NCBI GenBank assembly: GCA_944326525.1
Contig: CALVEG010000003.1
Coordinates: forward strand, 73,846-137,845
Direction: 5' to 3'
Length of the DNA stretch: 64,000 bases
Source of the DNA: Candidatus Gastranaerophilales bacterium
GTDB lineage: Bacteria; Cyanobacteriota; Vampirovibrionia; Gastranaerophilales; Gastranaerophilaceae
Made by a program: the position numbers and the translations under genes. This document shows positions 1 through 64,000 of the stretch, piece after piece (within the stretch, counting starts at the first letter, position 1; each line of letters begins with the position of its first letter). The notes beneath the pieces are model-generated. The model was not told where the DNA came from, did not search any database, and worked only from the letters and a program-made list of their open reading frames with translations.

Positions 1-1428
1 TAAGACTGCCCAGTTTTGATCTGTTTCTGATTTGCTTGCCCAGCCGTTACCTGCTATGTAGTCTTCGCTGTTGCCAAAACCTGCTTTGAATTGGCTTGTT
101 CCGTTCATTCTGTGCCACAAGTTTACATACCATTGTGCTTTGTCTAAATCATCTATTGCACGAATTTCTTCTTCTATATATTGCGGTTCTGTTATCGGAT
201 TCGGTTTAGTTGGAGGTATTATTTTTTCACCTTCAAGTTTCCAGCTTTCCATATCTCTGTCATATCCGGCTTGGTCAAATATCAATGGTGCTTCTGGTGG
301 CTCAACCGGTTCTTTTGGAATTTCTATTTGTCCTATTACACCTTTTAAGTCGTGTTCTATTATGTGGTAATAGCGCTGTTTTATACTTTTCCATACTGGG
401 TCATTATCATCGCCTACTTTAGAATAATTGCCATTTGCATAATCTTCAATATCTTTCATTAATTCTAATATTTTATCTGTGATTAGCTGTGTTCCATCAC
501 AACTTTCTGAGCCACAGTCAAATGTTACTTCTGTACCGTAAAACTCATGTTTGTGAGGACCATCAGAACATCCTGTTCCACCACAGCAGTATTTGCCTTC
601 AATAGCTTTTGCTATTTGCATCATTATCTCACCATCACCTGATGTCCCATTAACGCCGCCAGAGGCTGTAGTCCACCATAAATCTCCTTCCCAGTATGGA
701 GAATCTTTGGTTAGCAGATGGGCAAGGGTGTGTTGATAATGTCTTACAATATTATATTCACTTGAATCAGGGTTAGAAGAACATGAAAAACAACCTCCGG
801 CTGTTCCTTCTGTGAATGCTTCATACAAAGACCAAGTTTCTACCTTTCCGCCTTCACCTTCTCCAGGAGTTGGAGGTACCCAATTGGGGTCTGGAATTTT
901 GTAAATTGGGTTGTTTGGGTCTGGTTTTTTGCCTTCCCAAATTTTAATTTCTTCTTCATAAATCTTATATGCTTCTTCGTAATCCGCCATTTCTTTATTA
1001 TATCGGTCGACATCTGATTGATAGGCTGGATTATCTACAAGCTTATACTCGCCAGAGCCAAGTTCACCCAATACGCCGTATTTTTCCAAAAATTCTTCTA
1101 ATGTATTTGAATTCTCAAAATTTGCTGCATCGGTTTCGCTTACTAATATCTGGCCTGCTGAATTTATTAATCCGTATTGATTTTTTAATTCTCCGTAAGT
1201 CGTTAATACTGAACCCGTCAACGGCATTGTGATTTTATCACCTGCTGCGTTGTAATAATTATATTGATATTCTGTTTTATTCAAAGCGGCAACGTATTTG
1301 TCACTTGCTTTTTGGGTGCTGTCGGATAATCTTATTTTTGCATTTGACAAATATTGCGTTTCAAGCTCGACGTGATTTAATCGCGCCGTTATTGTTAACA
1401 ATCTTGCCTGTGATGCTGACATTCCCAT
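1..1428 (-). CDS. hypothetical protein, 3'-truncated by window edge (476 codons visible); SASQARLL-type N-terminal helix, Cys-rich and Pro-rich segments
   Basis: Hand translation of minus strand: ATG at 1428-1426 (MGMSASQARLLTITARLNHVELETQ...) stays open to position 1. It is missing from the ORF track only because its stop lies outside the window. Plus-strand ORFs 71-422 and 969-1232 are its shadows. Confidence 0.6.
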   Translation of the reverse strand, partial: MGMSASQARLLTITARLNHVELETQYLSNAKIRLSDSTQKASDKYVAALNKTEYQYNYYNAAGDKITMPLTGSVLTTYGELKNQYGLINSAGQILVSETDAANFENSNTLEEFLEKYGVLGELGSGEYKLVDNPAYQSDVDRYNKEMADYEEAYKIYEEEIKIWEGKKPDPNNPIYKIPDPNWVPPTPGEGEGGKVETWSLYEAFTEGTAGGCFSCSSNPDSSEYNIVRHYQHTLAHLLTKDSPYWEGDLWWTTASGGVNGTSGDGEIMMQIAKAIEGKYCCGGTGCSDGPHKHEFYGTEVTFDCGSESCDGTQLITDKILELMKDIEDYANGNYSKVGDDNDPVWKSIKQRYYHIIEHDLKGVIGQIEIPKEPVEPPEAPLIFDQAGYDRDMESWKLEGEKIIPPTKPNPITEPQYIEEEIRAIDDLDKAQWYVNLWHRMNGTSQFKAGFGNSEDYIAGNGWASKSETDQNWAVL

Positions 1429-1563
1429 TTTTTTAAAGATTCCCTTTTTACTTTTTGTCGACTTTTTCACTTTATTTGTCGGATTTTTATAGGAAATTCT
1501 TTAATTATATAGAAAAATGTTACATTACTTTACAAACAAAAATGCGACTGGTATAATTTTCGT

Positions 1564-2154
1564 ATGAAAATGTGCATTTTTTCTGGAACTTTTAACCCAA
1601 TACATAACGGGCATATTTATATGGCAGAGCATATTTTGAAAAATTACGGTTTTTCAAAACTTTTATTTATTCCTGCGTTTAACCCGCCGTTAAAAGAAAG
1701 CAATCCTGATATGGCTGCTCACAGGTTTAATATGGTAAAGCTTGCTGTTGAAGATAATCCTAATTTTGAAGTTTCAGATATAGAGTATCGAATGAGCGGA
1801 AAATCATATTCTTATAACACCATTTGTAAGCTATATAATGAATACACAATTGATGGAAAGATTAATTTCATATTAGGTACGGATGCTTTTGAATCGCTGG
1901 ACAACTGGTATGAGAGTGAAAAATTAAGAAAGCTTGTCGATTTTATTGTGTTTGTGCGTAAAAATGATTTTGACGAAGTTAAATATGATGAAATGAAAGA
2001 AAAAGGATACAGTTTTAAATTTGCTGATATGCAATTTAACGATATTTCCTCAACAGAAATAAGAAAAAGATTAAAGGAAAATATATCTCTCAAAGGTTTT
2101 TTGCCGGAGAAGGTAGAAAGGTACATAAAGGAAAATGGTTTATACAAAAATTAG
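1564..2154 (+). CDS. nadD: nicotinate-nucleotide adenylyltransferase
   Basis: GTFNPIHNGH (HxGH nucleotidyltransferase motif), 196 aa, overlaps downstream yqeK as in the conserved nadD-yqeK pair. Confidence 0.9.
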   Translation: MKMCIFSGTFNPIHNGHIYMAEHILKNYGFSKLLFIPAFNPPLKESNPDMAAHRFNMVKLAVEDNPNFEVSDIEYRMSGKSYSYNTICKLYNEYTIDGKINFILGTDAFESLDNWYESEKLRKLVDFIVFVRKNDFDEVKYDEMKEKGYSFKFADMQFNDISSTEIRKRLKENISLKGFLPEKVERYIKENGLYKN

Positions 2155-2734
2155 CGAAAAAGATTTGTTGGAATGGTTGAAAGAAAATTTGAATGAGGAA
2201 AGGTACATTCATTCATTAGGAACAGCTGATTGTGCAAGAGAATTGGCCGAAAAATATAATTTAGATCCGGAAAAGGCTTATGTTGCAGGACTTTTGCATG
2301 ATTGCGCAAAATGTTTTTCTACCGAAAAGTTGAAAGAGATTATAGATAAAAACTTGTCAGTTGAAGCTTGTGAAATGTTAAATTACAAAACGCTTCATGC
2401 GCCGGTAAGTGCTTATGTCGCAGAAATGAATTTTGGAGTTGCGGATAAGGAGATCCTATCTGCGATTCGCTGGCATACTTTAGGTAAAATCAATATGACT
2501 GATTTTGAGAAAATAATATTTCTTGCAGATAAAATTGAGCCGAATACCAGAGATAAAGAATATTCTGAAGAAATAAAGTCGCTTTTAAATCAAAAAAATG
2601 GACTAAATTTAGCACTTTTAAGGTGTTACAAAGAAACTATAAAAAGTCTTGCAAAGCGAGAATTAAAAATTTGCATGGTAACTATTGACATATACAATCA
2701 CCTATTAGACTTAAGGAATGTATCAGATAATTAA
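2135..2734 (+). CDS. yqeK: HD-domain phosphohydrolase, YqeK family
   Basis: HSLGTA...LLHDCAK HD motifs; 20-nt overlap with nadD. Confidence 0.8.
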   Translation: MVYTKISEKDLLEWLKENLNEERYIHSLGTADCARELAEKYNLDPEKAYVAGLLHDCAKCFSTEKLKEIIDKNLSVEACEMLNYKTLHAPVSAYVAEMNFGVADKEILSAIRWHTLGKINMTDFEKIIFLADKIEPNTRDKEYSEEIKSLLNQKNGLNLALLRCYKETIKSLAKRELKICMVTIDIYNHLLDLRNVSDN

Positions 2735-2792
2735 CGAAAGGTTACAGAAAAGGCATGTTCATGGTAACATCATCTTAAAGAGGTAGATTTTA

Positions 2793-5348
2793 ATGAAAGT
2801 ATTGGAAATTAAGAATAATTTAGTAAAAGTATTGTATGATTCAGAAGATAAGATAGTATTAGGTAGTTTTACGGTAATAGAAGATGATTCAACTCCTTAT
2901 GTAGGTCAGGTCGTAAGTTTGAAGGCTGATAACGGGATTAGTTATGCGATAGTCAGACTTTTATTTACATTTGACGGCGAAGGAATAGTAAAAAATTACG
3001 ATGGATCAATTCCAAAACTTGATGCAAACGTTACTTTACTTTCAGCTTCTGATTTGTTGGAGATTTTGCCGGTAGAAACACCAATTAAACTTGGAAAATT
3101 GGCGCAGCAAGAATTTATTCTTAATGTTGATAATTCAATACTTCAAAATAATCTGCTTATATGTTCAGATAATTCTAAAAATACAGGAATACTTGTTTCA
3201 AATTTCGCAAAGCAAATTGAAAATAATGCTGAAAGTTCAGTGATATTTGATACAGACGGTAAATATCCTTCTGAAAATAAGTTTGTCTTTGGAAAAAATT
3301 TCAAGCTTCCTTTGAATTTCGATTCAATAAACTTTATTTACGGCAATGATTTGAATGATGTTGATGCGACAAGCAGAGCTGTAATTCAGGATATTTTTCT
3401 TGAAGTTCAAGATTACACAAGAACAATTCCTGATAAATTTATACCATTTGACACATTTATTGAAGTTGTTTCTCAACAATATGCGGAGTCAGAGATTCCG
3501 GAGCTTGCTCTTTTGAAGAATAAACTTTTAAAGTATAAAGAAGAAAATGTTTTTGCTCAGTCAAAGTATGAAATTATTAGTCTGAAAGAATATATTAAAG
3601 ACAATTATACAACCGTAATTGATATTTCAAACATATCAGCCGGTTTACAAAGGGAAGTTATTGCGTATGTCTATGGTGTTCTTGAAGATATGGGCTCACC
3701 TATATATACCTTTGTAAAAATAAACGATGACAACAGTGATAAAAAATTGCTTAAATTACTTTTAAGTGAAAACAAAATTTATACGGATATAATATGTAAT
3801 CACAATTATAAATATGTATATGAGTTGAAAGAAAAATCCGATAATTTGATTTTGTTTGCGCCGGAGACAACCCGTCACGATTTCTCAGCTTACAATACCT
3901 TTTTGAATAAATTAAATCATGATGAATTTGTTGTTTGCGGGGAAGCAACTCAAAATATTCCTTTGATAATAGAGCTTTCTGCAATAGAGATTGTTAAACC
4001 GGAAACAGTATATATGTCTGATACTCCATTACCGGAAGATGTTGAAGATGTAACTGAAAGTGATAATCAACCAGAATTGACTGATACAGGTTTGGAACAG
4101 CCTATAGAGGAATGTGAAAATAAACCTGAAACTGATGATTTTACAGAAAATGAAGATACGTATACTGATTTGTCTGATGATATAGAGAGAAAACCTCAGG
4201 AAGAAGAAGATTATTCTGCAATCAGCAATAATGAAAATGATGTAGAATATGAGGTTGAAGATGATTTTGATACTGCGCTGGATGAAAGTATAGAAGCAGA
4301 TTTAACTTCTACTCAAGAGTATGATCAGGAAGAATTGGATTCCGAAGACGAAGAGGCATCGACTAATAATTTTTTTACGGAGAATGAGCCGGAAGAAGAT
4401 TTTCGGCAAGAAACTGCCTCAGAAGAAGTGATTATGCCTGATGGTGAAGTTATAGAAGATGATGAAATTCAATCTGAAAATGTTCAATATTTGGAAGATG
4501 ATTCAATGCAGGAATTAGAACAACCGGTAAGTCAGGTAATTGAGAATGAAGATATAGAGACACCTGAGTTGCAAGAGTCTGTCTCTGATGAGCAAGAAGC
4601 TGCTGATATGGATGTTCAAGGCGATGTGGAAGCTTTTTACGAAGAAGAACAAGATACTGACGAATTTCGTAAGATACAGTCTTCTGTTGAAGAAGAACCT
4701 GTTCTACCTGAACCAATAATTGATGAAAGAATTGATGTAGATTTTAATACAGAACTTCAGCTTAAAGAACAAGAAGTTGTTTCGCAAGATGATGTAGAAA
4801 ATGTTGAATCCGATGAGTTTATACCGGCAGAAGAAGGTGAGCAAACTCCTTATGAAAACGAACAGGAACCTGACAATGCACCGTTAATGCCCGAGGATGA
4901 AGACTTGCAAAATGATTTAATCGAGCAGGTTGCAAGGGATATAGATCAGACATTTATTTATAACAAAATAGAAGATGAATCATTAGATTCTGAGAATAAC
5001 ACTGCTGATTTAACAGAGGATGATTTGAATTTTATTGATGACATTAATCACGGTGAAAATGAGATATTGGAACCTGTAACAGAAGTTCCTGAAAACTTTG
5101 ATGAAGATCGTGATGACAGTTCTGAAAATGATAAGGACGAAACACCTGTAGTTCCTGTTTATCAGGCAAAAATGCCCGAAACTGCACAGACTTTTGAACA
5201 AGGCGATCACGTTTCACATCCGAAGTATGGTGAAGGTATCGTTGAAAAAATGATCAGGTATGGTAATAAAACACTCTGTTCAATTAATTTTGTTAATGTC
5301 GGAAGAAGACTTTTGGATCCTGCGATTTCTGAAATTTCAAAGCTATAA
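2793..5348 (+). CDS. large acidic protein of unknown function (globular N-domain, ~380-aa D/E-rich tract, PcrA/UvrD-C-terminal-like small domain)
   Basis: 851-aa ORF with SD-like aaagagg upstream; extreme D/E bias over nt ~4020-5150; C-terminal GDHVSHPKYGEGIV...INFVNVG motif. Confidence 0.7.
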   Translation: MKVLEIKNNLVKVLYDSEDKIVLGSFTVIEDDSTPYVGQVVSLKADNGISYAIVRLLFTFDGEGIVKNYDGSIPKLDANVTLLSASDLLEILPVETPIKLGKLAQQEFILNVDNSILQNNLLICSDNSKNTGILVSNFAKQIENNAESSVIFDTDGKYPSENKFVFGKNFKLPLNFDSINFIYGNDLNDVDATSRAVIQDIFLEVQDYTRTIPDKFIPFDTFIEVVSQQYAESEIPELALLKNKLLKYKEENVFAQSKYEIISLKEYIKDNYTTVIDISNISAGLQREVIAYVYGVLEDMGSPIYTFVKINDDNSDKKLLKLLLSENKIYTDIICNHNYKYVYELKEKSDNLILFAPETTRHDFSAYNTFLNKLNHDEFVVCGEATQNIPLIIELSAIEIVKPETVYMSDTPLPEDVEDVTESDNQPELTDTGLEQPIEECENKPETDDFTENEDTYTDLSDDIERKPQEEEDYSAISNNENDVEYEVEDDFDTALDESIEADLTSTQEYDQEELDSEDEEASTNNFFTENEPEEDFRQETASEEVIMPDGEVIEDDEIQSENVQYLEDDSMQELEQPVSQVIENEDIETPELQESVSDEQEAADMDVQGDVEAFYEEEQDTDEFRKIQSSVEEEPVLPEPIIDERIDVDFNTELQLKEQEVVSQDDVENVESDEFIPAEEGEQTPYENEQEPDNAPLMPEDEDLQNDLIEQVARDIDQTFIYNKIEDESLDSENNTADLTEDDLNFIDDINHGENEILEPVTEVPENFDEDRDDSSENDKDETPVVPVYQAKMPETAQTFEQGDHVSHPKYGEGIVEKMIRYGNKTLCSINFVNVGRRLLDPAISEISKL

Positions 5349-5412
5349 AAACGAAAAACTTGTCAAAAGGTCTTATTTATTCTATACTTTAAGATATTGA
5401 TGAGAGGTAAAA

Positions 5413-5985
5413 ATGGCTGTAAAAAAAGTTTTGAAGTATGGAGAAAAGAGTTTAAGAGAGCCTTCAAAAGAGGTTCATAAAGTTTCTAAGAAAATAACAG
5501 AGCTTGTGCAGGATCTTTTGGATACGATGTATGCTCAAAATGGCGTAGGACTTGCTGCCCCGCAGATTGGTCAGAATTTAAGAGTTTTTGTTATTGATGT
5601 TTCATCGAATAATGAACCTTTAAATCCAATAGTCTTTATAAATCCGAAAATTATAAAAAAATCTGGCGGGATTATAATGGAAGAAGGTTGTTTAAGTTTT
5701 CCGGAAGCGTATGCAAAGGTTAAACGTTACAAAAATGTAATGGTAAAAGCCTTGGATGTTCATGGAAAATCCTTTGTACTTGAGGCAAAAGACGGTTCGC
5801 TTCTTGCACGTGCAATTCAGCATGAAAATGACCATTTGGATGGAATTTTATTTATTGATCATTGTGTAAATAGATTTGATATGGATTCAGTGTTGGAGCA
5901 GCATAATCTTCCACCTGTGGATCCTTCTAAATTATTAAAAGAACCGGAGATAGACGAGGAATTGGAGAAAGAGCAAAAAAAATGA
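5413..5985 (+). CDS. def: peptide deformylase
   Basis: GVGLAAPQIG, EGCLSFP, HENDHLDG motifs. Confidence 0.95.
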   Translation: MAVKKVLKYGEKSLREPSKEVHKVSKKITELVQDLLDTMYAQNGVGLAAPQIGQNLRVFVIDVSSNNEPLNPIVFINPKIIKKSGGIIMEEGCLSFPEAYAKVKRYKNVMVKALDVHGKSFVLEAKDGSLLARAIQHENDHLDGILFIDHCVNRFDMDSVLEQHNLPPVDPSKLLKEPEIDEELEKEQKK

Positions 5986-6914
5986 TTAGAGTTGTGTTTT
6001 TCGGTACCCCTCAAATTGCGGTTAAATCTCTTGAATATCTAAATTCGTTAAAAGATATAGAAGTTATAGCTGTTGTGACTCAACCTGACAAACCTGCCGG
6101 CAGAGGAAATAAGCTTACAATGTCGCCTGTAAAGCAGTTTGCACTTGCTAATTTTATACCGGTATTTCAACCGAAATCAATAAGAAAAGAGCCTGATGTG
6201 CAGGAAGAATTGAAGAAGTTAAATCCTGATTTTTTTGTGACTTTTGCATTTGGGCAGATTTTGTCGCAGGAAGTTTTGGATATACCGAAGTTCTGTACGA
6301 TTAATCTTCACGCTTCGCTTCTTCCAAAATACAGAGGTGCAAATCCTATACAAAGAGCCATAATTAACGGGGACAAGGAAACAGGAATTTGCACAATGGT
6401 AACAGAGCTTGGGCTAGACTGTGGCGATGTTTGCCAAAAGCAAGTAATAGAAATTCCCGAGAATATGAATTGTGAAGAACTTGCAATTCAAATCAGTGAA
6501 TTATCGCCAAAATTACTTGAAGAAACATTGAATGGTTTGTATTCAAAAACCTTAACTCCTGTTCCTCAGTGTGAAGAAGGTGTTTGTATGGCGAATAAAG
6601 TTTCTAAAGAGGAAACTTTGATTGATTGGGCAAAAACTCCATTAGAAATTCACAATTTAGTCAGAGGAATTTACAAATCCCCAGGAGCTTATTTTGTGTT
6701 TAATGACAAGATAATAAAGGTTATGGAAACTGTATGCGGCAATTCATTTGGAAATAATGATTTTGGCAGCATTTTAGGCGTAACGAAAGATGGTGTAGAA
6801 TTCGCATGTAAAGGTGGTTCTATAATAGTTAAAAAAGTGAAGCCCGAAGGTAAAGGCGAAATGTTTGCACGTGATTGGTACAATGGTGTTAAGAATAAGG
6901 TAAATAAAAAATGA
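5982..6914 (+). CDS. fmt: methionyl-tRNA formyltransferase
   Basis: N-terminal formyltransferase motif (NLHASLLPKYRGANPIQ) plus C-terminal Fmt domain; 4-nt overlap with def. Confidence 0.95.
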   Translation: MIRVVFFGTPQIAVKSLEYLNSLKDIEVIAVVTQPDKPAGRGNKLTMSPVKQFALANFIPVFQPKSIRKEPDVQEELKKLNPDFFVTFAFGQILSQEVLDIPKFCTINLHASLLPKYRGANPIQRAIINGDKETGICTMVTELGLDCGDVCQKQVIEIPENMNCEELAIQISELSPKLLEETLNGLYSKTLTPVPQCEEGVCMANKVSKEETLIDWAKTPLEIHNLVRGIYKSPGAYFVFNDKIIKVMETVCGNSFGNNDFGSILGVTKDGVEFACKGGSIIVKKVKPEGKGEMFARDWYNGVKNKVNKK

Positions 6915-7261
6915 TCGTAAAAGGTATCCGAGGAGCAACGACAGTTGAATCAAATTCAGAGTCTGCAATAAAAGATGCGACAGTTGAGCTTTTGTCGGAA
7001 ATGGTCAAGCAAAATGACATTGATATAGAAAAAGTTTCTCATATTATTTTTACCTTAACCAAGGATATAAACGCAGCATTTCCCGCAAAATTTGCAAGAC
7101 TGGATCTAGGTTTTAAAGATACGGCAATGATGTGTTTTAATGAAATAGATGTTCCGAATGCTTTGGATATGTGTTTGCGTGTTTTAATCGTTTTAAATTG
7201 TGAAGACGATTTTAAACCGAAGTTTGTATATCTAAAAGGTGCACAAAATCTGCGTTCATAA
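6911..7261 (+). CDS. aroH: chorismate mutase, AroH class
   Basis: IRGATTVESNSE... N-terminus typical of AroH-type monofunctional chorismate mutase; 116 aa. Confidence 0.8.
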   Translation: MIVKGIRGATTVESNSESAIKDATVELLSEMVKQNDIDIEKVSHIIFTLTKDINAAFPAKFARLDLGFKDTAMMCFNEIDVPNALDMCLRVLIVLNCEDDFKPKFVYLKGAQNLRS

Positions 7262-7270
7262 TAATAAATT

Positions 7271-7972
7271 TTATCTTACAGACAGAAATTTATGAACTTG
7301 AGGGATTAGTCGCACATTATTGTATTTTTTGAGAAATTTATCCAGAATTTTAACTGCAAACACGGATGTTATTGACATTTGATCCTCCTGCATTTTAGGT
7401 TGTAATATTAAAAGCAGGTTGTATTTTTTGCCAAGTTCGACACATTTTTCAATTTCTTCATCAGTAATGTTTTCATCAAAAACTATTTTAGCAAAGCATT
7501 CGTGTCCTTTGCATATATTGAAGAACATATCGTGTAAATCAAACGAACTCATCATTCCTGTTGCACTTTCAAGTTTTATGTCAGCAGCAATGAAGTCGAT
7601 ATGATCTATAATATTTGATAATTCTTCGGGTAAAGTCGCATTCGTTTCAAGATATATTTTCAAATTATTTTCTTTTAATACAGGAAGAAGTTTTTGAAGA
7701 AAATTGATTGATAAAAGAGGTTCACCGCCGGTAAGAGAAACTGAATGAATAGTGCTCAGGTCGAATTGTTTAACCATTCCCATAACTCTTTCGATAGTAT
7801 ATTCTTCGTCACTTTCAAAATCAGTGTCGCAGTAATGGCATCTTAAATTGCAATCACAAAATCTTATGAATAATTGTTTTGCGCCTATATAAGGACCTTC
7901 CCCTTGTATAGAGGCAAATACTTCTTTAATTCTCGCTGTGTTTTCTTCTTCAAAAGTTTGTTCTTCAATCAT
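7271..7972 (-). CDS. queE: 7-carboxy-7-deazaguanine synthase (radical SAM)
   Basis: FASIQGEGPYIG...CNLRCHYCDT motif; 233 aa. Confidence 0.85.
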   Translation of the reverse strand: MIEEQTFEEENTARIKEVFASIQGEGPYIGAKQLFIRFCDCNLRCHYCDTDFESDEEYTIERVMGMVKQFDLSTIHSVSLTGGEPLLSINFLQKLLPVLKENNLKIYLETNATLPEELSNIIDHIDFIAADIKLESATGMMSSFDLHDMFFNICKGHECFAKIVFDENITDEEIEKCVELGKKYNLLLILQPKMQEDQMSITSVFAVKILDKFLKKYNNVRLIPQVHKFLSVR

Positions 7973-9091
7973 TTAAAAATTCTCTCTTATATTTTGTCCG
8001 GCAAGATTTTTGAGTTGTTTATAAAGTTGTATTTCTTCATCAGAAATTTTGTCCGGAATTTGTACCTTAACCATTACTATTATATCACCAACAAGATTAT
8101 TTTGTTTCAAACCTTTAGAAGAAATTCTAAAAATTTGTCCCGACTTAGTTTTAGGAGGTAGAGTAAGGGTTACATTTCCTTCCGGTGACGGAATCTCGAT
8201 ATCTCCTCCGAGAACTGCTTCAAAAGGAGATATCGGCACTTCACAAACAAGATTATTTCCGTCAATTTTAAAAGCAGAATCCGGCTCAATTGTAATTTTT
8301 AAATACAAATTACCGTTTTTTCCGCCGTATTTGCCTTTTTTCCCCTCGCCCGCCAGTCTTAATTTTGCACCGTTTTTGATGTTTTTAGGAATAGTTACAT
8401 TTATTCGCTGGCGTGTCATAACTTCTCCGCTGCCGTCGCAGTGTGTACATTTTGAACCGTTAATAAATTTTCTGCCATTGCAGTGAGTGCAAACTTCGGT
8501 TTGCAGCATATTTACTGTTTTATGAGTTCCTGTTATAGATTCTTTTAGTGTTATTGTTACATCCGCATAAATATCTTCACCATTTTGCGGAGGTGGCGTT
8601 TTTCGTGAGGATTTGTTTTTATTATTTTTAGGTTTTTGTGAAAATCCGTCTATTATATCATTTATTAAGTCTGTGAAATTTTTATCGTCTTTTGATAGTG
8701 TGTCTTTTGTTTTGAAGCTTTTTTCACAAGTTTTATTTTCTTTTGATTTTTCAAAAGAATCTTTCTTGTAAGATTTTTGAGTATTTGTGTTAGTTGTTGT
8801 ATTAGTATTTGAATTTGTGCGATAGCTTTTTCTATAGGGTTCGCTTTTTGGGGTAGAAGTTGTGCCGTTGGTTTTAAAGAATCCGTTTAAAATATCATAT
8901 TGCTTTCTTAATTTTTCGTCGCCGAGTGTTTCGTAAGCTTCAAGTATATCTTTGAATTTTACTTCTCCATCAGGATTAACGTCTGGATGATATTTTCTTA
9001 CAAGATGGCGATAGACGCTTTTTAATTCTACGTCTTCAACGTCCGGTGTAACTCCTAAGATTTCATAATAATTTTTACTGCTCTTCAACAT
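7973..9091 (-). CDS. DnaJ-like co-chaperone (J domain, single Zn centre, C-terminal substrate-binding domain)
   Basis: YYEILGV...YHPD J domain; CTHCNGRK...CTHCDGSG; N/T/K-rich linker instead of a G/F region. Confidence 0.8.
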   Translation of the reverse strand: MLKSSKNYYEILGVTPDVEDVELKSVYRHLVRKYHPDVNPDGEVKFKDILEAYETLGDEKLRKQYDILNGFFKTNGTTSTPKSEPYRKSYRTNSNTNTTTNTNTQKSYKKDSFEKSKENKTCEKSFKTKDTLSKDDKNFTDLINDIIDGFSQKPKNNKNKSSRKTPPPQNGEDIYADVTITLKESITGTHKTVNMLQTEVCTHCNGRKFINGSKCTHCDGSGEVMTRQRINVTIPKNIKNGAKLRLAGEGKKGKYGGKNGNLYLKITIEPDSAFKIDGNNLVCEVPISPFEAVLGGDIEIPSPEGNVTLTLPPKTKSGQIFRISSKGLKQNNLVGDIIVMVKVQIPDKISDEEIQLYKQLKNLAGQNIRENF

Positions 9092-9126
9092 ATAAAATTT
9101 AATAATGATGTTTGAAAAAATATCAA

Positions 9127-10380
9127 CTAATCAGAAGATTTGCAAATATCTTTTCTATATTTCTTGCCTCTGAAATTAATAACATCAATATTTTCATAGA
9201 GCAATTCCCTGGCACGGGATAATGTAGAGGATGTTTTGGTTAGCACAAGCGATCTTCCGCCTGATGTCAGGTATTCAAAATATTTATTTCTTTGTGTATT
9301 AAAATGGTTTATGTCAATATCGTCAGCCAAATCAAGTCCTGTGATTACATCGTCTTTGATTTTACCGGAGGATAAAACGCAAGAAACGGATGAATTCGAT
9401 GAAATATCAAGGGTTTCGTAGTCATCTGCAAAAGATCCGACCGCACAGGCTTCAAACAAAGTGTACAGATTTTCGTTAACAAGGTTAAGTACAGCTTGGC
9501 AATCGTGGTTTGCAAGGAATGGTTTTAATTCCAAAATAGTGTAGCTGTCTGGTGATGTTAAAACGCCTTCGATACCGAGAATTCCAAGATATGGAATTTC
9601 TCTTGATGCAAGATTTTCAAGAATTGGCGCTGCAACTTCTGCTAAAATTCTATCCTGCATTTCGTAAGAAAGTTTGTAATCTGGACAATAAGAGCCCATT
9701 CCGGGGGTTAAAATTCCTCCGTTGCCATCTTCCATGAACTTGTAATTTGCGCAAGATGTTAGCGGTAGAAAATGATATCCATCTGTGATTATGTATAAAA
9801 TAAACTCGTGTCCCTGAACAAAGTCTTCAAGAATAATTTTTTCAGCTCCTGAAACATAAAGATCTTCAACAAATAGTGAAGCTGTTTGAATAGTGTTGCA
9901 AACTTGCCTGTCTGCACCTTCGGTACTTTCATCAGTTCTTATAACAACCGGATAGTCAGATTTTTTAAGATAGTCGACTGCCATTTGTTGTTTTTCAAAT
10001 ATACCAAACTTCGGTGTTGGAATTCTTAATCTGTAAAAAAGTCTTTTGCCGGTAGATTTTGAAATGGCCGGAAGTGCGCTTTCTGCTGAAGGTCCGAAAA
10101 TAAGTTGATTATTTGTCTGAAATAATGAAACGATATCAGCTTTTATCGCCTTTTCGTTTGTGCAAATAGTCATATCAATATCGTTTTCCATTACGAAATT
10201 TAGAAGTTCTGACGGCTGATCAGGTCTTATATCTACAAGTTCACAAAAGTCTTGGCTTGCAGCATTTCCAGGTGCCATATAAATTTTCTCTACAAATTCG
10301 TACCTTGCAAAAACAGATGCAAGCGCCTGTTCCTTTGCTGAATTTCCAACTATCAAAATTTTTTTATTTTCAAGAGCCAT
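9127..10380 (-). CDS. purD: phosphoribosylamine-glycine ligase (PurD)-like ATP-grasp protein, divergent
   Basis: Appears collinear with PurD as recalled (KILIVGN...APGNA, ...TPGMGSYCP..., GGRSLVLT...YRKDI). Start moved to ATG 10380 because the track start at 10431 is a TTG. Canonical GGREHA and ATP-grasp Gly-rich motifs are substituted. Confidence 0.6.
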   Translation of the reverse strand: MALENKKILIVGNSAKEQALASVFARYEFVEKIYMAPGNAASQDFCELVDIRPDQPSELLNFVMENDIDMTICTNEKAIKADIVSLFQTNNQLIFGPSAESALPAISKSTGKRLFYRLRIPTPKFGIFEKQQMAVDYLKKSDYPVVIRTDESTEGADRQVCNTIQTASLFVEDLYVSGAEKIILEDFVQGHEFILYIITDGYHFLPLTSCANYKFMEDGNGGILTPGMGSYCPDYKLSYEMQDRILAEVAAPILENLASREIPYLGILGIEGVLTSPDSYTILELKPFLANHDCQAVLNLVNENLYTLFEACAVGSFADDYETLDISSNSSVSCVLSSGKIKDDVITGLDLADDIDINHFNTQRNKYFEYLTSGGRSLVLTKTSSTLSRARELLYENIDVINFRGKKYRKDICKSSD

Positions 10381-10547
10381 AAAAAAATTATAAAGCATTA
10401 AAATAATTATGCAAGGTGTAATTTTGTACAATAAAAAGATGATTTTGTTAAGATTAATAACAAAAAAAGAAAAATTGTGTTATAATATTGAAAAATATAA
10501 AATTATAATTAATACTAAATCGTGGTAAGTGAAATAGGTAGATATTT

Positions 10548-10796
10548 ATGGCAAGTTTAGTAAGTTTATTATCAAATGTTTTTACAGCACAACAGGCTCC
10601 TTCAGCAGTTTCTGTTCCTTCGGTAAGAACATCTTCAAACAATCCGTTTAGTAACAATCCGTTTGTAAATTACAATGGACATACATATAATAGTGCAACT
10701 TACGGGAAAAATAATCCGGTAAGAGGTGGCTATTTCGCAGGTTATTATAACGGTAAACAAAATATTGTTGGACAGAGATTATTTGTAGAAGTTTAG
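10548..10796 (+). CDS. small hypothetical protein (82 aa, N/S/Y-rich)
   Basis: ORF with extended -10-like TGTTATAAT upstream and a hairpin terminator downstream; no family recognised. Confidence 0.4.
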   Translation: MASLVSLLSNVFTAQQAPSAVSVPSVRTSSNNPFSNNPFVNYNGHTYNSATYGKNNPVRGGYFAGYYNGKQNIVGQRLFVEV

Positions 10797-10838
10797 AACT
10801 TTTTTAATTTTAAACTGTAAGACAATTATATGATTTTT

Positions 10839-10871
10839 AAATAGGCTTGATGTTTTATTTCAAGCCTATTT
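10839..10871. terminator. hairpin between convergent genes (candidate bidirectional terminator)
   Basis: AAATAGGCTTGA-tgttttatt-TCAAGCCTATTT perfect 12-bp stem; overlaps the stop of the minus-strand gene. Confidence 0.5.
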
Positions 10872-11714
10872 GTTTTCTTCAATTTTTTTATAAACAGAAT
10901 CTTTAAAAGTGTATGAATATAATGCATAAAGCATTGTTACAGCAATTACTATTGTTCCTGCAAGAGTAACATAACTGTTTAAAACAAGGTTAAAATATAG
11001 TAGCTCCTTGATTTGATCGCTGCAAAGGAAAAATTCAACGCAAGATAAAATTACGAAAGGTATAGATGTGATTTTCCAAAAAAATTGCTGACCGAATTTG
11101 ATGTTGTATGCAAATCCAACCATCATAAATATTTCATAAATCATTGAAATGATTAGCAGGATATCCCATAGATTTGAGGTGAGAAAATCAGCCATAATAA
11201 GTACATAAATTATAGAAGTTACATTGTATACCGATAAAAATGTAAGAAACATTTTCCAATAAGGTTTGTCGACGGGTTGCAGATTCTCAAATCTGCGTTT
11301 GTATTTAAAAAATGCGACAATTACAGGTGAATATAAAAGCGAATATAAAACAAAAGCAGAAAGTCCCAGAAGCATTATTGTTGAAAGATAGATTGAACTA
11401 TCAGAAACAGTTCCTGCGGTTTGTCGTTTTATCTCGAAAACTATTGGCGTAATTCCGCTTATAACTGCCATTACCATTGAAAATATCATGTATAAAACTA
11501 TTAGTGAAAAAATAATATTGTTAGCTTTTAAAGAAAAAAGTCTTTTGTTCCAGCCAAGCGAAAAGAAATATCCTAAAATAAAAACAATAATGGCTGATAA
11601 AATGTATCCTAGCAAGATATTTATTTCGGCTAGAGTCATAAAATTAGCCAATCCTCCGAATTGCAGGTATGTTAGAACAAGTGCACAAAATATAAATAAA
11701 ATTTTCCAGAACAT
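10866..11714 (-). CDS. polytopic membrane protein, unknown function
   Basis: 282 aa, about 8 hydrophobic segments. Confidence 0.65.
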   Translation of the reverse strand: MFWKILFIFCALVLTYLQFGGLANFMTLAEINILLGYILSAIIVFILGYFFSLGWNKRLFSLKANNIIFSLIVLYMIFSMVMAVISGITPIVFEIKRQTAGTVSDSSIYLSTIMLLGLSAFVLYSLLYSPVIVAFFKYKRRFENLQPVDKPYWKMFLTFLSVYNVTSIIYVLIMADFLTSNLWDILLIISMIYEIFMMVGFAYNIKFGQQFFWKITSIPFVILSCVEFFLCSDQIKELLYFNLVLNSYVTLAGTIVIAVTMLYALYSYTFKDSVYKKIEENK

Positions 11715-11855
11715 TTCTACTCCCTTTGTTGACTTAACTAAAATATCATATTTATGAAATTTTGTAAATTATGGAAAAATTAAACATTAAAGTAATTCCT
11801 TTAAAGAGATATTTTAAGTATACTTAACTAAACACATAATTTAAAAGGGGATAAA

Positions 11856-13433
11856 ATGAAAAATACTTTGACTGCAAATTTAAAAGGCGATATTCTTGGC
11901 GGAATTACTGCGGGGATAATAGCATTGCCTCTTGCGATAGCATTCGGTGTTTCAAGTGGTTTAGGAGCGACCGCAGGTCTTTACGGTGCAATTATTGTCG
12001 GGCTTTTAGCGTCATTGTTTGGCGGAACTCCGACGCAGATTTCAGGACCTACAGGGCCTTTGACTGTGCTTGTAACTTCTATTTTAGCTGTTAATTCAGA
12101 TTCTCCTGAAGTTATTTTTGCGGCTGTTTTTTTGTCGGGTATTTTTCAGATAATTTTTGGAATATTTAAAATCGGAAAATTAGTTAATTTTATTCCTTAT
12201 CCTGTAATTTCGGGGTTTATGAGCGGAATCGGAATTATAATAATCTTACTTCAAGCTAATGCAATAATGGGTATTGAATTTTCCGGAACGCCAATTGGGG
12301 GGCTTTTTAATGCACTCAAATCAATTCCGCAAGCCAACTTGCAAGCACTTTTACTTGCTGGTGTTTCTCTTATAATAGTTTTCTTAACGCCTAAAAAAAT
12401 CGCAAAGATTTTTCCGCCGGCACTGCTTGCTCTTATTGTAGGAACATTAATTTCAGTTGTATTTAATTTTAATGTTGGGACAATTGGTGAAATCCCGTCA
12501 GGATTTCCAGATTTTAATTTTCCGGAATTTCATCTTTCAGATCTTGAAATTGTCATATCATCAGCTCTAACTATTGCGGTTTTGGGTTCAATCGATACTC
12601 TTTTAACTTCTTTGGTTGCGGATTCTATGACTAAAACAAAGCACCAATCGGATAAAGAATTAATAGGGCAAGGAATTGCCAATATAGTTGCTTCCTTGTT
12701 TGGCGGACTTGTTTCTTGCGGAGCTACAATGAGGACTGCTGTTAATATAAGAAGCGGTGGTAGAACAAAGTTGTCAGGTATTATTCATTCTGTTTTTCTA
12801 ATATTAATCGTTGTATTTTTTGCGCCAATTGCTTCCAAAATTCCGCTAGCGGTTCTTGCAGGAATTTTGATTAAAGTAGGAATAAGTATTATTGATTATA
12901 AGTTCATTAAGCTTATTAAAATAGCACCGAAAAATGATTTGTTGGTAATGCTGCTGGTTTTCTTAATTACTATTTTTGATGATTTAATCCTAGCTGTTGG
13001 TGTCGGTGTTGTAATGTCTTCAATTTTATTTGCTGCAAATGTAGCCAAACAAACAGATGTTAAGCTTAAAGATCTTAGTGAAAGCAAAAATTATATAAAC
13101 GAAGATTTGGTAAATAATACTATGATAATGCATATTGACGGAACTCTCTTTTTCGGCTCCGCATCTCAAATTGCATCGCGAGTTGAAGAAGTTTGGGATA
13201 ATAATGCTGTTATTATAGATTGCTCTGATATAAAAACAATAGATATATCAGGGGTATTTGCTTTAGAAGATTTGATTTTAACTTTGAAAGATCGAGGCGT
13301 TCAAGTGGTTGTAATTTTTAGTAGTCGTAATGTTGCTGCAATTGCATTGAAACTTGGACTTAGGAAAATTGTAAATTCTAATTCTTTTGTTTTTTCTAAA
13401 GAAGAGGCCTTGGAAAAATTATCAAAAGAATAA
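11856..13433 (+). CDS. SulP-family anion transporter with C-terminal STAS domain
   Basis: GDILGGITAGIIALPLAIAFG... SulP N-terminus; C-terminal STAS-like segment. Confidence 0.9.
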   Translation: MKNTLTANLKGDILGGITAGIIALPLAIAFGVSSGLGATAGLYGAIIVGLLASLFGGTPTQISGPTGPLTVLVTSILAVNSDSPEVIFAAVFLSGIFQIIFGIFKIGKLVNFIPYPVISGFMSGIGIIIILLQANAIMGIEFSGTPIGGLFNALKSIPQANLQALLLAGVSLIIVFLTPKKIAKIFPPALLALIVGTLISVVFNFNVGTIGEIPSGFPDFNFPEFHLSDLEIVISSALTIAVLGSIDTLLTSLVADSMTKTKHQSDKELIGQGIANIVASLFGGLVSCGATMRTAVNIRSGGRTKLSGIIHSVFLILIVVFFAPIASKIPLAVLAGILIKVGISIIDYKFIKLIKIAPKNDLLVMLLVFLITIFDDLILAVGVGVVMSSILFAANVAKQTDVKLKDLSESKNYINEDLVNNTMIMHIDGTLFFGSASQIASRVEEVWDNNAVIIDCSDIKTIDISGVFALEDLILTLKDRGVQVVVIFSSRNVAAIALKLGLRKIVNSNSFVFSKEEALEKLSKE

Positions 13434-13515
13434 TACATAATTTAAATCTAAAACTTGAAAATAAATTATCACTGATGTAATATAAAAGTGTAGAATGTAC
13501 ACTAAACGAATATAA

Positions 13516-15327
13516 ATGGCGGGATATATGACAAAAGCAAATGAAAATATAAGAAATATAGCGATAATTGCGCACGTAGACCATGGTAAAACAACACTTG
13601 TAGATTGTTTGTTAAAGCAGGCAGGTGCTTTCAGGGAAAACCAGCATGTTCAGGAAAGAGTTCTTGATAGTAACGACCTTGAAAGAGAACGTGGAATTAC
13701 AATTTTATCTAAAAACATTGCTATAAATTATAAAAATACTAAAATTAATGTTGTGGATACCCCCGGCCACGCAGATTTCGGCGGAGAAGTTGAGCGTGTT
13801 TTAGGTATGGTTGATGGAGCTTTGCTTGTAGTTGATGCGGCGGAAGGTCCTATGCCTCAAACAAGATTTGTACTTTCAAAAGCTTTGGAATTAGGGTTGA
13901 AAATAATTGTGGTCGTAAATAAAATTGACAAGCCCGCTGCTGAACCTTTGACCGCATTGGATAAAGTTTTTGATTTGTTTACAGAATTGACTGACAGAGA
14001 GGATTTAATTGATTTTCCTTTTGTATTTGCAAGCAGTTTAAACGGATTTGCGATTAAAGATCTTGATGATGAAAGAAAAGATATGATTCCATTATTAGAT
14101 TGTATTTTGGAAAATATTCAACCTCCGCAGTGTGATGAATCAAAACCTTTTCAATTCAGAGCAACGACTTTAGATTACAACGATTATGTCGGAAGAATTG
14201 TTATAGGTAGAATTGAAAACGGATCGGTTAAATCCCAAGAACAGGTTTGTGTTATTCATGCAGATGGAAGTCAGGAACGCGGTAAAATTACAAAACTCTT
14301 CGGATTTCATGATTTGGGCAGAATTGAAATTGAAGAAGCAAAAGCCGGTGATATCGTTGGTATCGCAGGATTTAGTGATATACAGATTGGCGAAACTATT
14401 GCTGATTTAAATGAGCCTGTTGCTTTACCGCTAATAAAGGTTGACGAGCCGACTTTACAGATGAATTTTTCTGTAAATGACAGTCCGTTTTCCGGTACTG
14501 AGGGAAAATTTGTAACTTCAAGACAGTTAAGAAAACGTCTTTATAATGAACTTGAAAAAAATGTAAGTTTGAGAGTTGAAGATACAGATTCAACAGATGT
14601 ATTTAAGGTTTCAGGCAGAGGGGAACTTCACCTTGGAATTTTAATTGAAACAATGCGTCGTGAAGGTTATGAGTTTCAGGTTTCAAAGCCGGAAGTTATT
14701 TATAAAACTATTAATGATGAAAAATGTGAGCCTTATGAAAATTTGATAGTTGATGTTCCAGAAAGCTGTGCTGGCGGATGTATTGAAAGACTTTCAAATC
14801 GAAAAGCCGAAATGAAGGAAATGAACAATTCAAAAGGCAGAACAATGTTGACATTTCATATTCCTGCAAGAGGGCTGATCGGTTTTAGAAGCGAATTTAT
14901 AAGAATGACTCGTGGTGAAGGTATTATGTATCACACATTCTTGCATTACAGACCTTATGCCGGTGACATTCCTCGTCAGAGAAACGGATCTATTATAGCA
15001 ATAGAACAAGGTGAAGCTATCCCTTATGCATTGGCGCAATTTGAGGATAGAGGTGTATTTTTCGTAACTCCTAAGACAAAAGTTTACAGAGGTATGATTA
15101 TCGGTGAGTGTAACAAGCCACAAGATATTGTCGTAAATATTTGCAAAACCAAAAAGCTTACCAATATGAGAAGCGCAACTGCTGACGTTATGGTGACCCT
15201 TCAGGCGCCGAAGATTTTGTCACTGGAAGAATCGCTTGAATACATTGCAGATGACGAGCTTGTTGAAATTACTCCGGAAAATATCAGAATTAGAAAAGCT
15301 GATTTAACAAGAAAAATATATAATTAA
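13516..15327 (+). CDS. typA: translational GTPase TypA/BipA
   Basis: [38 protein letters not shown]-motifs; 603 aa. Confidence 0.95.
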
Positions 15328-15348
15328 TCTAAATCGCAGAATTTAAAG

Positions 15349-16239
15349 TTAAATTGTGTGTTTAGTATTAGTATTGTTTTTGATAAGTGATTGTGCAAAA
15401 ACTGACAGCAGGATAAGCCCTAATCCGATATAAAAAGATGGGCTTAGTTGGTGTGCTTCGTTAAAAAATAACATAGCTAAAAGTATTCCGTATACAGGTT
15501 CAAGATTACCAGCTAGGCTCACGGTAAATGCTGATAATTTCTTCAATACGTCGATGTAGATTAAATATAGCAGTATGGTGCAGAAGAATGCAAGTATAAT
15601 CAGCCAGCCCCATTCAATTCCAGTTGGAAATATGATTGATGTAGGGTTAAATTTTAAATATATCGGACAAAATAAACTCATGGCAACAGTCCCGCCAAGA
15701 AGCTCATAAAATAGCATGCATCTTGCGGATTTGCCTTTTTCTGCAATTTTATTCCATACCGTATAAAGTGCAAATATAGCTGCTGAAATTATTCCTAAAA
15801 TAATCCCAAATCTGAAATTGGTGTCAAAGTTAAATATCAACCAAATTCCGCCGACTGCAATTAAGCTGTATAGTAATTCGGTATATGAAAACTTGGTTTT
15901 CAGGATTAGCGGTTCAAAAAATACTGTGAAAAATCCAACAAGTGAATAACATACAACCCCGATTGAAACATTAGAGTATTTTATGCTTCCAAAAAAGAAC
16001 ATTAAATGTATTGTAAGCAAAGCTCCAAGTAAACAAAATTTTATAATGTTTTTTCTTGTTTCAACTGGTTTTTTCTTCATAAAAATGAGCATTAAAGAGA
16101 ATATTAAAAATGCCAAAAACATCCTATACCAAACTATTAAAACTTCATTTAAAGAAATAAGTTTTGGAAAAAGTCCGGTAAAGCCTGAAAGCAATACGGA
16201 TAGATGTAATTTTGTGTGCTCAAGTATTGTTTTGGGCAT
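15349..16239 (-). CDS. EamA/DMT-family transporter
   Basis: 296 aa, about 10 TM segments in a two-repeat DMT layout. Confidence 0.75.
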   Translation of the reverse strand: MPKTILEHTKLHLSVLLSGFTGLFPKLISLNEVLIVWYRMFLAFLIFSLMLIFMKKKPVETRKNIIKFCLLGALLTIHLMFFFGSIKYSNVSIGVVCYSLVGFFTVFFEPLILKTKFSYTELLYSLIAVGGIWLIFNFDTNFRFGIILGIISAAIFALYTVWNKIAEKGKSARCMLFYELLGGTVAMSLFCPIYLKFNPTSIIFPTGIEWGWLIILAFFCTILLYLIYIDVLKKLSAFTVSLAGNLEPVYGILLAMLFFNEAHQLSPSFYIGLGLILLSVFAQSLIKNNTNTKHTI

Positions 16240-16244
16240 GGTTT

Positions 16245-16895
16245 TTATTCGTCTTTTTTAAATTTACTAGAGAGAAATTTTATATCTTCTTCGTTAAATA
16301 GAAAATTTTGTATTTTTTCTACATGTGCTTTTTTTATATCAGGTGGAAGAGTCCCAGTATCCCTGAACAGAGCAATTTCTTCGGGGGTAAGTTCTCTGCC
16401 AAAAATCTTTTTACTGTTTTCTGGTGTCAGTTCTTTCCCAAAAGGAACCATAAGCCCTGATATTAAGAAAATAAAGCCTACTAATCCTACAAGATATAAT
16501 AATGATGGGTTCTGAAGTTTGTACTTAAAAGATTCTTGGTTTATTAATTTGTTAATATTAAGAGCATTATATTTACATACATCCATAGAAGTATATTCAT
16601 CAATTTTAATTTTTTTAGACTTAGGTTGTTGAGCAAATTGAGGAATATGCAAAATATAATAAGACTTGTATCCGTGTCTAGAAGATGATCTTCGTTCTGC
16701 ATAGCAATCAGCTTTTGCATTTTTATATAAAGGTCCAAGTTGCGTATTTCTTGTGTAGTTTATACCGAATGGTGCTGATATTTGCTCGTATAGAATTCCG
16801 TTATCCAGTACCAGATATTTGTTTAGAAATGCAAATATAATTAGTATCCCGCCTGTTAAAACAAATATCAATGATGCCATTAAGTTTTTTAACAT
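16245..16895 (-). CDS. membrane protein, unknown function
   Basis: 216 aa, N-terminal and central TM helices, internal GKELTPEN/GRELTPEE duplication. Confidence 0.55.
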   Translation of the reverse strand: MLKNLMASLIFVLTGGILIIFAFLNKYLVLDNGILYEQISAPFGINYTRNTQLGPLYKNAKADCYAERRSSSRHGYKSYYILHIPQFAQQPKSKKIKIDEYTSMDVCKYNALNINKLINQESFKYKLQNPSLLYLVGLVGFIFLISGLMVPFGKELTPENSKKIFGRELTPEEIALFRDTGTLPPDIKKAHVEKIQNFLFNEEDIKFLSSKFKKDE

Positions 16896-16908
16896 TTTTA
16901 TACCTCAC

Positions 16909-18354
16909 TTACTTGCCTGATAGTTCTTGATACATTTTTAAATATTCTTTAGAACTTTTTTCCCAAGAAAAATCAGCTTCCATTGCGGATTTTCTCATAG
17001 CGTTAAATGTATATTTATCATTGTATACATAAAGAGCACATCTTATAGCATCAAGCATTGCACCTGAATCATATCCCCAGAATTTAAATCCTGTTGAATT
17101 TTCAAGCGGATAACCTGTTACGGTATCTTCCAACCCGCCTGTTGCTCTTACGACTGGTAAAGAGCCGTAGCGCATTGCTATTAATTGACTTAAACCACAG
17201 GGTTCAAATTTAGACGGCATTAAGTAAAAATCACTTGCTGCATAAATTCTGTTTGCAAGTTCGCCGTTGTATCCGACATAAGCTCTTATGTTTGATGAAT
17301 TGTTTGAAAGCCATATTAAAAGATTTTCATAATCCTTTTCTCCGGAGCCTAAAAATACAAAATCAGCATCCATATTTCTTAAAGTATCTTCGGCACCCCT
17401 GATTAAATCAATCCCTTTTTGCGAAACAAGTCTGGATACCATAACAAATAAAGGTCGATTTGGATTATATTTAAGTCCAAAATATTCGCAAATGTATTTT
17501 TTATTTTCTTCTTTATTTTTAAGTGATTTTACATCATAATTTTTGACAAGTAATTTATCGGTTTTTGGATTGAATACATCGTAATCTATTCCGTTTAGAA
17601 TTCCTCTTAATTTATTTTGCGCTCCGCGAAGGGTGTAATCCATTCCTTCTCCGTATTCACCTGTTAAAATCTCTTTTGCGTATGTCGGAGATACTGCGAC
17701 AACTCTATTAGAATAATTAATGGCACCTTTCATCCAGTTTACTCTGCCGTAATGCTCTAAGCACCATTCATTATAAACTATATCCTTTCTCATATTGGCA
17801 AAATCCAAGATGCTTTCAAACCAAACTCCTTGATATGCAAGGTTATGAATTTCAAAAACAGTTTTGGTGTTTTTCCAGAAATCATCGAATTTGTAATTGC
17901 TGTGAAGATATACCGGAATCATTGCGGTATGCCAATCGTTTGCATGAATTACGTCGGCTCTGAAATTTAAAAGTTTTGCGTATTCCATTGTTGCAAGCGA
18001 AAATGCAACATACCTTTCGTGTTCATACTGTGGGTCAAGCCATTTGGGGTATACATCTTGAAAACAAGAAAAATACCAATCGTTATGAACAAAAAATACG
18101 TTTATATTTGTTCCCGGAAGTTTAGTCATAAATAATCTGAATTTGTGCCCGTTTCTTCCAAATGTAAGCCACATTTCAGAATTTTCAAGTTCTTTTATGT
18201 TATATTTCTTCTGGTCAATACATCCGTGAAGCGGTGTAAATATTGCTATTTCAGCATCTTTTTCAAGATGTTTTGGCAAACTGCCGACAACATCTGCTAA
18301 CCCTCCTGCTTTAGAAAAAGGTGCTACTTCTGCTGCTGCAAATAATATTTTCAT
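16909..18354 (-). CDS. glgA: glycogen synthase
   Basis: KILFAAAEVAPFSKAGGLADVVGSLPK N-terminus; GT5 C-terminal EPCGLSQL motif. Confidence 0.92.
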   Translation of the reverse strand: MKILFAAAEVAPFSKAGGLADVVGSLPKHLEKDAEIAIFTPLHGCIDQKKYNIKELENSEMWLTFGRNGHKFRLFMTKLPGTNINVFFVHNDWYFSCFQDVYPKWLDPQYEHERYVAFSLATMEYAKLLNFRADVIHANDWHTAMIPVYLHSNYKFDDFWKNTKTVFEIHNLAYQGVWFESILDFANMRKDIVYNEWCLEHYGRVNWMKGAINYSNRVVAVSPTYAKEILTGEYGEGMDYTLRGAQNKLRGILNGIDYDVFNPKTDKLLVKNYDVKSLKNKEENKKYICEYFGLKYNPNRPLFVMVSRLVSQKGIDLIRGAEDTLRNMDADFVFLGSGEKDYENLLIWLSNNSSNIRAYVGYNGELANRIYAASDFYLMPSKFEPCGLSQLIAMRYGSLPVVRATGGLEDTVTGYPLENSTGFKFWGYDSGAMLDAIRCALYVYNDKYTFNAMRKSAMEADFSWEKSSKEYLKMYQELSGK

Positions 18355-21300
18355 TATTCCTCACTTTCGTCATCTTCAGTATTTCTTCTAACTGCGCCTA
18401 CAGTTACCTGTTCCTGCTGATATTCACTCTCTTCATCTGGATCCGTAAGCGGTATATAATGAGATGCGTCTGTATCAAATTCAATTTGAATATTGTGTTT
18501 CTTTGACAAATATATGCACTGTACAAGACAAATTTGAGCCTGTTCTCCTTTACCTTTGTACATCATAACTTTGAACATCTGGTACTTAAATAGCATTAAA
18601 AGATATTCATTTGAACCATCTGCTTTTTCTAACTGTATAAGTGAGTTGTTTATTATTCCGTATGCAACAGTGTAACGACCTTGCTTAATACTCATTTCGC
18701 TCATCAAAAGCCATGCAACATAGGTCATATCTGTCATGCCGTTGTCACCTGTTGCTTTGATTATTTTATATATAATCAATGAAGCCTTATCATAAGATTC
18801 CATATCATAGTAGGCTTTCCCGATCATTAAGTCACAGAATAATTCCAACTGGTGTATTCTGTTAAATCTTGCTATGCGTTTGGCTGCATAAATTTCTTCT
18901 GCAAATCCGTTATAGTCGTTTTTATACTTGTTAAAAGCTTCCATTATATGGAACAAAATCCCTGAAAATCTGTCTTTTTCAGATACCATAACCGGACTGT
19001 ATATGCTTCTATTACCTTTTAGAAATTCTTCAACTGCTCCAAAAATGTCGTATGAAGGCGGAATATTGGGTATATCACTTTTTACAATGTTTATAAATTC
19101 TTTTACTATTCCTTTCATTTGAAGAGCACTTGATAATGCAACAAAACCCACAGCATCAATTATTATTGCTTCAAATTCTTCTTTTGAAATATATTCAGGT
19201 CGTAAAGTTTCAATTGTCGATGAATTTACAAAACTCAAAACTTTGTAGCCTATATCTATACAATCATCAAACGCACCAATATTGAACAAAATTTCTATGT
19301 GAATTAAAGACATAAAGAAGAAATATTTGTTAAAATCAGGTGCCGAAGGATCTATTGAAGAATTTGGCAGTCTTGAAAGTATTTTATGAGTTAGTTCTAA
19401 TGCGTGGTTATACTTGCCGTCTTTAAGATAGCCTTGTATCATTTTATTGCATAATTCTATGACTTTTTCATTTTCGCCTGCTGTTTCAAGCTGTTTTAAA
19501 GTGTTTTCAGCGATTGAAGATGTTTTTTCCGGATCGTATGAAAGAAGATTGTTTGCTATATTTTCTGATAAGTCAAGTTTGTACTTATTAATTTCTTCTT
19601 GTTTTTCTTCGTCGGTATTTTTGTCAAGTAGTTCAACGATCTTTTCTGCACAATTTGTGTAAGCATTGTAATCGCCTAGTGAAAGACTTATTTTGGCAAG
19701 ATTTTCCCATTCGAAAAATTCAGATTTGTAATCCTCTAATAATCCGTATAAATAAGCTTTTGTCGGGGATGGCATATTGTCGACAAAGACTTTTTCAAAC
19801 AAATCTTTTGCAATAGCTTGAAGAAGTTCTTTATTTAGTACTGACAGTATACTTTCTCTAAGAAGATTATAATTAGGGAAGTACATGCAGTTGTTCCAGA
19901 AATATATATATCCCATTTCTGATAAATTGTTAATTATATCATCAATATTGTCATATCTTAGGCTTTTGATTGTTTCCTGATCAATTCTTGTCCCCATAAG
20001 AACGCAGGTTGCGAGAAATTTGATTGCTTCAGGATCGTCTTCCAAAAGATTAAGACGTCGCTTCATAAGTTTTTTAAGACTTGACGGTATAATAATCGTT
20101 TTGGGATTAATAAGTTCAATACAGTCATCGCTAGCCTCATAAACTCCACTTTCAATCAAATACTGGATGGCAATATCCAAAAACAGAATACTTCCAAATG
20201 AATATTTCGCAATTCTGTGGAAATAAAAACTGTCCATAATTTTGCGATAATAATCTTTGTTTTCTTCAATCATTCTTTCAAATGAGGTTGGTTTTAAAGT
20301 TATTTCTGTATAATAAGGTCTTGAAAGTAAGAAATAATTATCTTTATGAAGTGAGAAATCTTTATCATAGGATATCAAGTAGCTGATTTTTAATCTATCA
20401 AACTCTGCAAACAAGAACTTCATAACTTCATAAGAACTTGCATCTATTTTGTCAAAGTTTTCAATAAATATAAGCGTTTCAGGAATTGCATTCATTAACG
20501 TAAAGAAGATATCATAAAAAGAAAGATGTCTTCTGTTAGTTTCATCAATTCCTCTTTCTTGAAGAGTTACAAGATCTTTAATCAATCCTTCCGGATCAAT
20601 AGATTTAAACATTGAAAAATCATTTGAACTGAACAATTTCTGAGAAACCGTAAACTCAAAAATTGCGCTGACAAGTTCTCTAAAAAATGAATAAGGAGAA
20701 TATTTCATCTCATCGTAGCAGGTAATGCTAATTATATTTTTGTAAATGTTTAATTCTTCAATTGTCGAAATGATTTTCAGTGAATATGGAACATATAATG
20801 GAGCTGTTTTTATAGCACAAATTCCATAAGGGTATTCCGACATTCTGTTTACCATATGATAAAATACATCTATATTTTCAGTTCGAATAAACTGGCATTG
20901 AATATCACTAAAGTGGATTGTTTCTATATCATAAATAGCATCCGGATCTGTTGGTGATTCAAGCTTGCTTAAAGCTTCGCCGTCAAGTTTGTCTTGTTCT
21001 ACAAGCATGTTTTGTACAAAATTTGGAACTTCAAGTTCTTCATCCGGTTTATCTTCTAAATCCTCATAGTTAATTTTTATATGGCTGTTAATATCCACTT
21101 CGTGGAACATAACCATTTGATCTTTAATCATTACGGAATTCAGAGGGCTGGCAGAATATTTCGCATCCAATGCTTCTTTTACATAATTATCTACAATTAC
21201 CTGAGATGTATTCAATGCTTTTTGTTTTGCATCTTCGCTTTGTTTTACCATACTGATGTTAAATCCTGATTTTATATCATAAGGATTGTCATCAATACTT

Positions 21301-21869
21301 CTTCTTAAAATGAACATATTACATCTTACTGTTGCATTTTTCTTGTTAGTAAGCTTGTAGTTCATTTTTGTCATTTCGGTAATAATGTTGACTGCAGCTG
21401 TTATTGCACCATCAACACTGCTGTTAAACGTGTAAGCTTTATCAAATCTTAGAATATAAGTGTTATTCAATACTTGTCTGCGAATTCCGGCGGCTTTTGC
21501 AATATCAAAAATGATTTTATCCAATTTGATTTTGAATTTATTCAACAGTTGAACTGAGCCAAGTAGTGTTCTAAGTTCATTTACATTTGGAAAATCTATT
21601 GTCATTAATGCAAAATTATCGGTATTTGCTTCGTTAAGAATAACGCTTTGTTCAAGCGAAAATCCGCATTTTTTGCACTTCTTATCTACGGTTTGATTAA
21701 CTTTTCCGCACTTGTTGCATTTTGTTATAATCACGTAACCGCATTTTTTACAGGTATTTGTTTTATTAATGGTCTTGCAAATAGGGCATACAACTTTTAA
21801 TACCTTTTTACAATTAGGGCATACCGTTGTTTTTTCATCTATTTCTAAACCGCATTTTGGACATTCCAT
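18354..21869 (-). CDS. multi-zinc-ribbon / degenerate cyclase-like / P-loop-less STAND-like / TPR protein
   Basis: 1171 aa. Four to five CxxC pairs lie in the first 75 aa. A Walker-B-like LIFIENFDKIDASS is present, but no GK[ST] was seen anywhere. The C-terminal half is helical-repeat. Its stop overlaps the glgA start (TAATG). Confidence 0.75.
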   Translation of the reverse strand: MECPKCGLEIDEKTTVCPNCKKVLKVVCPICKTINKTNTCKKCGYVIITKCNKCGKVNQTVDKKCKKCGFSLEQSVILNEANTDNFALMTIDFPNVNELRTLLGSVQLLNKFKIKLDKIIFDIAKAAGIRRQVLNNTYILRFDKAYTFNSSVDGAITAAVNIITEMTKMNYKLTNKKNATVRCNMFILRRSIDDNPYDIKSGFNISMVKQSEDAKQKALNTSQVIVDNYVKEALDAKYSASPLNSVMIKDQMVMFHEVDINSHIKINYEDLEDKPDEELEVPNFVQNMLVEQDKLDGEALSKLESPTDPDAIYDIETIHFSDIQCQFIRTENIDVFYHMVNRMSEYPYGICAIKTAPLYVPYSLKIISTIEELNIYKNIISITCYDEMKYSPYSFFRELVSAIFEFTVSQKLFSSNDFSMFKSIDPEGLIKDLVTLQERGIDETNRRHLSFYDIFFTLMNAIPETLIFIENFDKIDASSYEVMKFLFAEFDRLKISYLISYDKDFSLHKDNYFLLSRPYYTEITLKPTSFERMIEENKDYYRKIMDSFYFHRIAKYSFGSILFLDIAIQYLIESGVYEASDDCIELINPKTIIIPSSLKKLMKRRLNLLEDDPEAIKFLATCVLMGTRIDQETIKSLRYDNIDDIINNLSEMGYIYFWNNCMYFPNYNLLRESILSVLNKELLQAIAKDLFEKVFVDNMPSPTKAYLYGLLEDYKSEFFEWENLAKISLSLGDYNAYTNCAEKIVELLDKNTDEEKQEEINKYKLDLSENIANNLLSYDPEKTSSIAENTLKQLETAGENEKVIELCNKMIQGYLKDGKYNHALELTHKILSRLPNSSIDPSAPDFNKYFFFMSLIHIEILFNIGAFDDCIDIGYKVLSFVNSSTIETLRPEYISKEEFEAIIIDAVGFVALSSALQMKGIVKEFINIVKSDIPNIPPSYDIFGAVEEFLKGNRSIYSPVMVSEKDRFSGILFHIMEAFNKYKNDYNGFAEEIYAAKRIARFNRIHQLELFCDLMIGKAYYDMESYDKASLIIYKIIKATGDNGMTDMTYVAWLLMSEMSIKQGRYTVAYGIINNSLIQLEKADGSNEYLLMLFKYQMFKVMMYKGKGEQAQICLVQCIYLSKKHNIQIEFDTDASHYIPLTDPDEESEYQQEQVTVGAVRRNTEDDESEE

Positions 21870-21910
21870 AAGAAAATTATACCATAATCATTAATTTCAG
21901 GACAATGTTT

Positions 21911-23080
21911 TTAATTATACCTGATACCTGCATCTTTCATTCTTTGAATACATTTTTTAAGTGTATCAACATCTTTTGTAAGAGCAACTCTGAAGTAACC
22001 TTCACCGCATCTTCCGTATCCGTTTCCTGGCGGAACGACGATATTTGCTTTTTCAAGCATTTCTGTTACAAACTGTTCGCTTGTCATGCCTTTCGGTACA
22101 GGCAGCCATAAATAAAATGTTGCTTTAGACGGCTTGATGTTCCAGCCGAGTTCTCTAAAACCGTTTTCTGCAACGTCACGGCGTTCTTGATACATTTTAT
22201 TCAGATTGTCAATTAAGGTTTGATCCACAGTAAAAGCTTTTGCTGCTGCATCTTGAATTGCCTTAAATGTTCCGCTGTCTATGTTGTTTTTGATTGTGCC
22301 AAGAGCTTTAATTGCTTGAGCGTTTCCGCATACAAAACCTACTCTCCATCCTGTCATATTGTATGATTTTGAATGAGAATAAAATTCTATTGCAACATCT
22401 TTTCCGCCTTCAACTTGAAGAACTGATGGCGCTTTATATCCGTCAAATGTCATTTCTGAATATGCCATATCCGAACAAAGCAAAATATCATATTTTTTAC
22501 AGAAATCTACGGCTTTTTTATAAAATTCAAGATCAGCAACCGCTCCTGTCGGGTTGTTCGGGTAATTCAAAAACATTAATTTTGATTTTTTAGCAATGTC
22601 TTCAGGAATTTTGTCAAAGTCCGGAAGATATCCGTTTTCTTCTAATAGCGGCATTTCATAAGGTGTTCCGCCAGCAAAGATTGTAGCGTTATGATAAACT
22701 GGATACCCCGGATCAGGAACTAGTGTGTAATCACCTTTATCCACAAATGCAAAAAATACATGCGCAATCGCTTCTTTTGAACCGATATTTGCGAGCATTT
22801 CAGTATCTGGATTTAAGTCAACGCCAAACCTTTTGTTCATCCATTCGCAAGCTGCTTTGCGGAATTTTTCTGTGCCGTTATATGGAGGATAGTCATGATT
22901 TTTAGGATTGTCAATTGCCTTGTGCATTTCTTCAACTACAGGTGCAAGTGTTGGTGTGTCAGGATCTCCGATACCAAGACTTATTACATCGCATCCTTTT
23001 GCTTTAGCTTCAGCTATTTTTCTGTCAATTTCCGCAAATAAATACGGAGGAATTTTTTCTAAGCGTTCTGAAACTTTCAT
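21911..23080 (-). CDS. dapL: LL-diaminopimelate aminotransferase
   Basis: ERLEKIPPYLFAEIDRK...GIGDPD N-terminus and SKSYNMTGWR PLP-lysine motif. Confidence 0.85.
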   Translation of the reverse strand: MKVSERLEKIPPYLFAEIDRKIAEAKAKGCDVISLGIGDPDTPTLAPVVEEMHKAIDNPKNHDYPPYNGTEKFRKAACEWMNKRFGVDLNPDTEMLANIGSKEAIAHVFFAFVDKGDYTLVPDPGYPVYHNATIFAGGTPYEMPLLEENGYLPDFDKIPEDIAKKSKLMFLNYPNNPTGAVADLEFYKKAVDFCKKYDILLCSDMAYSEMTFDGYKAPSVLQVEGGKDVAIEFYSHSKSYNMTGWRVGFVCGNAQAIKALGTIKNNIDSGTFKAIQDAAAKAFTVDQTLIDNLNKMYQERRDVAENGFRELGWNIKPSKATFYLWLPVPKGMTSEQFVTEMLEKANIVVPPGNGYGRCGEGYFRVALTKDVDTLKKCIQRMKDAGIRYN

Positions 23081-23184
23081 AACTTCTCCTTCCTAATATT
23101 TTACAACCAGATTGATTTTATGGTATCATAAAATTGTTGAAATGAACAATAATTTAAGTTTTTTTATAAACTGCGGGTAGGGAA

Positions 23185-24264
23185 ATGAGTATAATATCGG
23201 ATAATAATGATTTTAAATCTGAAAAAAGTCTTCATAAAGGGAATAAAAATCCTGTTATAAAGCCTGAAACAATTGAGGCCGATAAAAATTTTGAAAATTC
23301 CATTCGCCCGAAGTCTTTTGACGCATATATAGGGCAAACTGCTCTGAAAGAAACTCTAAAAATAACAATTGAAGCAGCAAAAAAAAGAGAGCAGCCGCTT
23401 GATCACCTTTTATTTTACGGTCCTCCCGGGTTAGGAAAGACAACTCTTGCAGGTGTAATTGCAGAACAAATGGGAGTTAATATAAAAATAACTTCAGCCC
23501 CTGCTTTAGAAAGACCAAGGGATATAATCGGAATTTTGATGTCGCTTAAAGGCGGAGAAATTTTGTTTATTGATGAAATTCACAGGTTAAATAAGGTTGC
23601 AGAAGAAATTCTCTATCCTGCAATGGAGGATTTTTATCTTGATATGACGACTGGAAAAAGTCAAACCGTAAAGACTTTAAGAATTCCGCTTCCGAAGTTT
23701 ACCCTAATCGGTGCAACGACAAAAGCCGGCGAACTTTCAGGCCCTTTAAGAGATCGGTTTGGAATTATTCACAGACTTGAGTTTTATACAGAAGACGAGC
23801 TCGCTCAGGTAATCAAGCGCACTGCAGGGATTTTGAATATAGAAATCACGGAAGAAGGTGCACATGCAATTGCAAGGCGTTCGAGAGGAACTCCAAGAAT
23901 TGCGAACAGACTTATAAAAAGGGTTAGTGATTTTGCGCTTGTTAAACACGATGGGAAGATTACTGAAGATGTTGCTAATGAATCTTTAGATATTTTAAAA
24001 ATAGATACCTTTGGACTTGATACAACAGATAGATGCCTGTTAAGATTAATAATCGAAAAATACGACGGTGGCCCTGTCGGGGTTGAAACTATTGCAGCTG
24101 CAATAGGAGAGGATGTTAGAACTATTGAAGATGTTTGTGAGCCTTATCTTCTTCAAGCAGGACTTTTGCAAAGAACTCCAAGAGGCAGAAAGGTTTCGCC
24201 TGCTGCGTACAGGCACCTTGGAATTATTGATATGGATATTAACGATCAGAAAAGTTTGTTTTAA
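23185..24264 (+). CDS. ruvB: Holliday junction branch-migration helicase RuvB
   Basis: [11 protein letters not shown] Walker [19 protein letters not shown]. Confidence 0.95.
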
Positions 24265-24285
24265 ATTAAATAAAAGGGATATTTT

Positions 24286-25386
24286 ATGAAAAAAATCTTA
24301 GTTTTAATTTTTGCATTTGTATGTTTTATAGTTCCTGTTTTTGCTGAAGAAAATGCTGTTTTACCATCGGCAAACGGGGTTGTATTGTCTGTAGAAAATA
24401 TATATTCTGATAATAATTCGGAACAGCAAGGAACTCAGCAAATCGCAAAGGTTAAAATTCTTTCCGGCGAATACAAAGGACAGGAAAGAGAGATTTTAAA
24501 TATTTTAACTGAAAATCCTGCTTATGATATTCCGCTTAAAAAAGGTGACAAAGTTGTTTTACACTTAGAAGAAGATCCGACTGGCGGAATGAACTTTTTT
24601 GTCGCTGATTTGAAAAGAGATTCTTCAATAATTGCTTTTGCGTTGTTATTTAGTGCAATTCTTGTTGGAATAGGCAGGAAAAAGGGTATTTTTAGCCTAG
24701 TCTCAATTGTTGCGACTGTCGGGTTGCTGTTGTTTGTTATGGTGCCGATGATTTTGAGTGGATTTTGTCCGATTTTATCAGCAATTATTGTTGGAGCTTT
24801 GAGTACATTAATTACAATTTATCTTGTCGGCGGTTTTAATTCTAAAAGTACTTCTGCAATTTTAGGAACTATGTCAAGTCTGATTTTTGCTGGCGGACTT
24901 TCTCTTTTAGCTATTTATACTGCGCACTTAACTGGGTTTGCAGGAGAAGAAACAGTGTTTTTATACGGGGCAAGACCGGATTTGAGTTTTACAGGAATTT
25001 TGTCTGCTTCAATGATTATTGCTGCTCTTGGAGCTTTGATGGATACTTCTGTTTCTATTGCTAGCACAATTAATGAAATACATGAAACTGATGATACCTT
25101 AGGTGTTGTTCAGCTTTTTAAGTCAGGTATGAATGTCGGAAGAGATATAATCGGAACTATGTCTAATACGCTTATTCTTGTTTATATGGGAAGTGCACTT
25201 CCTCTTGTGCTTTTGGGAAGCAATATTGATCTTCAAAAATTCTTTAACCTTAATCAGGTTTCAACAGAGATTTTGTCTGCTTTAATCGGTAGTATTGCAA
25301 TTCTTGCTTGTGTACCGATTACGGCAATTATTGCGGCTTATCTTATAAAAAACAAAAAATCAAATAATGTTGAGTTTAAGTTTTAG
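24286..25386 (+). CDS. YibE/F-family membrane protein
   Basis: Signal sequence, extracytoplasmic N-domain, then 6-7 TM segments with the GRDIIGTMSNTLILVY motif. Confidence 0.7.
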   Translation: MKKILVLIFAFVCFIVPVFAEENAVLPSANGVVLSVENIYSDNNSEQQGTQQIAKVKILSGEYKGQEREILNILTENPAYDIPLKKGDKVVLHLEEDPTGGMNFFVADLKRDSSIIAFALLFSAILVGIGRKKGIFSLVSIVATVGLLLFVMVPMILSGFCPILSAIIVGALSTLITIYLVGGFNSKSTSAILGTMSSLIFAGGLSLLAIYTAHLTGFAGEETVFLYGARPDLSFTGILSASMIIAALGALMDTSVSIASTINEIHETDDTLGVVQLFKSGMNVGRDIIGTMSNTLILVYMGSALPLVLLGSNIDLQKFFNLNQVSTEILSALIGSIAILACVPITAIIAAYLIKNKKSNNVEFKF

Positions 25387-25406
25387 GTTTGTAATATAAT
25401 TTAGTT

Positions 25407-26306
25407 ATGCAAATAATTAAAGATTTGAAGAAAATAACTGATTTGTCGCTAGCTTTGGGATTTTTTGACGGGGTTCACAAAGGACATCAGGCTGTTATTA
25501 AAAACGCCGTCAATTTTGCAAAAGACAACGGTTTAATGTCTGCAGTTGTGACTTTTTCGAACCATCCGCATTGTTATTTTTATGATGTTGCTCCAAAATA
25601 TATTTTAACTTCTGATGAGCGTGCTAAACATATTGCTGAACTCGGAGTTGATTATTTAATAGAACTTGATTTTGAAAGTATTTCCGGGTTGACAGCAGAG
25701 GACTATCTTAAAGATGTTCTTGTTAAATACTTTATGCCTAGAGCTATTACAACAGGATGGAATCATTATTTCGGTTACAAAAAATCCGGTAATGTGAAAT
25801 TTTTGGCTGATAATTCCAAAAAATTCAACTATGAATATTTTGAAATTTCGCCGCAGAAGGAAGCTTCTGTGAATATCAGCAGTACAGCAATAAGAAATTA
25901 TCTTGCAAAAGGTGAAATTGCAAAGGCCAATTCTATGCTGGGATATAAATTCTCAATTAGCGGTGAAGTTGTAAAGGGTAAACAACTAGGCCGCACAATC
26001 GGATTTCCGACAGCTAATCTTATTTATCCTCCAGAGTTAATAGAGCTGCCGTTCGGAGCATATGCTGTTAATGTTAAATTTTCAGATCGTCTGTTCAAAG
26101 GCGTTACCAATTTTGGAATCAGACCAACCGTTTCTGATACAAAGCTTACAACTCTCGAAACTTTCATCATAGATTTTGACCAAGATATATATGAAAAAAC
26201 AATCGAAGTCGAGTTTATTAAAATGATAAGACCTGAAAAAAAATTCCCATCTCTTGACGCTTTAAAGACACAAATTTCTTTGGATATTCAGACTTCCCTA
26301 AAATAA
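25407..26306 (+). CDS. ribF: bifunctional riboflavin kinase / FAD synthetase
   Basis: GFFDGVHKGH N-terminal FMN adenylyltransferase; GxxLGRTIGFPTAN riboflavin-kinase motif. Confidence 0.9.
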   Translation: MQIIKDLKKITDLSLALGFFDGVHKGHQAVIKNAVNFAKDNGLMSAVVTFSNHPHCYFYDVAPKYILTSDERAKHIAELGVDYLIELDFESISGLTAEDYLKDVLVKYFMPRAITTGWNHYFGYKKSGNVKFLADNSKKFNYEYFEISPQKEASVNISSTAIRNYLAKGEIAKANSMLGYKFSISGEVVKGKQLGRTIGFPTANLIYPPELIELPFGAYAVNVKFSDRLFKGVTNFGIRPTVSDTKLTTLETFIIDFDQDIYEKTIEVEFIKMIRPEKKFPSLDALKTQISLDIQTSLK

Positions 26307-26312
26307 ATTGCG

Positions 26313-26858
26313 TTATTTTATTAAAGCTTGAATTTCTTTAAAGTGAGGATTTTTTGCGGTTTTTAACCATTCAAACAAAACGATTTCTGTGCAGGTAACT
26401 TTTGCACCGTTTGTTGCCATCAATTCTATTCCTTGTTTGAATTCATATTTGTTACGGCTTGCGCAGGCATCTTTCACAACATAAACTTCAAATCCTTCTC
26501 TTAAAAGTGCTGCTGTTGTTTGATGAACGCAAATATGGGTTTCAATTCCGCAAATTACTATTTGATTTTTTCCGTATGATTTTATTTTGTCTAAAACCCC
26601 TTCTGTATCAAGGGCATTGAACGAAACTTTTTCAAAGACTGCAACATCTTCAGATAATTCATTTGAAACATTTTCAACGGTTTTTCCCAATCCTTTTGGG
26701 TATTGTTCTGTTACAATTACCGGAATATTTAAAAGTTTTGCTGATTTAGCGATATTGCTGACTCGTTTAACTATTACGTCTTTATCAAGCGCATTTACAA
26801 GTTTTTCTTGTACATCAATTATCAAAAATAGTGAATTATCAGGGTTTAAAACGTTCAT
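26313..26858 (-). CDS. isochorismatase-family hydrolase
   Basis: LFLIIDVQEKL ... ICGIETHICV catalytic-Cys motif. Confidence 0.8.
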   Translation of the reverse strand: MNVLNPDNSLFLIIDVQEKLVNALDKDVIVKRVSNIAKSAKLLNIPVIVTEQYPKGLGKTVENVSNELSEDVAVFEKVSFNALDTEGVLDKIKSYGKNQIVICGIETHICVHQTTAALLREGFEVYVVKDACASRNKYEFKQGIELMATNGAKVTCTEIVLFEWLKTAKNPHFKEIQALIK

Positions 26859-26867
26859 ATTTTCTCC

Positions 26868-28106
26868 TTAGGGTTCTATACAACTTTTATATTCGTCTAT
26901 GAATGTGCAAATAATATCAGAAAGCAATTTTTCCGTTAAATCCTTAAGCGGAACGATTAACTCTCTATTTTCAGGACTATCCAAGCCGCTATGGGTTATG
27001 TAGATGACAACCTTGCCAAGTCCGGCATATACAAGTGTTAGACGGCTTGTTTGATGAATGCTTTTTAAATGAAATATACTTTGCAGCTCATCCGCAGATT
27101 GTTCAATTTTGGTGTCAGGAAGTTCGTCCTCAAACACTCGTTGCATTCTGAAAAACACAGGTGTTATAACATTTGCAAGTTTCTTGTTGAATTTTTGTTG
27201 GAATAATTTAAAATCTTTTTTTACAGGTTCAACTTCAATAACCGGAAGCTCAGTATTTTGTTCACCAGTTTCTTTGTCAATAAAAATACAATAATCTTCA
27301 GTTCCAAGCATAGCATCACTTAATGCTGCTGAAGCTTTTTGTTCAATATATCGAAAATCTCTTGATGTAATTTGCGCAATTCCTGCCTTTATTCTAAACC
27401 TGTCTTCTAACTTGTTTTTAATTTTTTCAAAAACTTTAATACATCCGTTTTCATTGGTGTCAGGTAAAAGAATATAAAATTTTGAAGCTTTAACTTCAAT
27501 AACCAAATCGCTGACTCTAACAGTTGATTTTACAGCATCTTGCATTAAATCCAGAGAAAATCTTGCTCTATCCAACTCATCATAGGTGATAATCATAAGT
27601 ACACCTTCGGTCAGCTTTTCAAGTTCCTGCGCCATAAGTTCATTAGCGCATCTTTCAGTATAAAATCCGCTGGATGCTGAAATTACATCAAGTTCTTTTA
27701 GTAAAGTTGTATTTCTTGAAGATATTTTTCGCGCAGAACTAAATTTTAGAGCATTTACTATTTTTATTAAAATATCTGCTTGTGTTGATTGAGGTAATAT
27801 GTAGTCGTCAATTCCTAAATCATACATATTTGCGATAAATTCAGATTTCGTAATTTCTGAATACATTATTAAATAAGCATCTTGAAAAGAGTTTTTGCAA
27901 AAATCAATTTCATCTTTTGCCGAATTTTCTTTCCCTGATAAATCAAGAATAACTACATCCGGAGTGAGCCTGTTGTCGGAATCTTTGATTTTATCGATAT
28001 CAGCAATCTCAATATCATCAGCATTTCTCAGCAATAAAAGCTTTTTTGAGAGAAAGTCCTTTAACTTTTTGTTTTCGCTAATTAATAGTATGCTTTTGTT
28101 TTTCAT
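26868..28106 (-). CDS. receiver-like domain protein with degenerate GGDEF-like domain
   Basis: N-terminal CheY-like segment (DVVILDLSG) lacking the acidic pair; central GGDEF-fold-like region has VKASKF in place of GGDEF. Confidence 0.5.
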   Translation of the reverse strand: MKNKSILLISENKKLKDFLSKKLLLLRNADDIEIADIDKIKDSDNRLTPDVVILDLSGKENSAKDEIDFCKNSFQDAYLIMYSEITKSEFIANMYDLGIDDYILPQSTQADILIKIVNALKFSSARKISSRNTTLLKELDVISASSGFYTERCANELMAQELEKLTEGVLMIITYDELDRARFSLDLMQDAVKSTVRVSDLVIEVKASKFYILLPDTNENGCIKVFEKIKNKLEDRFRIKAGIAQITSRDFRYIEQKASAALSDAMLGTEDYCIFIDKETGEQNTELPVIEVEPVKKDFKLFQQKFNKKLANVITPVFFRMQRVFEDELPDTKIEQSADELQSIFHLKSIHQTSRLTLVYAGLGKVVIYITHSGLDSPENRELIVPLKDLTEKLLSDIICTFIDEYKSCIEP

Positions 28107-28111
28107 AAATT

Positions 28112-29020
28112 CTACACTTGCAGGTGTTTTTTAATACAAAGGAAGCTGCCGCCTGCTCCAAATAAAGTGCCCATTGCAAACATTATGATAATTACAATAT
28201 TTTGTGCATACAAAGGTGACGGCACCATAAAAAATTGGTGCATGTTTATTAGTCCGTTTTGCACAAAATTCAGCGGTATAAGAGCAATTAATGCGCCTGA
28301 AAATCCGTAAAATGCACCCTGCATAATTAAAGGGAACCTTATATACCAGTTGCTGACGCCCATAAGCCGCATAATTTCTATTTCATCTTTTCTTGATTGT
28401 ATTACAAGCTGAATGGTGTTGTTTATAATTGTTATAGTCAAAATCGCCATAATAATTACGACAAATACAGTTATGGTATTAACAACATGGTTCAAGGTTT
28501 GAATACGTTTTGCAAGTTCCTGTGCGTAACTCATATCCTCAACAGAGGAAAGCTCTTTTATTTTATTAAACACAGGTTGAATGTTTTCAGGTTTATCTAC
28601 TTTTACATGAAGCGTGTCAGGTAGCGGGTTTGTAACATCCGGAAGATTCATTTCCCTTTTTAAATTTGTCCAAGATACGTCTTTGGGAATAATTTTTACA
28701 CCTTCAACATACTCAAATTCTTTGATTCTGTTTTTTACGGTGTTAGGATCAGAACCGGATTTTAAGTAAACGGAAATTTCAAGTACATTGCCAAGCTCAT
28801 GTGCAAATGATGAAATCGACAATGCAGATCTGAAAAAAGCCCCAAATATCGTAAGAATCGCAGCCATTGTTGTTATTATAACGAGATTTACGATACCTGT
28901 TCTTTTTATGTCGTTGAAAGTTTCCATTGAAAGACGGTATAAAATCCTTAATTCGCATAACCAGTCCTTGGGAATGTGTTTTTTTACTTTCTTTTTTATT
29001 TTAAGTTTTTGATCATTCAT
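28112..29020 (-). CDS. ftsX: cell-division ABC permease-like protein FtsX
   Basis: FtsX topology (TM1, periplasmic domain, 3 C-terminal TMs); start trimmed to the ATG overlapping the ftsE stop. Confidence 0.85.
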   Translation of the reverse strand: MNDQKLKIKKKVKKHIPKDWLCELRILYRLSMETFNDIKRTGIVNLVIITTMAAILTIFGAFFRSALSISSFAHELGNVLEISVYLKSGSDPNTVKNRIKEFEYVEGVKIIPKDVSWTNLKREMNLPDVTNPLPDTLHVKVDKPENIQPVFNKIKELSSVEDMSYAQELAKRIQTLNHVVNTITVFVVIIMAILTITIINNTIQLVIQSRKDEIEIMRLMGVSNWYIRFPLIMQGAFYGFSGALIALIPLNFVQNGLINMHQFFMVPSPLYAQNIVIIIMFAMGTLFGAGGSFLCIKKHLQV

Positions 29021-29690
29021 ACGTACCTGCTTGTATATCTCTGACGATTTCACCTTTATCAAGAGTAATTACTCGTTTTCTGAAATAATCCACCATTGCA
29101 TTATCATGTGTTGATACGATTACGGTAATACCCCTTTGGTTAATTTGATCCAAAATTTGCATAATTTCTAACGAGTTTTTAGGGTCAAGATTTCCTGTAG
29201 GCTCGTCTGCAATTAAAAGTGGAGGACCGTTTACAATTGCTCTTGCAATTCCGACTCTCTGCTGTTCTCCGCCTGAAAGTTCAGAAGGGGTGGCATGCAT
29301 TTTTTCGTATAATCCGACAATCTTTAGCGCTCCGGTTACTCTGGCATTGATTTCTCTTGAACTTATTCCGAGAGTTCTGATTACGTAAGCTACATTATCA
29401 TAAACACTCTGGTTTTGAAGTAGTTTGTAATCCTGAAATACAATTCCCATGCATCTTCTTAAATTAGGAACTTTATCGTTAGAAAGATTTGCAATATTAA
29501 TCCCGCCGATTGTAACAGTTCCGCTGGTCGGGCGCTCTTCATTATAAAGCAGCTTCATTAACGTTGATTTTCCTGCTCCAGAAGCCCCTACTATAAATAC
29601 AAACTCACCCGATAAAATATCAAGATTAATATTTTTCAAGGCATAATTGTCATTTTTATACTTTTTGGTGACTGCTCTAAATTGAATCAT
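29013..29690 (-). CDS. ftsE: cell-division ATP-binding protein FtsE
   Basis: GASGAGKST Walker A, LSGGEQQRV signature, LLIADEPTGNLD. Confidence 0.92.
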   Translation of the reverse strand: MIQFRAVTKKYKNDNYALKNINLDILSGEFVFIVGASGAGKSTLMKLLYNEERPTSGTVTIGGINIANLSNDKVPNLRRCMGIVFQDYKLLQNQSVYDNVAYVIRTLGISSREINARVTGALKIVGLYEKMHATPSELSGGEQQRVGIARAIVNGPPLLIADEPTGNLDPKNSLEIMQILDQINQRGITVIVSTHDNAMVDYFRKRVITLDKGEIVRDIQAGTYE

Positions 29691-29697
29691 TTATTAA

Positions 29698-30660
29698 CTA
29701 ATCCTTTTTATATTTGTCAATTTCTTCTTTTATTGAAACGGCAAGTTTAGAAGCAGATAGCCCATAGTAGTCTAGTAAGAATTCTGCTTTTCCGCTTTGT
29801 CCGAATTTATCATACATTCCTATTCTTTTAACTTTTGACGGATAATTTTCAGATAGAACTTCGCAAACCGCGCTTCCCAATCCTCCGATTACTGAGTGAT
29901 TTTCAACGGTAATTACAATGCCGGTTTTCTTTGCTGATTCTATTATCATTTCACTGTCAAAAGGTTTAACAAAAGGAGCGTGAACTATTCTTATAGAATA
30001 ACCTTCTTTTTTTAGATTTTGACATGCTTCGATCACTTCAACAAGTGTTTCCCCGTTAGTTACAACGGTAGCATCAGCTCCGTCTTCTATAATAACTGCT
30101 TTATAAGGTTCAAACTTGTAATTTTCATCAAAAACATCACAGACATTTGTTCTTGATATTCTGATATACATAGGGCCATAATTGGAAGCCGCCCAGTTAA
30201 TTACCTGTTCACATTCTCTGCAATCTGCAGGAACTATTACTGTCATGTTCGGAAGCCCTCTCATAAGAGATACATCTTCTAAAGCTTGATGGCTTGCTCC
30301 GTCTTCTCCAACGGTAACACCGCCGTGTGTGCCGATAATTTTTACGTTAAATTCAGGATAGCAAATGGAATTTCTTATTTGATCGTATGTTCTGCCTGTT
30401 GCAAACATTGCAAAACTTGCCGCAAACGGTATTTTGCAAGCTGCAGATAAACCCGCTGCTGTTGCTATCATATCCTGTTCTGCGATTCCGCAATCAAAAA
30501 ATCTGTCAGGAAATGATTTCGCAAAAACTTGAGTTTGTGTTGAGCATGCCAAATCTGCATCCAAAACAACAATATTTTGATTTAAATGTCCTAGTTTTTC
30601 TAACGTTTTGCCAAAAGCAGAACGTATAGATTTTGTTTCTTCCCTGTTTAATATCATCAA
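29698..30660 (-). CDS. transketolase-family protein, C-terminal (pyrimidine-binding) subunit
   Basis: 320 aa; GIAEQDM and pyrimidine-binding/C-terminal domains of a split transketolase; no N-terminal subunit gene adjacent. Confidence 0.85.
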   Translation of the reverse strand: MMILNREETKSIRSAFGKTLEKLGHLNQNIVVLDADLACSTQTQVFAKSFPDRFFDCGIAEQDMIATAAGLSAACKIPFAASFAMFATGRTYDQIRNSICYPEFNVKIIGTHGGVTVGEDGASHQALEDVSLMRGLPNMTVIVPADCRECEQVINWAASNYGPMYIRISRTNVCDVFDENYKFEPYKAVIIEDGADATVVTNGETLVEVIEACQNLKKEGYSIRIVHAPFVKPFDSEMIIESAKKTGIVITVENHSVIGGLGSAVCEVLSENYPSKVKRIGMYDKFGQSGKAEFLLDYYGLSASKLAVSIKEEIDKYKKD

Positions 30661-30923
30661 GTCCGGCCTCGTACTCCCTGTATTTTAATAAATCACACAC
30701 AACATAATAACATAAATAACATTGGAATGACAAATATTAGAAAATTATATTAAGTGTTTTGTAAATTTTTTATCATCTAAAAGTCTTGTTATACAATGTT
30801 TTTCATATAATTATGTTAAGAATTATTAAAAATATGATTATATGTAGCAATTTATTTTTTTCAGGGATATTAAAACAGTAGAATAGGAATAAAATTATTT
30901 ATTTATTGAAAGGAAAAGATAAT

Positions 30924-32078
30924 ATGATGCAAATTCCAAATCTCCCCAAGCCTTACATGACGCAAGCGATACAGCAACCGCAACCACAGAGCTATAATGC
31001 GGTAAAAATTGATGTACACAATCCGTCAGTAATTGCACCTGGTGCAGTTCCAATGCAAACAGCACAGTATGCGCAACCGACAATGCCTTATTACCAATAT
31101 CCACAGGCACCGGTTTATGAGTATCCGCAAGCTCCGGTACAACCTTATTACATGCCTGCTCAACAGCCTGTAGTAATTCCACCACAAATTACAGAACAAG
31201 CTCCTTCAGCTCCGCAAGCTCCAGCTCCGGCTCCGGTAGCAGAAGTCCCGACAACTCCGGCTCCTGCAGTTCCTGAACCAGTTGTTACTCAACAATCGGC
31301 TGAACAACCTAAAGCTGAAAAGGCTCCACAGGTAGAAACTCCTGTCCCGCTTGAACCGCAAGTTGATTTGAATGCTTTTATTGCAAAGCTTACCAACCCG
31401 GACTATGAAGTTCAAGCTGCCGGCATGGAAGAAATAGCTAATATGGTTAAGGATAACCCGCAAAAAGCTACTGAATTGCTTGATGTTAAAGTAATGGATA
31501 CTTTGAATAATATTATTAATACAGATTCTTCAAAACTTGCAGGACCTACACAGGAACAAATTGCAGCAAGACAAAAATTGATGAAGAATGAAAAAATGAC
31601 TGATGCAGAAAAAACACTTGCAACAACTATCACTCCGATGGAACAAGCTGAAAGAAATAAAAGCTATGCAATGTTCACAACTGCAATCCTCCAGAAACTA
31701 TACTCAGATGAAGTTTCAAAATTAACTAACACAACTGTTCCGTTAACAGAACTTCCTGGCGCAGTTTCAATAGTTGAACAACTTAAAAACAACCCGAACC
31801 CAATGGTAAGAACTTCTGCAATTGAAGCTTTAAGTTATATCCAACAGCCGGCTTACAAAGCAGACCTTAATACTCTCTTCACCATTGCAAAGAACGACCA
31901 AGACAAAAATGTTCAGGAAGCAGCAAACGCAGCTTTGGCAAAATTAGCACAAATGCAGGATCAACCGGCAAAAACTGCTGAAATGACTCCAAATGCAGCT
32001 CCTGTACAGAATAATAATCAGCAACCAAAAACAATTGAAATGACTCCTGCTGCACAAGCTCCGGCTCAAGCAGCATAA
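30924..32078 (+). CDS. P/Q/A-rich protein with HEAT-like repeats
   Basis: Start set to ATG 30924 (SD aaaggaaaag; the track start is a TTG). The N-terminal ~140 aa are P/Q/A/Y-rich. The C-terminal part has HEAT-like helices (NPMVRTSAIEALSYI, DKNVQEAANAAL). Confidence 0.65.
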   Translation: MMQIPNLPKPYMTQAIQQPQPQSYNAVKIDVHNPSVIAPGAVPMQTAQYAQPTMPYYQYPQAPVYEYPQAPVQPYYMPAQQPVVIPPQITEQAPSAPQAPAPAPVAEVPTTPAPAVPEPVVTQQSAEQPKAEKAPQVETPVPLEPQVDLNAFIAKLTNPDYEVQAAGMEEIANMVKDNPQKATELLDVKVMDTLNNIINTDSSKLAGPTQEQIAARQKLMKNEKMTDAEKTLATTITPMEQAERNKSYAMFTTAILQKLYSDEVSKLTNTTVPLTELPGAVSIVEQLKNNPNPMVRTSAIEALSYIQQPAYKADLNTLFTIAKNDQDKNVQEAANAALAKLAQMQDQPAKTAEMTPNAAPVQNNNQQPKTIEMTPAAQAPAQAA

Positions 32079-32113
32079 GCAAATCAATTCCTTTCTTTAA
32101 ATAATAACTATAG

Positions 32114-32145
32114 AAGCCCTTGTGAATATTTCCAAGGGCTTTTTA
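32114..32145. terminator. bidirectional rho-independent terminator
   Basis: AAGCCCTTG-tgaatatttc-CAAGGGCTT followed by TTTT, between convergent genes. Confidence 0.65.
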
Positions 32146-32154
32146 ATTTATGAA

Positions 32155-33051
32155 TTACAATGTTTTGTTAATGAATAATTCTAATTCGTTTAATTTTGCA
32201 TGAGCTCCAACAGGAACGGTTGTTTTGCAGCAAGTATGTGTTATTTTAAATCCTCTTGTGCAAGGAACATTAAGTTCTTCTGCTGTTTCTTTAAAGAGTT
32301 CCAACAACCAATCTCTGTTGTCAGTGTCTGCGAAGTAGCCAAAACAAATTCCTGTAATATTTTGTCTGAACTTTTCTATATTCATTAATTGTCTAAGCAT
32401 TCTGTCAATTTTGTATACAGGTTCACAGATATCCTCGGCAAAGAATATAAACGGTTCATCAGGTATAAAGTCAACTCCGCAAAGTGAAGCTGTTGTTGCT
32501 AGATTTCCGCCCCACAAAATGCCTGCTGCTTGACCAGATTTTATAACAGTTTCGCCAAAAATTGAATAAGTATCTTCAGTTAAGGCTTTAAAAAATTCAT
32601 TCATTGTATATTCGGATCTGTCAGTTTTTCCAAAGTCACTCATAATCATTGGACCTGAATAAGTCATTAGACCTGCCTTTTTGAAAAACATTAGATTTAA
32701 TGCGGTAATATCTGAATATCCGCAAAAAATTTTAGGGTTATTTCGAATAATTGAATAATCAATTTTATTAATAAGCCTTAATGCGCCATAACCTCCACGC
32801 ATACAGATAATAGCGTTAATTTTCGGATTTTCAAAGAAGGCATGGAGATTTTTAATTTTAGTCAAGTCATCGCCTGCCAAATAGCGATTTTTAAGGTATA
32901 AATCGTTGCTAACTAACGTTTTAAATCCAAGCTTTGAAAAGTAGTCAATGGCTGTCATGACCGGTGTTGTATCATCACCAATTGCACCTGATGGCGCTAA
33001 TATTCCTATAGTGTCCCCCTGCTTCAGAACAGGCGGTTTAATTATGTTCAT
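32155..33051 (-). CDS. ldcA: LD-carboxypeptidase (peptidase S66)
   Basis: GDTIGILAPSG, GYSDITAL Ser motif, C-terminal His region. Confidence 0.85.
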   Translation of the reverse strand: MNIIKPPVLKQGDTIGILAPSGAIGDDTTPVMTAIDYFSKLGFKTLVSNDLYLKNRYLAGDDLTKIKNLHAFFENPKINAIICMRGGYGALRLINKIDYSIIRNNPKIFCGYSDITALNLMFFKKAGLMTYSGPMIMSDFGKTDRSEYTMNEFFKALTEDTYSIFGETVIKSGQAAGILWGGNLATTASLCGVDFIPDEPFIFFAEDICEPVYKIDRMLRQLMNIEKFRQNITGICFGYFADTDNRDWLLELFKETAEELNVPCTRGFKITHTCCKTTVPVGAHAKLNELELFINKTL

Positions 33052-33091
33052 ATTTTACCCCTTTTAAACATAACTCTGTTATAATATTACC

Positions 33092-34978
33092 ATGAATGAA
33101 AAATATATTCCGTTATATCGTAAATATCGTCCGCAAAGATTAGAGGAAGTCGTCGGACAAGAACATATTAAAAAAGCTTTGGCTAACGCTATTGAGATGA
33201 ATAAAATCTCTCATGCTTATCTTTTTACAGGTCCAAGAGGTACAGGTAAAACTTCTACAGCCAGAATTTTTGCAAAATCTTTAAACTGTGTGAATGGGCC
33301 AACTGTAAATCCTTGTTGTGAGTGCGAAAATTGCCGTGATATTACAAATTCCGTTCCTATGGATGTTATTGAAATTGATGCCGCAAGTAATCGTAAAGTT
33401 GAAGATGCTCAGAATATTCTTGAAAAAGTTATGTATGCGCCTGTAAATAGCAGGTATAAAATTTATATAATAGATGAAGTTCACATGCTTTCAACTACCG
33501 CTTTCAATGCTCTTTTGAAAACATTAGAAGAACCTCCGAAAAATGTTATTTTTATTTTGGCTACTACAGAAGTTCATAAAGTTTTGGATACGATTAAAAG
33601 TCGTTGTCAGAGATTTGATTTTAGAAGAATTACGACGGATGATATTGTTAAACATTTAAGATACATTTCAGATTGCGAAAAAATTAATATTACTGATGAT
33701 GCGCTTTCAACTATTGCTAAAAATTCTGCAGGCGGAATGAGGGACAGTATTGCGCTTCTGGATCAGTTAAGCGTTTTAGGTACAAAGGATGCTATTACAA
33801 CTGACGATATTAATTCTTTGTTAGGGCGAATTTCTTTTGATGTTTTGCACGGTTTAAGTGATTGTATTTTGGCGTCAGACCATGCCGGTGCTGTTGAAAT
33901 TCTTGAGAAGATTTACAATTCAGGTAATGAACCGGTGCAAATTTTGCAGAACTTACTTGATTATTTTAAAAATCTTCTTGTTGTTAAAAATTGCAAGCAG
34001 GAGATTAGTATTGAGATTACTCAGCTTAATGAATTGCAGATTTTAGATATGAGCAAGCAAGCCGAAAAGGTAGAAACTCATCAAATTATTTCATTATGCG
34101 ACAAGTGTGCGTCATATATAAAAGATTTGAAATCAACAAACAATCCAAGATTGTGGTTAGAAATTGCAATAATTGATTTGGCAAACTTGGCGGAAAATAC
34201 AAAGCTTGATGATTTGCAATCTCGATTGAGTGTACTTGAAGGCGGCGGGGTAAGAACGGAAGTGCATCATTCAGTAAATCGTGCTGAAATTCCAAGACCT
34301 GCTCCGATTTCACAACCTAAGGAAGTTTATCACCAATCGGAAAGTGTAAAAGAACATTCTTCATCTGTTAGAAGTGAAGAGAAAAAAACTTCGGATGTTC
34401 TTCCTAAAGTTGCCGCTAAAGGTGAGGCTTTGCAAGATGATTCGGATTTTTCTCCAATGCCGGTTGCAAAGGCTTCAAGCGGAGGAGATATATTATCGCT
34501 TTGGGGTGAACTTTTGGCAAATATTCAAAGCGCTCCGACAAGAGCTCTCTTAAAACAATGGGCAAAACCAGTAAAACTTGAGCCTGATGATGTTGTTATT
34601 ACGGTTAAGAATGACATGCTTCTAAGCCAGTTCGTCACCGGTAGTAAAAAAGCTGTTCTGCAAAAAGCAGTTGATGGTCTTTTTAACCAAGAAAATACTA
34701 ATATTACAGTTAGACTTCCGCAGGCCGGGGATGATATTCCGCAAGGAAATGTTACTGTCCCAAAGCCTAAGCCGGCTCCTGTTGTAAAACCTGCAGAGCC
34801 GGATGAAAATGAAAATTTAGAGGAGGTTTCAGCTGCTGTAGAAGTTTCTGATGAAGAAATTGAAGATGGTTCGGAGGATGCATCAGAAAATTCTCAAAGA
34901 TCTCATTCCTTTGAAGATATGCATTCCGATACTGTAAATATGGTTATGGATTTGTTTGACGGAAAAGTAATTGATTAA
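33092..34978 (+). CDS. dnaX: DNA polymerase III subunit gamma/tau
   Basis: YRPQRLEEVVGQEH, GPRGTGKTS, zinc module CxxCxxC, SRCQRF. Confidence 0.92.
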   Translation: MNEKYIPLYRKYRPQRLEEVVGQEHIKKALANAIEMNKISHAYLFTGPRGTGKTSTARIFAKSLNCVNGPTVNPCCECENCRDITNSVPMDVIEIDAASNRKVEDAQNILEKVMYAPVNSRYKIYIIDEVHMLSTTAFNALLKTLEEPPKNVIFILATTEVHKVLDTIKSRCQRFDFRRITTDDIVKHLRYISDCEKINITDDALSTIAKNSAGGMRDSIALLDQLSVLGTKDAITTDDINSLLGRISFDVLHGLSDCILASDHAGAVEILEKIYNSGNEPVQILQNLLDYFKNLLVVKNCKQEISIEITQLNELQILDMSKQAEKVETHQIISLCDKCASYIKDLKSTNNPRLWLEIAIIDLANLAENTKLDDLQSRLSVLEGGGVRTEVHHSVNRAEIPRPAPISQPKEVYHQSESVKEHSSSVRSEEKKTSDVLPKVAAKGEALQDDSDFSPMPVAKASSGGDILSLWGELLANIQSAPTRALLKQWAKPVKLEPDDVVITVKNDMLLSQFVTGSKKAVLQKAVDGLFNQENTNITVRLPQAGDDIPQGNVTVPKPKPAPVVKPAEPDENENLEEVSAAVEVSDEEIEDGSEDASENSQRSHSFEDMHSDTVNMVMDLFDGKVID

Positions 34979-34994
34979 AATATAACTTTAATTT

Positions 34995-36050
34995 CTATTT
35001 TTGCATTTTGTAGTATGTAAGCATAATATCGGGTTCAAATGTTTGCATGTCGTCGAACTTGAAATCCAAAGTATCTCTTATTAATGTGATATTTTTACCG
35101 TCAAATGCTGATTTAGCAGTGTTGTCTGAGATTATTTTTGGTGCTAAAAAGTGGTAAATTTTATCGGTGTAATTAAGAAGTGCGCCATTTAATTTGCCTC
35201 CGCATTCTGCCAGAATGCTCATAATCCCAATTTTATAAGCTTTTTTTATAATAAATTCAATGTCAAGTTTTTCATTAATTGTTGGTGTTGGAATAAAATT
35301 AATATCAGGAATTTGCGGTGGGGTTAGGTTTTTATCGAAAAATACATGAATATTCCCAGACTTATAAATATTGGCATTTTTAAAGTCAGTTTTTAAAGTT
35401 CTATCCAAAATGATTTTATTCTTATGCTCCATTGTCGGGTTGTCTGCAATAATTGTTGAGGAACTCGTAAGGATTGCATCATATTTTTTTCTTATTCTTC
35501 TGACTTCTTGGCGTGCCGGAGTCGAGGTTATCCATTTTGAATCGCCTATTGAAGTTGCAATTTTGCCATCAAGTGTAGTTGCTGTTTTGAGTGCGACAAA
35601 GGTTCGTTTTTCTTTTTGATTAGTTATAAAAATTTCGTTTAATTTTCTTGCTTCATTCTCCAGAATCCCTTCAACAACCTCAATACCTGCATCAGTTAAT
35701 TTTTTAATCCCATTCCCTTCAACAATGGGGTTTACGTCACGCATTCCAATTACGACTTTTTTTATACCATATTCAATAATTAAATCCGCACAAGGTGGAG
35801 TCTTTCCGTAATGTGAACAGGGTTCTAGGTTAACAATAAGAGTTCCGCCTTTTGCAATTTCAGGAGTAATCTTTAAAAGAGCATCTCTTTCCGCATGGTT
35901 TTTGCCGCATTTTGCATGAAACCCCTCGGATATAACATTTCCGGATTTATCAAGTACAATACAACCTACCATAGGGTTCGGCGAAGTTTCACCTTCTCCC
36001 TGTTTTGCAAGTTCAATGCATTTTTCCATATATGTTTCGTATTGTTGCAT
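34995..36050 (-). CDS. ribD: bifunctional riboflavin biosynthesis deaminase/reductase
   Basis: NPMVGCIV...HAERDAL...PCSHYGKTPPC deaminase motifs plus C-terminal reductase domain. Confidence 0.92.
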   Translation of the reverse strand: MQQYETYMEKCIELAKQGEGETSPNPMVGCIVLDKSGNVISEGFHAKCGKNHAERDALLKITPEIAKGGTLIVNLEPCSHYGKTPPCADLIIEYGIKKVVIGMRDVNPIVEGNGIKKLTDAGIEVVEGILENEARKLNEIFITNQKEKRTFVALKTATTLDGKIATSIGDSKWITSTPARQEVRRIRKKYDAILTSSSTIIADNPTMEHKNKIILDRTLKTDFKNANIYKSGNIHVFFDKNLTPPQIPDINFIPTPTINEKLDIEFIIKKAYKIGIMSILAECGGKLNGALLNYTDKIYHFLAPKIISDNTAKSAFDGKNITLIRDTLDFKFDDMQTFEPDIMLTYYKMQK

Positions 36051-36113
36051 ATTTGAATTTTATCAAAAAATCTGTTATTTTGAAACTGTATAAGTTAAAT
36101 AGGAGCAAGTAAA

Positions 36114-36779
36114 ATGGATATTAGATACTTAGGACATAGTGCTTTTCACTTTAAATCTGGGGATAGAACAATTCTTGTTGATCCTTATATTAAGCAAAAT
36201 GAAAAATATGACTGGCATGCTGAAAATATTACTGATATTTTCGTAACTCATGGTCATGCTGATCATATCGGTGATGCTGTAGAAATTGCGAAAGAAAAAG
36301 GTGCAACAGTTTCAGCAGTAGTTGAGTTAGCAAAATATTTTTCAGATCAAGGAATTACAACTAATAGTGTTAATTTCGGAAGTTGGCTAAATTATCCTTG
36401 GGGTAAAGCAATTTTTGTACCTGCGTTCCATTCAAATTCATTGCCTGACGGATCTTATGCGGGTAGTGCTGCAGGTATAATTTTTGATATCGAAAATGTT
36501 CGTATGTATCATGCCGGTGATACTGCTCTTACAAGTGAAATGAAATTGATTAAAGAACTTTATCATCCGACTATTGCAATGCTTCCGATTGGCGGACATT
36601 ATACTATGGATGTTGTTCATGCTGCGGTTGCTGCTGATTGGTTAGGGGCAAGAACTGTTATTCCGATGCACTATAACACGTTCCCTGAAATTAAAGCAGA
36701 TCTTGAATTGTTCCACAAGCTTGTTAATTTGAATAATACAAATTGTATGATTTTGAATCCTGAAGAATTAACCAAGTAA
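36114..36779 (+). CDS. metal-dependent hydrolase, UPF0173/MBL fold
   Basis: YLGHSAF...THGHADH motif, 221 aa. Confidence 0.8.
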   Translation: MDIRYLGHSAFHFKSGDRTILVDPYIKQNEKYDWHAENITDIFVTHGHADHIGDAVEIAKEKGATVSAVVELAKYFSDQGITTNSVNFGSWLNYPWGKAIFVPAFHSNSLPDGSYAGSAAGIIFDIENVRMYHAGDTALTSEMKLIKELYHPTIAMLPIGGHYTMDVVHAAVAADWLGARTVIPMHYNTFPEIKADLELFHKLVNLNNTNCMILNPEELTK

Positions 36780-36869
36780 GTGAATAAGTTTATATTCTAA
36801 GATAAAATCATTAGATTAATTGCTTTATAAAGTTGAATATGTTATATTTTCTTTTTGAAAAGAGGCAAT

Positions 36870-37847
36870 ATGGATATTTTATTTTTAATTGATAGGCTTG
36901 AACTTAAGTATTTTGAGTTTAATAATCTAGTGACAAATTTTTGGATTATAAGAGAATTAGTAAGAAAAAATAATAATGTTTTTATAACAACAATTGACAA
37001 ACTTGGAATTAGCAGTGAGAAAGCTTATGCTCACTGCTTTTCCGTGTTTGAAAACCATGGGAATATTCTTTACAACAGAAAAGAAATTAAAAGAGATATT
37101 GAATCTTTTCCTCTTGTTTTATTTAGAAATGATCCTCCTGTTGATATTGATTATATAAATGCAACTTATGTTTTCGATTTTGTTGATAGAAATAAAACAT
37201 TTGTTATGAATGAACCAAGAGCTATAAGAGATTTTAATGAAAAACTTCATGCAATGCTGTTCCCGGAACTGATGCCTGAGCATATTGTGACGTCTTCTAA
37301 AAAAGATATTCTTGAATTTCTTGATAATTATGGCGAAATTGTTTTAAAGCCTTTGAATAAGTGCTTTGGTTCCGGTGTTATGACTTTAAAAAAGGGGGAT
37401 AAAAATACCGCTGTTATAATAAATTCTATGACAAATAACGGTTCTGGACTTGTTATGGTTCAGCGATATTTAGAGAAGGCAAAGTTTGGAGATAAAAGGG
37501 TGTTGTTTTTAGGTGAAGATGTTTTGCCTTATTGCGTTCAGAAACTTCCATCTAATGACGATTTTAAATTTAATGAGCATTGTGATGCAAATATTGTGAA
37601 AGCCGGTTTATCAGTTGATGAGCTTGAAAAATTTAAACCTGTTGCAAAGAAACTTAATTCAATGGGTATATTTATGACTGGGTTAGACGTAATTGACGGT
37701 AAGATTATCGAAATTAATGTTACCAGTCCTTGCTATTTTATAAAAGAAATCAACCATCATTTCGGTATAGAATTAGAAAAGCAAGTTACAGATTTTATTA
37801 TTTCGAAGGCGTCATCTCATCCATCTGCGGCATTCTGTGCTCTTTAA
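36870..37847 (+). CDS. glutathione-synthetase-like ATP-grasp enzyme
   Basis: GshB-like N-domain and ATP-grasp (IVLKPLNKCFGSGV, DKRVLFLGEDVLPY); start set to ATG 36870. Confidence 0.6.
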   Translation: MDILFLIDRLELKYFEFNNLVTNFWIIRELVRKNNNVFITTIDKLGISSEKAYAHCFSVFENHGNILYNRKEIKRDIESFPLVLFRNDPPVDIDYINATYVFDFVDRNKTFVMNEPRAIRDFNEKLHAMLFPELMPEHIVTSSKKDILEFLDNYGEIVLKPLNKCFGSGVMTLKKGDKNTAVIINSMTNNGSGLVMVQRYLEKAKFGDKRVLFLGEDVLPYCVQKLPSNDDFKFNEHCDANIVKAGLSVDELEKFKPVAKKLNSMGIFMTGLDVIDGKIIEINVTSPCYFIKEINHHFGIELEKQVTDFIISKASSHPSAAFCAL

Positions 37848-38871
37848 CCACTCCTCCGATATCAATGATTTTAACTATAGCTTTACCGTTTTCATCAGTT
37901 CCGATAACGGCATTATCCTTGTGTAGATCTAAATGTCTTAATCCTGCTTTTTCTAATTCAGATTGAAGGTAGCCAATTATAATTTCTTCTTTTGATTTCG
38001 GAACGTATCTGCCTTTTGGGTTTGTTTTTCCAGGATTTATATTTCTGTCAATAAGTTCAGTGACGTCTATGCCTGTTTGTTTTTGAAAATCATAGTAGAA
38101 ATCTTGAAGTGTTTGATAGCTGGATTTGAAACGTACTATCGGACTTATATGTCTTGGCGGAGTTGCATATTCTGAGGTTATATAATTTCCTTTAATATCT
38201 CCCCAATATAGCTTTGATATGTATTTGCAGTTTAGTTTATTTAAGTTCAGCCAGTGAGCGGTTTCAGCTTTGACTCCATTGTAATCGGCTTCAATTGAGT
38301 CAGGTATTGAATCTCTGAACTTTTTAATAAATAGTTTTTCGAGTGAGGGATTTTTCCCCTTTTCTCTTAGAACATAACCTCTGTTAATATATCGTCCTGT
38401 AACTTTTCTTCTTTTTAAATTCACGGAATTTGTTTCCGGAATTATGCCAAAATGGCGAAGCGCTTTCGTTAAAAAATGTGAGGCTTCTTTAATTCTTCGA
38501 TTTTCAAGATTTCTTCTCTGTTGATTAAATTCTTTACTTCTTGCAGGCGCGTTGTAAGGTTTAAGGTGTTTTACAGCAGCCCTGAAAGCAAGAAAAATTT
38601 TCTTTATAATTTCGTTTTTTGTTTCCGCTGGGTAATTTTCAAGTTTCTTAATCCATCCGGCAGGTAGAGAACCCGCTATCCAATTGCTTTCAGGATCTTT
38701 AATGAAGATTTCCTCTATTTCTTTTTGAGTTTCAATAAAATGTTTGGTAAAAATGTCTGTTGCGCCGGTGAAACTTAAGGGTTTTGCCGGTTTAAATGCA
38801 TTCGAATTATTATTTTTTGCACGAAAAACTTCTAATTGGGGATGTATATTGAAAAAATTATTTAATATCAT
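37798..38871 (-). CDS. hypothetical protein with protein-kinase-like/APH-like catalytic motifs
   Basis: 357 aa; HLDLHKDNAVI (HxDxxxxN) followed by IIDIGG (DFG-like); 50-nt tail-to-tail overlap with the ATP-grasp gene. Confidence 0.5.
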   Translation of the reverse strand: MILNNFFNIHPQLEVFRAKNNNSNAFKPAKPLSFTGATDIFTKHFIETQKEIEEIFIKDPESNWIAGSLPAGWIKKLENYPAETKNEIIKKIFLAFRAAVKHLKPYNAPARSKEFNQQRRNLENRRIKEASHFLTKALRHFGIIPETNSVNLKRRKVTGRYINRGYVLREKGKNPSLEKLFIKKFRDSIPDSIEADYNGVKAETAHWLNLNKLNCKYISKLYWGDIKGNYITSEYATPPRHISPIVRFKSSYQTLQDFYYDFQKQTGIDVTELIDRNINPGKTNPKGRYVPKSKEEIIIGYLQSELEKAGLRHLDLHKDNAVIGTDENGKAIVKIIDIGGVVKEHRMPQMDEMTPSK

Positions 38872-38919
38872 ACTAACAATGTAGCAAATAAAAATTAAAT
38901 GTAAATAGAATTTTAAATT

Positions 38920-39996
38920 TTATTTCACTCTTGAGAAAACTTCAACATCAATATCGTCAAAGGTGTTAGTGTTAAAGTATGCGCAAGAAGCAACCATAGC
39001 GGCATTATCAGTACAGTATTTCATTGGAGGTGCAAAAACTTTGTATCCATCTTTTTCAAAATCGAATATTTTTCTTCTTATTTCAGAATTAGCTGCAACA
39101 CCGCCTGCTATTACGACTTGGTTGTAACCTCTTTCCTCAACGGCTTTTTTCAGTTTTTTTGCTAAAGTTTTTGATGCAGTTTCCTGAAAACTTGCGCAAA
39201 GGTCATTTACTATGTTTTGAGGAAGTTCTTCAGTGTTGTATTGTGCTTTTAAATCTTTAACAAGTCTAAGAACAGCCGTTTTAAGTCCGCTAAAGCTAAA
39301 ATTAAATCCGTCAACTTTTGCCTGAGGAAGCTGATATGCTTTAGGATTTCCTTCTTGGGCAAGTTTATCAAGCCTTGGACCTCCTGGGTATGGAAGTCCG
39401 ATTAATCTTGCAACTTTGTCGTAAGCTTCCCCTACAGCATCGTCGATTGTTTCGCCGATAATTGTTTGTTTAGAGTAAGATTCAACATCAATAATCTGAG
39501 TATGTCCACCGCTTATCAAAAGTGCCATAAAAGGCGGTTTTAAATCTGTATCAAGATAATTCCCGCAAAGGTGCGCATTCAGGTGGTTGACTCCGATAAA
39601 TGGCTTGTCATAAACAAGAGATAAAGTTTTTGCTGCATTAAGTCCTACAAGCAGGCATCCCACAAGTCCCGGACCTACTGTTCCTGCAAATGCTGTTATG
39701 TCTTTTGGCTCAAGTCCGCAAATTTCCTTTGCTTGTGAAAAAGCTTCTTCTATTACTATATTAATACTATCAAGATGTTCTCTGGCAGCGATTTCAGGAA
39801 TAACGCCGCCAAATTTGGCATGGGTTTTAATCTGAGAAGCAACGACATTTGCTATTACTTCCCGACCGTTTTTAACTATTGAACAAGCTGTTTCATCGCA
39901 ACTGGATTCTATGGCCATAATATAATTGTCGTAACAGCTCTCAGGCCCTATTTCAACTTCTTTATGTGAAAATGTTGTACTCTTTATGTTTTTCAT
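38920..39996 (-). CDS. tsaD: tRNA N6-adenosine threonylcarbamoyltransferase
   Basis: IESSCDETA, GVNHLxAH, Kae1/TsaD core; true start may be the ATG at 39918 (MAIESSCDE). Confidence 0.92.
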   Translation of the reverse strand: MKNIKSTTFSHKEVEIGPESCYDNYIMAIESSCDETACSIVKNGREVIANVVASQIKTHAKFGGVIPEIAAREHLDSINIVIEEAFSQAKEICGLEPKDITAFAGTVGPGLVGCLLVGLNAAKTLSLVYDKPFIGVNHLNAHLCGNYLDTDLKPPFMALLISGGHTQIIDVESYSKQTIIGETIDDAVGEAYDKVARLIGLPYPGGPRLDKLAQEGNPKAYQLPQAKVDGFNFSFSGLKTAVLRLVKDLKAQYNTEELPQNIVNDLCASFQETASKTLAKKLKKAVEERGYNQVVIAGGVAANSEIRRKIFDFEKDGYKVFAPPMKYCTDNAAMVASCAYFNTNTFDDIDVEVFSRVK

Positions 39997-40100
39997 AGTT
40001 TGATTATAGCTAAAAGAATTTGATACTGCAAGGAGATATAAAAGGTGTTTTTTAAAGTTTAATTTTAAAATATTTTATAAATTCGTGCTAAAATTAGTTT

Positions 40101-41150
40101 ATGGAAAGTAACGGTAAAAAAGCGGTTGTTGCATTAAGCGGCGGAGTCGACAGTTCTGTGGCTGCACTTCTTTTAAAGCAGCAAGGATACGAAGTTATAG
40201 GGCTTACTGGGAAAATGTTTGATTCTGAAGCATCGGATTCGGTTATTGAAAATGCGCGAAATGTTGCCGAATCTTTAGGAATTGAACATTATGTATATGA
40301 TTCTTCAAAGCTTTTTAAGGAAAAAGTAATTGATTATTTTGAAGGTTCTTATAGAAATGGAAAAACCCCAAATCCGTGTATTATGTGTAATAAATTTATA
40401 AAATGGGGCGAGTTGTTCGATTTTGCGATTAATTCTTTAGGTGCTGATGTTTATGCGACCGGACACTATGCAAAGATAATAAATGACAATGGAAAGTTTT
40501 TACTTTATCCGGCATCTGACGAGCACAAAGATCAGCTTTATTTTTTGTATAAGTTAAAACAAGAACAGCTTGCAAAGACGATATTCCCTTTAAGCGGGTA
40601 CAAAAAGCTTGAAGTAAGAGAGATCGCAAGCGATTATAATTTGCCGACAAAATCTTCAAAAGAAAGTCAGGATATTTGCTTTATTCAAAAGCCGATGACA
40701 TCCAAAAAGTATTTAATGGAAAAATTCGGGATAAAGCGAGGGGAATTTGTTGATATTTTAACAGGCAAAAAATGGGGAGAGCATAATGGTTGTTATCAAT
40801 ATACAATAGGCCAGCGAAAAGGGATTGGAATTGCTGCTCCTTATCCTTTATATGTGGTTAAGATTGATGCATCCAAAAATATTGTTTATCTTGGTAGAGA
40901 AGAAGATACTTTTAGAGAAAAATTAGAGATAAATGATTTGAACTTTTTTGAGTATTCATCTGGAGATACATTTGATGCTAATGTAAAAATCAGATACAAT
41001 ATGAGTGCTAAAAAAGCCCAGATAAAAATTTATGATAATTTTGCAGAAATAAAATTTTATGAACCCGTAAACTCAATAACATCAGGTCAAGCCGGAGTAA
41101 TTTATGATGAGGATGACGGGCATTTAATAGGCGGTGGAGTTGTAGTCTAA
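40101..41150 (+). CDS. mnmA: tRNA 2-thiouridine(34) synthase
   Basis: VALSGGVDSSVAA PP-loop, NPCIMCN, TGHYA. Confidence 0.93.
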   Translation: MESNGKKAVVALSGGVDSSVAALLLKQQGYEVIGLTGKMFDSEASDSVIENARNVAESLGIEHYVYDSSKLFKEKVIDYFEGSYRNGKTPNPCIMCNKFIKWGELFDFAINSLGADVYATGHYAKIINDNGKFLLYPASDEHKDQLYFLYKLKQEQLAKTIFPLSGYKKLEVREIASDYNLPTKSSKESQDICFIQKPMTSKKYLMEKFGIKRGEFVDILTGKKWGEHNGCYQYTIGQRKGIGIAAPYPLYVVKIDASKNIVYLGREEDTFREKLEINDLNFFEYSSGDTFDANVKIRYNMSAKKAQIKIYDNFAEIKFYEPVNSITSGQAGVIYDEDDGHLIGGGVVV

Positions 41151-41228
41151 ATAGCTTTATAAGGTTATTTTTCGCAAGCTTGTAAAAAAAAATTGTAGTT
41201 GTATCATGTTTTAGGGAGGGAGAAAGTT

Positions 41229-42647
41229 ATGTATAACCCTAAATCATTGGATGCTGAAGAATTTATTTGTAATGATGAAGTACTTTCGACTTTAAAATAT
41301 GCTGAAGAAAATAAGCATAACAGAGAATTAATAGATGAAATTTTGAATAAGGCGAGGTTAGAAAAAGGTCTTACGCATAGAGAAGCTGCTGTTCTTCTTG
41401 ATTGTGATTTAGAGGATAAGAATAAGGAAATTATAGCCCTTGCTGAAAAAATAAAAAAAGATTATTACGGAAACAGAATCGTACTATTTGCACCTTTGTA
41501 TCTTTCAAATTACTGCGTAAACGGGTGTGTATATTGTCCATACCACGCAAAAAATAAGCACATACCACGCAGAAAATTGACACAAGAAGAAATTAAAAAT
41601 GAAGTTATCGCGCTTCAGGATATGGGGCATAAGCGTCTTGCAATAGAAGCAGGTGAAGATCCTGTTAATAACCCGATAGAATACATATTAGAATCAATTA
41701 GAACTATTTATTCAATTAAACACAAAAACGGAGCAATTCGTCGAGTTAATGTAAATATAGCTGCGACAACTGTTGAAAATTACAAAAAGCTTCATGAAGC
41801 AGGAATTGGAACTTATATTCTGTTTCAGGAAACTTATAACAAAGAAAGCTATGAAAAACTTCATCCGACAGGTCCAAAACATAATTACAAATACCATACT
41901 GAAGCTATGGATAGAGCTATGCAGGGCGGAATTGATGATGTAGGTTTGGGCGTTTTATACGGGCTTGAATCTTACAGATATGAGTTTACAGCTCTTTTAA
42001 TGCATGCTGAACACCTTGAAGCGGTTTATGGTGTTGGACCTCATACAATAAGCCTTCCGAGAATTAAAAAAGCAGATGATATCAATCCTGATGAATTTGA
42101 TAACGGAATTGATGATGATACGTTCGCGAAGATTGCAGCTTGTATTAGAATTGCAGTTCCTTATACCGGCATGATAATTTCAACTCGTGAAACAGAAAAA
42201 TGTAGAGAAAGACTTTTGCATCTTGGAATTTCACAAATAAGCGGCGGCTCTAAGACAAGTGTTGGCGGATATTTCCAGCCAATGCCTGAGAAAGAGGATT
42301 CTGCTCAGTTTGATGTATCAGACAGACGATCTTTGGATGAAGTCATAAAATGGCTTATGGAATTAGGGTATTTGCCAAGTTTCTGCACAGCTTGCTATGG
42401 AAGCGGAAGAACAGGTGATCGGTTTATGGATATCTGTAAGCACCAGCAAATACATAACTTCTGTCATCCGAATGCTATTATGACATTGAAAGAATATCTT
42501 GAAGATTATGCTTCTCCTGAAACAAGGGAAATCGGTGAAAAATTAATAGCAAAAGAAGTCGAAACACTTCAAAATCCTGAGATTAAATCTATAGTTGAAA
42601 AAGATCTTGTAAAAATTTCAGGCGGAGAGCGTAATTTCAAATTTTAG
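41229..42647 (+). CDS. hydG: [FeFe]-hydrogenase maturase HydG (radical SAM tyrosine lyase)
   Basis: CVNGCVYCPY radical-SAM cluster plus C-terminal CxxC...C motif (FCTACYGSG...FCHPNA); start at ATG 41229 behind gggagggag. Confidence 0.85.
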   Translation: MYNPKSLDAEEFICNDEVLSTLKYAEENKHNRELIDEILNKARLEKGLTHREAAVLLDCDLEDKNKEIIALAEKIKKDYYGNRIVLFAPLYLSNYCVNGCVYCPYHAKNKHIPRRKLTQEEIKNEVIALQDMGHKRLAIEAGEDPVNNPIEYILESIRTIYSIKHKNGAIRRVNVNIAATTVENYKKLHEAGIGTYILFQETYNKESYEKLHPTGPKHNYKYHTEAMDRAMQGGIDDVGLGVLYGLESYRYEFTALLMHAEHLEAVYGVGPHTISLPRIKKADDINPDEFDNGIDDDTFAKIAACIRIAVPYTGMIISTRETEKCRERLLHLGISQISGGSKTSVGGYFQPMPEKEDSAQFDVSDRRSLDEVIKWLMELGYLPSFCTACYGSGRTGDRFMDICKHQQIHNFCHPNAIMTLKEYLEDYASPETREIGEKLIAKEVETLQNPEIKSIVEKDLVKISGGERNFKF

Positions 42648-42734
42648 ATTATTTGTAAAGTTAGAGAGTCTTATTAAAAAAATCAGCCTCTTTAGATAAT
42701 TGCATTTGATTTGAAATTACGATAAACTTTTTTT

Positions 42735-43697
42735 ATGGATGAGAGTCTTGTAAAAATAAATGATTTGTATGTTCAATATAAATCAGATAACGGAGCTTTT
42801 GGCGGTGTTCGGACTATTTATGCTTTGAACGGGGTTAATCTTGAAATAAAAAAAGGTGAAATCCTTGCGTTAGCAGGTGAGTCAGGTTGTGGCAAATCTA
42901 CACTTGCAAAAACTTTAATTAGATTGGAAAAGCCTTATAAAGGCGAAATTCTGTATAATGGTAAAGATATTTTTAATCTCAATAAAGAGGATTTGCGCAA
43001 ATTTATACAAAAAGTACAGATGATTTTTCAAAATCCTTATGCAAGCCTTGATCCGAAAATAAAAATTTACGATACATTAGCAGAACCTTTAAAGATTAAT
43101 ACAAAGCTTTCTGACAGCGAAATAGAAAAAATTGTTATTGAAACTGCTTGTAAGTGTGGGCTTGATAGAGATTGTTTGAAGCTTTATCCGCATGAATTTT
43201 CTGGTGGACAAAGGCAGAGGATTGCAATAGCAAGAGCTTTGGTGTTGAAGCCTGAATTCGTTCTTGCAGATGAACCGGTAAGCGCATTGGATGTTAGTAT
43301 TCAGGCACAGATTATAAATCTTTTGAAGGATTTGAAGGAAAATTACAATCTTACATTTTTGCTTATAACCCACGATATGAGTGTAATTAAGTATTTAGCT
43401 GATAGGGTTGCCGTTATGTACCTTGGAGAAATTATTGAAGTTGGGACGGTAGATGAAATTTTTTCTAATCCAAAACATCCTTATACAAAAGCTCTTTTGA
43501 GTGCAGTTCCTGAAATTAACGGCAAAGAGAAAAATAAAATTTTTCTTCAAGGTGATTTGCCTTCACCCTCCGATTTGCCTAAAGGTTGCAAATTTAATAC
43601 CAGATGTCCTGATGTTATGCCGAAATGCAAAGAGCTATCTCCTGATGCGGTAAAGTTTTCGGAAAGTCATTGCGCAAAATGTTTTTTATATAATTAG
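42735..43697 (+). CDS. ABC transporter ATP-binding protein, oligopeptide/dipeptide (OppF/DppF) type
   Basis: GESGCGKST, FSGGQRQRIAIARAL, C-terminal oligopeptide-type extension (KHPYTKALL, GCKFNTRCP). Confidence 0.85.
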   Translation: MDESLVKINDLYVQYKSDNGAFGGVRTIYALNGVNLEIKKGEILALAGESGCGKSTLAKTLIRLEKPYKGEILYNGKDIFNLNKEDLRKFIQKVQMIFQNPYASLDPKIKIYDTLAEPLKINTKLSDSEIEKIVIETACKCGLDRDCLKLYPHEFSGGQRQRIAIARALVLKPEFVLADEPVSALDVSIQAQIINLLKDLKENYNLTFLLITHDMSVIKYLADRVAVMYLGEIIEVGTVDEIFSNPKHPYTKALLSAVPEINGKEKNKIFLQGDLPSPSDLPKGCKFNTRCPDVMPKCKELSPDAVKFSESHCAKCFLYN

Positions 43698-43728
43698 CAA
43701 AATTTATTTTTAGATGTTTTACTAAGAT

Positions 43729-44496
43729 ATGTTCAAAATTTCCCCTAATGTAAAACTTCCGCTTAATTTATCTAAGGGTTCTTACTCTAAGCGACTAGAT
43801 TCTGCGCAAAAATTAACAGATAAATTTTTTGATAAAATTTCCGGCGCATTTATTGAAAAAGACATTTCTCCTGATGTTTTTGTGAAAAATATTGAGGAGG
43901 TTTTGCCCTCAAAAGTTAATTATAAGCTTGAATCAAGTAACGGAAAAGACTTGGAGGGCGCTGTTATCTTATGTACATCTGAGCAAAATCCGTCCGAAAT
44001 ATCTTTATATAAAATATGTTTCCCGACAAATCCTTATGACGGCAAAATTTCAATATACAAAACGGATTCATTTATGCATGAGATGTTTCATTTTTTCTGT
44101 GAAATTTTTAATCCCAAACATACCGCAAAAGCCGCAGAACTTGCAGAAAGTCGTTTTAGATATTACGATGATTTTTTCTATAATGAGTATATTTATAACA
44201 AACACTGTGACGATTTGAATAATTTAAAAGATGTTTTGTTACCTGATATTTTGAACAATATGCCTATTAGTGAAAAAGTCATATTTTTACAAAATTGCCG
44301 TTACAAGCTTTTGGAAGAAGTTAAAGCTTGGGAAAATGGTCATAAATATGGCATAAAAAATCAAGAAATTCACAAAGATTTGATTCCGGAAGTTGTGTAT
44401 GTTGATGATGGCAGTGAATTTCAATTAAAAGAGAAGCTTAAAATCGTGACTGAAGCTCTAAAAACTGTTTTTAAGGATGCTCGTAATGGCAAATAG
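43729..44496 (+). CDS. hypothetical protein with HExxH motif
   Basis: 255 aa; single HEMFH motif; no family recognised. Confidence 0.55.
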   Translation: MFKISPNVKLPLNLSKGSYSKRLDSAQKLTDKFFDKISGAFIEKDISPDVFVKNIEEVLPSKVNYKLESSNGKDLEGAVILCTSEQNPSEISLYKICFPTNPYDGKISIYKTDSFMHEMFHFFCEIFNPKHTAKAAELAESRFRYYDDFFYNEYIYNKHCDDLNNLKDVLLPDILNNMPISEKVIFLQNCRYKLLEEVKAWENGHKYGIKNQEIHKDLIPEVVYVDDGSEFQLKEKLKIVTEALKTVFKDARNGK

Positions 44497-44532
44497 TGTA
44501 TAATAATTTTAAATTTATGCTAAAATCTAGTT

Positions 44533-44985
44533 ATGGATAAAAAAGTTATAACGACAAACAGAAAAGCATTTCACGACTACACTATTTTTGACAAATATGT
44601 GGCTGGAATTGTGTTGAGCGGAACAGAAATAAAATCAATTCGAAAAAGTGCGATAAATTTAAAAGACAGTTTTTGTAAAATAGAAGAGAACGAGATATTT
44701 TTATATAATTGCCACATTTCTCCTTATGAGCAGGGAAACCGTTTTAATCACAAAACGGATAGGATAAGAAAACTTCTTTTAACTAAAAAAGAAATATTAA
44801 AAATGCAATCAAAGGTTAAAAAAGATGGCTATTCTATAATTCCTCTGGAAGTTTTTATATCTCATGGATTTGCAAAAGTAGAGATAGGGCTTGCCAAAGG
44901 TAAAAAACTTCATGATAAGCGTGAAGATATTGCCAAAAAAGACCATACACGTGAAATGGACAGAGCTTCAAAGATAAGGTATTAG
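44533..44985 (+). CDS. smpB: SsrA-binding protein
   Basis: NRKAFHDY...GTEIKSIR... typical SmpB, 150 aa. Confidence 0.93.
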   Translation: MDKKVITTNRKAFHDYTIFDKYVAGIVLSGTEIKSIRKSAINLKDSFCKIEENEIFLYNCHISPYEQGNRFNHKTDRIRKLLLTKKEILKMQSKVKKDGYSIIPLEVFISHGFAKVEIGLAKGKKLHDKREDIAKKDHTREMDRASKIRY

Positions 44986-44995
44986 TTAAAAATAA

Positions 44996-45955
44996 ATGAC
45001 AGACAAAAATCGGATGAAAGTAATACTTTTAGGCAAAGGACAAATGCTTGCAAATATGATTGAAGCCTCTTTAGAAGCTGATGTTGACATTGCAGGTGTT
45101 TTTAGATATGAACGAACTCTTTATTCCGGTTTTAAGTTATTACTTCACGATTTATTTAAAACTTCGCATGATTTAACCTTAATCAAAAAATATAAACTGC
45201 CAGAAGTTAAGTGTAAGTCTGCAAACAGTGAAGCATTTAGAAATTACATTTTAAAAACAAATGCAGATTTGATAATCGTCGGAACTTGGAGGGAGAAACT
45301 AAAAAAAGACACTTTTGCGATGCCAAGAATTGGTACGGTAAACATTCACCCGTCACTACTTCCACGCTATCGCGGACCAAATCCTTACATGCAAGTTATT
45401 TTGAACGGAGAAAAGAAAACTGGTGTAACTATTCATTTAATGGATGAAAATCTTGATACAGGAGCAATTCTTTTGCAAAAAGAGATTGATATTTTGCCCT
45501 CTGATACCGGAAAAGAGCTTAGGGAAAGAGCTTTTTCAGCAGCAAGAGAATTAGCGAGAGAGTTTTTACTAAAAATTCAACGAGAGGTAATTATTCCGAT
45601 AAAGCAAAATGAAAGTCGTTCTTCCTACTATGGTTATGTTGATGAAACATTAAAGATGCTTGATTTTAAAAATAATACTTCAGAAGAGATTGTTCGGATA
45701 ATAAAAGCTCTGTACCCTTGGATGCCCTGTTATATAACGGTTGGAAACCATTTCCTAAAAGTAAATCCATATAAGATTAAAATTGAAATTCCACAATCGG
45801 ATGTTCCAGCAGGATATTTAATAGGTAAGAATCCTAAAGAAAAATCATTAACTATTGTTTGTAAGGATGGAAAAGCTTTGGAAATGAGAGACCTAAAGCT
45901 TTGGGGATTTTTCATAAGTCCTTTTACAAGACTTTTTATAAAACTAATTCGCTAA
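44996..45955 (+). CDS. formyltransferase-family protein (Fmt/ArnA-like paralogue)
   Basis: NIHPSLLPRYRGPNP...DTGAIL motif; C-terminal Fmt-like domain. Confidence 0.7.
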   Translation: MTDKNRMKVILLGKGQMLANMIEASLEADVDIAGVFRYERTLYSGFKLLLHDLFKTSHDLTLIKKYKLPEVKCKSANSEAFRNYILKTNADLIIVGTWREKLKKDTFAMPRIGTVNIHPSLLPRYRGPNPYMQVILNGEKKTGVTIHLMDENLDTGAILLQKEIDILPSDTGKELRERAFSAARELAREFLLKIQREVIIPIKQNESRSSYYGYVDETLKMLDFKNNTSEEIVRIIKALYPWMPCYITVGNHFLKVNPYKIKIEIPQSDVPAGYLIGKNPKEKSLTIVCKDGKALEMRDLKLWGFFISPFTRLFIKLIR

Positions 45956-45983
45956 TTTCAACAATTATCCAAATAAATAGAAA

Positions 45984-46583
45984 TCAGGCAATTTCTCTTC
46001 TGCCTTCAATAGCTTTAGCGATTGTAATTTCGTCAGCATATTCAAGATCCGCCCCGACAGGAAGTCCGAATGCAATTCTTGATATTTTTATACCAAACGG
46101 CTTAATGAGTTTTGTAAGGTAAAGACTTGTTGCCTCCCCTTCAACAGATGGCGGAAGTGCAAGGATAATTTCTTTAACTTCTTCGGAAGTAAGTCTGTTT
46201 AAAAGTTCTTTTATTCTGATATCATCAGCACCAATTCCGTCCATTGGTGAGATTAGACCTTGCAAAACGTGATAAAGTCCTTTAAATTCGTTGGTTTTTT
46301 CAATAGCGATAAGATCTTTTGTTTCTGCGACTACACAAATGACTGACCTGTCACGTTTAGGATTTGTGCAAATTTCGCAGGGGCTTGTAGAAGAAAGGTT
46401 AAAACAAACTTCACAGGTTCTTGTATTCCTTTTAGCATCAAGAATAGCCTGAGCGAACTTTTGAACTTCACTCTCAGGCATTCTAAGCATATAAAACGCC
46501 ATCCGTTGAGCTGATTTAGGCCCAACAGACGGAAATTTTTGAAAATACTCAATTAATGATGCTATGGATTTTGGAAAAATCAT
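45984..46583 (-). CDS. recR: recombination protein RecR
   Basis: PSVGPKSAQR HhH, C4 zinc finger, Toprim domain. Confidence 0.95.
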   Translation of the reverse strand: MIFPKSIASLIEYFQKFPSVGPKSAQRMAFYMLRMPESEVQKFAQAILDAKRNTRTCEVCFNLSSTSPCEICTNPKRDRSVICVVAETKDLIAIEKTNEFKGLYHVLQGLISPMDGIGADDIRIKELLNRLTSEEVKEIILALPPSVEGEATSLYLTKLIKPFGIKISRIAFGLPVGADLEYADEITIAKAIEGRREIA

Positions 46584-46584
46584 A

Positions 46585-46917
46585 TTAGAATAATCCTGGG
46601 ATATTTATACCACCTGTTACAGCGCTCATTTTTTGGTTTAAAAGATTTGAAGCTTTATCACTAGCCTGTTTAATTGCAGTTGTAATAAGGTCTTCAAGCA
46701 TTTCAACAGAATCAGCATCAACAGATGACGGGTTTTCAGAGTTAATAGCTTCAGGTTTAATCTTAATTGATTTAAACTGTCCCTGTCCGTCAAATACAAC
46801 ACTAACGCTTCCGTTACCTGCTTCACCTATAACTTCTTGTGCAGCAAGTTCTTCTTGAGTGTCTTTAATTCTTTTTTTGAGGTTTTGTGCCTGTTTCATC
46901 ATTTGCATAATATTCAT
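46585..46917 (-). CDS. ybaB: nucleoid-associated protein YbaB/EbfC
   Basis: 110 aa, MMKQAQNLKKRI... typical YbaB; adjacent to recR. Confidence 0.9.
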   Translation of the reverse strand: MNIMQMMKQAQNLKKRIKDTQEELAAQEVIGEAGNGSVSVVFDGQGQFKSIKIKPEAINSENPSSVDADSVEMLEDLITTAIKQASDKASNLLNQKMSAVTGGINIPGLF

Positions 46918-46983
46918 GCGTTTTATCCTCCGTATTTTTAAGTCTGGCTTCTCAATTTTATAATTTTATTATACAATAAAAAT

Positions 46984-47769
46984 ATGCAAAAGCGAACTTA
47001 TGTTTCTGAATCTTTAAAAAACGGACGGTTAATGAGGTGGACATTTATGCCACTAAAGGTCTATGTTGCACCGATGAAGTTTTATTCAAAAGCAGGAGAG
47101 GATTATAAATACAGAGGTCTTGTAAAGCGAGCGCTTGATGAGTGGCAGAAGGCTACAAAAGGTAAGGTTTCGTTCCAGATAACAGACACTCTTTTAGAAT
47201 CTCAAATAAATATTGAGTGGAAAAGGGTTGAAAGAAAGGCGCTTGGAGTATGTAATTTTTCCTATGATGCTCAGCATAGGTTATATGGAGCTGAAGTTTC
47301 AATCGGACTTACTGACGGGTTGGTGCATGCAGATTATATGGATGAGAATGAAGTTTATCATACTATTCTGCACGAAATAGGCCATGCTGTGGGCTTAGGA
47401 CACAGCCCGAATAAGAAGGATATAATGTATACTCCCCATCAAAAAGGAATAAATAAAGTTTCTGCAGGAGATGTTTTGACTGTAAATTGGTTGTACAGAC
47501 TTCCTCAGGGGGCGACAGTCGCAGAAGTTGCTTCAAAATACCAAACAGGCGGAAGTGATATTGATGAGATTATCGCAAAAGTTATGGAAGGAACCGCAAA
47601 AAGCGAGTTTGAGAGAGTAAAAAGCGATATAGGATCAAAACCCAAAAGGGATTTACTTGAAGAACAGGAAAATATCGCAAATCTGAAAAAGTACGGGCTT
47701 ACATTACAAAATCTGCAAATTTCCGATGAAATGAGAAAGTTTTTTGTAAATAATCCGCCTAAAAAGTGA
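46984..47769 (+). CDS. matrixin-like zinc metalloprotease
   Basis: HEIGHAVGLGHS extended zinc-binding motif. Confidence 0.75.
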   Translation: MQKRTYVSESLKNGRLMRWTFMPLKVYVAPMKFYSKAGEDYKYRGLVKRALDEWQKATKGKVSFQITDTLLESQINIEWKRVERKALGVCNFSYDAQHRLYGAEVSIGLTDGLVHADYMDENEVYHTILHEIGHAVGLGHSPNKKDIMYTPHQKGINKVSAGDVLTVNWLYRLPQGATVAEVASKYQTGGSDIDEIIAKVMEGTAKSEFERVKSDIGSKPKRDLLEEQENIANLKKYGLTLQNLQISDEMRKFFVNNPPKK

Positions 47770-47833
47770 CAAGATTAATTTTTAGTGTATAATGTATTTG
47801 TTAAAAAGGAATTTATTAATAGGGATTTAGAAT

Positions 47834-48709
47834 ATGACAATTCAAGATTGGTTTGAAAAACGTAAAGAGGCACAGATACAAAGACGTGCGCTTGAAGCAA
47901 GAGCCGAAGTGGAGAAAAACCCTGACTTGTGGACAAAATGTGTTCATTGCGAAGCTCAGCTTTTAAAAGAAGATTTAGCAAACAACTTAATGGTATGTCC
48001 TGTGTGTGACTATCATTTTAGAATAAATGCCAAAACTCGTATAGCACAGTTGTTTGACGAAGGGAGTTTTGAGGAGCTTTTTGGCGAAATAAAACCTACA
48101 GATCCGCTTGAATTTGTAGATACTGAAAGTTATAAGGATAGAATTAAAAAAGCAAATGATAAAACAGGATTAAATGATGCAGTCGTAACCGGAATCGGAG
48201 CAATTAAAGGCAACAAAGTTGCGGCAGCTATAATGGATTTTGACTTTATGGGCGGTTCTATGGGCTCAGTTGTCGGTGAAAAAGTTGCAAAAATTATGGA
48301 AAAAGCTGTTGAATTAAGAATTCCTGTTCTTGCAATAACTTCATCAGGTGGTGCAAGGATGCAAGAGAGTGCATTGAGTCTTATGCAGATGGCTAAGACC
48401 TCTTGTGCAGCTGCAAAACTTGATGATGAAGGAATTTTATATATCAATTTACTGACAGAACCAACATTTGGCGGTGTAACTGCAAGCTTTGGAATGCTAG
48501 GGGATATAATTATCGCAGAGCAAGGTGCAAGAATTGGATTTGCAGGCCGTCGTGTTATTGAACAAACAATAAGACAGAAACTTCCGTCAGATTTCCAGAC
48601 AGCGGAATATCTTTTGAAATACGGTCAGGTAGATGTCGTTGCAAGCCGTAAAGATTTGCCGGAAATTTTAGGTAATCTTCTCGCTATGCATCAGCCGGTG
48701 CTTAAGTAA
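47834..48709 (+). CDS. accD: acetyl-CoA carboxylase carboxyltransferase beta subunit
   Basis: N-terminal C4 zinc ribbon (CVHCEA...CPVCDYH) plus CT domain. Confidence 0.93.
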   Translation: MTIQDWFEKRKEAQIQRRALEARAEVEKNPDLWTKCVHCEAQLLKEDLANNLMVCPVCDYHFRINAKTRIAQLFDEGSFEELFGEIKPTDPLEFVDTESYKDRIKKANDKTGLNDAVVTGIGAIKGNKVAAAIMDFDFMGGSMGSVVGEKVAKIMEKAVELRIPVLAITSSGGARMQESALSLMQMAKTSCAAAKLDDEGILYINLLTEPTFGGVTASFGMLGDIIIAEQGARIGFAGRRVIEQTIRQKLPSDFQTAEYLLKYGQVDVVASRKDLPEILGNLLAMHQPVLK

Positions 48710-48750
48710 GTGCGGTTTTTATAAAGTATTATTTTTTAAAGAGGTAAGAG

Positions 48751-49701
48751 ATGACAGTTTTGGATTTTGAAAAACCTATCACTGAAATTCAGGAAAAAAT
48801 AGATGAATTGAAAAAAATAAGTTTGGAGTCCGGTATGGATTTAAATAAAGAAATAGAAACATTTGAACAGCAAGCAGAAGATTACAAAAAGGAACTTTAT
48901 GCTAATTTGAAGCCTTCACAGAAGCTTCAAATCGCTAGACATCCGGAAAGACCAAATTTTTTGGATTATATAGAAAATATGTGTACAAACTTTATCGAAC
49001 TTCACGGTGATAGAACCGGATGTGACGATAGAGCAATAATAGGCGGACTTGCCAAGATTGACGGCAGAACTGTGATGATAGTTGGCACAATGAAAGGTAA
49101 ATCTACAAAAGAAAATTTGGAATATAACTTCGGGATGCCACAGCCGCAAGGATATAGAAAAGCTTTGAGATTGTTTAAGCATGCTGATAAATTTAACATT
49201 CCGATCGTAACGATTATTGACACACCTGGGGCATATCCGGGAATTAGCGCAGAAGAAACAAACCAAGGTGGTGCTATTGCCGTAAATTTAAGAGAAATGG
49301 CAAAGTTGAAAGTTCCGGTTATTGCAGTTATTTCTGGTGAAGGCTGTTCAGGCGGTGCTTTAGGACTTGCTGTTGCAAATAAGGTTTATTTGCTTGAACA
49401 TGCTTATTATACAGTAATTTCACCGGAAGGTTGTGCTTCTATTCTTTGGCGAGATGCTGCAAAGGCTCCTGAAGCTGCTGAAGCTCTGAAAATTACAGCT
49501 CCTGATCTTATGAAATTTGATATTATAGATGGAGCAATTAAGGAACCTCTCGGCGGGGCTCATCATGATTACAAAGCTATGTCGGATGAGTTAAAGAAAA
49601 CGATTTTAACTGCTTTGGATGAATTATCTTCTCTATCAGGTGAGGAGCTTAAAAAATCTCGTTATGAAAAGTTCCGCAAAATGGGTGCATTTTTGGAGTA
49701 A
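48751..49701 (+). CDS. accA: acetyl-CoA carboxylase carboxyltransferase alpha subunit
   Basis: ARHPERP, IDTPGAYPG, GEGCSGGAL motifs. Confidence 0.93.
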   Translation: MTVLDFEKPITEIQEKIDELKKISLESGMDLNKEIETFEQQAEDYKKELYANLKPSQKLQIARHPERPNFLDYIENMCTNFIELHGDRTGCDDRAIIGGLAKIDGRTVMIVGTMKGKSTKENLEYNFGMPQPQGYRKALRLFKHADKFNIPIVTIIDTPGAYPGISAEETNQGGAIAVNLREMAKLKVPVIAVISGEGCSGGALGLAVANKVYLLEHAYYTVISPEGCASILWRDAAKAPEAAEALKITAPDLMKFDIIDGAIKEPLGGAHHDYKAMSDELKKTILTALDELSSLSGEELKKSRYEKFRKMGAFLE

Positions 49702-49703
49702 AA

Positions 49704-50633
49704 ATGTCTGAAAGTTATATTGAACTTCAAATTAAAATAAATCCTGAAATAGAAGATATTATTTCAGAGATTTGTTTTGAAAATTTACCATGTGAAGGTA
49801 TTGTATTAGCTGAGGAAGCGTACAAGGATTTGGAATTAATTTCAACTACGGAAGGTACTTTGAAGGTGTTTCTAAATCCTGATAATGAAAATCCCGAGCA
49901 TCTTTCATTAGAATATATAAAAGTTCTTTTAAGTGACCAGCGTGACATTTTAAAAGCCAGAGGTTTAACAGATGAAGAACTTGGAAGTTGGGAGATAGCT
50001 TTTGCTATTAAAGCTAACGAGGATTGGTCTAAGAAGTGGAAAGAAAAATGGGATGTTACTCATGTTTCAGATAGAATTACTGTTGTGCCAGATTGGATTG
50101 AGTATACACCGCATAGAGAGGATGAAGTTATAATAAGGCTTGAGCCTGGTTGTGCTTTTGGAACTGGAACTCATCAGACTACTCAGTTATGCATGAAAGC
50201 TATTGAAAAATATATGCCGTCTGATTCAAAAATGGCAGATATCGGAACAGGTAGTGGAATATTAGCAATTTTTGCTTACAAATTTGGTGCTAAAGAGGTT
50301 TACGGATGCGACAATGATCCGACTGTTATTGATGTTGCAAAAGAAAATGCCTTGAAAAACAATTCAATTTGTTCGTTTGAACTTGGAACTGCTGATAAGA
50401 TTACTGAGAAGTTTGATTTTATATGTGCAAACATTCTTCATAATGTTCTTGCCGAAATTATGGGTGATTTAAAAAATCTTATGAATGATAATGCTATTAT
50501 GGTTTTATCAGGAATTTTGGATGAGAAAAAGCCTGTTGTATATCAGGCAATAAAAAAACATAATTTAGAATTGATTGAAGAAGCTCATCAAGATCAATGG
50601 GTGGCTTTGATTGTAAGAAAACTTGAGGCGTAA
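49704..50633 (+). CDS. prmA: ribosomal protein L11 methyltransferase
   Basis: FGTGTHQTTQLC, DIGTGSGILAI SAM motif. Confidence 0.9.
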   Translation: MSESYIELQIKINPEIEDIISEICFENLPCEGIVLAEEAYKDLELISTTEGTLKVFLNPDNENPEHLSLEYIKVLLSDQRDILKARGLTDEELGSWEIAFAIKANEDWSKKWKEKWDVTHVSDRITVVPDWIEYTPHREDEVIIRLEPGCAFGTGTHQTTQLCMKAIEKYMPSDSKMADIGTGSGILAIFAYKFGAKEVYGCDNDPTVIDVAKENALKNNSICSFELGTADKITEKFDFICANILHNVLAEIMGDLKNLMNDNAIMVLSGILDEKKPVVYQAIKKHNLELIEEAHQDQWVALIVRKLEA

Positions 50634-50673
50634 GCTTTTTCAAAAATTATTTTCTATTGTAAGGAGATTAGAA

Positions 50674-51417
50674 TTGAACAAGACAGCAATAATAATTCCG
50701 GCACGTTACGGATCATCAAGATTAGAAGGGAAACCGCTTTTGGAAGTAGCAGGCAAGCCTGTTATTCAGTGGGTATATGAAAAAGCAATGCAGTCAAAAT
50801 TGGCTGATATGATTATTGTTGCGACTGATGATGAGAGAATTTATAATGCTGTTGTTGCGTTTGGTGGAGTTGCTGAAATGACTTCTAAGGATCATAAATG
50901 CGGTTCTGATAGAATAAGAGAAGTCGTAGATCGTCATCCTGAAATTGCTTATATTGTGAATCTTCAAGGCGATGAGCCTTTAATCGAGCCTTCCGCTATA
51001 GATGAAGTTGCGAGAAATGTTAAAGAAATAGAAAATGCTGATATTTCGACCTTGATAAGAGTTTTGCGTGATGAAAATGAAGTTAACAACCCAAACCTTG
51101 TAAAATGTGTTTGTGACAAAAATGGTTTTGCTCTTTATTTTTCACGCTCAAAAATTCCTTATGAAAGAAATCCTATAAGCGGTAAATTTTACGGACATCT
51201 TGGAATATATGGTTATAAGCGTGAGGCTTTGATAAAGATGACTTCATTAGAACAAACTCTGCTTGAAAAAACAGAAAGTCTTGAACAGTTGCGTGCTCTT
51301 GAAAATGGCATGAAAATTAAAACTTCGGTTGTTGATTTTGTGCCTGTTGGTATCGATACGCGTGACGACCTTGAAAAATTTAAGAAAATTGTTGAATCTA
51401 AAATTCAAAAAGCTTAA
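50674..51417 (+). CDS. kdsB: 3-deoxy-manno-octulosonate cytidylyltransferase
   Basis: IIPARYGSSRLEGKPLL; start placed at TTG 50674 behind SD aaggaga (the track start at 50623 lies inside prmA). Confidence 0.88.
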   Translation: MNKTAIIIPARYGSSRLEGKPLLEVAGKPVIQWVYEKAMQSKLADMIIVATDDERIYNAVVAFGGVAEMTSKDHKCGSDRIREVVDRHPEIAYIVNLQGDEPLIEPSAIDEVARNVKEIENADISTLIRVLRDENEVNNPNLVKCVCDKNGFALYFSRSKIPYERNPISGKFYGHLGIYGYKREALIKMTSLEQTLLEKTESLEQLRALENGMKIKTSVVDFVPVGIDTRDDLEKFKKIVESKIQKA

Positions 51418-51582
51418 ATATTTTTTGTTTTTCCACCTAAAGTATTAAAAAAGTACTTGCAATTTTTCGTAAATTAGGTTAATATAACGTTATAAAAATT
51501 CAAAAAAGTATATATTTTGTAATAATTATATATGTTTTATGTTGAGGTGTTAGATTTATTTAAGTAAGGAAAAGAAGAAATC

Positions 51583-52332
51583 ATGACAGAAAATGCTGAA
51601 TTGCAAAATGAAACAGATGACCGCCAACGTATATTATTAGCTGATGATGAAGCAAGTATCAGACGTATTTTAGAGACACGTTTAAAAATGGCAGGTTATG
51701 ATGTTTATACTGCCGCAGATGGTGAAGAGGCCGTTGCAGCTTTTAATAAATATAATCCTGATCTTGTAGTTTTGGATGTAATGATGCCAAAAATGGACGG
51801 TTATGGAGTTACAAGAGAAATTAGACGTACAGCTGATGTGCCGATTATTATATTAACTGCTCTTGGTGATGTTTCTGAAAGAATTACAGGTCTTGAACTT
51901 GGTGCAGATGATTATGTTATTAAGCCATTTTCACCAAAAGAATTGGAAGCTCGTGTGAAGGCTGTTTTACGTCGTACAAATAACCGTGAAACAGTTACTC
52001 CGGCAGGAAAAGTTACAAAGAATGTTATTACAACCGGTAACATAAAAATTGATACTGCTCGTCGTCAAGTATTCCGTAAAAATGAACGCATTCGCTTGAC
52101 GGGTATGGAATTCAGTTTGTTAGAATTGCTTGTAAATAATTCTGGTCAAGCATTTTCAAGAAACGAAATATTGCAGCATGTTTGGGCGTATCCGCCGGAT
52201 CATAGAATCGACACAAGAGTTGTAGATGTACATATTTCTCGTTTACGCTCAAAGCTTGAATCTGATCCTGCTAATCCAGAACTTATACTTACTGCTCGGG
52301 GTATTGGTTATATGTTCCAAAGAATTAGTTAA
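51583..52332 (+). CDS. rpaB: OmpR-family response regulator, RpaB/Ycf27-like
   Basis: Receiver (ILLADDE...LDVMMPKMDG...KPF) plus winged-helix; as recalled, it resembles cyanobacterial RpaB. Confidence 0.85.
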   Translation: MTENAELQNETDDRQRILLADDEASIRRILETRLKMAGYDVYTAADGEEAVAAFNKYNPDLVVLDVMMPKMDGYGVTREIRRTADVPIIILTALGDVSERITGLELGADDYVIKPFSPKELEARVKAVLRRTNNRETVTPAGKVTKNVITTGNIKIDTARRQVFRKNERIRLTGMEFSLLELLVNNSGQAFSRNEILQHVWAYPPDHRIDTRVVDVHISRLRSKLESDPANPELILTARGIGYMFQRIS

Positions 52333-52351
52333 GCTAAATATTTATATATGT

Positions 52352-52380
52352 AAAAGACAGGTTTTGTACCTGTCTTTTTT
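52352..52380 (+). terminator. rho-independent terminator of the response-regulator gene
   Basis: AAAAGACAGG-ttttgta-CCTGTCTTTTTT. Confidence 0.75.
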
Positions 52381-52463
52381 AATATATTGCAATAAAAGCT
52401 TAAAATAAAACATCTAGACAAAAAATATTTTCATGTTAGTATAGAGAAGTGACAAGGTTATAT

Positions 52464-52540
52464 GGCGCCAGTCGTCAAGCGGTTAAGACCTCGGATTGTG
52501 GTTCCGATATGCATGGGTTCGAATCCCATCTGGCGCCCCA
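52464..52540 (+). tRNA. tRNA-His (anticodon GTG) with encoded G-1 and CCA
   Basis: Hand-folded cloverleaf: acceptor GCGCCAG/CTGGCGC, anticodon stem TCGGA/TCCGA with loop TTGTGGT, T arm ATGGG-TTCGAAT-CCCAT, discriminator C, extra 5' G. Confidence 0.93.
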
Positions 52541-54015
52541 TTTTTAACATTTTTCCAGTATTTCATCTTGTAGAATACTGGAAATAATTCTATTTTAAGG
52601 GTTTCTCCGTTATAGCTTAGGGTTCGGACGCATGTTTGAATTATTTCTCTTTTTTGTTGTGGTGTTGCTAGTCTGAACAGTTCCGGCAATTGGTTGCAAA
52701 ATGCCATTATTAAACTTAATTTGTTATACAATATTTTGCTTTTTTGCTTGCGTTCTTCTAATCTTATTTCTAATTGGTTGAGTTCGGAAGCCCATGAAGC
52801 CATCATTTCATTCCAGTCTTTTTCTGACATGCCATAAGGTAAATTTCCATCAAGTTTGTCTTGATAGCTTTTCTTTATTCGATCTTTGATCTGTTCTATT
52901 TTCTTTTGTATTTCAACAGGGTTTTCAATACTGTTCTCATAGTCTTTGATTGCTTGCAATATCTCTCTTGCTTCATCTTTCATCAATTCAATTTCTTTTG
53001 GCGGAATATAAATATCATCAAGCATATCAATAAAAGTTTTTTCAAGATCTTCTTGTTTAATAGCTTTGCATCCGCATTTGCATCTATAATAAATATATTC
53101 TCCGGAGTTGTGTGCTCCTCGTTTCATTTCTGCTGATAATTTATGCTTGCCGCAGCATTCACACTTAATCATGTTTGTATAAGGGAAAAATATATCATGT
53201 GTTTTGGGTTTTTTCCACCCAAACATTGATTGAACTTCATAAAATAATTCTTTTGAAATCAATGGTTCATGCACTCCTTCATATATCATACCTTTATAGG
53301 GTAGTTTGCCAATATAAAAACTGTTCTTCAACATCCATTCAAATTTTCTTGGTGGATATTTTTCTCCAGTTTTTGGATGTTTAAAACCGTCAAGATATAA
53401 TGTATCGCCTAATCTTTTTAAGGAATAATTACCGGTTGCATATAATTCAAATGCTTTTTTAATATATTGAGAATTAATTGGATCAACAATAATAATTTTA
53501 GTATTGTCCGGATTAGTAAAATTTAAGTAGCCTATTGGAGCTTTTCCGGGTCTTATTCCTTCTCGAGCTTTTTGATCCATTCCCATTGTTGTTCTTTGGG
53601 AAATTTTCCTTCGCTCATATAATGCAGTACCTTTGGTGATCCATCTTAAAAGTTCACCTTCTGGACTATCTTCGTTACATTCAGTAACAGATAAAGGAGT
53701 TATTTTACATTCTTCAAAAAATTTTCCTAAAACAGCATAATCATATTCAGTTCCTCTTGATATTCTTTCCCATTTGTAAAAAATAAGAGCATCAACATTT
53801 GAAACATTTTCTCTAGTCCATTTTATTAATTCTTGGAGCTGTGGACGGTTAAGGTCTTTTGCACTAATCCCCTCTTCTCTAAAAACTTTTACAACTTCAT
53901 ATCCTAAAGATGCAGCAAACTCTCTATCTATTCTTTCTTGTCCGTTCAAAGAATAGCCTTTTGTTTGTTCTTCCGTTGAAACACGCACATATATTATGCA
54001 CTTCTTTTTATGCAT
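52483..54015 (-). CDS. large serine recombinase (integrase)
   Basis: IIYVRVSTEEQ catalytic Ser motif, recombinase domain, zinc ribbon (CECCGKH...YYRCKCGC), coiled-coil; last 19 codons lie antisense in tRNA-His. Confidence 0.9.
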   Translation of the reverse strand: MHKKKCIIYVRVSTEEQTKGYSLNGQERIDREFAASLGYEVVKVFREEGISAKDLNRPQLQELIKWTRENVSNVDALIFYKWERISRGTEYDYAVLGKFFEECKITPLSVTECNEDSPEGELLRWITKGTALYERRKISQRTTMGMDQKAREGIRPGKAPIGYLNFTNPDNTKIIIVDPINSQYIKKAFELYATGNYSLKRLGDTLYLDGFKHPKTGEKYPPRKFEWMLKNSFYIGKLPYKGMIYEGVHEPLISKELFYEVQSMFGWKKPKTHDIFFPYTNMIKCECCGKHKLSAEMKRGAHNSGEYIYYRCKCGCKAIKQEDLEKTFIDMLDDIYIPPKEIELMKDEAREILQAIKDYENSIENPVEIQKKIEQIKDRIKKSYQDKLDGNLPYGMSEKDWNEMMASWASELNQLEIRLEERKQKSKILYNKLSLIMAFCNQLPELFRLATPQQKREIIQTCVRTLSYNGETLKIELFPVFYKMKYWKNVKNGAPDGIRTHAYRNHNPRS

Positions 54016-54068
54016 TTAATCCCTGATATTTAATAGTCTAACTGTAAAATCATTATATACGAAAAAAT

Positions 54069-54239
54069 TTATTTGGAGTAATCAAATTTAATTTTTGTGT
54101 CCGGATTAAGATATAATTCTTTGAAGCCTACTTGAGCAAAGAGCGTTATAAATTTCACAAGACGTTTGTGTTCGTCTCGTGGATCAATATCTTCTCGTGG
54201 TTTTACATATTCAACTTTTAATCCGGATGCTTTTTCCAT
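54069..54239 (-). CDS. small hypothetical protein (56 aa) between methyltransferase and integrase
   Basis: Hand-translated MEKASGLKVEYVKPREDID...; ATG overlaps the methyltransferase stop (TAATG); below the track size cutoff. Confidence 0.4.
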   Translation of the reverse strand: MEKASGLKVEYVKPREDIDPRDEHKRLVKFITLFAQVGFKELYLNPDTKIKFDYSK

Positions 54240-54775
54240 TAGAATAAACTCCTTTGATTAAAGCTCTTAAAATCTCTTATAAGTATTTGTTCCGGAAGAA
54301 AATCTCTACAAAAATATGCAGAAGAGAAATTTATTGGTTTTATTTTGCTTTGATTTTTAAATTGCATTCTATCTTCAAACATTAAAAGTTGTAAGCCTTT
54401 ATCTCTGAATAATCTCATAGGTGCTCGATCATTTAACCATGTCAATGTCATAAGCAGGCAAAACGGTTTATTAAAGTTGATAGCTCTTTCAAAAATCTTT
54501 TTTTTATTTGTGAATGGCGGATTGGAAATAATTAGATCCCATTGTTCAGGCTCATAAAAATAATAATCCTGCCCGTTTCGGATATGTGAATTGATGATTT
54601 TATATCCATTCTCCCTGAAGCATTTTACAAACTCGCTTTCTTCATCATCAAACGGCAGCCAAATAACTTTATCCTTGAATTTCGGTAAAAATTCAAGCAA
54701 AGGTTCTACTGCATAGCGTTCGGTATAACATTCGTCATTCTTACCTTGTGATGTGAATAAAAACTCGTTAGTCAT
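54239..54775 (-). CDS. putative DNA (adenine-N6/cytosine-N4) methyltransferase, small NPPF type
   Basis: DLIISNPPF catalytic motif IV; ECYT N-terminal motif; start at the ATG overlapping the upstream stop (AATGACTAA). Confidence 0.65.
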   Translation of the reverse strand: MTNEFLFTSQGKNDECYTERYAVEPLLEFLPKFKDKVIWLPFDDEESEFVKCFRENGYKIINSHIRNGQDYYFYEPEQWDLIISNPPFTNKKKIFERAINFNKPFCLLMTLTWLNDRAPMRLFRDKGLQLLMFEDRMQFKNQSKIKPINFSSAYFCRDFLPEQILIRDFKSFNQRSLF

Positions 54776-55100
54776 TGCTGTTTTCTTTAACCTCAATGGC
54801 AATTAAAATTTCATCGTTTTTAAGCGTTGGTCCTAAATAAGTTTTTATTTCTTTGTATTTACGTTCTTGATATAGGTACGGAATAGGTAGAGGGCAAATC
54901 TTATCACAAAATTTTTCTAATTCTGTAAATATCTTAATCCCTACATAAAAAGATTGAATGGTTATATTATTTCTTTTTGCATAATTATAAGCTTGATCCA
55001 ATTTTTTAAAAACAAACTCCTTATTATTTTTTTTCTTTTGTTCTTTTAATTTTACAATTTCTTTTTTATGATAAAGAATTTGCTTATCAATATTATTCAT
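54768..55100 (-). CDS. hypothetical phage protein
   Basis: ORF with SD ggagaaattt before ATG 55100. Confidence 0.5.
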   Translation of the reverse strand: MNNIDKQILYHKKEIVKLKEQKKKNNKEFVFKKLDQAYNYAKRNNITIQSFYVGIKIFTELEKFCDKICPLPIPYLYQERKYKEIKTYLGPTLKNDEILIAIEVKENSND

Positions 55101-55168
55101 AAATTTCTCCTTTCGCAATATCAGTTATTGTTTTAGGTTTACATTTTTGTTTTAATTTTATTTTTTTC

Positions 55169-55360
55169 TCAATTCTTGTTTGTTAATTTCTGTTCTGCTC
55201 TGTTTGAAAATATTGCTTCTATTGTCGGTAAATCCGCAATACTTATAGTTTCGCAAACTACCTTCATGAATGTATATGATGTATCAGGGTTTCTTAAAAG
55301 TTTGTTTGCCATACGTAAATAAAACTGCTCCCTGATGCTCAAATGCTTATTGTTTTGCAT
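55169..55360 (-). CDS. hypothetical phage protein (63 aa)
   Basis: ORF in a co-directional coupled array (ATG overlaps the upstream stop by 1 nt). Confidence 0.45.
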   Translation of the reverse strand: MQNNKHLSIREQFYLRMANKLLRNPDTSYTFMKVVCETISIADLPTIEAIFSNRAEQKLTNKN

Positions 55361-55626
55361 TATTTACTCCAGTATTCATTTTTGACAATGCAAGCAAATT
55401 CTTTTACTTGAAGGGGTTCATCAATTTTTGCATCTTCAAGCTCTTCAAGAAAAATATTTAAAACATCTTCTTGAAAGTTTTTTATTCTTTTTCTCATGCA
55501 AAGATTAAAACATTTTTTGTATTTGAAAATTAAATCAAGTAATTTGATAAAATTTTCAGCTATTAAAAAATCTATGTAATCTATTTTTAATTGTTCGCAT
55601 ATTAATTTTGATGTATTTATTTCCAT
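55360..55626 (-). CDS. hypothetical phage protein (88 aa)
   Basis: ORF with SD aggagat upstream. Confidence 0.5.
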   Translation of the reverse strand: MEINTSKLICEQLKIDYIDFLIAENFIKLLDLIFKYKKCFNLCMRKRIKNFQEDVLNIFLEELEDAKIDEPLQVKEFACIVKNEYWSK

Positions 55627-55627
55627 A

Positions 55628-55717
55628 TTAAAATCTCCTATTTATACAGATGAAAAACGGTGCTGCAATAAGTCCTAATAATATTCCGGCAGCAAGATTG
55701 ATTAACAGAATTTTCAT
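55628..55717 (-). CDS. 29-aa hydrophobic peptide (MKILLINLAAGILLGLIAAPFFICINRRF)
   Basis: Hand-translated; ATGA overlap with the upstream stop; its own stop lies 1 nt before the next ATG; single predicted TM helix. Confidence 0.35.
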   Translation of the reverse strand: MKILLINLAAGILLGLIAAPFFICINRRF

Positions 55718-55974
55718 CTGTTCACCTCGTTATTGCCAATAACCTGAATATTGTCAAAACAATATCCGCCGGATCCGATTTTTAAACAAACAACTTTTGT
55801 TCCGCTGCCAAGTTCCCATGCAGGTGATGAGGTTTCTGTTTCTAAATAATCATCTTGATTTGTATATATCGGGTAGTATTTAACTTTTGTACCAATCGGA
55901 TATAGTTTGTTGAATTGCTCTATCGTCAAATTGTTAATATTAGAGACTTTTGATTTAATTCTTCTCATGTTCAT
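55714..55974 (-). CDS. hypothetical phage protein (86 aa)
   Basis: ORF; the ATG at 55968 has the better SD spacing. Confidence 0.5.
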   Translation of the reverse strand: MNMRRIKSKVSNINNLTIEQFNKLYPIGTKVKYYPIYTNQDDYLETETSSPAWELGSGTKVVCLKIGSGGYCFDNIQVIGNNEVNR

Positions 55975-56305
55975 TCTCCTTTATAAGTTCAAACTCAATA
56001 TCAAAGACATCTTTATTTATTTTTAAATCTGTACTTTGCCCGTCAATAATTTTAATTGACAATACGTTTGCTTTTAATTTTTCGCCGTTATATCCACATT
56101 GAAAAATGATATTAATTCCAGTTGGATAATATATATCTCCGCCTTTTAGGTACTCAATGTCGCACCACAAGAAATCAAATTTATTTTTAATTCTTGTTAT
56201 CCAATACGGCTTTACTTCTCTATATTCGTGCGTTTTTTCTCCGGATTTGATTTTTTTAAACCATTCTTTTTTGAGATTAAATGTCAACATTTTTGTCATC
56301 TCCAT
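55955..56305 (-). CDS. ASCH-like (PUA-fold) domain protein
   Basis: FNLKKEWFKKIKSGEKTHEYREVKPYW pattern typical of ASCH domains; alternative start at M6. Confidence 0.55.
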   Translation of the reverse strand: MEMTKMLTFNLKKEWFKKIKSGEKTHEYREVKPYWITRIKNKFDFLWCDIEYLKGGDIYYPTGINIIFQCGYNGEKLKANVLSIKIIDGQSTDLKINKDVFDIEFELIKENEHEKN

Positions 56306-56564
56306 ATAGTTTTAATGGTGGGTTCATTCTTTTCCTTATTTCAGCAATAGTAAGCGGTGTTATACTTGTCATATCAATATCGGGAAAAACTAAATTGTTT
56401 ATTCTTTTGAGAGCTCTTTTGTATTTTTCAAGCTCTTTTAAATCTTCAAAAATCTGACAATTATCCTCACAATGCGATAAATCTTCGCACAATTCGCAAA
56501 AACAAGTGCAATAAGGTTTACCGTTAAATTTTTCTTTGCTTTTAAATTTATATTTGCACTTCAT
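56277..56564 (-). CDS. Cys-rich hypothetical phage protein (95 aa)
   Basis: Seven Cys in the first 36 aa (CKY...CTCFCELC...C...C). Confidence 0.5.
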   Translation of the reverse strand: MKCKYKFKSKEKFNGKPYCTCFCELCEDLSHCEDNCQIFEDLKELEKYKRALKRINNLVFPDIDMTSITPLTIAEIRKRMNPPLKLYGDDKNVDI

Positions 56565-56907
56565 CTTCCATTACCTCATATAACTTTTCTTGTTCGTATT
56601 CAAAAATGAGATCTTCCACATGTTGACTAGGATGCTGAACTTCTTTTAATAATTTATAGATACTGTCATCCATGTATTCATTAAGGCATTGAGATATATC
56701 CAGTTCTTCATAACCTTTCTCATAAAAAAGATAATCAAGAATTTTTGAGCAAACCGGACAAACTTTTTGAGAATAAAACCTGCCCTCATAAACTCCGGTT
56801 TGATTTTCGTAGGGTTCGCCTATTAAAATTTTTGTGCGGCAGCACTCGCAAGTATGTTCTTTGCGTGCCGATTTAATTTTTTGAATTGAATAAAAATCAC
56901 TAGACAT
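56548..56907 (-). CDS. zinc-ribbon hypothetical phage protein (119 aa)
   Basis: CECC...CPVC pairs. Confidence 0.5.
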   Translation of the reverse strand: MSSDFYSIQKIKSARKEHTCECCRTKILIGEPYENQTGVYEGRFYSQKVCPVCSKILDYLFYEKGYEELDISQCLNEYMDDSIYKLLKEVQHPSQHVEDLIFEYEQEKLYEVMEDEVQI

Positions 56908-57069
56908 TGTTATCTCCTTGATCCGATTTGTAAAAGTTCGTTGCTTATATTTTCAATTGGTTTGTTAAATTGAACATTATTGGCATTCATTTCACCTTGA
57001 AGAAATGCTGATTTTATAAAACTAAAACTATCTTTTGAAATCTTGACATTATTATGTAATTTATTAAAT

Positions 57070-57624
57070 TCATCTGTTACTTGCTGTTTTTTTGATTACC
57101 ATTAAAGAAGTGCCTGATGATAAAATAGCTTTTTGTTTTTCCTTTTGCATTTCATGTAGCCTTATTGAGAGCTTTTGAGTAAAACCTTCTACAAAATTCC
57201 GCATTATCATTTTCCCTTGATATACTTCAATAAGCTGTTTGTACTCATCGCTCTTTTTGTATCTTTTTAAATCTTGAATAAGCACGGCTGTCAACATTTC
57301 AGCAAAGTGAATGCAAATTTTTACATCCAGTTCAAAACCAAAGAAATGAAACTCTTTTTTTAATTTGTAGTAATAATGTTCACAATCAAATGCTTGAGCT
57401 AATCGAGAAAACAACTTTGCCATATCTAAACGCAACATCTTTACAGATTTATCTATAAAAGAAGAACGGTCAACTTTTTTTAGATCAAGTTCTGAAATAT
57501 TGTATTCAGTCATTAATTTATTGGCTAAATTAAGAGCATTTTCTGCTTCATATTTTGTTGCCCCTTTTTTCTCATTGCGATTTAGTAAATTTAATATTTG
57601 TCGTATGATTTTATCAGTTGTCAT
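57070..57624 (-). CDS. DUF2786-like phage protein
   Basis: N-terminal KIIRQILNLLNR...ATKYEAENALNLANKLMTEYNI helix pair characteristic of DUF2786. Confidence 0.6.
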   Translation of the reverse strand: MTTDKIIRQILNLLNRNEKKGATKYEAENALNLANKLMTEYNISELDLKKVDRSSFIDKSVKMLRLDMAKLFSRLAQAFDCEHYYYKLKKEFHFFGFELDVKICIHFAEMLTAVLIQDLKRYKKSDEYKQLIEVYQGKMIMRNFVEGFTQKLSIRLHEMQKEKQKAILSSGTSLMVIKKTASNR

Positions 57625-57625
57625 T

Positions 57626-57856
57626 TTAATATCTTCCTTTGCGGTTCAGTGCTGCTTTTATTTCTTCATCTGTAATATTATTCTTTTCGTAAAATCCGCA
57701 TATTGAACGTGTTATGTTTGAATAAACTGCAGCCCATTCATTCTTATCAGGTTTTGATTTTGTGTTGCTTTCTAAAAACGTGTTGATTTCGTTTAGAATG
57801 TCATTCGCCATACAGATTGTGTTTGTTCTAAAAATTTTCTCTAATCTTGTCGCCAT
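57626..57856 (-). CDS. hypothetical phage protein (76 aa)
   Basis: ORF 1 nt upstream of the next gene's start. Confidence 0.45.
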   Translation of the reverse strand: MATRLEKIFRTNTICMANDILNEINTFLESNTKSKPDKNEWAAVYSNITRSICGFYEKNNITDEEIKAALNRKGRY

Positions 57857-57892
57857 TAATTAATCCTCATCAGTATAAGTATCACTCATAGA

Positions 57893-58315
57893 CTAGCAAG
57901 CAAAACTACTTGCTAGTTTCGGATTTATTGTTGTTCGGGGGGGGGTAATTCCGAATAGTTCTAAAACTGAAGAAAAATCACTAGATGAGCCATCTAAAAA
58001 GGCTGTTTTTAAAATATCTAGTTGTGAATAATCTTTTGTTTTTTGAAACATGTGTTCAACAAATAACCCTTTTTCTTCCAATTCTTTTTTTCTATTTTCA
58101 AAGAAGTCTATTAGATTAATACTCTTTTCAGATATATAGTTTTTTAACTCAACATTGTAGTTTTCTGAAATGATCGTTTTTTTGTTAAATTCTTCCATTG
58201 GAATAAACTGAATTACAGAAATTCTTAATGTGTGTGCTACAGCTTTAAAATTTTTGTCCTTTAATTTGCTTTCAAATTCCTGCATTGTTTTCTCGTTTGC
58301 CATTTCTACTGTCAT
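57893..58315 (-). CDS. hypothetical phage protein (140 aa) carrying a C9 tract near its 3' end
   Basis: ORF; homopolymer at 57937-57945 encodes ...ITPPR... Confidence 0.5.
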   Translation of the reverse strand: MTVEMANEKTMQEFESKLKDKNFKAVAHTLRISVIQFIPMEEFNKKTIISENYNVELKNYISEKSINLIDFFENRKKELEEKGLFVEHMFQKTKDYSQLDILKTAFLDGSSSDFSSVLELFGITPPRTTINPKLASSFAC

Positions 58316-58366
58316 ATTTTTCTCCTTTTGTTGTGTAATAACTTGCCGTCTTTCCGGCTGTCAAAA

Positions 58367-58999
58367 TTATTTTTCCTTATCTGCATCCTTTTTGATAGGT
58401 GCTAATATTGCTTTTTGTGTAACCTCTTCGGAATTTGTCTCGCAGAGTATTACTGCAAGTTTATCCTTTGTATTAAAAGATAAGTCAACATAGCCCTTTG
58501 GAGCTTTTAATGCTGCAATATCTTTTATTAGTTTTTGTGATACAGTAATGGTGAAATTATTTTTTGTTGGGATGTATTTATTTACATCAGGAAATTTACA
58601 ACCTTCATCAGCATCTTTTGTTCTTAAAATTTGATTAGAGTTAAATTCTTCATCAATAAATTCAACCTTGCCATTTTCGTAGTGAATTATAATTTCGTTA
58701 AGTTCGCCTTTAACAAAGCTAAGTTTTGATGCAAGTGCCATTGATACATAAAATTCACAATCTTCTCCGAGTAAAGTAAGAATTGTTAATTCTGTTTGTA
58801 AAGCTCGGTTTCCGTCTGTTGTAGTTAGAATAAGAACGTCATCTTTGACTTCAAATTTAATTGCACTTAAAACACTTCCTTCTACATTTTTTCCTGATAT
58901 TGCAAATCTTTTATGTGCTGATAAAACTTTTTTGAGATCTGATTTAATGACAGTAACTTCCGTTATTGCTGTTTCCACTTTTTGTTTTGCTTCATCCAT
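58367..58999 (-). CDS. DNA polymerase III beta-clamp-like protein, two-domain (210 aa)
   Basis: SVLSAIKFEVKDDVLILTTTDGNRAL (clamp domain-I pattern) and KFPDVNKYIP (FPDY..VLP-like junction motif). Confidence 0.55.
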   Translation of the reverse strand: MDEAKQKVETAITEVTVIKSDLKKVLSAHKRFAISGKNVEGSVLSAIKFEVKDDVLILTTTDGNRALQTELTILTLLGEDCEFYVSMALASKLSFVKGELNEIIIHYENGKVEFIDEEFNSNQILRTKDADEGCKFPDVNKYIPTKNNFTITVSQKLIKDIAALKAPKGYVDLSFNTKDKLAVILCETNSEEVTQKAILAPIKKDADKEK

Positions 59000-59225
59000 T
59001 TAATTCTCCTTTCTCCAATTCGATTGGTTTAAATATTTGTTGTACGGTGTTAGTTTCAAGTATTTTGTATGTGTATGTTTCATTTGCGAAAAGTAAATTA
59101 GTTGCCTGCATGCCGCAGTTTATGCATTTATATGGGTTTGGTGTCATTTTTCTGCAACTCGGGCATATATATAATTTGCTTGAAAATTCATTATTGAAAT
59201 CTCTTATTGTTTCAAATATCTCCAT
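58992..59225 (-). CDS. zinc-ribbon phage protein (77 aa)
   Basis: CPSC...CINC. Confidence 0.5.
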   Translation of the reverse strand: MEIFETIRDFNNEFSSKLYICPSCRKMTPNPYKCINCGMQATNLLFANETYTYKILETNTVQQIFKPIELEKGELNG

Positions 59226-59664
59226 TCTTCTGCTCTTTTAACTGTTGTCTGAATGCATCTTTTACGGCTTCAATTACTCTGCAAATATATTCTCTATGGT
59301 GATCTGACATTTCAATTTGAACATTATCGGTCTGAACCTTTTTTAAATTATCAAATTCGTCCAGTTCTATTTCGTATGCTTGAGGTTTAAATGTTTCTCT
59401 TGCGTTAAGTTCAAATTTATCTGCTATATATCCTGTGCTTGCTGCAATAAAAAATTTTTGCATTGGTTCTCCCATAGCATTCCAAAAATAATTTAAGGCA
59501 ATGCCGTAACAAAGTATTGTTATTCTGCCTTGATAGCGTGTTTCGTCAGGTCTTTTATCTTCCCATTCGTCAATATAGACCGTTATAGGGTCGAGCTCTT
59601 TTGCTCCGGTTATTTTTATTTGAGTAACCTGTTTTTCTTGGATCTGTAAATTCTGATTATTCAT
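59212..59664 (-). CDS. hypothetical phage protein (150 aa)
   Basis: ORF in the coupled array. Confidence 0.5.
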   Translation of the reverse strand: MNNQNLQIQEKQVTQIKITGAKELDPITVYIDEWEDKRPDETRYQGRITILCYGIALNYFWNAMGEPMQKFFIAASTGYIADKFELNARETFKPQAYEIELDEFDNLKKVQTDNVQIEMSDHHREYICRVIEAVKDAFRQQLKEQKNGDI

Positions 59665-59667
59665 TTT

Positions 59668-60012
59668 TTAGTTAACTCCTTTATTTTTTTGTTTAAGTTC
59701 TGCCATTTCGGGACATATTTCAATTGGTAGGATTTTGTTGTTTGTTATGGTCATTTTCCAAACAAGAAAAATATCATCTTTAAATCTTCCATCTATTTCT
59801 ATCTTGCTACCTTCTACAATTCTTGTTTTGCCCCATGCAACACACATCCTTCCTTTTGGATTTGTGGTTGATTTGCAATAAAAGACAGTCTTATATTTTT
59901 CATTTACAAGTTCGTTTTGAAGTTCAATTTTTATAACTTCCGTACTTATATGGACTTTCTCCGCTTCATATTTTGAGGGTTGCCTGATGTATTTTTTTCT
60001 CTTTCTACTCAT
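59668..60012 (-). CDS. hypothetical phage protein (114 aa), basic N-terminus, beta-rich
   Basis: Start moved to ATG 60012 behind the strong SD aaggagg; it overlaps the upstream stop. Confidence 0.5.
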   Translation of the reverse strand: MSRKRKKYIRQPSKYEAEKVHISTEVIKIELQNELVNEKYKTVFYCKSTTNPKGRMCVAWGKTRIVEGSKIEIDGRFKDDIFLVWKMTITNNKILPIEICPEMAELKQKNKGVN

Positions 60013-60988
60013 TGCAATCCTCCTTATGTTCAAAATAATTGATGGCATCCATGACGGAAAAATGATATTTTTCAGAAAGTTCTTTAAATGTAGAATTGCG
60101 AACAAGAAACTCTTGCCTTTTTATTGGACAATATTTTAAAAGATAGTTTAAAGCTGATTGCTTATTGCAAATTGCATTATAATCTTGCTTTCTTTTTTCA
60201 TCCTGAAGTCTTGCTTCTTCTGCTTGTTCTGCTCTTTTTTTCTCTTCTTCAAGTTTTTTTTGTTTTTCCAGTTCTGCTGCTGCTTCTCTGTCCGGAGCAA
60301 GGAAATAATCATCAGATGCAAAACTATCCCATTTATTGAGAATTAGATCCAGTGAAGGTTTAACATTTTTCTTATCTTTAATATCCCAACCTCTTTTAGC
60401 ATTAGAAAAAACTTTTTCCCATATCTCAAGTGTTAGGTTGTTTTCAGAATGGATTTTAAAAATATTCTCTTTGTTGGTTTTAGAAACAATACGTGAGCTT
60501 TTGAATTTCTCGTTATAAATTTGAATGATTGACATAACAAGTTCTTCATTATAATTTTTTATCGAGTTATCAATATCTTCTTTTTGTTCTTTACTTTCGT
60601 TTTTATTTTTATATCTATTAGCTACGGAACGTCTTGCCTTTTCTGATTTTTCTTCTTGAAGTTTTAAATTTCTGATAACTCTTTCAGAAACATATTCTCC
60701 ATCAATAATTTTGAATAATTGAAAATCTTCAAGAATTTTTTTTATTATTTTTGTGTCGACTCTAAGCTCATCAGCAAGCATATCAATCTCATCTACATAG
60801 AGCTTATTCTCGTGAAGATATTCGATTATCTCCCAATAAATTCCGTATGCAGCATGTGAAATAAGATCTCTTGAAACAGTTTCAGATATTTCATTTTTCG
60901 TTTTCCTGAAATCAAAAAACAGACGTATAATTTTCTGATCAGTTTTTGCAGCTATGTCATGTGAAAAATATGGTTTAGATGCTTTCAT
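60005..60988 (-). CDS. DUF4373 (Lin1244/Lin1753-like) replisome-organizer-like protein
   Basis: YFSHDIAAKTDQKIIRL...AAYGIYWEIIEYL N-terminal signature; K/E-rich linker; C-terminal phage-type domain. Confidence 0.65.
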   Translation of the reverse strand: MKASKPYFSHDIAAKTDQKIIRLFFDFRKTKNEISETVSRDLISHAAYGIYWEIIEYLHENKLYVDEIDMLADELRVDTKIIKKILEDFQLFKIIDGEYVSERVIRNLKLQEEKSEKARRSVANRYKNKNESKEQKEDIDNSIKNYNEELVMSIIQIYNEKFKSSRIVSKTNKENIFKIHSENNLTLEIWEKVFSNAKRGWDIKDKKNVKPSLDLILNKWDSFASDDYFLAPDREAAAELEKQKKLEEEKKRAEQAEEARLQDEKRKQDYNAICNKQSALNYLLKYCPIKRQEFLVRNSTFKELSEKYHFSVMDAINYFEHKEDCNE

Positions 60989-61006
60989 TTCTATCCTTAT
61001 CTGCTT

Positions 61007-61333
61007 TTAATTTTTCAATGCTTTTCTATAGCATTTATCAACTCTTTCTTCTGCGATAACATTAAACATTTCTTTGTAAGCAAGTTTTGCAGCAGTATCT
61101 TCTCGTTGCATTTCATAAATAAACTCAGGTAAATCAATACCTGAAACTTGAGGAGTTTCAAGTAAATCATAATAATAACGGTATGCTTTTTTATAAAGAA
61201 AATTTAATTTCTCTTTTCTTTTTCTAGTTTTGTAATCTTTAATCTGTTTTATAAGATGCAATAAAATGTTTATTTTGATTGCTCTTGGTCTTACAACTTT
61301 ATTTGTGGGAAATTTAATTACATTTGTGCTCAT
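61007..61333 (-). CDS. hypothetical phage protein (108 aa)
   Basis: ORF with SD ggagaaat. Confidence 0.5.
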   Translation of the reverse strand: MSTNVIKFPTNKVVRPRAIKINILLHLIKQIKDYKTRKRKEKLNFLYKKAYRYYYDLLETPQVSGIDLPEFIYEMQREDTAAKLAYKEMFNVIAEERVDKCYRKALKN

Positions 61334-61352
61334 AATATTTCTCCTTATTTTG

Positions 61353-61532
61353 TTAGAGTTTAATGCCGATTAGTTCTTCAATATTATTTTTTTTGATGTA
61401 TTCACGCAGAATTAAAACAACTTGCTTGGAACGAGAGTTGTTTTTTAATTTTGCATAGGCATCAATTATTGACAAAACTCTTGGAGGGAAACCTATTGAT
61501 TTCAACATTTGCCCTTTAAATTCTTCTTCCAT
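61353..61532 (-). CDS. small Cro/RHH-like regulator candidate (59 aa)
   Basis: Hand-translated MEEEFKGQMLKSIGFPPRVLSIIDAYAKLKNNSRSKQVVLILREYIKKNNIEELIGIKL; SD ggagaagtt; first gene of the leftward operon, divergent from the XRE gene. Confidence 0.45.
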   Translation of the reverse strand: MEEEFKGQMLKSIGFPPRVLSIIDAYAKLKNNSRSKQVVLILREYIKKNNIEELIGIKL

Positions 61533-61717
61533 AACTTCTCCTATTTTTGTACGATAAACTACACGAATGTAACGGCAAATTTTGCCGTTTTCGTGTTTTT
61601 ATGATATATGTTAGTTAAACAGTTAAACAAACTAACAATATTAATTATACATAATCGTGCATAAAAGTAAAGCACAAATATGCATAATTTACAAAACTTC
61701 ATACAAACGGAGTAGGA
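61533..61717. promoter_or_regulatory. divergent promoter/operator region of the element's genetic switch
   Basis: 36-bp imperfect palindrome at 61561-61596; TGTTAGTT/AACTAACA inverted repeat at 61609-61638; TGCATAA direct repeats at 61658 and 61681; TATAAT-like boxes on both strands. Confidence 0.55.
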
Positions 61718-62008
61718 ATGTATCAGGAACGCATTAAAAAAATTAGGTCTGAATTAAAGCTGTCAGTCGCAAAGATGGCAGATGAAATGAATATTCCATC
61801 AAGAACTTTTGTGTCTTATGAAAGCGATGGAAGAACTCCGTCTTTAGAATTTCTTGCACAATTATGTAAAACTTTTGATATAAATGCAAATTGGTTTATA
61901 ACAGGTGAAGGCAATATGTTTAATGAACAACAACCTTATGCAAGCAACGAAGAACTTGAGCAAAAGGTTGTTGAAGTAATGAAAAAATACGGAGTTATTG
62001 AGAAATGA
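61718..62008 (+). CDS. XRE/CI-type HTH repressor
   Basis: IKKIRSELKLSVAKMADEMNIPSRTFVSYESDGRTPSLEFL...WFITGEGNMF. Confidence 0.85.
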   Translation: MYQERIKKIRSELKLSVAKMADEMNIPSRTFVSYESDGRTPSLEFLAQLCKTFDINANWFITGEGNMFNEQQPYASNEELEQKVVEVMKKYGVIEK

Positions 62009-62105
62009 GTTTTACAAGCTCATCAAAAAGCTTGAAGGCCTTTTGTTTTCCGTATGTTTTGATTAGAGCATTAAGCAGAGCTTTTAATAAATCTTTTTGC
62101 TTCAT
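61995..62105 (-). CDS. 36-aa helical peptide candidate, convergent with and overlapping the repressor 3' end
   Basis: Hand-translated MKQKDLLKALLNALIKTYGKQKAFKLFDELVKLISQ; SD aaaggagaa 7 nt before the ATG. Confidence 0.3.
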   Translation of the reverse strand: MKQKDLLKALLNALIKTYGKQKAFKLFDELVKLISQ

Positions 62106-62154
62106 AGAAGTTCTCCTTTCTTTATTAAGAAAGTTGGAGAAGGAAAGGAATATT

Positions 62155-62661
62155 ATGAAAAAAGTATTATTTATTTTTATTTTTATTTTTTCTTGTATAA
62201 GCGTATATGCTGCAACAGCTCCTAAATGGAGTGAATTTTGTCCTGATGGTTTTGAAAATCCAGTAATTTTATCATTGGAAGAAATCGAGAATAAAGCGGA
62301 GAAGCTTGCAGAACAAAAAACAAAAGTTTTTTATTGTAAATCTGATAAGACTTATGCAAAAATTTTGCGTGGTGTTACAATATTACCTGCCTTAGATTGT
62401 TGGTGTGGCAATAAACTTGCTAAATCAAATTTTAGACAATCCCTTTTTTATGAAAATGAAATAAATTCATATTGGTTAAATAGAAAGAAACAATTTGAAA
62501 ATGAATTAAGCTCTTGTAATGGTTTATCAGAAGATGCAAAAGGTATGTGTTATTTAAAAGTTAGAGAAATTGAACATAAGAAAAATAATGATTTAAAAAA
62601 TGAAGCTGCTTTAAGAGGTATTCAAAGACAGTTATTTGTTCAAAATCTATTAACTAATTAA
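62155..62661 (+). CDS. secreted/membrane-anchored Cys-containing protein (168 aa)
   Basis: MKKVLFIFIFIFSCISVYA signal sequence behind SD ggagaaggaaagg; the track's alternative start at 62005 (ATGA overlap with the XRE stop) cannot be excluded. Confidence 0.55.
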   Translation: MKKVLFIFIFIFSCISVYAATAPKWSEFCPDGFENPVILSLEEIENKAEKLAEQKTKVFYCKSDKTYAKILRGVTILPALDCWCGNKLAKSNFRQSLFYENEINSYWLNRKKQFENELSSCNGLSEDAKGMCYLKVREIEHKKNNDLKNEAALRGIQRQLFVQNLLTN

Positions 62662-62730
62662 CATGAAGAAACATGAAGCAAATATACCAAAAAGGCTTGT
62701 AATTTTAAAAAAATAGTAAATAATGTAAAT

Positions 62731-63018
62731 ATGAACAAGTTTATTTTTTTATCATTAATATTATTTTTTGCATGTTCTTCTGCTAATGCTGAATATATAC
62801 AACAAGACAGATTTGGCAATTATCAAATGAGTAATGGTGTATATATACAAAATCTCGGTGGTGGTTCATATACTACAAGTAATGGTGATTATATTCATAA
62901 AATGAACGACTACCAATGGCGAACAAATTCAGGAACGGTTAATGTCCGAAAAGATACTTGGGGAAATTACAATGTAACTTCTCCTAATGGAAGTTATTAT
63001 TTGCAAAGAGGTTTGTAA
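62731..63018 (+). CDS. small secreted protein (95 aa) with G-N-Y / S-N-G-x-Y-I repeats
   Basis: MNKFIFLSLILFFACSSANA signal peptide. Confidence 0.55.
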   Translation: MNKFIFLSLILFFACSSANAEYIQQDRFGNYQMSNGVYIQNLGGGSYTTSNGDYIHKMNDYQWRTNSGTVNVRKDTWGNYNVTSPNGSYYLQRGL

Positions 63019-63175
63019 TACATTTGTAATACAGATGTAAAATAATATTTATACGTTCGTAATACGTTTGTAATACGAACGTAATTCGTTTGTAAAATAT
63101 ATTTTTACATTCGTATAATATTGTGAAATACAATTAAAATACCTCTGTAATACGTTCGTATAACGATTGTATTAC
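63011..63175. repeat. 15 contiguous 11-bp iterons, consensus gTTtGTAATAC
   Basis: Read directly in 11-nt register: gtttgtaatac, atttgtaatac, agatgtaaaat, aatatttatac, gttcgtaatac, gtttgtaatac, gaacgtaattc, gtttgtaaaat, atatttttaca, ttcgtataata, ttgtgaaatac, aattaaaatac, ctctgtaatac, gttcgtataac, gattgtattac. Confidence 0.85.
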
Positions 63176-63235
63176 TATAAATAAAATAAAATAAATTAAA
63201 TTAAATTAAAATAAAATAAAAAATACTATACGTAT
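63176..63235. other. 60-bp A/T-only tract with pentamer pattern (AAATA)n(AATTA)n, candidate DNA-unwinding element
   Basis: No G or C between 63176 and 63235; immediately follows the iteron array. Confidence 0.7.
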
Positions 63236-63536
63236 TTTTTATAATAGTCTTAAAAAAAATTATTTTTTATTTTTTCTTTTAGAGCAAAATTTGTTAATTT
63301 TAAATCTTAAATATTAATAAATGTTAAGCAACTCAAATATTGTAAATTTCTAATTGTTACGATTTCTTTAAAAAATTAACAGTTTAACAACTATTTACAT
63401 TTAAAAAAAAATCGTTTAATTTTTAAAACAGATTATGAAATGTATATTTTTCACTAGGGATAGTGAGCTGGGAAGCATAAATATAACGAGTAATAATTGG
63501 TGAACATAGGCAAACTACGTATTTTTTAGGGGAGAG

Positions 63537-63932
63537 ATGCAAAGAATAAGGTTTTCAAATATTTCAATAATACCTTATGATGTTTGGTTTTTGGACGGAA
63601 CCGAACATTTTTGTGAGAGAAAACTTTTACTTGGAAGAACTCCTAAATTAAAAACAGTAGTCAGTCTTATTGAAAAAAGAATTATAGATGGAAGAATTTT
63701 TGTTGATACGCAATGCGGAATAAAAGCTGAAAAGATTATCCAAAACGAAAGAAACCGCATTATGTACACAAGGCAAGATGTTCTTTGTAGTAAAAGAGGA
63801 AAACCTTTTGGATGGACTTATGGGCAAAATAAGGAAATCCACAATAATAAAGGTGAAATTATTGCAATAAGACAAAGAAGGTGTGATTATTTCGGACAAT
63901 CTGAAATAGTCAAAGAAGAAAGAGTTGAATAA
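63537..63932 (+). CDS. hypothetical protein (131 aa)
   Basis: ORF behind SD aggggagag. Confidence 0.5.
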   Translation: MQRIRFSNISIIPYDVWFLDGTEHFCERKLLLGRTPKLKTVVSLIEKRIIDGRIFVDTQCGIKAEKIIQNERNRIMYTRQDVLCSKRGKPFGWTYGQNKEIHNNKGEIIAIRQRRCDYFGQSEIVKEERVE

Positions 63933-63958
63933 CAGAACGTAAATTAAATAGTCTAACT

Positions 63959-63988
63959 GCCTCGATATTTGTTCGGGGCTTTGTTTTG
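63959..63988 (+). terminator. candidate rho-independent terminator
   Basis: GCCTCG-atatttgtt-CGGGGC (one G-U pair) followed by TTTGTTTTG. Confidence 0.4.
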
Positions 63989-64000
63989 TAACATTATGAT

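Follow-up and report, generated by a model that had tools for sequence, protein, structure and literature searches.

A large serine integrase gene ending antisense inside tRNA-His at the putative attL junction of a Melainabacteria prophage, with a C-terminal tail predicted to change on integration

How does an integrase gene come to share its 3' end with a host tRNA gene, and what becomes of the encoded protein when the element integrates or excises? The stretch of DNA analysed here (the window, 64 kb) contains a single tRNA gene, tRNA-His(GTG), which ARAGORN places at 52465-52540 on the forward strand; with the extra G-1 at 52464 and the encoded CCA, this host gene occupies 52464..52540. On the reverse strand, a 510-aa large serine integrase ORF (52483..54015), whose folded body ends near residue 488 as judged from Pfam, AF2 and Foldseek, runs into the tRNA gene and terminates there with ...KNVKNGAPDGIRTHAYRNHNPRS (also given as ...YWKNVKNGAPDGIRTHAYRNHNPRS) followed by a stop codon. 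The terminal 58 nt of the ORF, stop counted, lie antisense inside tRNA-His, and the TAA stop is the reverse complement of a TTA in the D-loop. The ORF and ARAGORN coordinates thus agree with a preliminary description of this DNA, which had reported that a serine integrase ORF ends inside tRNA-His in antisense; its statement that the last 19 codons plus the stop correspond to the antisense tRNA is right to within 2 nt.

Read in antisense, tRNA-His is by our inspection open for at least 19 codons in each of its three frames (3/3), so that read-through of an ORF into this gene is not in itself improbable. What exceeds chance is not the single read-through but its conservation across homologues and across distant large serine recombinase (LSR) loci.

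The tRNA gene separates two regions of different character. The host flank carries genes for a kdsB-like cytidylyltransferase and an OmpR-family response regulator (50623..52332, forward strand; Pfam). The left part of a prophage, delineated from ORFs, PHROGs and GC content, extends from 52544 to 64000 and runs off the end of the window; among its genes are a methyltransferase gene, small early genes, genes for clamp-like and replication proteins and, at a distance of ~9 kb from the junction, a gene for a cI-like HTH repressor (61718-62008). The GC content is 0.27-0.31 on the prophage side versus ~0.34 on the host side of tRNA-His. A search of the 64-kb window for a second copy of the tRNA-His 3' end returned none, and attR is likewise not in the window; therefore, the attR of this prophage lies beyond 64000. 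The repeat families of the window gave no information on the junction.

To locate the junction, we compared empty and occupied versions of the host locus, using 10 loci obtained by an exact-protein look-up with the host response regulator. The same locus is empty in L004, L008, L010 and L013 and occupied in the window, L005, L006 and L011, and L007, which comes from a related species and has another terminator downstream, is also empty. The tRNA-His gene is the same at 77/77 nt in the empty L004, L010 and L013 and in the occupied window, L005 and L011. In the orientation of the window, attB reads ..CTGGCGCCCCA joined to TTTATTGAAATTGACCC (in a longer version, ..CATCTGGCGCCCCA joined to the host terminator TTTATTGAAATTGACCCTTCGGGGTC), attL reads ..CTGGCGCCCCA joined to TTTTTAACATTTTTCC (..CATCTGGCGCCCCA joined to TTTTTAACATTTTTCCAGT), and attP, taken from L001, reads ..TTAGGTGCCCCA joined to TTTTTAACATTTTTCC (..ACCATTAGGTGCCCCA joined to TTTTTAACATTTTTCCAGT). 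L001 is a close relative of the phage in the window (96% aa identity) and not the identical phage. The L005 attL and the L001 attP have identical sequences on the phage side. Compared with L001, the window shows 1 mismatch over ~115 bp upstream of the core, and clustered mismatches with a 5-nt gap downstream of it.

The fourth site, attR, was found in the IMG/VR locus L303, where the P' arm and the tail-coding segment are followed by the core, the host terminator and TTTTTTGTTAGGTATA, which is the flank 3' of the empty tRNA-His in L004. This locus came from a search with a degenerate P'-arm pattern whose 120 matches are mostly due to chance, L303 being clear and L305 ambiguous. Two other searches of IMG/VR for attR gave no further site: an exact host-flank pattern had no match, and none of the 27 loci found through relatives of the L001 endolysin had this integrase downstream. 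All four attachment sites are therefore present in natural sequences.

attB and attP share 9 bp only, GCCCCATTT (52535..52543), which the four-way comparison identifies as the common core of all four sites and which consists of the last 6 nt of tRNA-His (also given as nucleotides 72-76) and 3 nt downstream. Crossover is thus placed at the very 3' end of the tRNA gene, and on this comparison the 2-bp crossover must fall within GCCCCATTT; the remaining 70 nt of tRNA-His and all 16 tail codons after Ala494 are host DNA. The core encodes (K491)-N492-G493-A494, which accounts for the near-invariance of the NGA motif in the integrase family (G493 and A494 are invariant and N492 nearly so). Locating the empty tRNA-His locus in relatives, a check put forward in the preliminary description, thus placed the junction within 52535-52543, and the comparison of empty, occupied and phage-form sites bears out its proposal that the integrase 3' end falls together with the attachment region. 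That description had set against this proposal a tRNA consisting wholly of host DNA, with integrase homologues ending upstream of it. The first part stands, the whole tRNA being effectively host DNA, and the second does not: the homologues do not end upstream, and the phage form is ~34 aa longer.

The anatomy of the half-sites agrees with this placement. The approximate B' half-site of attB and attL (52510..52534) covers the acceptor 3' strand and T-arm of the tRNA and was recognized by its similarity to the P' arm, its extent being taken from the LSR half-site model; the approximate P half-site of attL (52544..52570) covers integrase codons ~482-491 (..YKMKYWKNVK) and follows from the identity between the L005 attL and the L001 attP. 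Both have inferred outer limits. In the integrase sense, the phage P' arm (GGGGC ACCTAA TGG TATGA TTTCC GAACCCC) resembles the antisense acceptor/T-arm of tRNA-His (GGGGC GCCAGA TGG GATTC GAACCC), and its outer motif is located 5 bp further from the core than the B' outer motif. In the LSR half-site model, the zinc-ribbon motif of attP half-sites is displaced outward by ~5 bp relative to that of attB half-sites. The P' arm thus appears to mimic the tRNA acceptor/T-arm with the +5 bp spacing that this rule predicts, and a pattern with the fixed +5 spacing recovers further attP and attR sites of the family. The crossover dinucleotide is probably a CC of the discriminator/CCA, as suggested by the length of the half-sites and by the requirement that the centre be non-palindromic; in a dyad-symmetry scan, CC scored 10/24 and 10/20 matches, and other positions scored similarly.

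The integrase matches the Pfam families Resolvase (PF00239, E 3.1e-25, residues 7-153) and Recombinase (PF07508, E 3.5e-13), together with Zn_ribbon_recom (PF13408) at E 3e-4 and 21.4 bits, under the curated cut-off of 25.3. Across 63-81 homologues, Y9, R11, V12 and S13 are invariant, Ser13 being the catalytic residue, as are the zinc-ribbon residues C285 and C312, with C288 invariant or nearly so. AF2 models show long helices at residues 339-449, and a Foldseek search with the model of a phage-form homologue returned full-length LSR-att complexes on top (9y66, 9dxh, 9iu2, 4kis and 9rah). Matches to cryo-EM structures of full-length LSR-att complexes had E 1e-17 to 1e-19, and LI, Bxb1 and PhiC31 were matched as well. 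The catalytic, recombinase and zinc-ribbon/coiled-coil features, together with the short core and the longer attP half-site, mark the enzyme as a large serine recombinase on sequence grounds. It shares domain architecture, fold and short att sites with the A118/LI, Bxb1, PhiC31, TP901-1 and SPbeta integrases, as well as an attP outer motif ~5 bp further out than that of attB. To our knowledge, the attB sites of those integrases are in protein-coding or intergenic DNA and their attP sites are outside the int ORF. Among deposited phage genomes nothing is closer than 30% identity and only distant Firmicutes-phage LSRs were found, and compared with the LI integrase the window family has ~85 extra C-terminal residues past the aligned region.

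The ends of homologous integrases were compared next to the att sites, as the preliminary description had advised. A search at E<1e-20 yielded 897 homologues, and tails were classed in the best 120 clusters of these 897. The tRNA-His-antisense tail, ...NGAxxG(I/V)RTHxYRNHNPRS, occurs in 70 of these best 120, and a phage-form tail in ~28 of the same 120, diverging right after NGA and continuing for 32-40 aa more to ends such as ...LIAA, ...LLAA, ...LVA and similar. Contigs with the long form have convergent phage lysis genes directly downstream, followed by a DGR RT with Mtd and a terminase, and we therefore assign the long form to the unintegrated (attP) configuration. The phage form, of ~528 aa, has the layout ...KNVKNGA-PNGMISEP-(two short predicted helices)-Phi-[A/V/I]-A-COOH, and the 510-aa prophage form reads ...KNVKNGA-PDGIRTHAYRNHNPRS, its tail being read from the antisense tRNA and predicted to be disordered. 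This host-encoded tail, P495-S510 plus the stop (52483..52533, reverse strand), runs from about tRNA position 69 to the D-loop and is missing from the phage-form homologues. As a separate observation, several homologues end in peptides resembling antisense T-arms of other tRNAs.

The two tail classes, the att comparison and the L303 attR together uphold the earlier suggestion that the integrase has a different C-terminus in the integrated and the excised form. On the sequence evidence, the phage attP lies within the 3'-terminal part of the integrase gene; integration regenerates an identical tRNA-His and moves the sequence past codon Ala494 about one prophage length away, to attR, and the catalytic, recombinase, zinc-ribbon and coiled-coil parts are the same in both isoforms. 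We consider this architecture, with attP in the LSR gene, the core at the 3' tip of tRNA-His and two isoforms, very nearly certain. Taken as a whole, the locus is best explained as the attL junction of a temperate Melainabacteria phage with a tail-swapping LSR, which we regard as likely.

Structure predictions for the two forms agree with this view. In the AF2 model of the phage form, the body has a mean pLDDT of 86, the linker 492-499, encoded by the core and the inner P' arm, falls below 50, and the tail comprises helices at 502-513 and 516-527 with pLDDT 66-80. The prophage-form model (mean pLDDT 82) has the same fold up to helix 479-487, and its residues 493-510 are predicted to be disordered (pLDDT <50). 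Because the folds agree up to this helix, integration is predicted to leave the enzymatic machinery intact and to exchange an appendage only.

What might the exchanged tail do? The terminal residue is Ala in 29/29 phage-form tails (background Ala 5%), position -2 is A/V/I in 26/29 and position -3 is L/I/F in 27/29, a few tails having less canonical ends (..WIRA, ..HYA, ..DAA). The last 20 aa share 21% pairwise identity and fall into 21 groups, and the terminal Ala codons differ synonymously (GCA, GCT and GCG), which argues for constraint at the protein level. A Phi-[A/V/I]-A-COOH motif is assigned to 29/29 phage-form tails and is missing from the prophage form. These features suggest a functional module in the phage-form tail. 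ssrA-like ClpXP tags are characterized by a Phi-A/V-A carboxyl terminus, and the LAA/LVA-like end of the phage-form tail may act as an ssrA-like degron, which is the reading that we prefer, though at a little under even odds. Integrase made from unintegrated DNA, before integration or after excision, would then be tagged and short-lived, and the prophage isoform, without the tag, would be available for excision with a directionality factor. A search for tmRNA in the 321 sequences retrieved, for comparison with the host tag, found none.

Since the tail is predicted as two helices and not as a simple disordered tag, there is room for a directionality or partner-binding reading, and a role in regulation or interaction would account for the two predicted helices no less well than a degron would. 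The phage-form tail might accordingly be a module that regulates or interacts, influencing the directionality of recombination or the choice of site, and might dock for example on the coiled-coil, the zinc-ribbon region or a directionality factor; Int-528 would then be suited to attP x attB and Int-510 to attL x attR. Several lines agree with such a module: the two predicted helices sit on a flexible linker, the tail keeps a conserved length of 32-40 aa, LSR directionality depends on C-terminal-domain contacts (PDB structures of an autoinhibited attL state and of RDF complexes), and a change at the 3' end of the Mx8 integrase gene is described as having altered activity with no inactivation (PMC6070905). 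However, the best-conserved feature is the extreme C-terminal Phi-A/V-A and the helices are only ~21% identical, a pattern more typical of a terminal recognition tag, and we consider the module reading unlikely.

A swap without function has less in its favour. In this case attP would overlap a dispensable int 3' end, perhaps through genome compaction, and both tails would be passengers, which fits a folded integrase that ends near residue 488 in both forms, a prophage tail dictated wholly by the tRNA sequence and predicted to be disordered, and the open antisense frames that make read-through not improbable. Passenger tails, however, would hardly preserve their length, an Ala at the end of 29/29 and a hydrophobic residue at -3, and these features persist through 21 divergent tail groups in which codons vary synonymously; we regard this explanation as improbable. 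The possibility raised in the preliminary description of an element-borne copy of the tRNA 3' part that doubles as the integrase tail, with crossover deep in the tRNA, might draw on the resemblance of the P' arm to the acceptor/T-arm of tRNA-His but is scarcely credible, and we take it as ruled out by the empty-site, attP and attR comparisons: attB and attP have only the 9 bp GCCCCATTT in common, the phage arm differs at many positions and in its 5 bp spacing, the L303 attR has the P' arm and no displaced tRNA fragment, and the tRNA body of the lysogens equals that of the empty sites, whereas phage-form sequences differ there.

Among known systems, the closest precedent appears to be Mx8, whose attB is reportedly at tRNA-Asp genes. 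The window integrase is not an IntP homologue, as it has Pfam Resolvase and Recombinase domains and no Phage_integrase domain; the Mx8 enzyme is a tyrosine recombinase, whereas the one described here is an LSR with a short core and no arm sites. According to the accounts of Mx8 in PMC6070905 and PMC4383910, attP lies within the integrase coding sequence and integration gives a recombinant int with a new 3' end, the integrase being modified and not inactivated by this change (PMC6070905). As far as those accounts go, the two systems agree in having attP in the int ORF and in yielding, as in the relationship of IntP to IntX, an intact int with a new 3' end upon integration. Unlike in Mx8, the replacement tail here is read from an antisense tRNA and the phage-form tail has a conserved LAA/LVA-like end.

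The integration-dependent immunity systems of BPs, Brujita and Charlie provide a second comparison. As outlined in PMC9262239, their attP is in a gene of the regulatory cassette and their attB overlaps a tRNA 3' end; tags resembling ssrA ('--LAA' or the like) on viral Int and Rep serve as a control device, and integration deprives the repressor of its ssrA-like tag. The locus described here resembles these systems, so far as they are described there, in a site within a phage gene and a tRNA 3' end as target; the phage-form tail lost on integration would here be a candidate counterpart of their ssrA-like tag. It differs from them, again on the published outline, in that their attP is in the repressor gene (Broussard et al. 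2013) and ours in the serine integrase gene, that their tyrosine integrase uses a 35-bp common core to restore the tRNA whereas a serine integrase here uses a 9-bp core, and that the protein whose tail is swapped is the repressor in the mycobacteriophages and the integrase itself here. In the window, the cI-like HTH gene is ~9 kb off, so that attP is not in a repressor gene, and the integrase is not a tyrosine recombinase.

SSV-type elements of fuselloviruses and Thermococcales, to judge from what PMC7253208 reports of them, likewise have the recombination site in the integrase ORF and a tRNA target, but their 'suicidal' integration splits the gene into two inactive parts, whereas here only the last ~34 codons are exchanged (PMC7253208). 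The SSV1-type precedent invoked in the preliminary description is therefore a poor fit, the catalytic and DNA-binding domains being intact here, and by analogy Mx8 IntP/IntX would be the better precedent. We reject the SSV1 analogy: the gene is not disrupted, the 510-aa prophage ORF keeps all domains, and the integrated-state integrase is intact in 70 homologue clusters (of the best 120 of 897). The Islander tDNA-island signature is also absent, with only 6 nt of the tRNA in the core and no displaced fragment.

A working rule holds that only tyrosine integrases target tRNA genes (PMC4383910), which a tRNA-targeting serine integrase contradicts. Our full-text literature search, which was not exhaustive, turned up no account of serine integrases that target tRNA genes, nor of an LSR gene that extends across attP, and a large LSR-discovery preprint makes no mention of tRNA. 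The arrangement works like Mx8 IntP/IntX and recalls integration-dependent immunity, from which it differs in its serine integrase, its 9-bp core at the tRNA tip and its replacement tail read from the tRNA. Island and prophage finders that rely on a displaced tRNA fragment will miss or mis-trim such elements, as will annotation pipelines that forbid overlaps between CDS and tRNA genes. The locus offers a natural system in which one LSR gene gives two isoforms set by integration state, and control of stability or directionality by the tail is a directly testable question on serine-integrase regulation. LSRs are leading genome-engineering tools; a natural attB half-site formed by a conserved tRNA acceptor/T-arm offers ready-made landing sites in many bacteria, and a removable tail could serve as a built-in off-switch.

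Our data also indicate the host and the spread of this arrangement. Close relatives of the integrase in GTDB species representatives occur in Candidatus Melainabacteria/Gastranaerophilales MAGs only, identifying the probable host of the prophage as a gut bacterium of this group; the locus thereby documents temperate phages of an uncultured gut lineage, and related phage-form contigs carry DGRs. Among distant LSR loci from GTDB genomes, the integrase ORF runs antisense into a tRNA gene in 37 of the 66 that could be evaluated, 28 of these ORFs stopping inside the tRNA and 9 reading through, with 12 tRNA types represented and loci from Bacteroidota, CPR, Chloroflexota, Pseudomonadota and other phyla. 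It is possible, though less likely than not, that serine integrases of a large clade not yet described, present in Melainabacteria, Bacteroidota, CPR and other phyla, target the extreme 3' ends of tRNA genes with ORFs that span attP, that integration state switches the isoforms, and that the phage-only tail of the tRNA-His family serves as a control module that can be transferred, acting as a degron of the ClpXP type or as a switch of directionality. If so, integrase stability or activity would depend on whether or not the genome is integrated, and the system would be a serine-integrase counterpart of integration-dependent immunity, possibly with RDF-independent control of direction.

A minor feature of the junction is a predicted 12-bp AU-rich hairpin (52552..52584, forward strand), 12 nt 3' of tRNA-His and within integrase codons, with a centroid energy of -12.6 kcal/mol and a z of -2.6. 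A terminator scan around the junction made no call, this hairpin included. By position, the predicted hairpin would stand where the displaced host terminator was.

Seven of the more distant integrase homologues, from the set of the best 120 of 897 (P0027, P0099, P0107, P0110, P0113, P0115 and P0116), terminate in peptides typical of the antisense T-arms of other tRNAs, such as ..GFEPT.., ..GWTRTSNP.. and ..GNSNPR... Such endings indicate that the integrase family has switched between target tRNAs. The 527-aa homologue P0002 carries a tandem duplication, WKNVKNGADSGIRTAPF-WKNVKNGADSGIRTHAYRNHNPRS, in its C-terminus, which suggests either that the att/tRNA-end segment was duplicated or that the assembly contains an artefact.

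In the window, an AU-rich 12-bp hairpin (52552-52584) sits where the host terminator stood before it was displaced, 12 nt downstream of tRNA-His and within the integrase codons for FPVFYKMKYWK. The hairpin, which was not called in the terminator scan, might act in lysogens as a terminator or processing signal for the tRNA transcript; alternatively, it might be part of the P arm, the phage side of the attachment site kept at attL.

L009 (11007-12190) harbors a second, attR-like junction 1.13 kb downstream of an otherwise empty tRNA-His site. An antisense remnant of the phage-form tail is combined there with an arm resembling the phage P' arm, the core sequence and the same host terminator; a 164-aa ORF in this locus is therefore flanked by a 38-bp direct repeat. 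We interpret the second junction as probably a prophage scar. In L012 (10953-11075), the core is followed by TTTTTAgaaac.., the beginning of the attL P-arm sequence, which is fused straight to a giant gene encoding a 2749-aa protein, with neither the host terminator nor the 164-aa ORF in between. This flank looks like the product of an imprecise prophage deletion.

The giant host gene adjoins the empty site in L004 (11823-20072) and likewise in L010, L012 and L013. Its 2749-aa product yielded a faint match to an HD domain and nothing else, and a 2176-aa ORF on the opposite strand stands in its place in L009.

Repeat analysis of the window detected an 11-bp unit (GTTTGTAATAC / CGTTCGTAATAC) present in about ten copies at 63011-63175, in intergenic prophage DNA downstream of the cI-like repressor region. 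The copies are spaced by one helical turn, and the array could serve as an operator or iteron array.

The phage-form relatives L001 (8243-9427) and L002 (15857-18740) carry a diversity-generating retroelement (DGR), comprising a reverse transcriptase (RVT_1) and mtd_2nd together with a large neighboring gene of 1834 aa, with lysis genes nearby. These temperate phages of Melainabacteria are thus DGR phages; the window stops short of the corresponding part of the prophage.

The repeat search also delineated families D5, D6, D8 and D19 at window 2800-5000. Because these direct repeats are acidic and GAAGATGA-rich, their sequence suggests a host gene for a repetitive acidic protein.

Follow-up and report, generated by a model that had tools for sequence, protein, structure and literature searches.

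A phased repeat array beside an A-rich tract as the probable replication origin of a Gastranaerophilales prophage, with a repeat type that co-varies with one residue of an initiator-like phage protein

Fifteen 11-bp repeats that run up against a stretch of A and T raise the question of what this locus does and which protein reads it. An earlier note on the 64,000-nt stretch of DNA analysed here (the window) had proposed either an origin of the repeats-plus-A/T layout or a centromere-like site, and had named a DUF4373 protein, an RHH candidate and an XRE repressor as possible binders. Comparison with related prophages suggests that the array, the tract and an adjoining palindrome most likely constitute the origin used for lytic replication by a temperate podovirus-like prophage of Gastranaerophilales (Melainabacteria), a group of non-photosynthetic relatives of cyanobacteria. 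We know of no experimental work on how phages of Melainabacteria replicate. The composite consists of three parts:

63011-63175, no strand assigned: iteron array of fifteen 11-bp units, each with a 7-bp palindromic core GTAWTAC or a degenerate copy of it
63176-63215, plus strand: A-rich tract, candidate DNA-unwinding element, (TAAAT/TAAAA)n with 5-nt periodicity, directly abutting the last heptamer
63216-63242, no strand assigned: perfect palindrome ATAAAAAATAC-TATAC-GTATTTTTTAT with 11-bp arms and a 5-nt loop, candidate hairpin or cruciform

Read in register from 63011, the array comprises fifteen units up to 63175, as the earlier note had described, with a lag-11 self-identity of 0.578 compared to about 0.3 at other lags and echoes of 0.48, 0.47 and 0.45 at lags 22, 33 and 44. 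This is the highest periodicity of any 165-bp stretch in the whole 64-kb window at lags 5 to 30, and none of 5000 shufflings of the array region gave a value above 0.478; TRF called only the first 7.7 copies. The units form three clusters (63011-63043, 63055-63098 and 63143-63175), between which A/T-rich spacer units keep the register. The five perfect GTAATAC heptamers (63015, 63026, 63059, 63070 and 63147) and the two identical units (GTTTGTAATAC at 63011 and 63066) reported before are both present, as are the embedded inverted repeats (CGTTCGTA at 63054 and TACGAACG at 63074), and an inverted heptamer GTATTAC lies at 63169. Six of the ten GTAWTAC occurrences in the window fall within the array. 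Unit 1 overlaps the stop codon of the ORF 62731-63018, which confirms that the array starts within the end of the upstream gene. In a promoter and terminator scan, promoter-like matches in the array region were at chance level, and the 'terminators' called inside the array were discarded as being simply its inverted repeats. An Rfam search of the region returned a chance-level match only (E = 0.23), and no DnaA boxes were found near the array.

The strict A/T-only run next to the array measures 50 bp (63176-63225) rather than the 60 bp previously given, and is the longest in the window, the runner-up being 27 bp. Its final 10 bp form the left arm of the perfect palindrome, which as single-stranded DNA folds at -7.1 kcal/mol (z = -4.4). 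This palindrome following the tract, and the location of the site just upstream of the terminase operon, were both absent from the earlier note. A second palindrome, made of an A-run and a T-run at 63250-63285, was set aside as its fold was without significance in the window. Two independent Logan contigs, L005 and L006, end in or just after the A/T tract, their first positions corresponding to window positions of about 63181 and 63248, respectively; low complexity combined with strain mosaicism is the likely cause, with a physical DNA end as a less likely alternative.

The following genes define the surroundings of the array:

52465-52540: tRNA-His
52483-54015, minus strand: large serine recombinase gene, its 3' end overlapping tRNA-His
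61532 down to 54069, leftward: early operon encoding RHH-like, p108, DUF4373/Lin1244-like, zinc-ribbon, beta-clamp-like and methylase proteins
60005-60988, minus strand: rep, encoding a 327-aa DUF4373/Lin1244-like replication-initiator-like protein (Rep)
61718-62008, diverging from the early operon: XRE/CI-like repressor gene
63537-63932: p131, a 131-aa ORF without family match that starts about 360 bp downstream of the array

This gene content indicates that the array sits within a prophage that is integrated at tRNA-His and has a podovirus-like late module. The serine integrase ORF (510 aa) extends with its 3' end through tRNA-His, its last ~19 codons being the reverse complement of the tRNA, so that the phage appears to integrate into the tRNA 3' end and to rebuild it. 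Reading the array as attP was rejected because the element is integrated and an intact attP is impossible inside it. A host response regulator beside the integration site (51583-52332) has what we take, by eye, to be a resemblance to the cyanobacterial RpaB/Ycf27-type regulators of the OmpR family, an appearance that fits a Melainabacteria host.

The RHH-like protein of the early operon comprises 59 aa (p59 in the window, p58/59 across loci) and is encoded by the first gene of that operon, a Cro-like position. Two secreted 'moron' proteins are encoded between the XRE repressor and the array, which itself lies between the repressor/moron operon and the p131-TerS-TerL-portal operon. The gene just upstream of the array always encodes a small secreted protein with short Tyr/Gly/Asn-rich repeats (window 62731-63018, with a 48-bp DNA period; 9161-9475 in the relative L002; equivalents in L015-L045); the variation of this gene among the phages points to a fast-evolving moron family. 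The late operon extends past the window and was read from contigs carrying proteins identical to those of the window; it encodes p131, TerS (phrog_51), TerL (Terminase_3), a T7-like portal, a capsid protein and T7_gp14. No helicase, loader or primase gene was recognised in the phage. The nearest cultured relatives of TerL are APSE phages, and at 27% identity they were too distant for deducing the packaging mode.

To follow the locus through related phages, 117 Rep homologues served as the starting point for retrieving loci from IMG/VR, GTDB genomes and metagenomes. Gene order is the same throughout: rep, p108/122 and p58/59 on one strand, and XRE, variable morons, the array with tract and palindrome, p131, TerS and TerL on the other. 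The composite of array, tract and palindrome is present in all of the approximately 30 related loci that cover the position, and this layout is conserved though the Rep proteins of these IMG/VR, GTDB-genome and metagenome loci are only 36-80% identical. Thus, the search for the repeats in related elements that had been proposed as a check revealed homologous 11-bp-phased arrays at the same position. These arrays are composed of 7-bp palindromes GYAWTRC at 11- or 22-bp spacing, with the last heptamer always abutting the tract; spacers with T-runs occur in many relatives, and in several an intrinsic terminator already lies upstream of the array. An IMG/VR search with p131 found one truncated locus.

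Across 28 loci the A-rich tract is 31-52 bp long and consists of 66% A, 30% T and 3.7% G+C, with an identity of 0.82 at lag 5 versus 0.46 at other lags. The palindrome occurs in the relatives in 22 distinct versions with arms of 9-16 bp that are always perfect, and 10 of 11 stem positions show symmetric change among these versions; folded as single-stranded DNA, the palindromes of the different loci reach -7 to -10 kcal/mol with z of about -4 to -5. More tentatively, the conserved 5-nt periodic (TAAAT)n tract might template a single-strand-binding filament that advances in 5-nt steps, which would parallel the 3-nt DnaA-trios of bacterial origins.

One candidate for a protein acting at this site is Rep. 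Its AlphaFold2 model (mean pLDDT 78) has an N-terminal part with a winged helix (wing 93-100) and a long basic helix (102-127) carrying residue 122, followed by a disordered linker, a helical middle domain, a coiled coil (234-271) and a C-terminal bundle. Against the Pfam family Lin1244_N (PF14297) Rep scored 17.9-19.0 bits, below the gathering cut-off of 25, while distant Rep homologues carry PF14297. Structural matches in BFVD were to Lin1244-N, DUF6291, DUF1376 (YdaU) and 'replication protein' (E = 1e-5 to 1e-2), those supporting the Lin1244/DUF4373 family lying at E = 1e-5 to 7e-4. In Enterococcus phage EF62phi, a protein annotated as acting in replication initiation shares 33% identity with Rep residues 1-146 (E = 9e-11), and a gene for a DnaC-like loader comes after its gene. 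PDB sequence and fold searches with Rep found nothing significant, an NCBIfam search gave no match, and the literature on DUF4373 yielded incidental mentions only. At annotation level, Rep appears to belong to the phage initiator/replisome-organiser class; the label 'initiator' derives from annotation-level homology and one conserved gene neighbourhood. The remark that no ParM-like or initiator gene is adjacent holds for ParM but is misleading for the initiator, as an initiator-like gene is encoded about 2 kb away in the same element. An 18-bp DNA periodicity at 60141-60288, inside rep, was rejected as a second iteron set, since it reflects the coding sequence of the Lys/Glu-rich coiled coil.

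Related arrays are of two heptamer types, GTAWTAC (T-type) and GCAWTGC (C-type). Association with heptamer type was computed column by column over nine protein families, and residue 122 of Rep was the only coherent separating column found:

60623-60625, minus strand: codon of Val122 in the basic helix (...EKARRS-V-ANRY), co-varying with heptamer positions 2 and 6

Residue 122 is Val or Ile in all 13 T-type loci, in which GTAWTAC or GTA half-sites prevail and GCAWTGC occurs 0-1 times, and Ala in all 18 C-type or mixed loci, which hold 0-1 GTAWTAC and GCAWTGC or mixed heptamers (Fisher p = 7e-8 for residue 122 versus dominant half-site, 31 loci). Across 104 Rep homologues this position is essentially dimorphic (A 48, V 47, I 8, D 1). 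In the 8 closest pairs of opposite type, with N-terminal Rep regions 83-96% identical, residue 122 differs every time, and no other column does so. As these pairs are nearly identical, relatedness does not explain the association, and the switch would have happened many times independently. Neither does linkage, since the N-terminal coding region between codon 122 and the array stays near-identical in the pairs. Moreover, for five loci residue 122 was used to predict the array type ahead of any look at their DNA. The prediction was clearly right for L068, L069, L070 and L072; the fifth locus, L071 (Ala), has no GTAWTAC and carries a mixed array in which GTA half-sites outnumber GCA. The co-variation indicates that the array is recognised by Rep and thereby favours the DUF4373 protein among the binders initially considered.

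None of TerS, p131, TerL, the XRE repressor and the small RHH-like protein tracks the heptamer type. The XRE repressor fails as the binder because it is 96% identical in L037 (T-type) and L027 (C-type), and the RHH candidate fails likewise, with 89% identity between L017 (T-type) and L034 (C-type). Column 57 of p58 does separate the types, yet carries unrelated residues on both sides and was discarded as hypervariable, p58 being 89% identical across types. Assignment of the array type to the type of the whole N-terminal Rep domain (YFSHD versus YFQHD) held in the first 13 loci only and was refuted by near-identical domains with opposite arrays (L017 versus L033/L034; L037/L053 versus L027/L059).

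Mixed arrays were seen in L002 (9500-9623), L071 (2560-2730) and, in reverse-complemented coordinates, L035 (2900-3130) and L044 (9700-9876). In L044, whose Rep has Ile122, C-type heptamers lie far from the A/T tract and T-type heptamers beside it; in L002 and L035, both with Ala, GCA and GTA half-sites are mixed in single heptamers. These arrays may be intermediates of specificity switching. A third heptamer variant, with S instead of W at the centre (GCACTGC/GCAGTGC, units GCTCATGCACT), was observed in L055 and L056 at ~8200-8408 (reverse-complemented locus coordinates), where the residue equivalent to 122 is Ala. The central base of the heptamer may be read by a Rep residue other than 122.

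Comparison of the window prophage (L001) with its close relative L002 revealed a replaced segment:

60553-63372, no strand assigned: mosaic block differing between L001 and the 97%-identical L002, containing Rep residues 1-145, p108, p59, the XRE repressor, the morons, the array, the A/T tract and the palindrome

Up to 60553, L002 is 97% identical to the window; from there to 63372 the two are diverged, and beyond this block identity returns to 96%. The L002 array has its own, different heptamer (GCAWTRC mixtures). The first breakpoint falls at Rep residue ~146, which implies that the DNA-binding module and the array swap together. TerS, p131 and TerL are 100% identical in the two phages although the arrays differ, which argues against terminase as the reader of the array.

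An operator-like motif occurs in the repressor/early-promoter intergenic region (AGTTAAAC twice and AACAGTTAAACAAACTAAC, window 61613-61640) and again as TTAACAGTTTAACAAC at about 63378-63395, approximately 150 bp upstream of p131. In L002 it lies at 8526-8550 and 9850-9870, and is thus shared by both immunity variants. Its position upstream of p131 suggests that this gene is under repressor or Cro-like control. The p131 leader (165 bp, window 63372-63536) is 96% conserved across the mosaic boundary, and an intrinsic-terminator-like hairpin (window 63959-63979) follows p131 ahead of TerS; on these grounds p131 may be separately regulated and is perhaps a late regulator. The array itself was rejected as a bank of repressor operators, as the cI-cro intergenic region, which the window and L002 have in similar form, is without GYAWTRC repeats. 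A conserved long palindrome, ACACGAA..AACGGCAAATTTTGCCGTT..TTCGTGT (window 61561-61597; L002 8469-8506), separates the early promoter region from the beginning of the RHH-like gene and was scored as terminator-like in the scan.

The co-variation supports binding of Rep and leaves the consequence of this binding free. Rep could act as a transcription factor that coats the phased sites while replication starts elsewhere, and would then activate or silence the rightward p131/terminase late operon or insulate it from the transcript of the lysogenic repressor/moron genes. Such a function would suit an array placed between lysogeny-expressed and late operons 360 bp upstream of p131, and the motif shared with the cI-cro intergenic region at ~63378-63395 implies that the region is partly regulatory. 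However, the promoter-like matches in the region are at chance level, and in several relatives an intrinsic terminator already stands ahead of the array. Furthermore, a promoter would not need the strictly conserved A-rich tract and perfect palindrome, which are typical of origins, and the relatives of Rep are annotated as replication initiators, one of them followed by a DnaC-like loader. We consider it improbable that the array serves regulation in place of replication.

Since pac or cos sites are often found just upstream of the packaging operon, the position ahead of p131-TerS-TerL would also be compatible with TerS binding the phased repeats and the large terminase cutting at the palindrome, whose two-fold symmetry is as expected for a nicking site, or at the A/T tract, in or just after which L005 and L006 end. 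These contig breaks are sufficiently explained by low-complexity sequence coinciding with a strain-mosaic boundary, and the array is internal in contigs of 34-42 kb. The repeats do not correspond to small-terminase specificity: the array type is tracked by Rep and by no column of TerS, and the identity of TerS, p131 and TerL between L001 and L002 despite their different arrays makes a packaging site very unlikely. Still less credible is a parC-like centromere at which the small RHH-like protein would segregate an extrachromosomal prophage, the alternative raised at the outset. Its basis is the 11-bp period shared with parC of plasmid R1 and the presence of the 59-aa RHH-like gene, whose L071 homologue has a weak RHH_1 match. 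The element is, however, integrated at tRNA-His and has a serine integrase, and no ParM, ParA or TubZ gene was found in any locus examined, nor an adjacent operon of an actin-like ATPase and an RHH adaptor. The p58/59 protein heads the early operon, like a Cro, and does not track array type.

In our estimation, the probability that the locus is an iteron origin to which Rep binds, complete with unwinding element and hairpin, is about 0.7. The layout of repeats plus A/T tract recognised in the earlier note stands, and the origin reading has gained comparative support from the composite in ~30 prophages and from the co-variation of residue 122. The locus combines multiple repeats in helical phase (15 units with an 11-bp period; ~30 loci), an abutting A/T-rich candidate unwinding element (50 bp; conserved in 28 loci) and, as judged by co-variation of Rep residue 122 with heptamer positions 2 and 6 in 31 loci, a cognate initiator encoded by the element.

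According to the gene order, induction would lead to synthesis of the 327-aa Rep from the leftward early operon. Rep would then bind the 7-bp GTAWTAC palindromes, probably as dimers, with residue 122 specifying base pairs 2 and 6, presumably by direct contact (Val/Ile for T:A, Ala for C:G). Sites repeated every 11 or 22 bp would place the bound Rep molecules on one face of the DNA and, together with the T-run spacers of many relatives, may wrap it into an O-some-like nucleoprotein complex, and the resulting stress would melt the adjoining 40-50 bp A-rich tract. More speculatively, the palindrome at the far edge of the tract would fold as a hairpin once single-stranded and could provide host replication proteins with a signal for loading or priming, a role proposed because the phage is without a recognisable helicase or primase. 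Forks starting from the site would run codirectionally with transcription on either side, that of the leftward early genes and that of the rightward late genes.

How Rep reads its site can be sketched more tentatively. A basic helix behind the winged helix may grip the 7-bp palindrome in the manner of bZIP proteins, which bind the 7-bp AP-1 site, and by eye only we take the Rep segment SEKARRSVANR to resemble the GCN4 basic region TEAARRSRARK. A single side chain would then set base pairs 2 and 6, with Val/Ile placed against the thymine methyl group and Ala for cytosine, and the family would have flipped at least 8 times between two replicon-specificity types, each time with concerted conversion of all 7-15 iterons. 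Selection for such flips might come from avoidance of cross-talk between co-resident prophages. This detailed picture is possible, although we would not favour it.

By sequence comparison alone, an origin-like DNA element was paired with its putative binding protein, and the specificity was narrowed to one residue and one symmetric base pair. The DUF4373/Lin1244-like family is widespread in phages, and we know of no characterised origin for an initiator of this family. For the prophage family studied here, the results provide a rule for origin annotation: an 11-bp-phased GYAWTRC array, a (TAAAT)n tract and a perfect palindrome upstream of the terminase operon. If borne out, the repeated two-state switching would be a clean natural case of initiator-iteron co-evolution.

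Among known systems, parC of plasmid R1 has repeats with an 11-bp period in about ten or more units. The array shares this period and a number of units of ten or more, but differs from R1 parC/ParR in that no partition ATPase is encoded, the element is an integrated one and the repeats show no co-variation with the RHH protein. At the protein level, Rep is similar to EF62phi gp16 and thus to DnaD-like/Lin1244/YdaU initiators in its N-terminal 146 aa and its BFVD structural matches; the N-terminal module alone matches, however, and the Pfam score is below threshold. The oriV of RSF1010 comprises iterons, an A/T-rich region and hairpin ssi signals. In common with this oriV and with iteron plasmids, the locus shows iterons followed by an A/T-rich region and a palindrome able to form a hairpin, while a fold match to plasmid Rep (WH1-WH2), a DnaA box and an element-encoded primase or helicase were not found.

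In lambda, a palindrome lies beyond the A/T-rich tract, and the N-terminal DNA-binding domain of O is exchanged together with the iterons between related phages. In lambdoid origins, O binds iterons that are imperfect inverted repeats beside an AT-rich tract, and also binds single-stranded AT-rich DNA; the tract is strand-asymmetric, and the several initiator sites are helically phased (PMC7466680). Unlike ori-lambda, the candidate origin is intergenic and lies outside the initiator gene, about 2 kb from it across the immunity region, and no P-like or DnaC-like gene was recognised. It has 7-bp cores at 11-bp spacing, up to ~15 here versus four to six 19-bp iterons, its tract has a strict 5-nt periodicity, and Rep is without detectable sequence relation to O. 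Nevertheless, it shares with ori-lambda phased initiator sites, each an imperfect inverted repeat, beside a strand-asymmetric A/T-rich tract, as well as a palindrome beyond that tract and, as seen in L002, a DNA-binding module and iterons that swap together.
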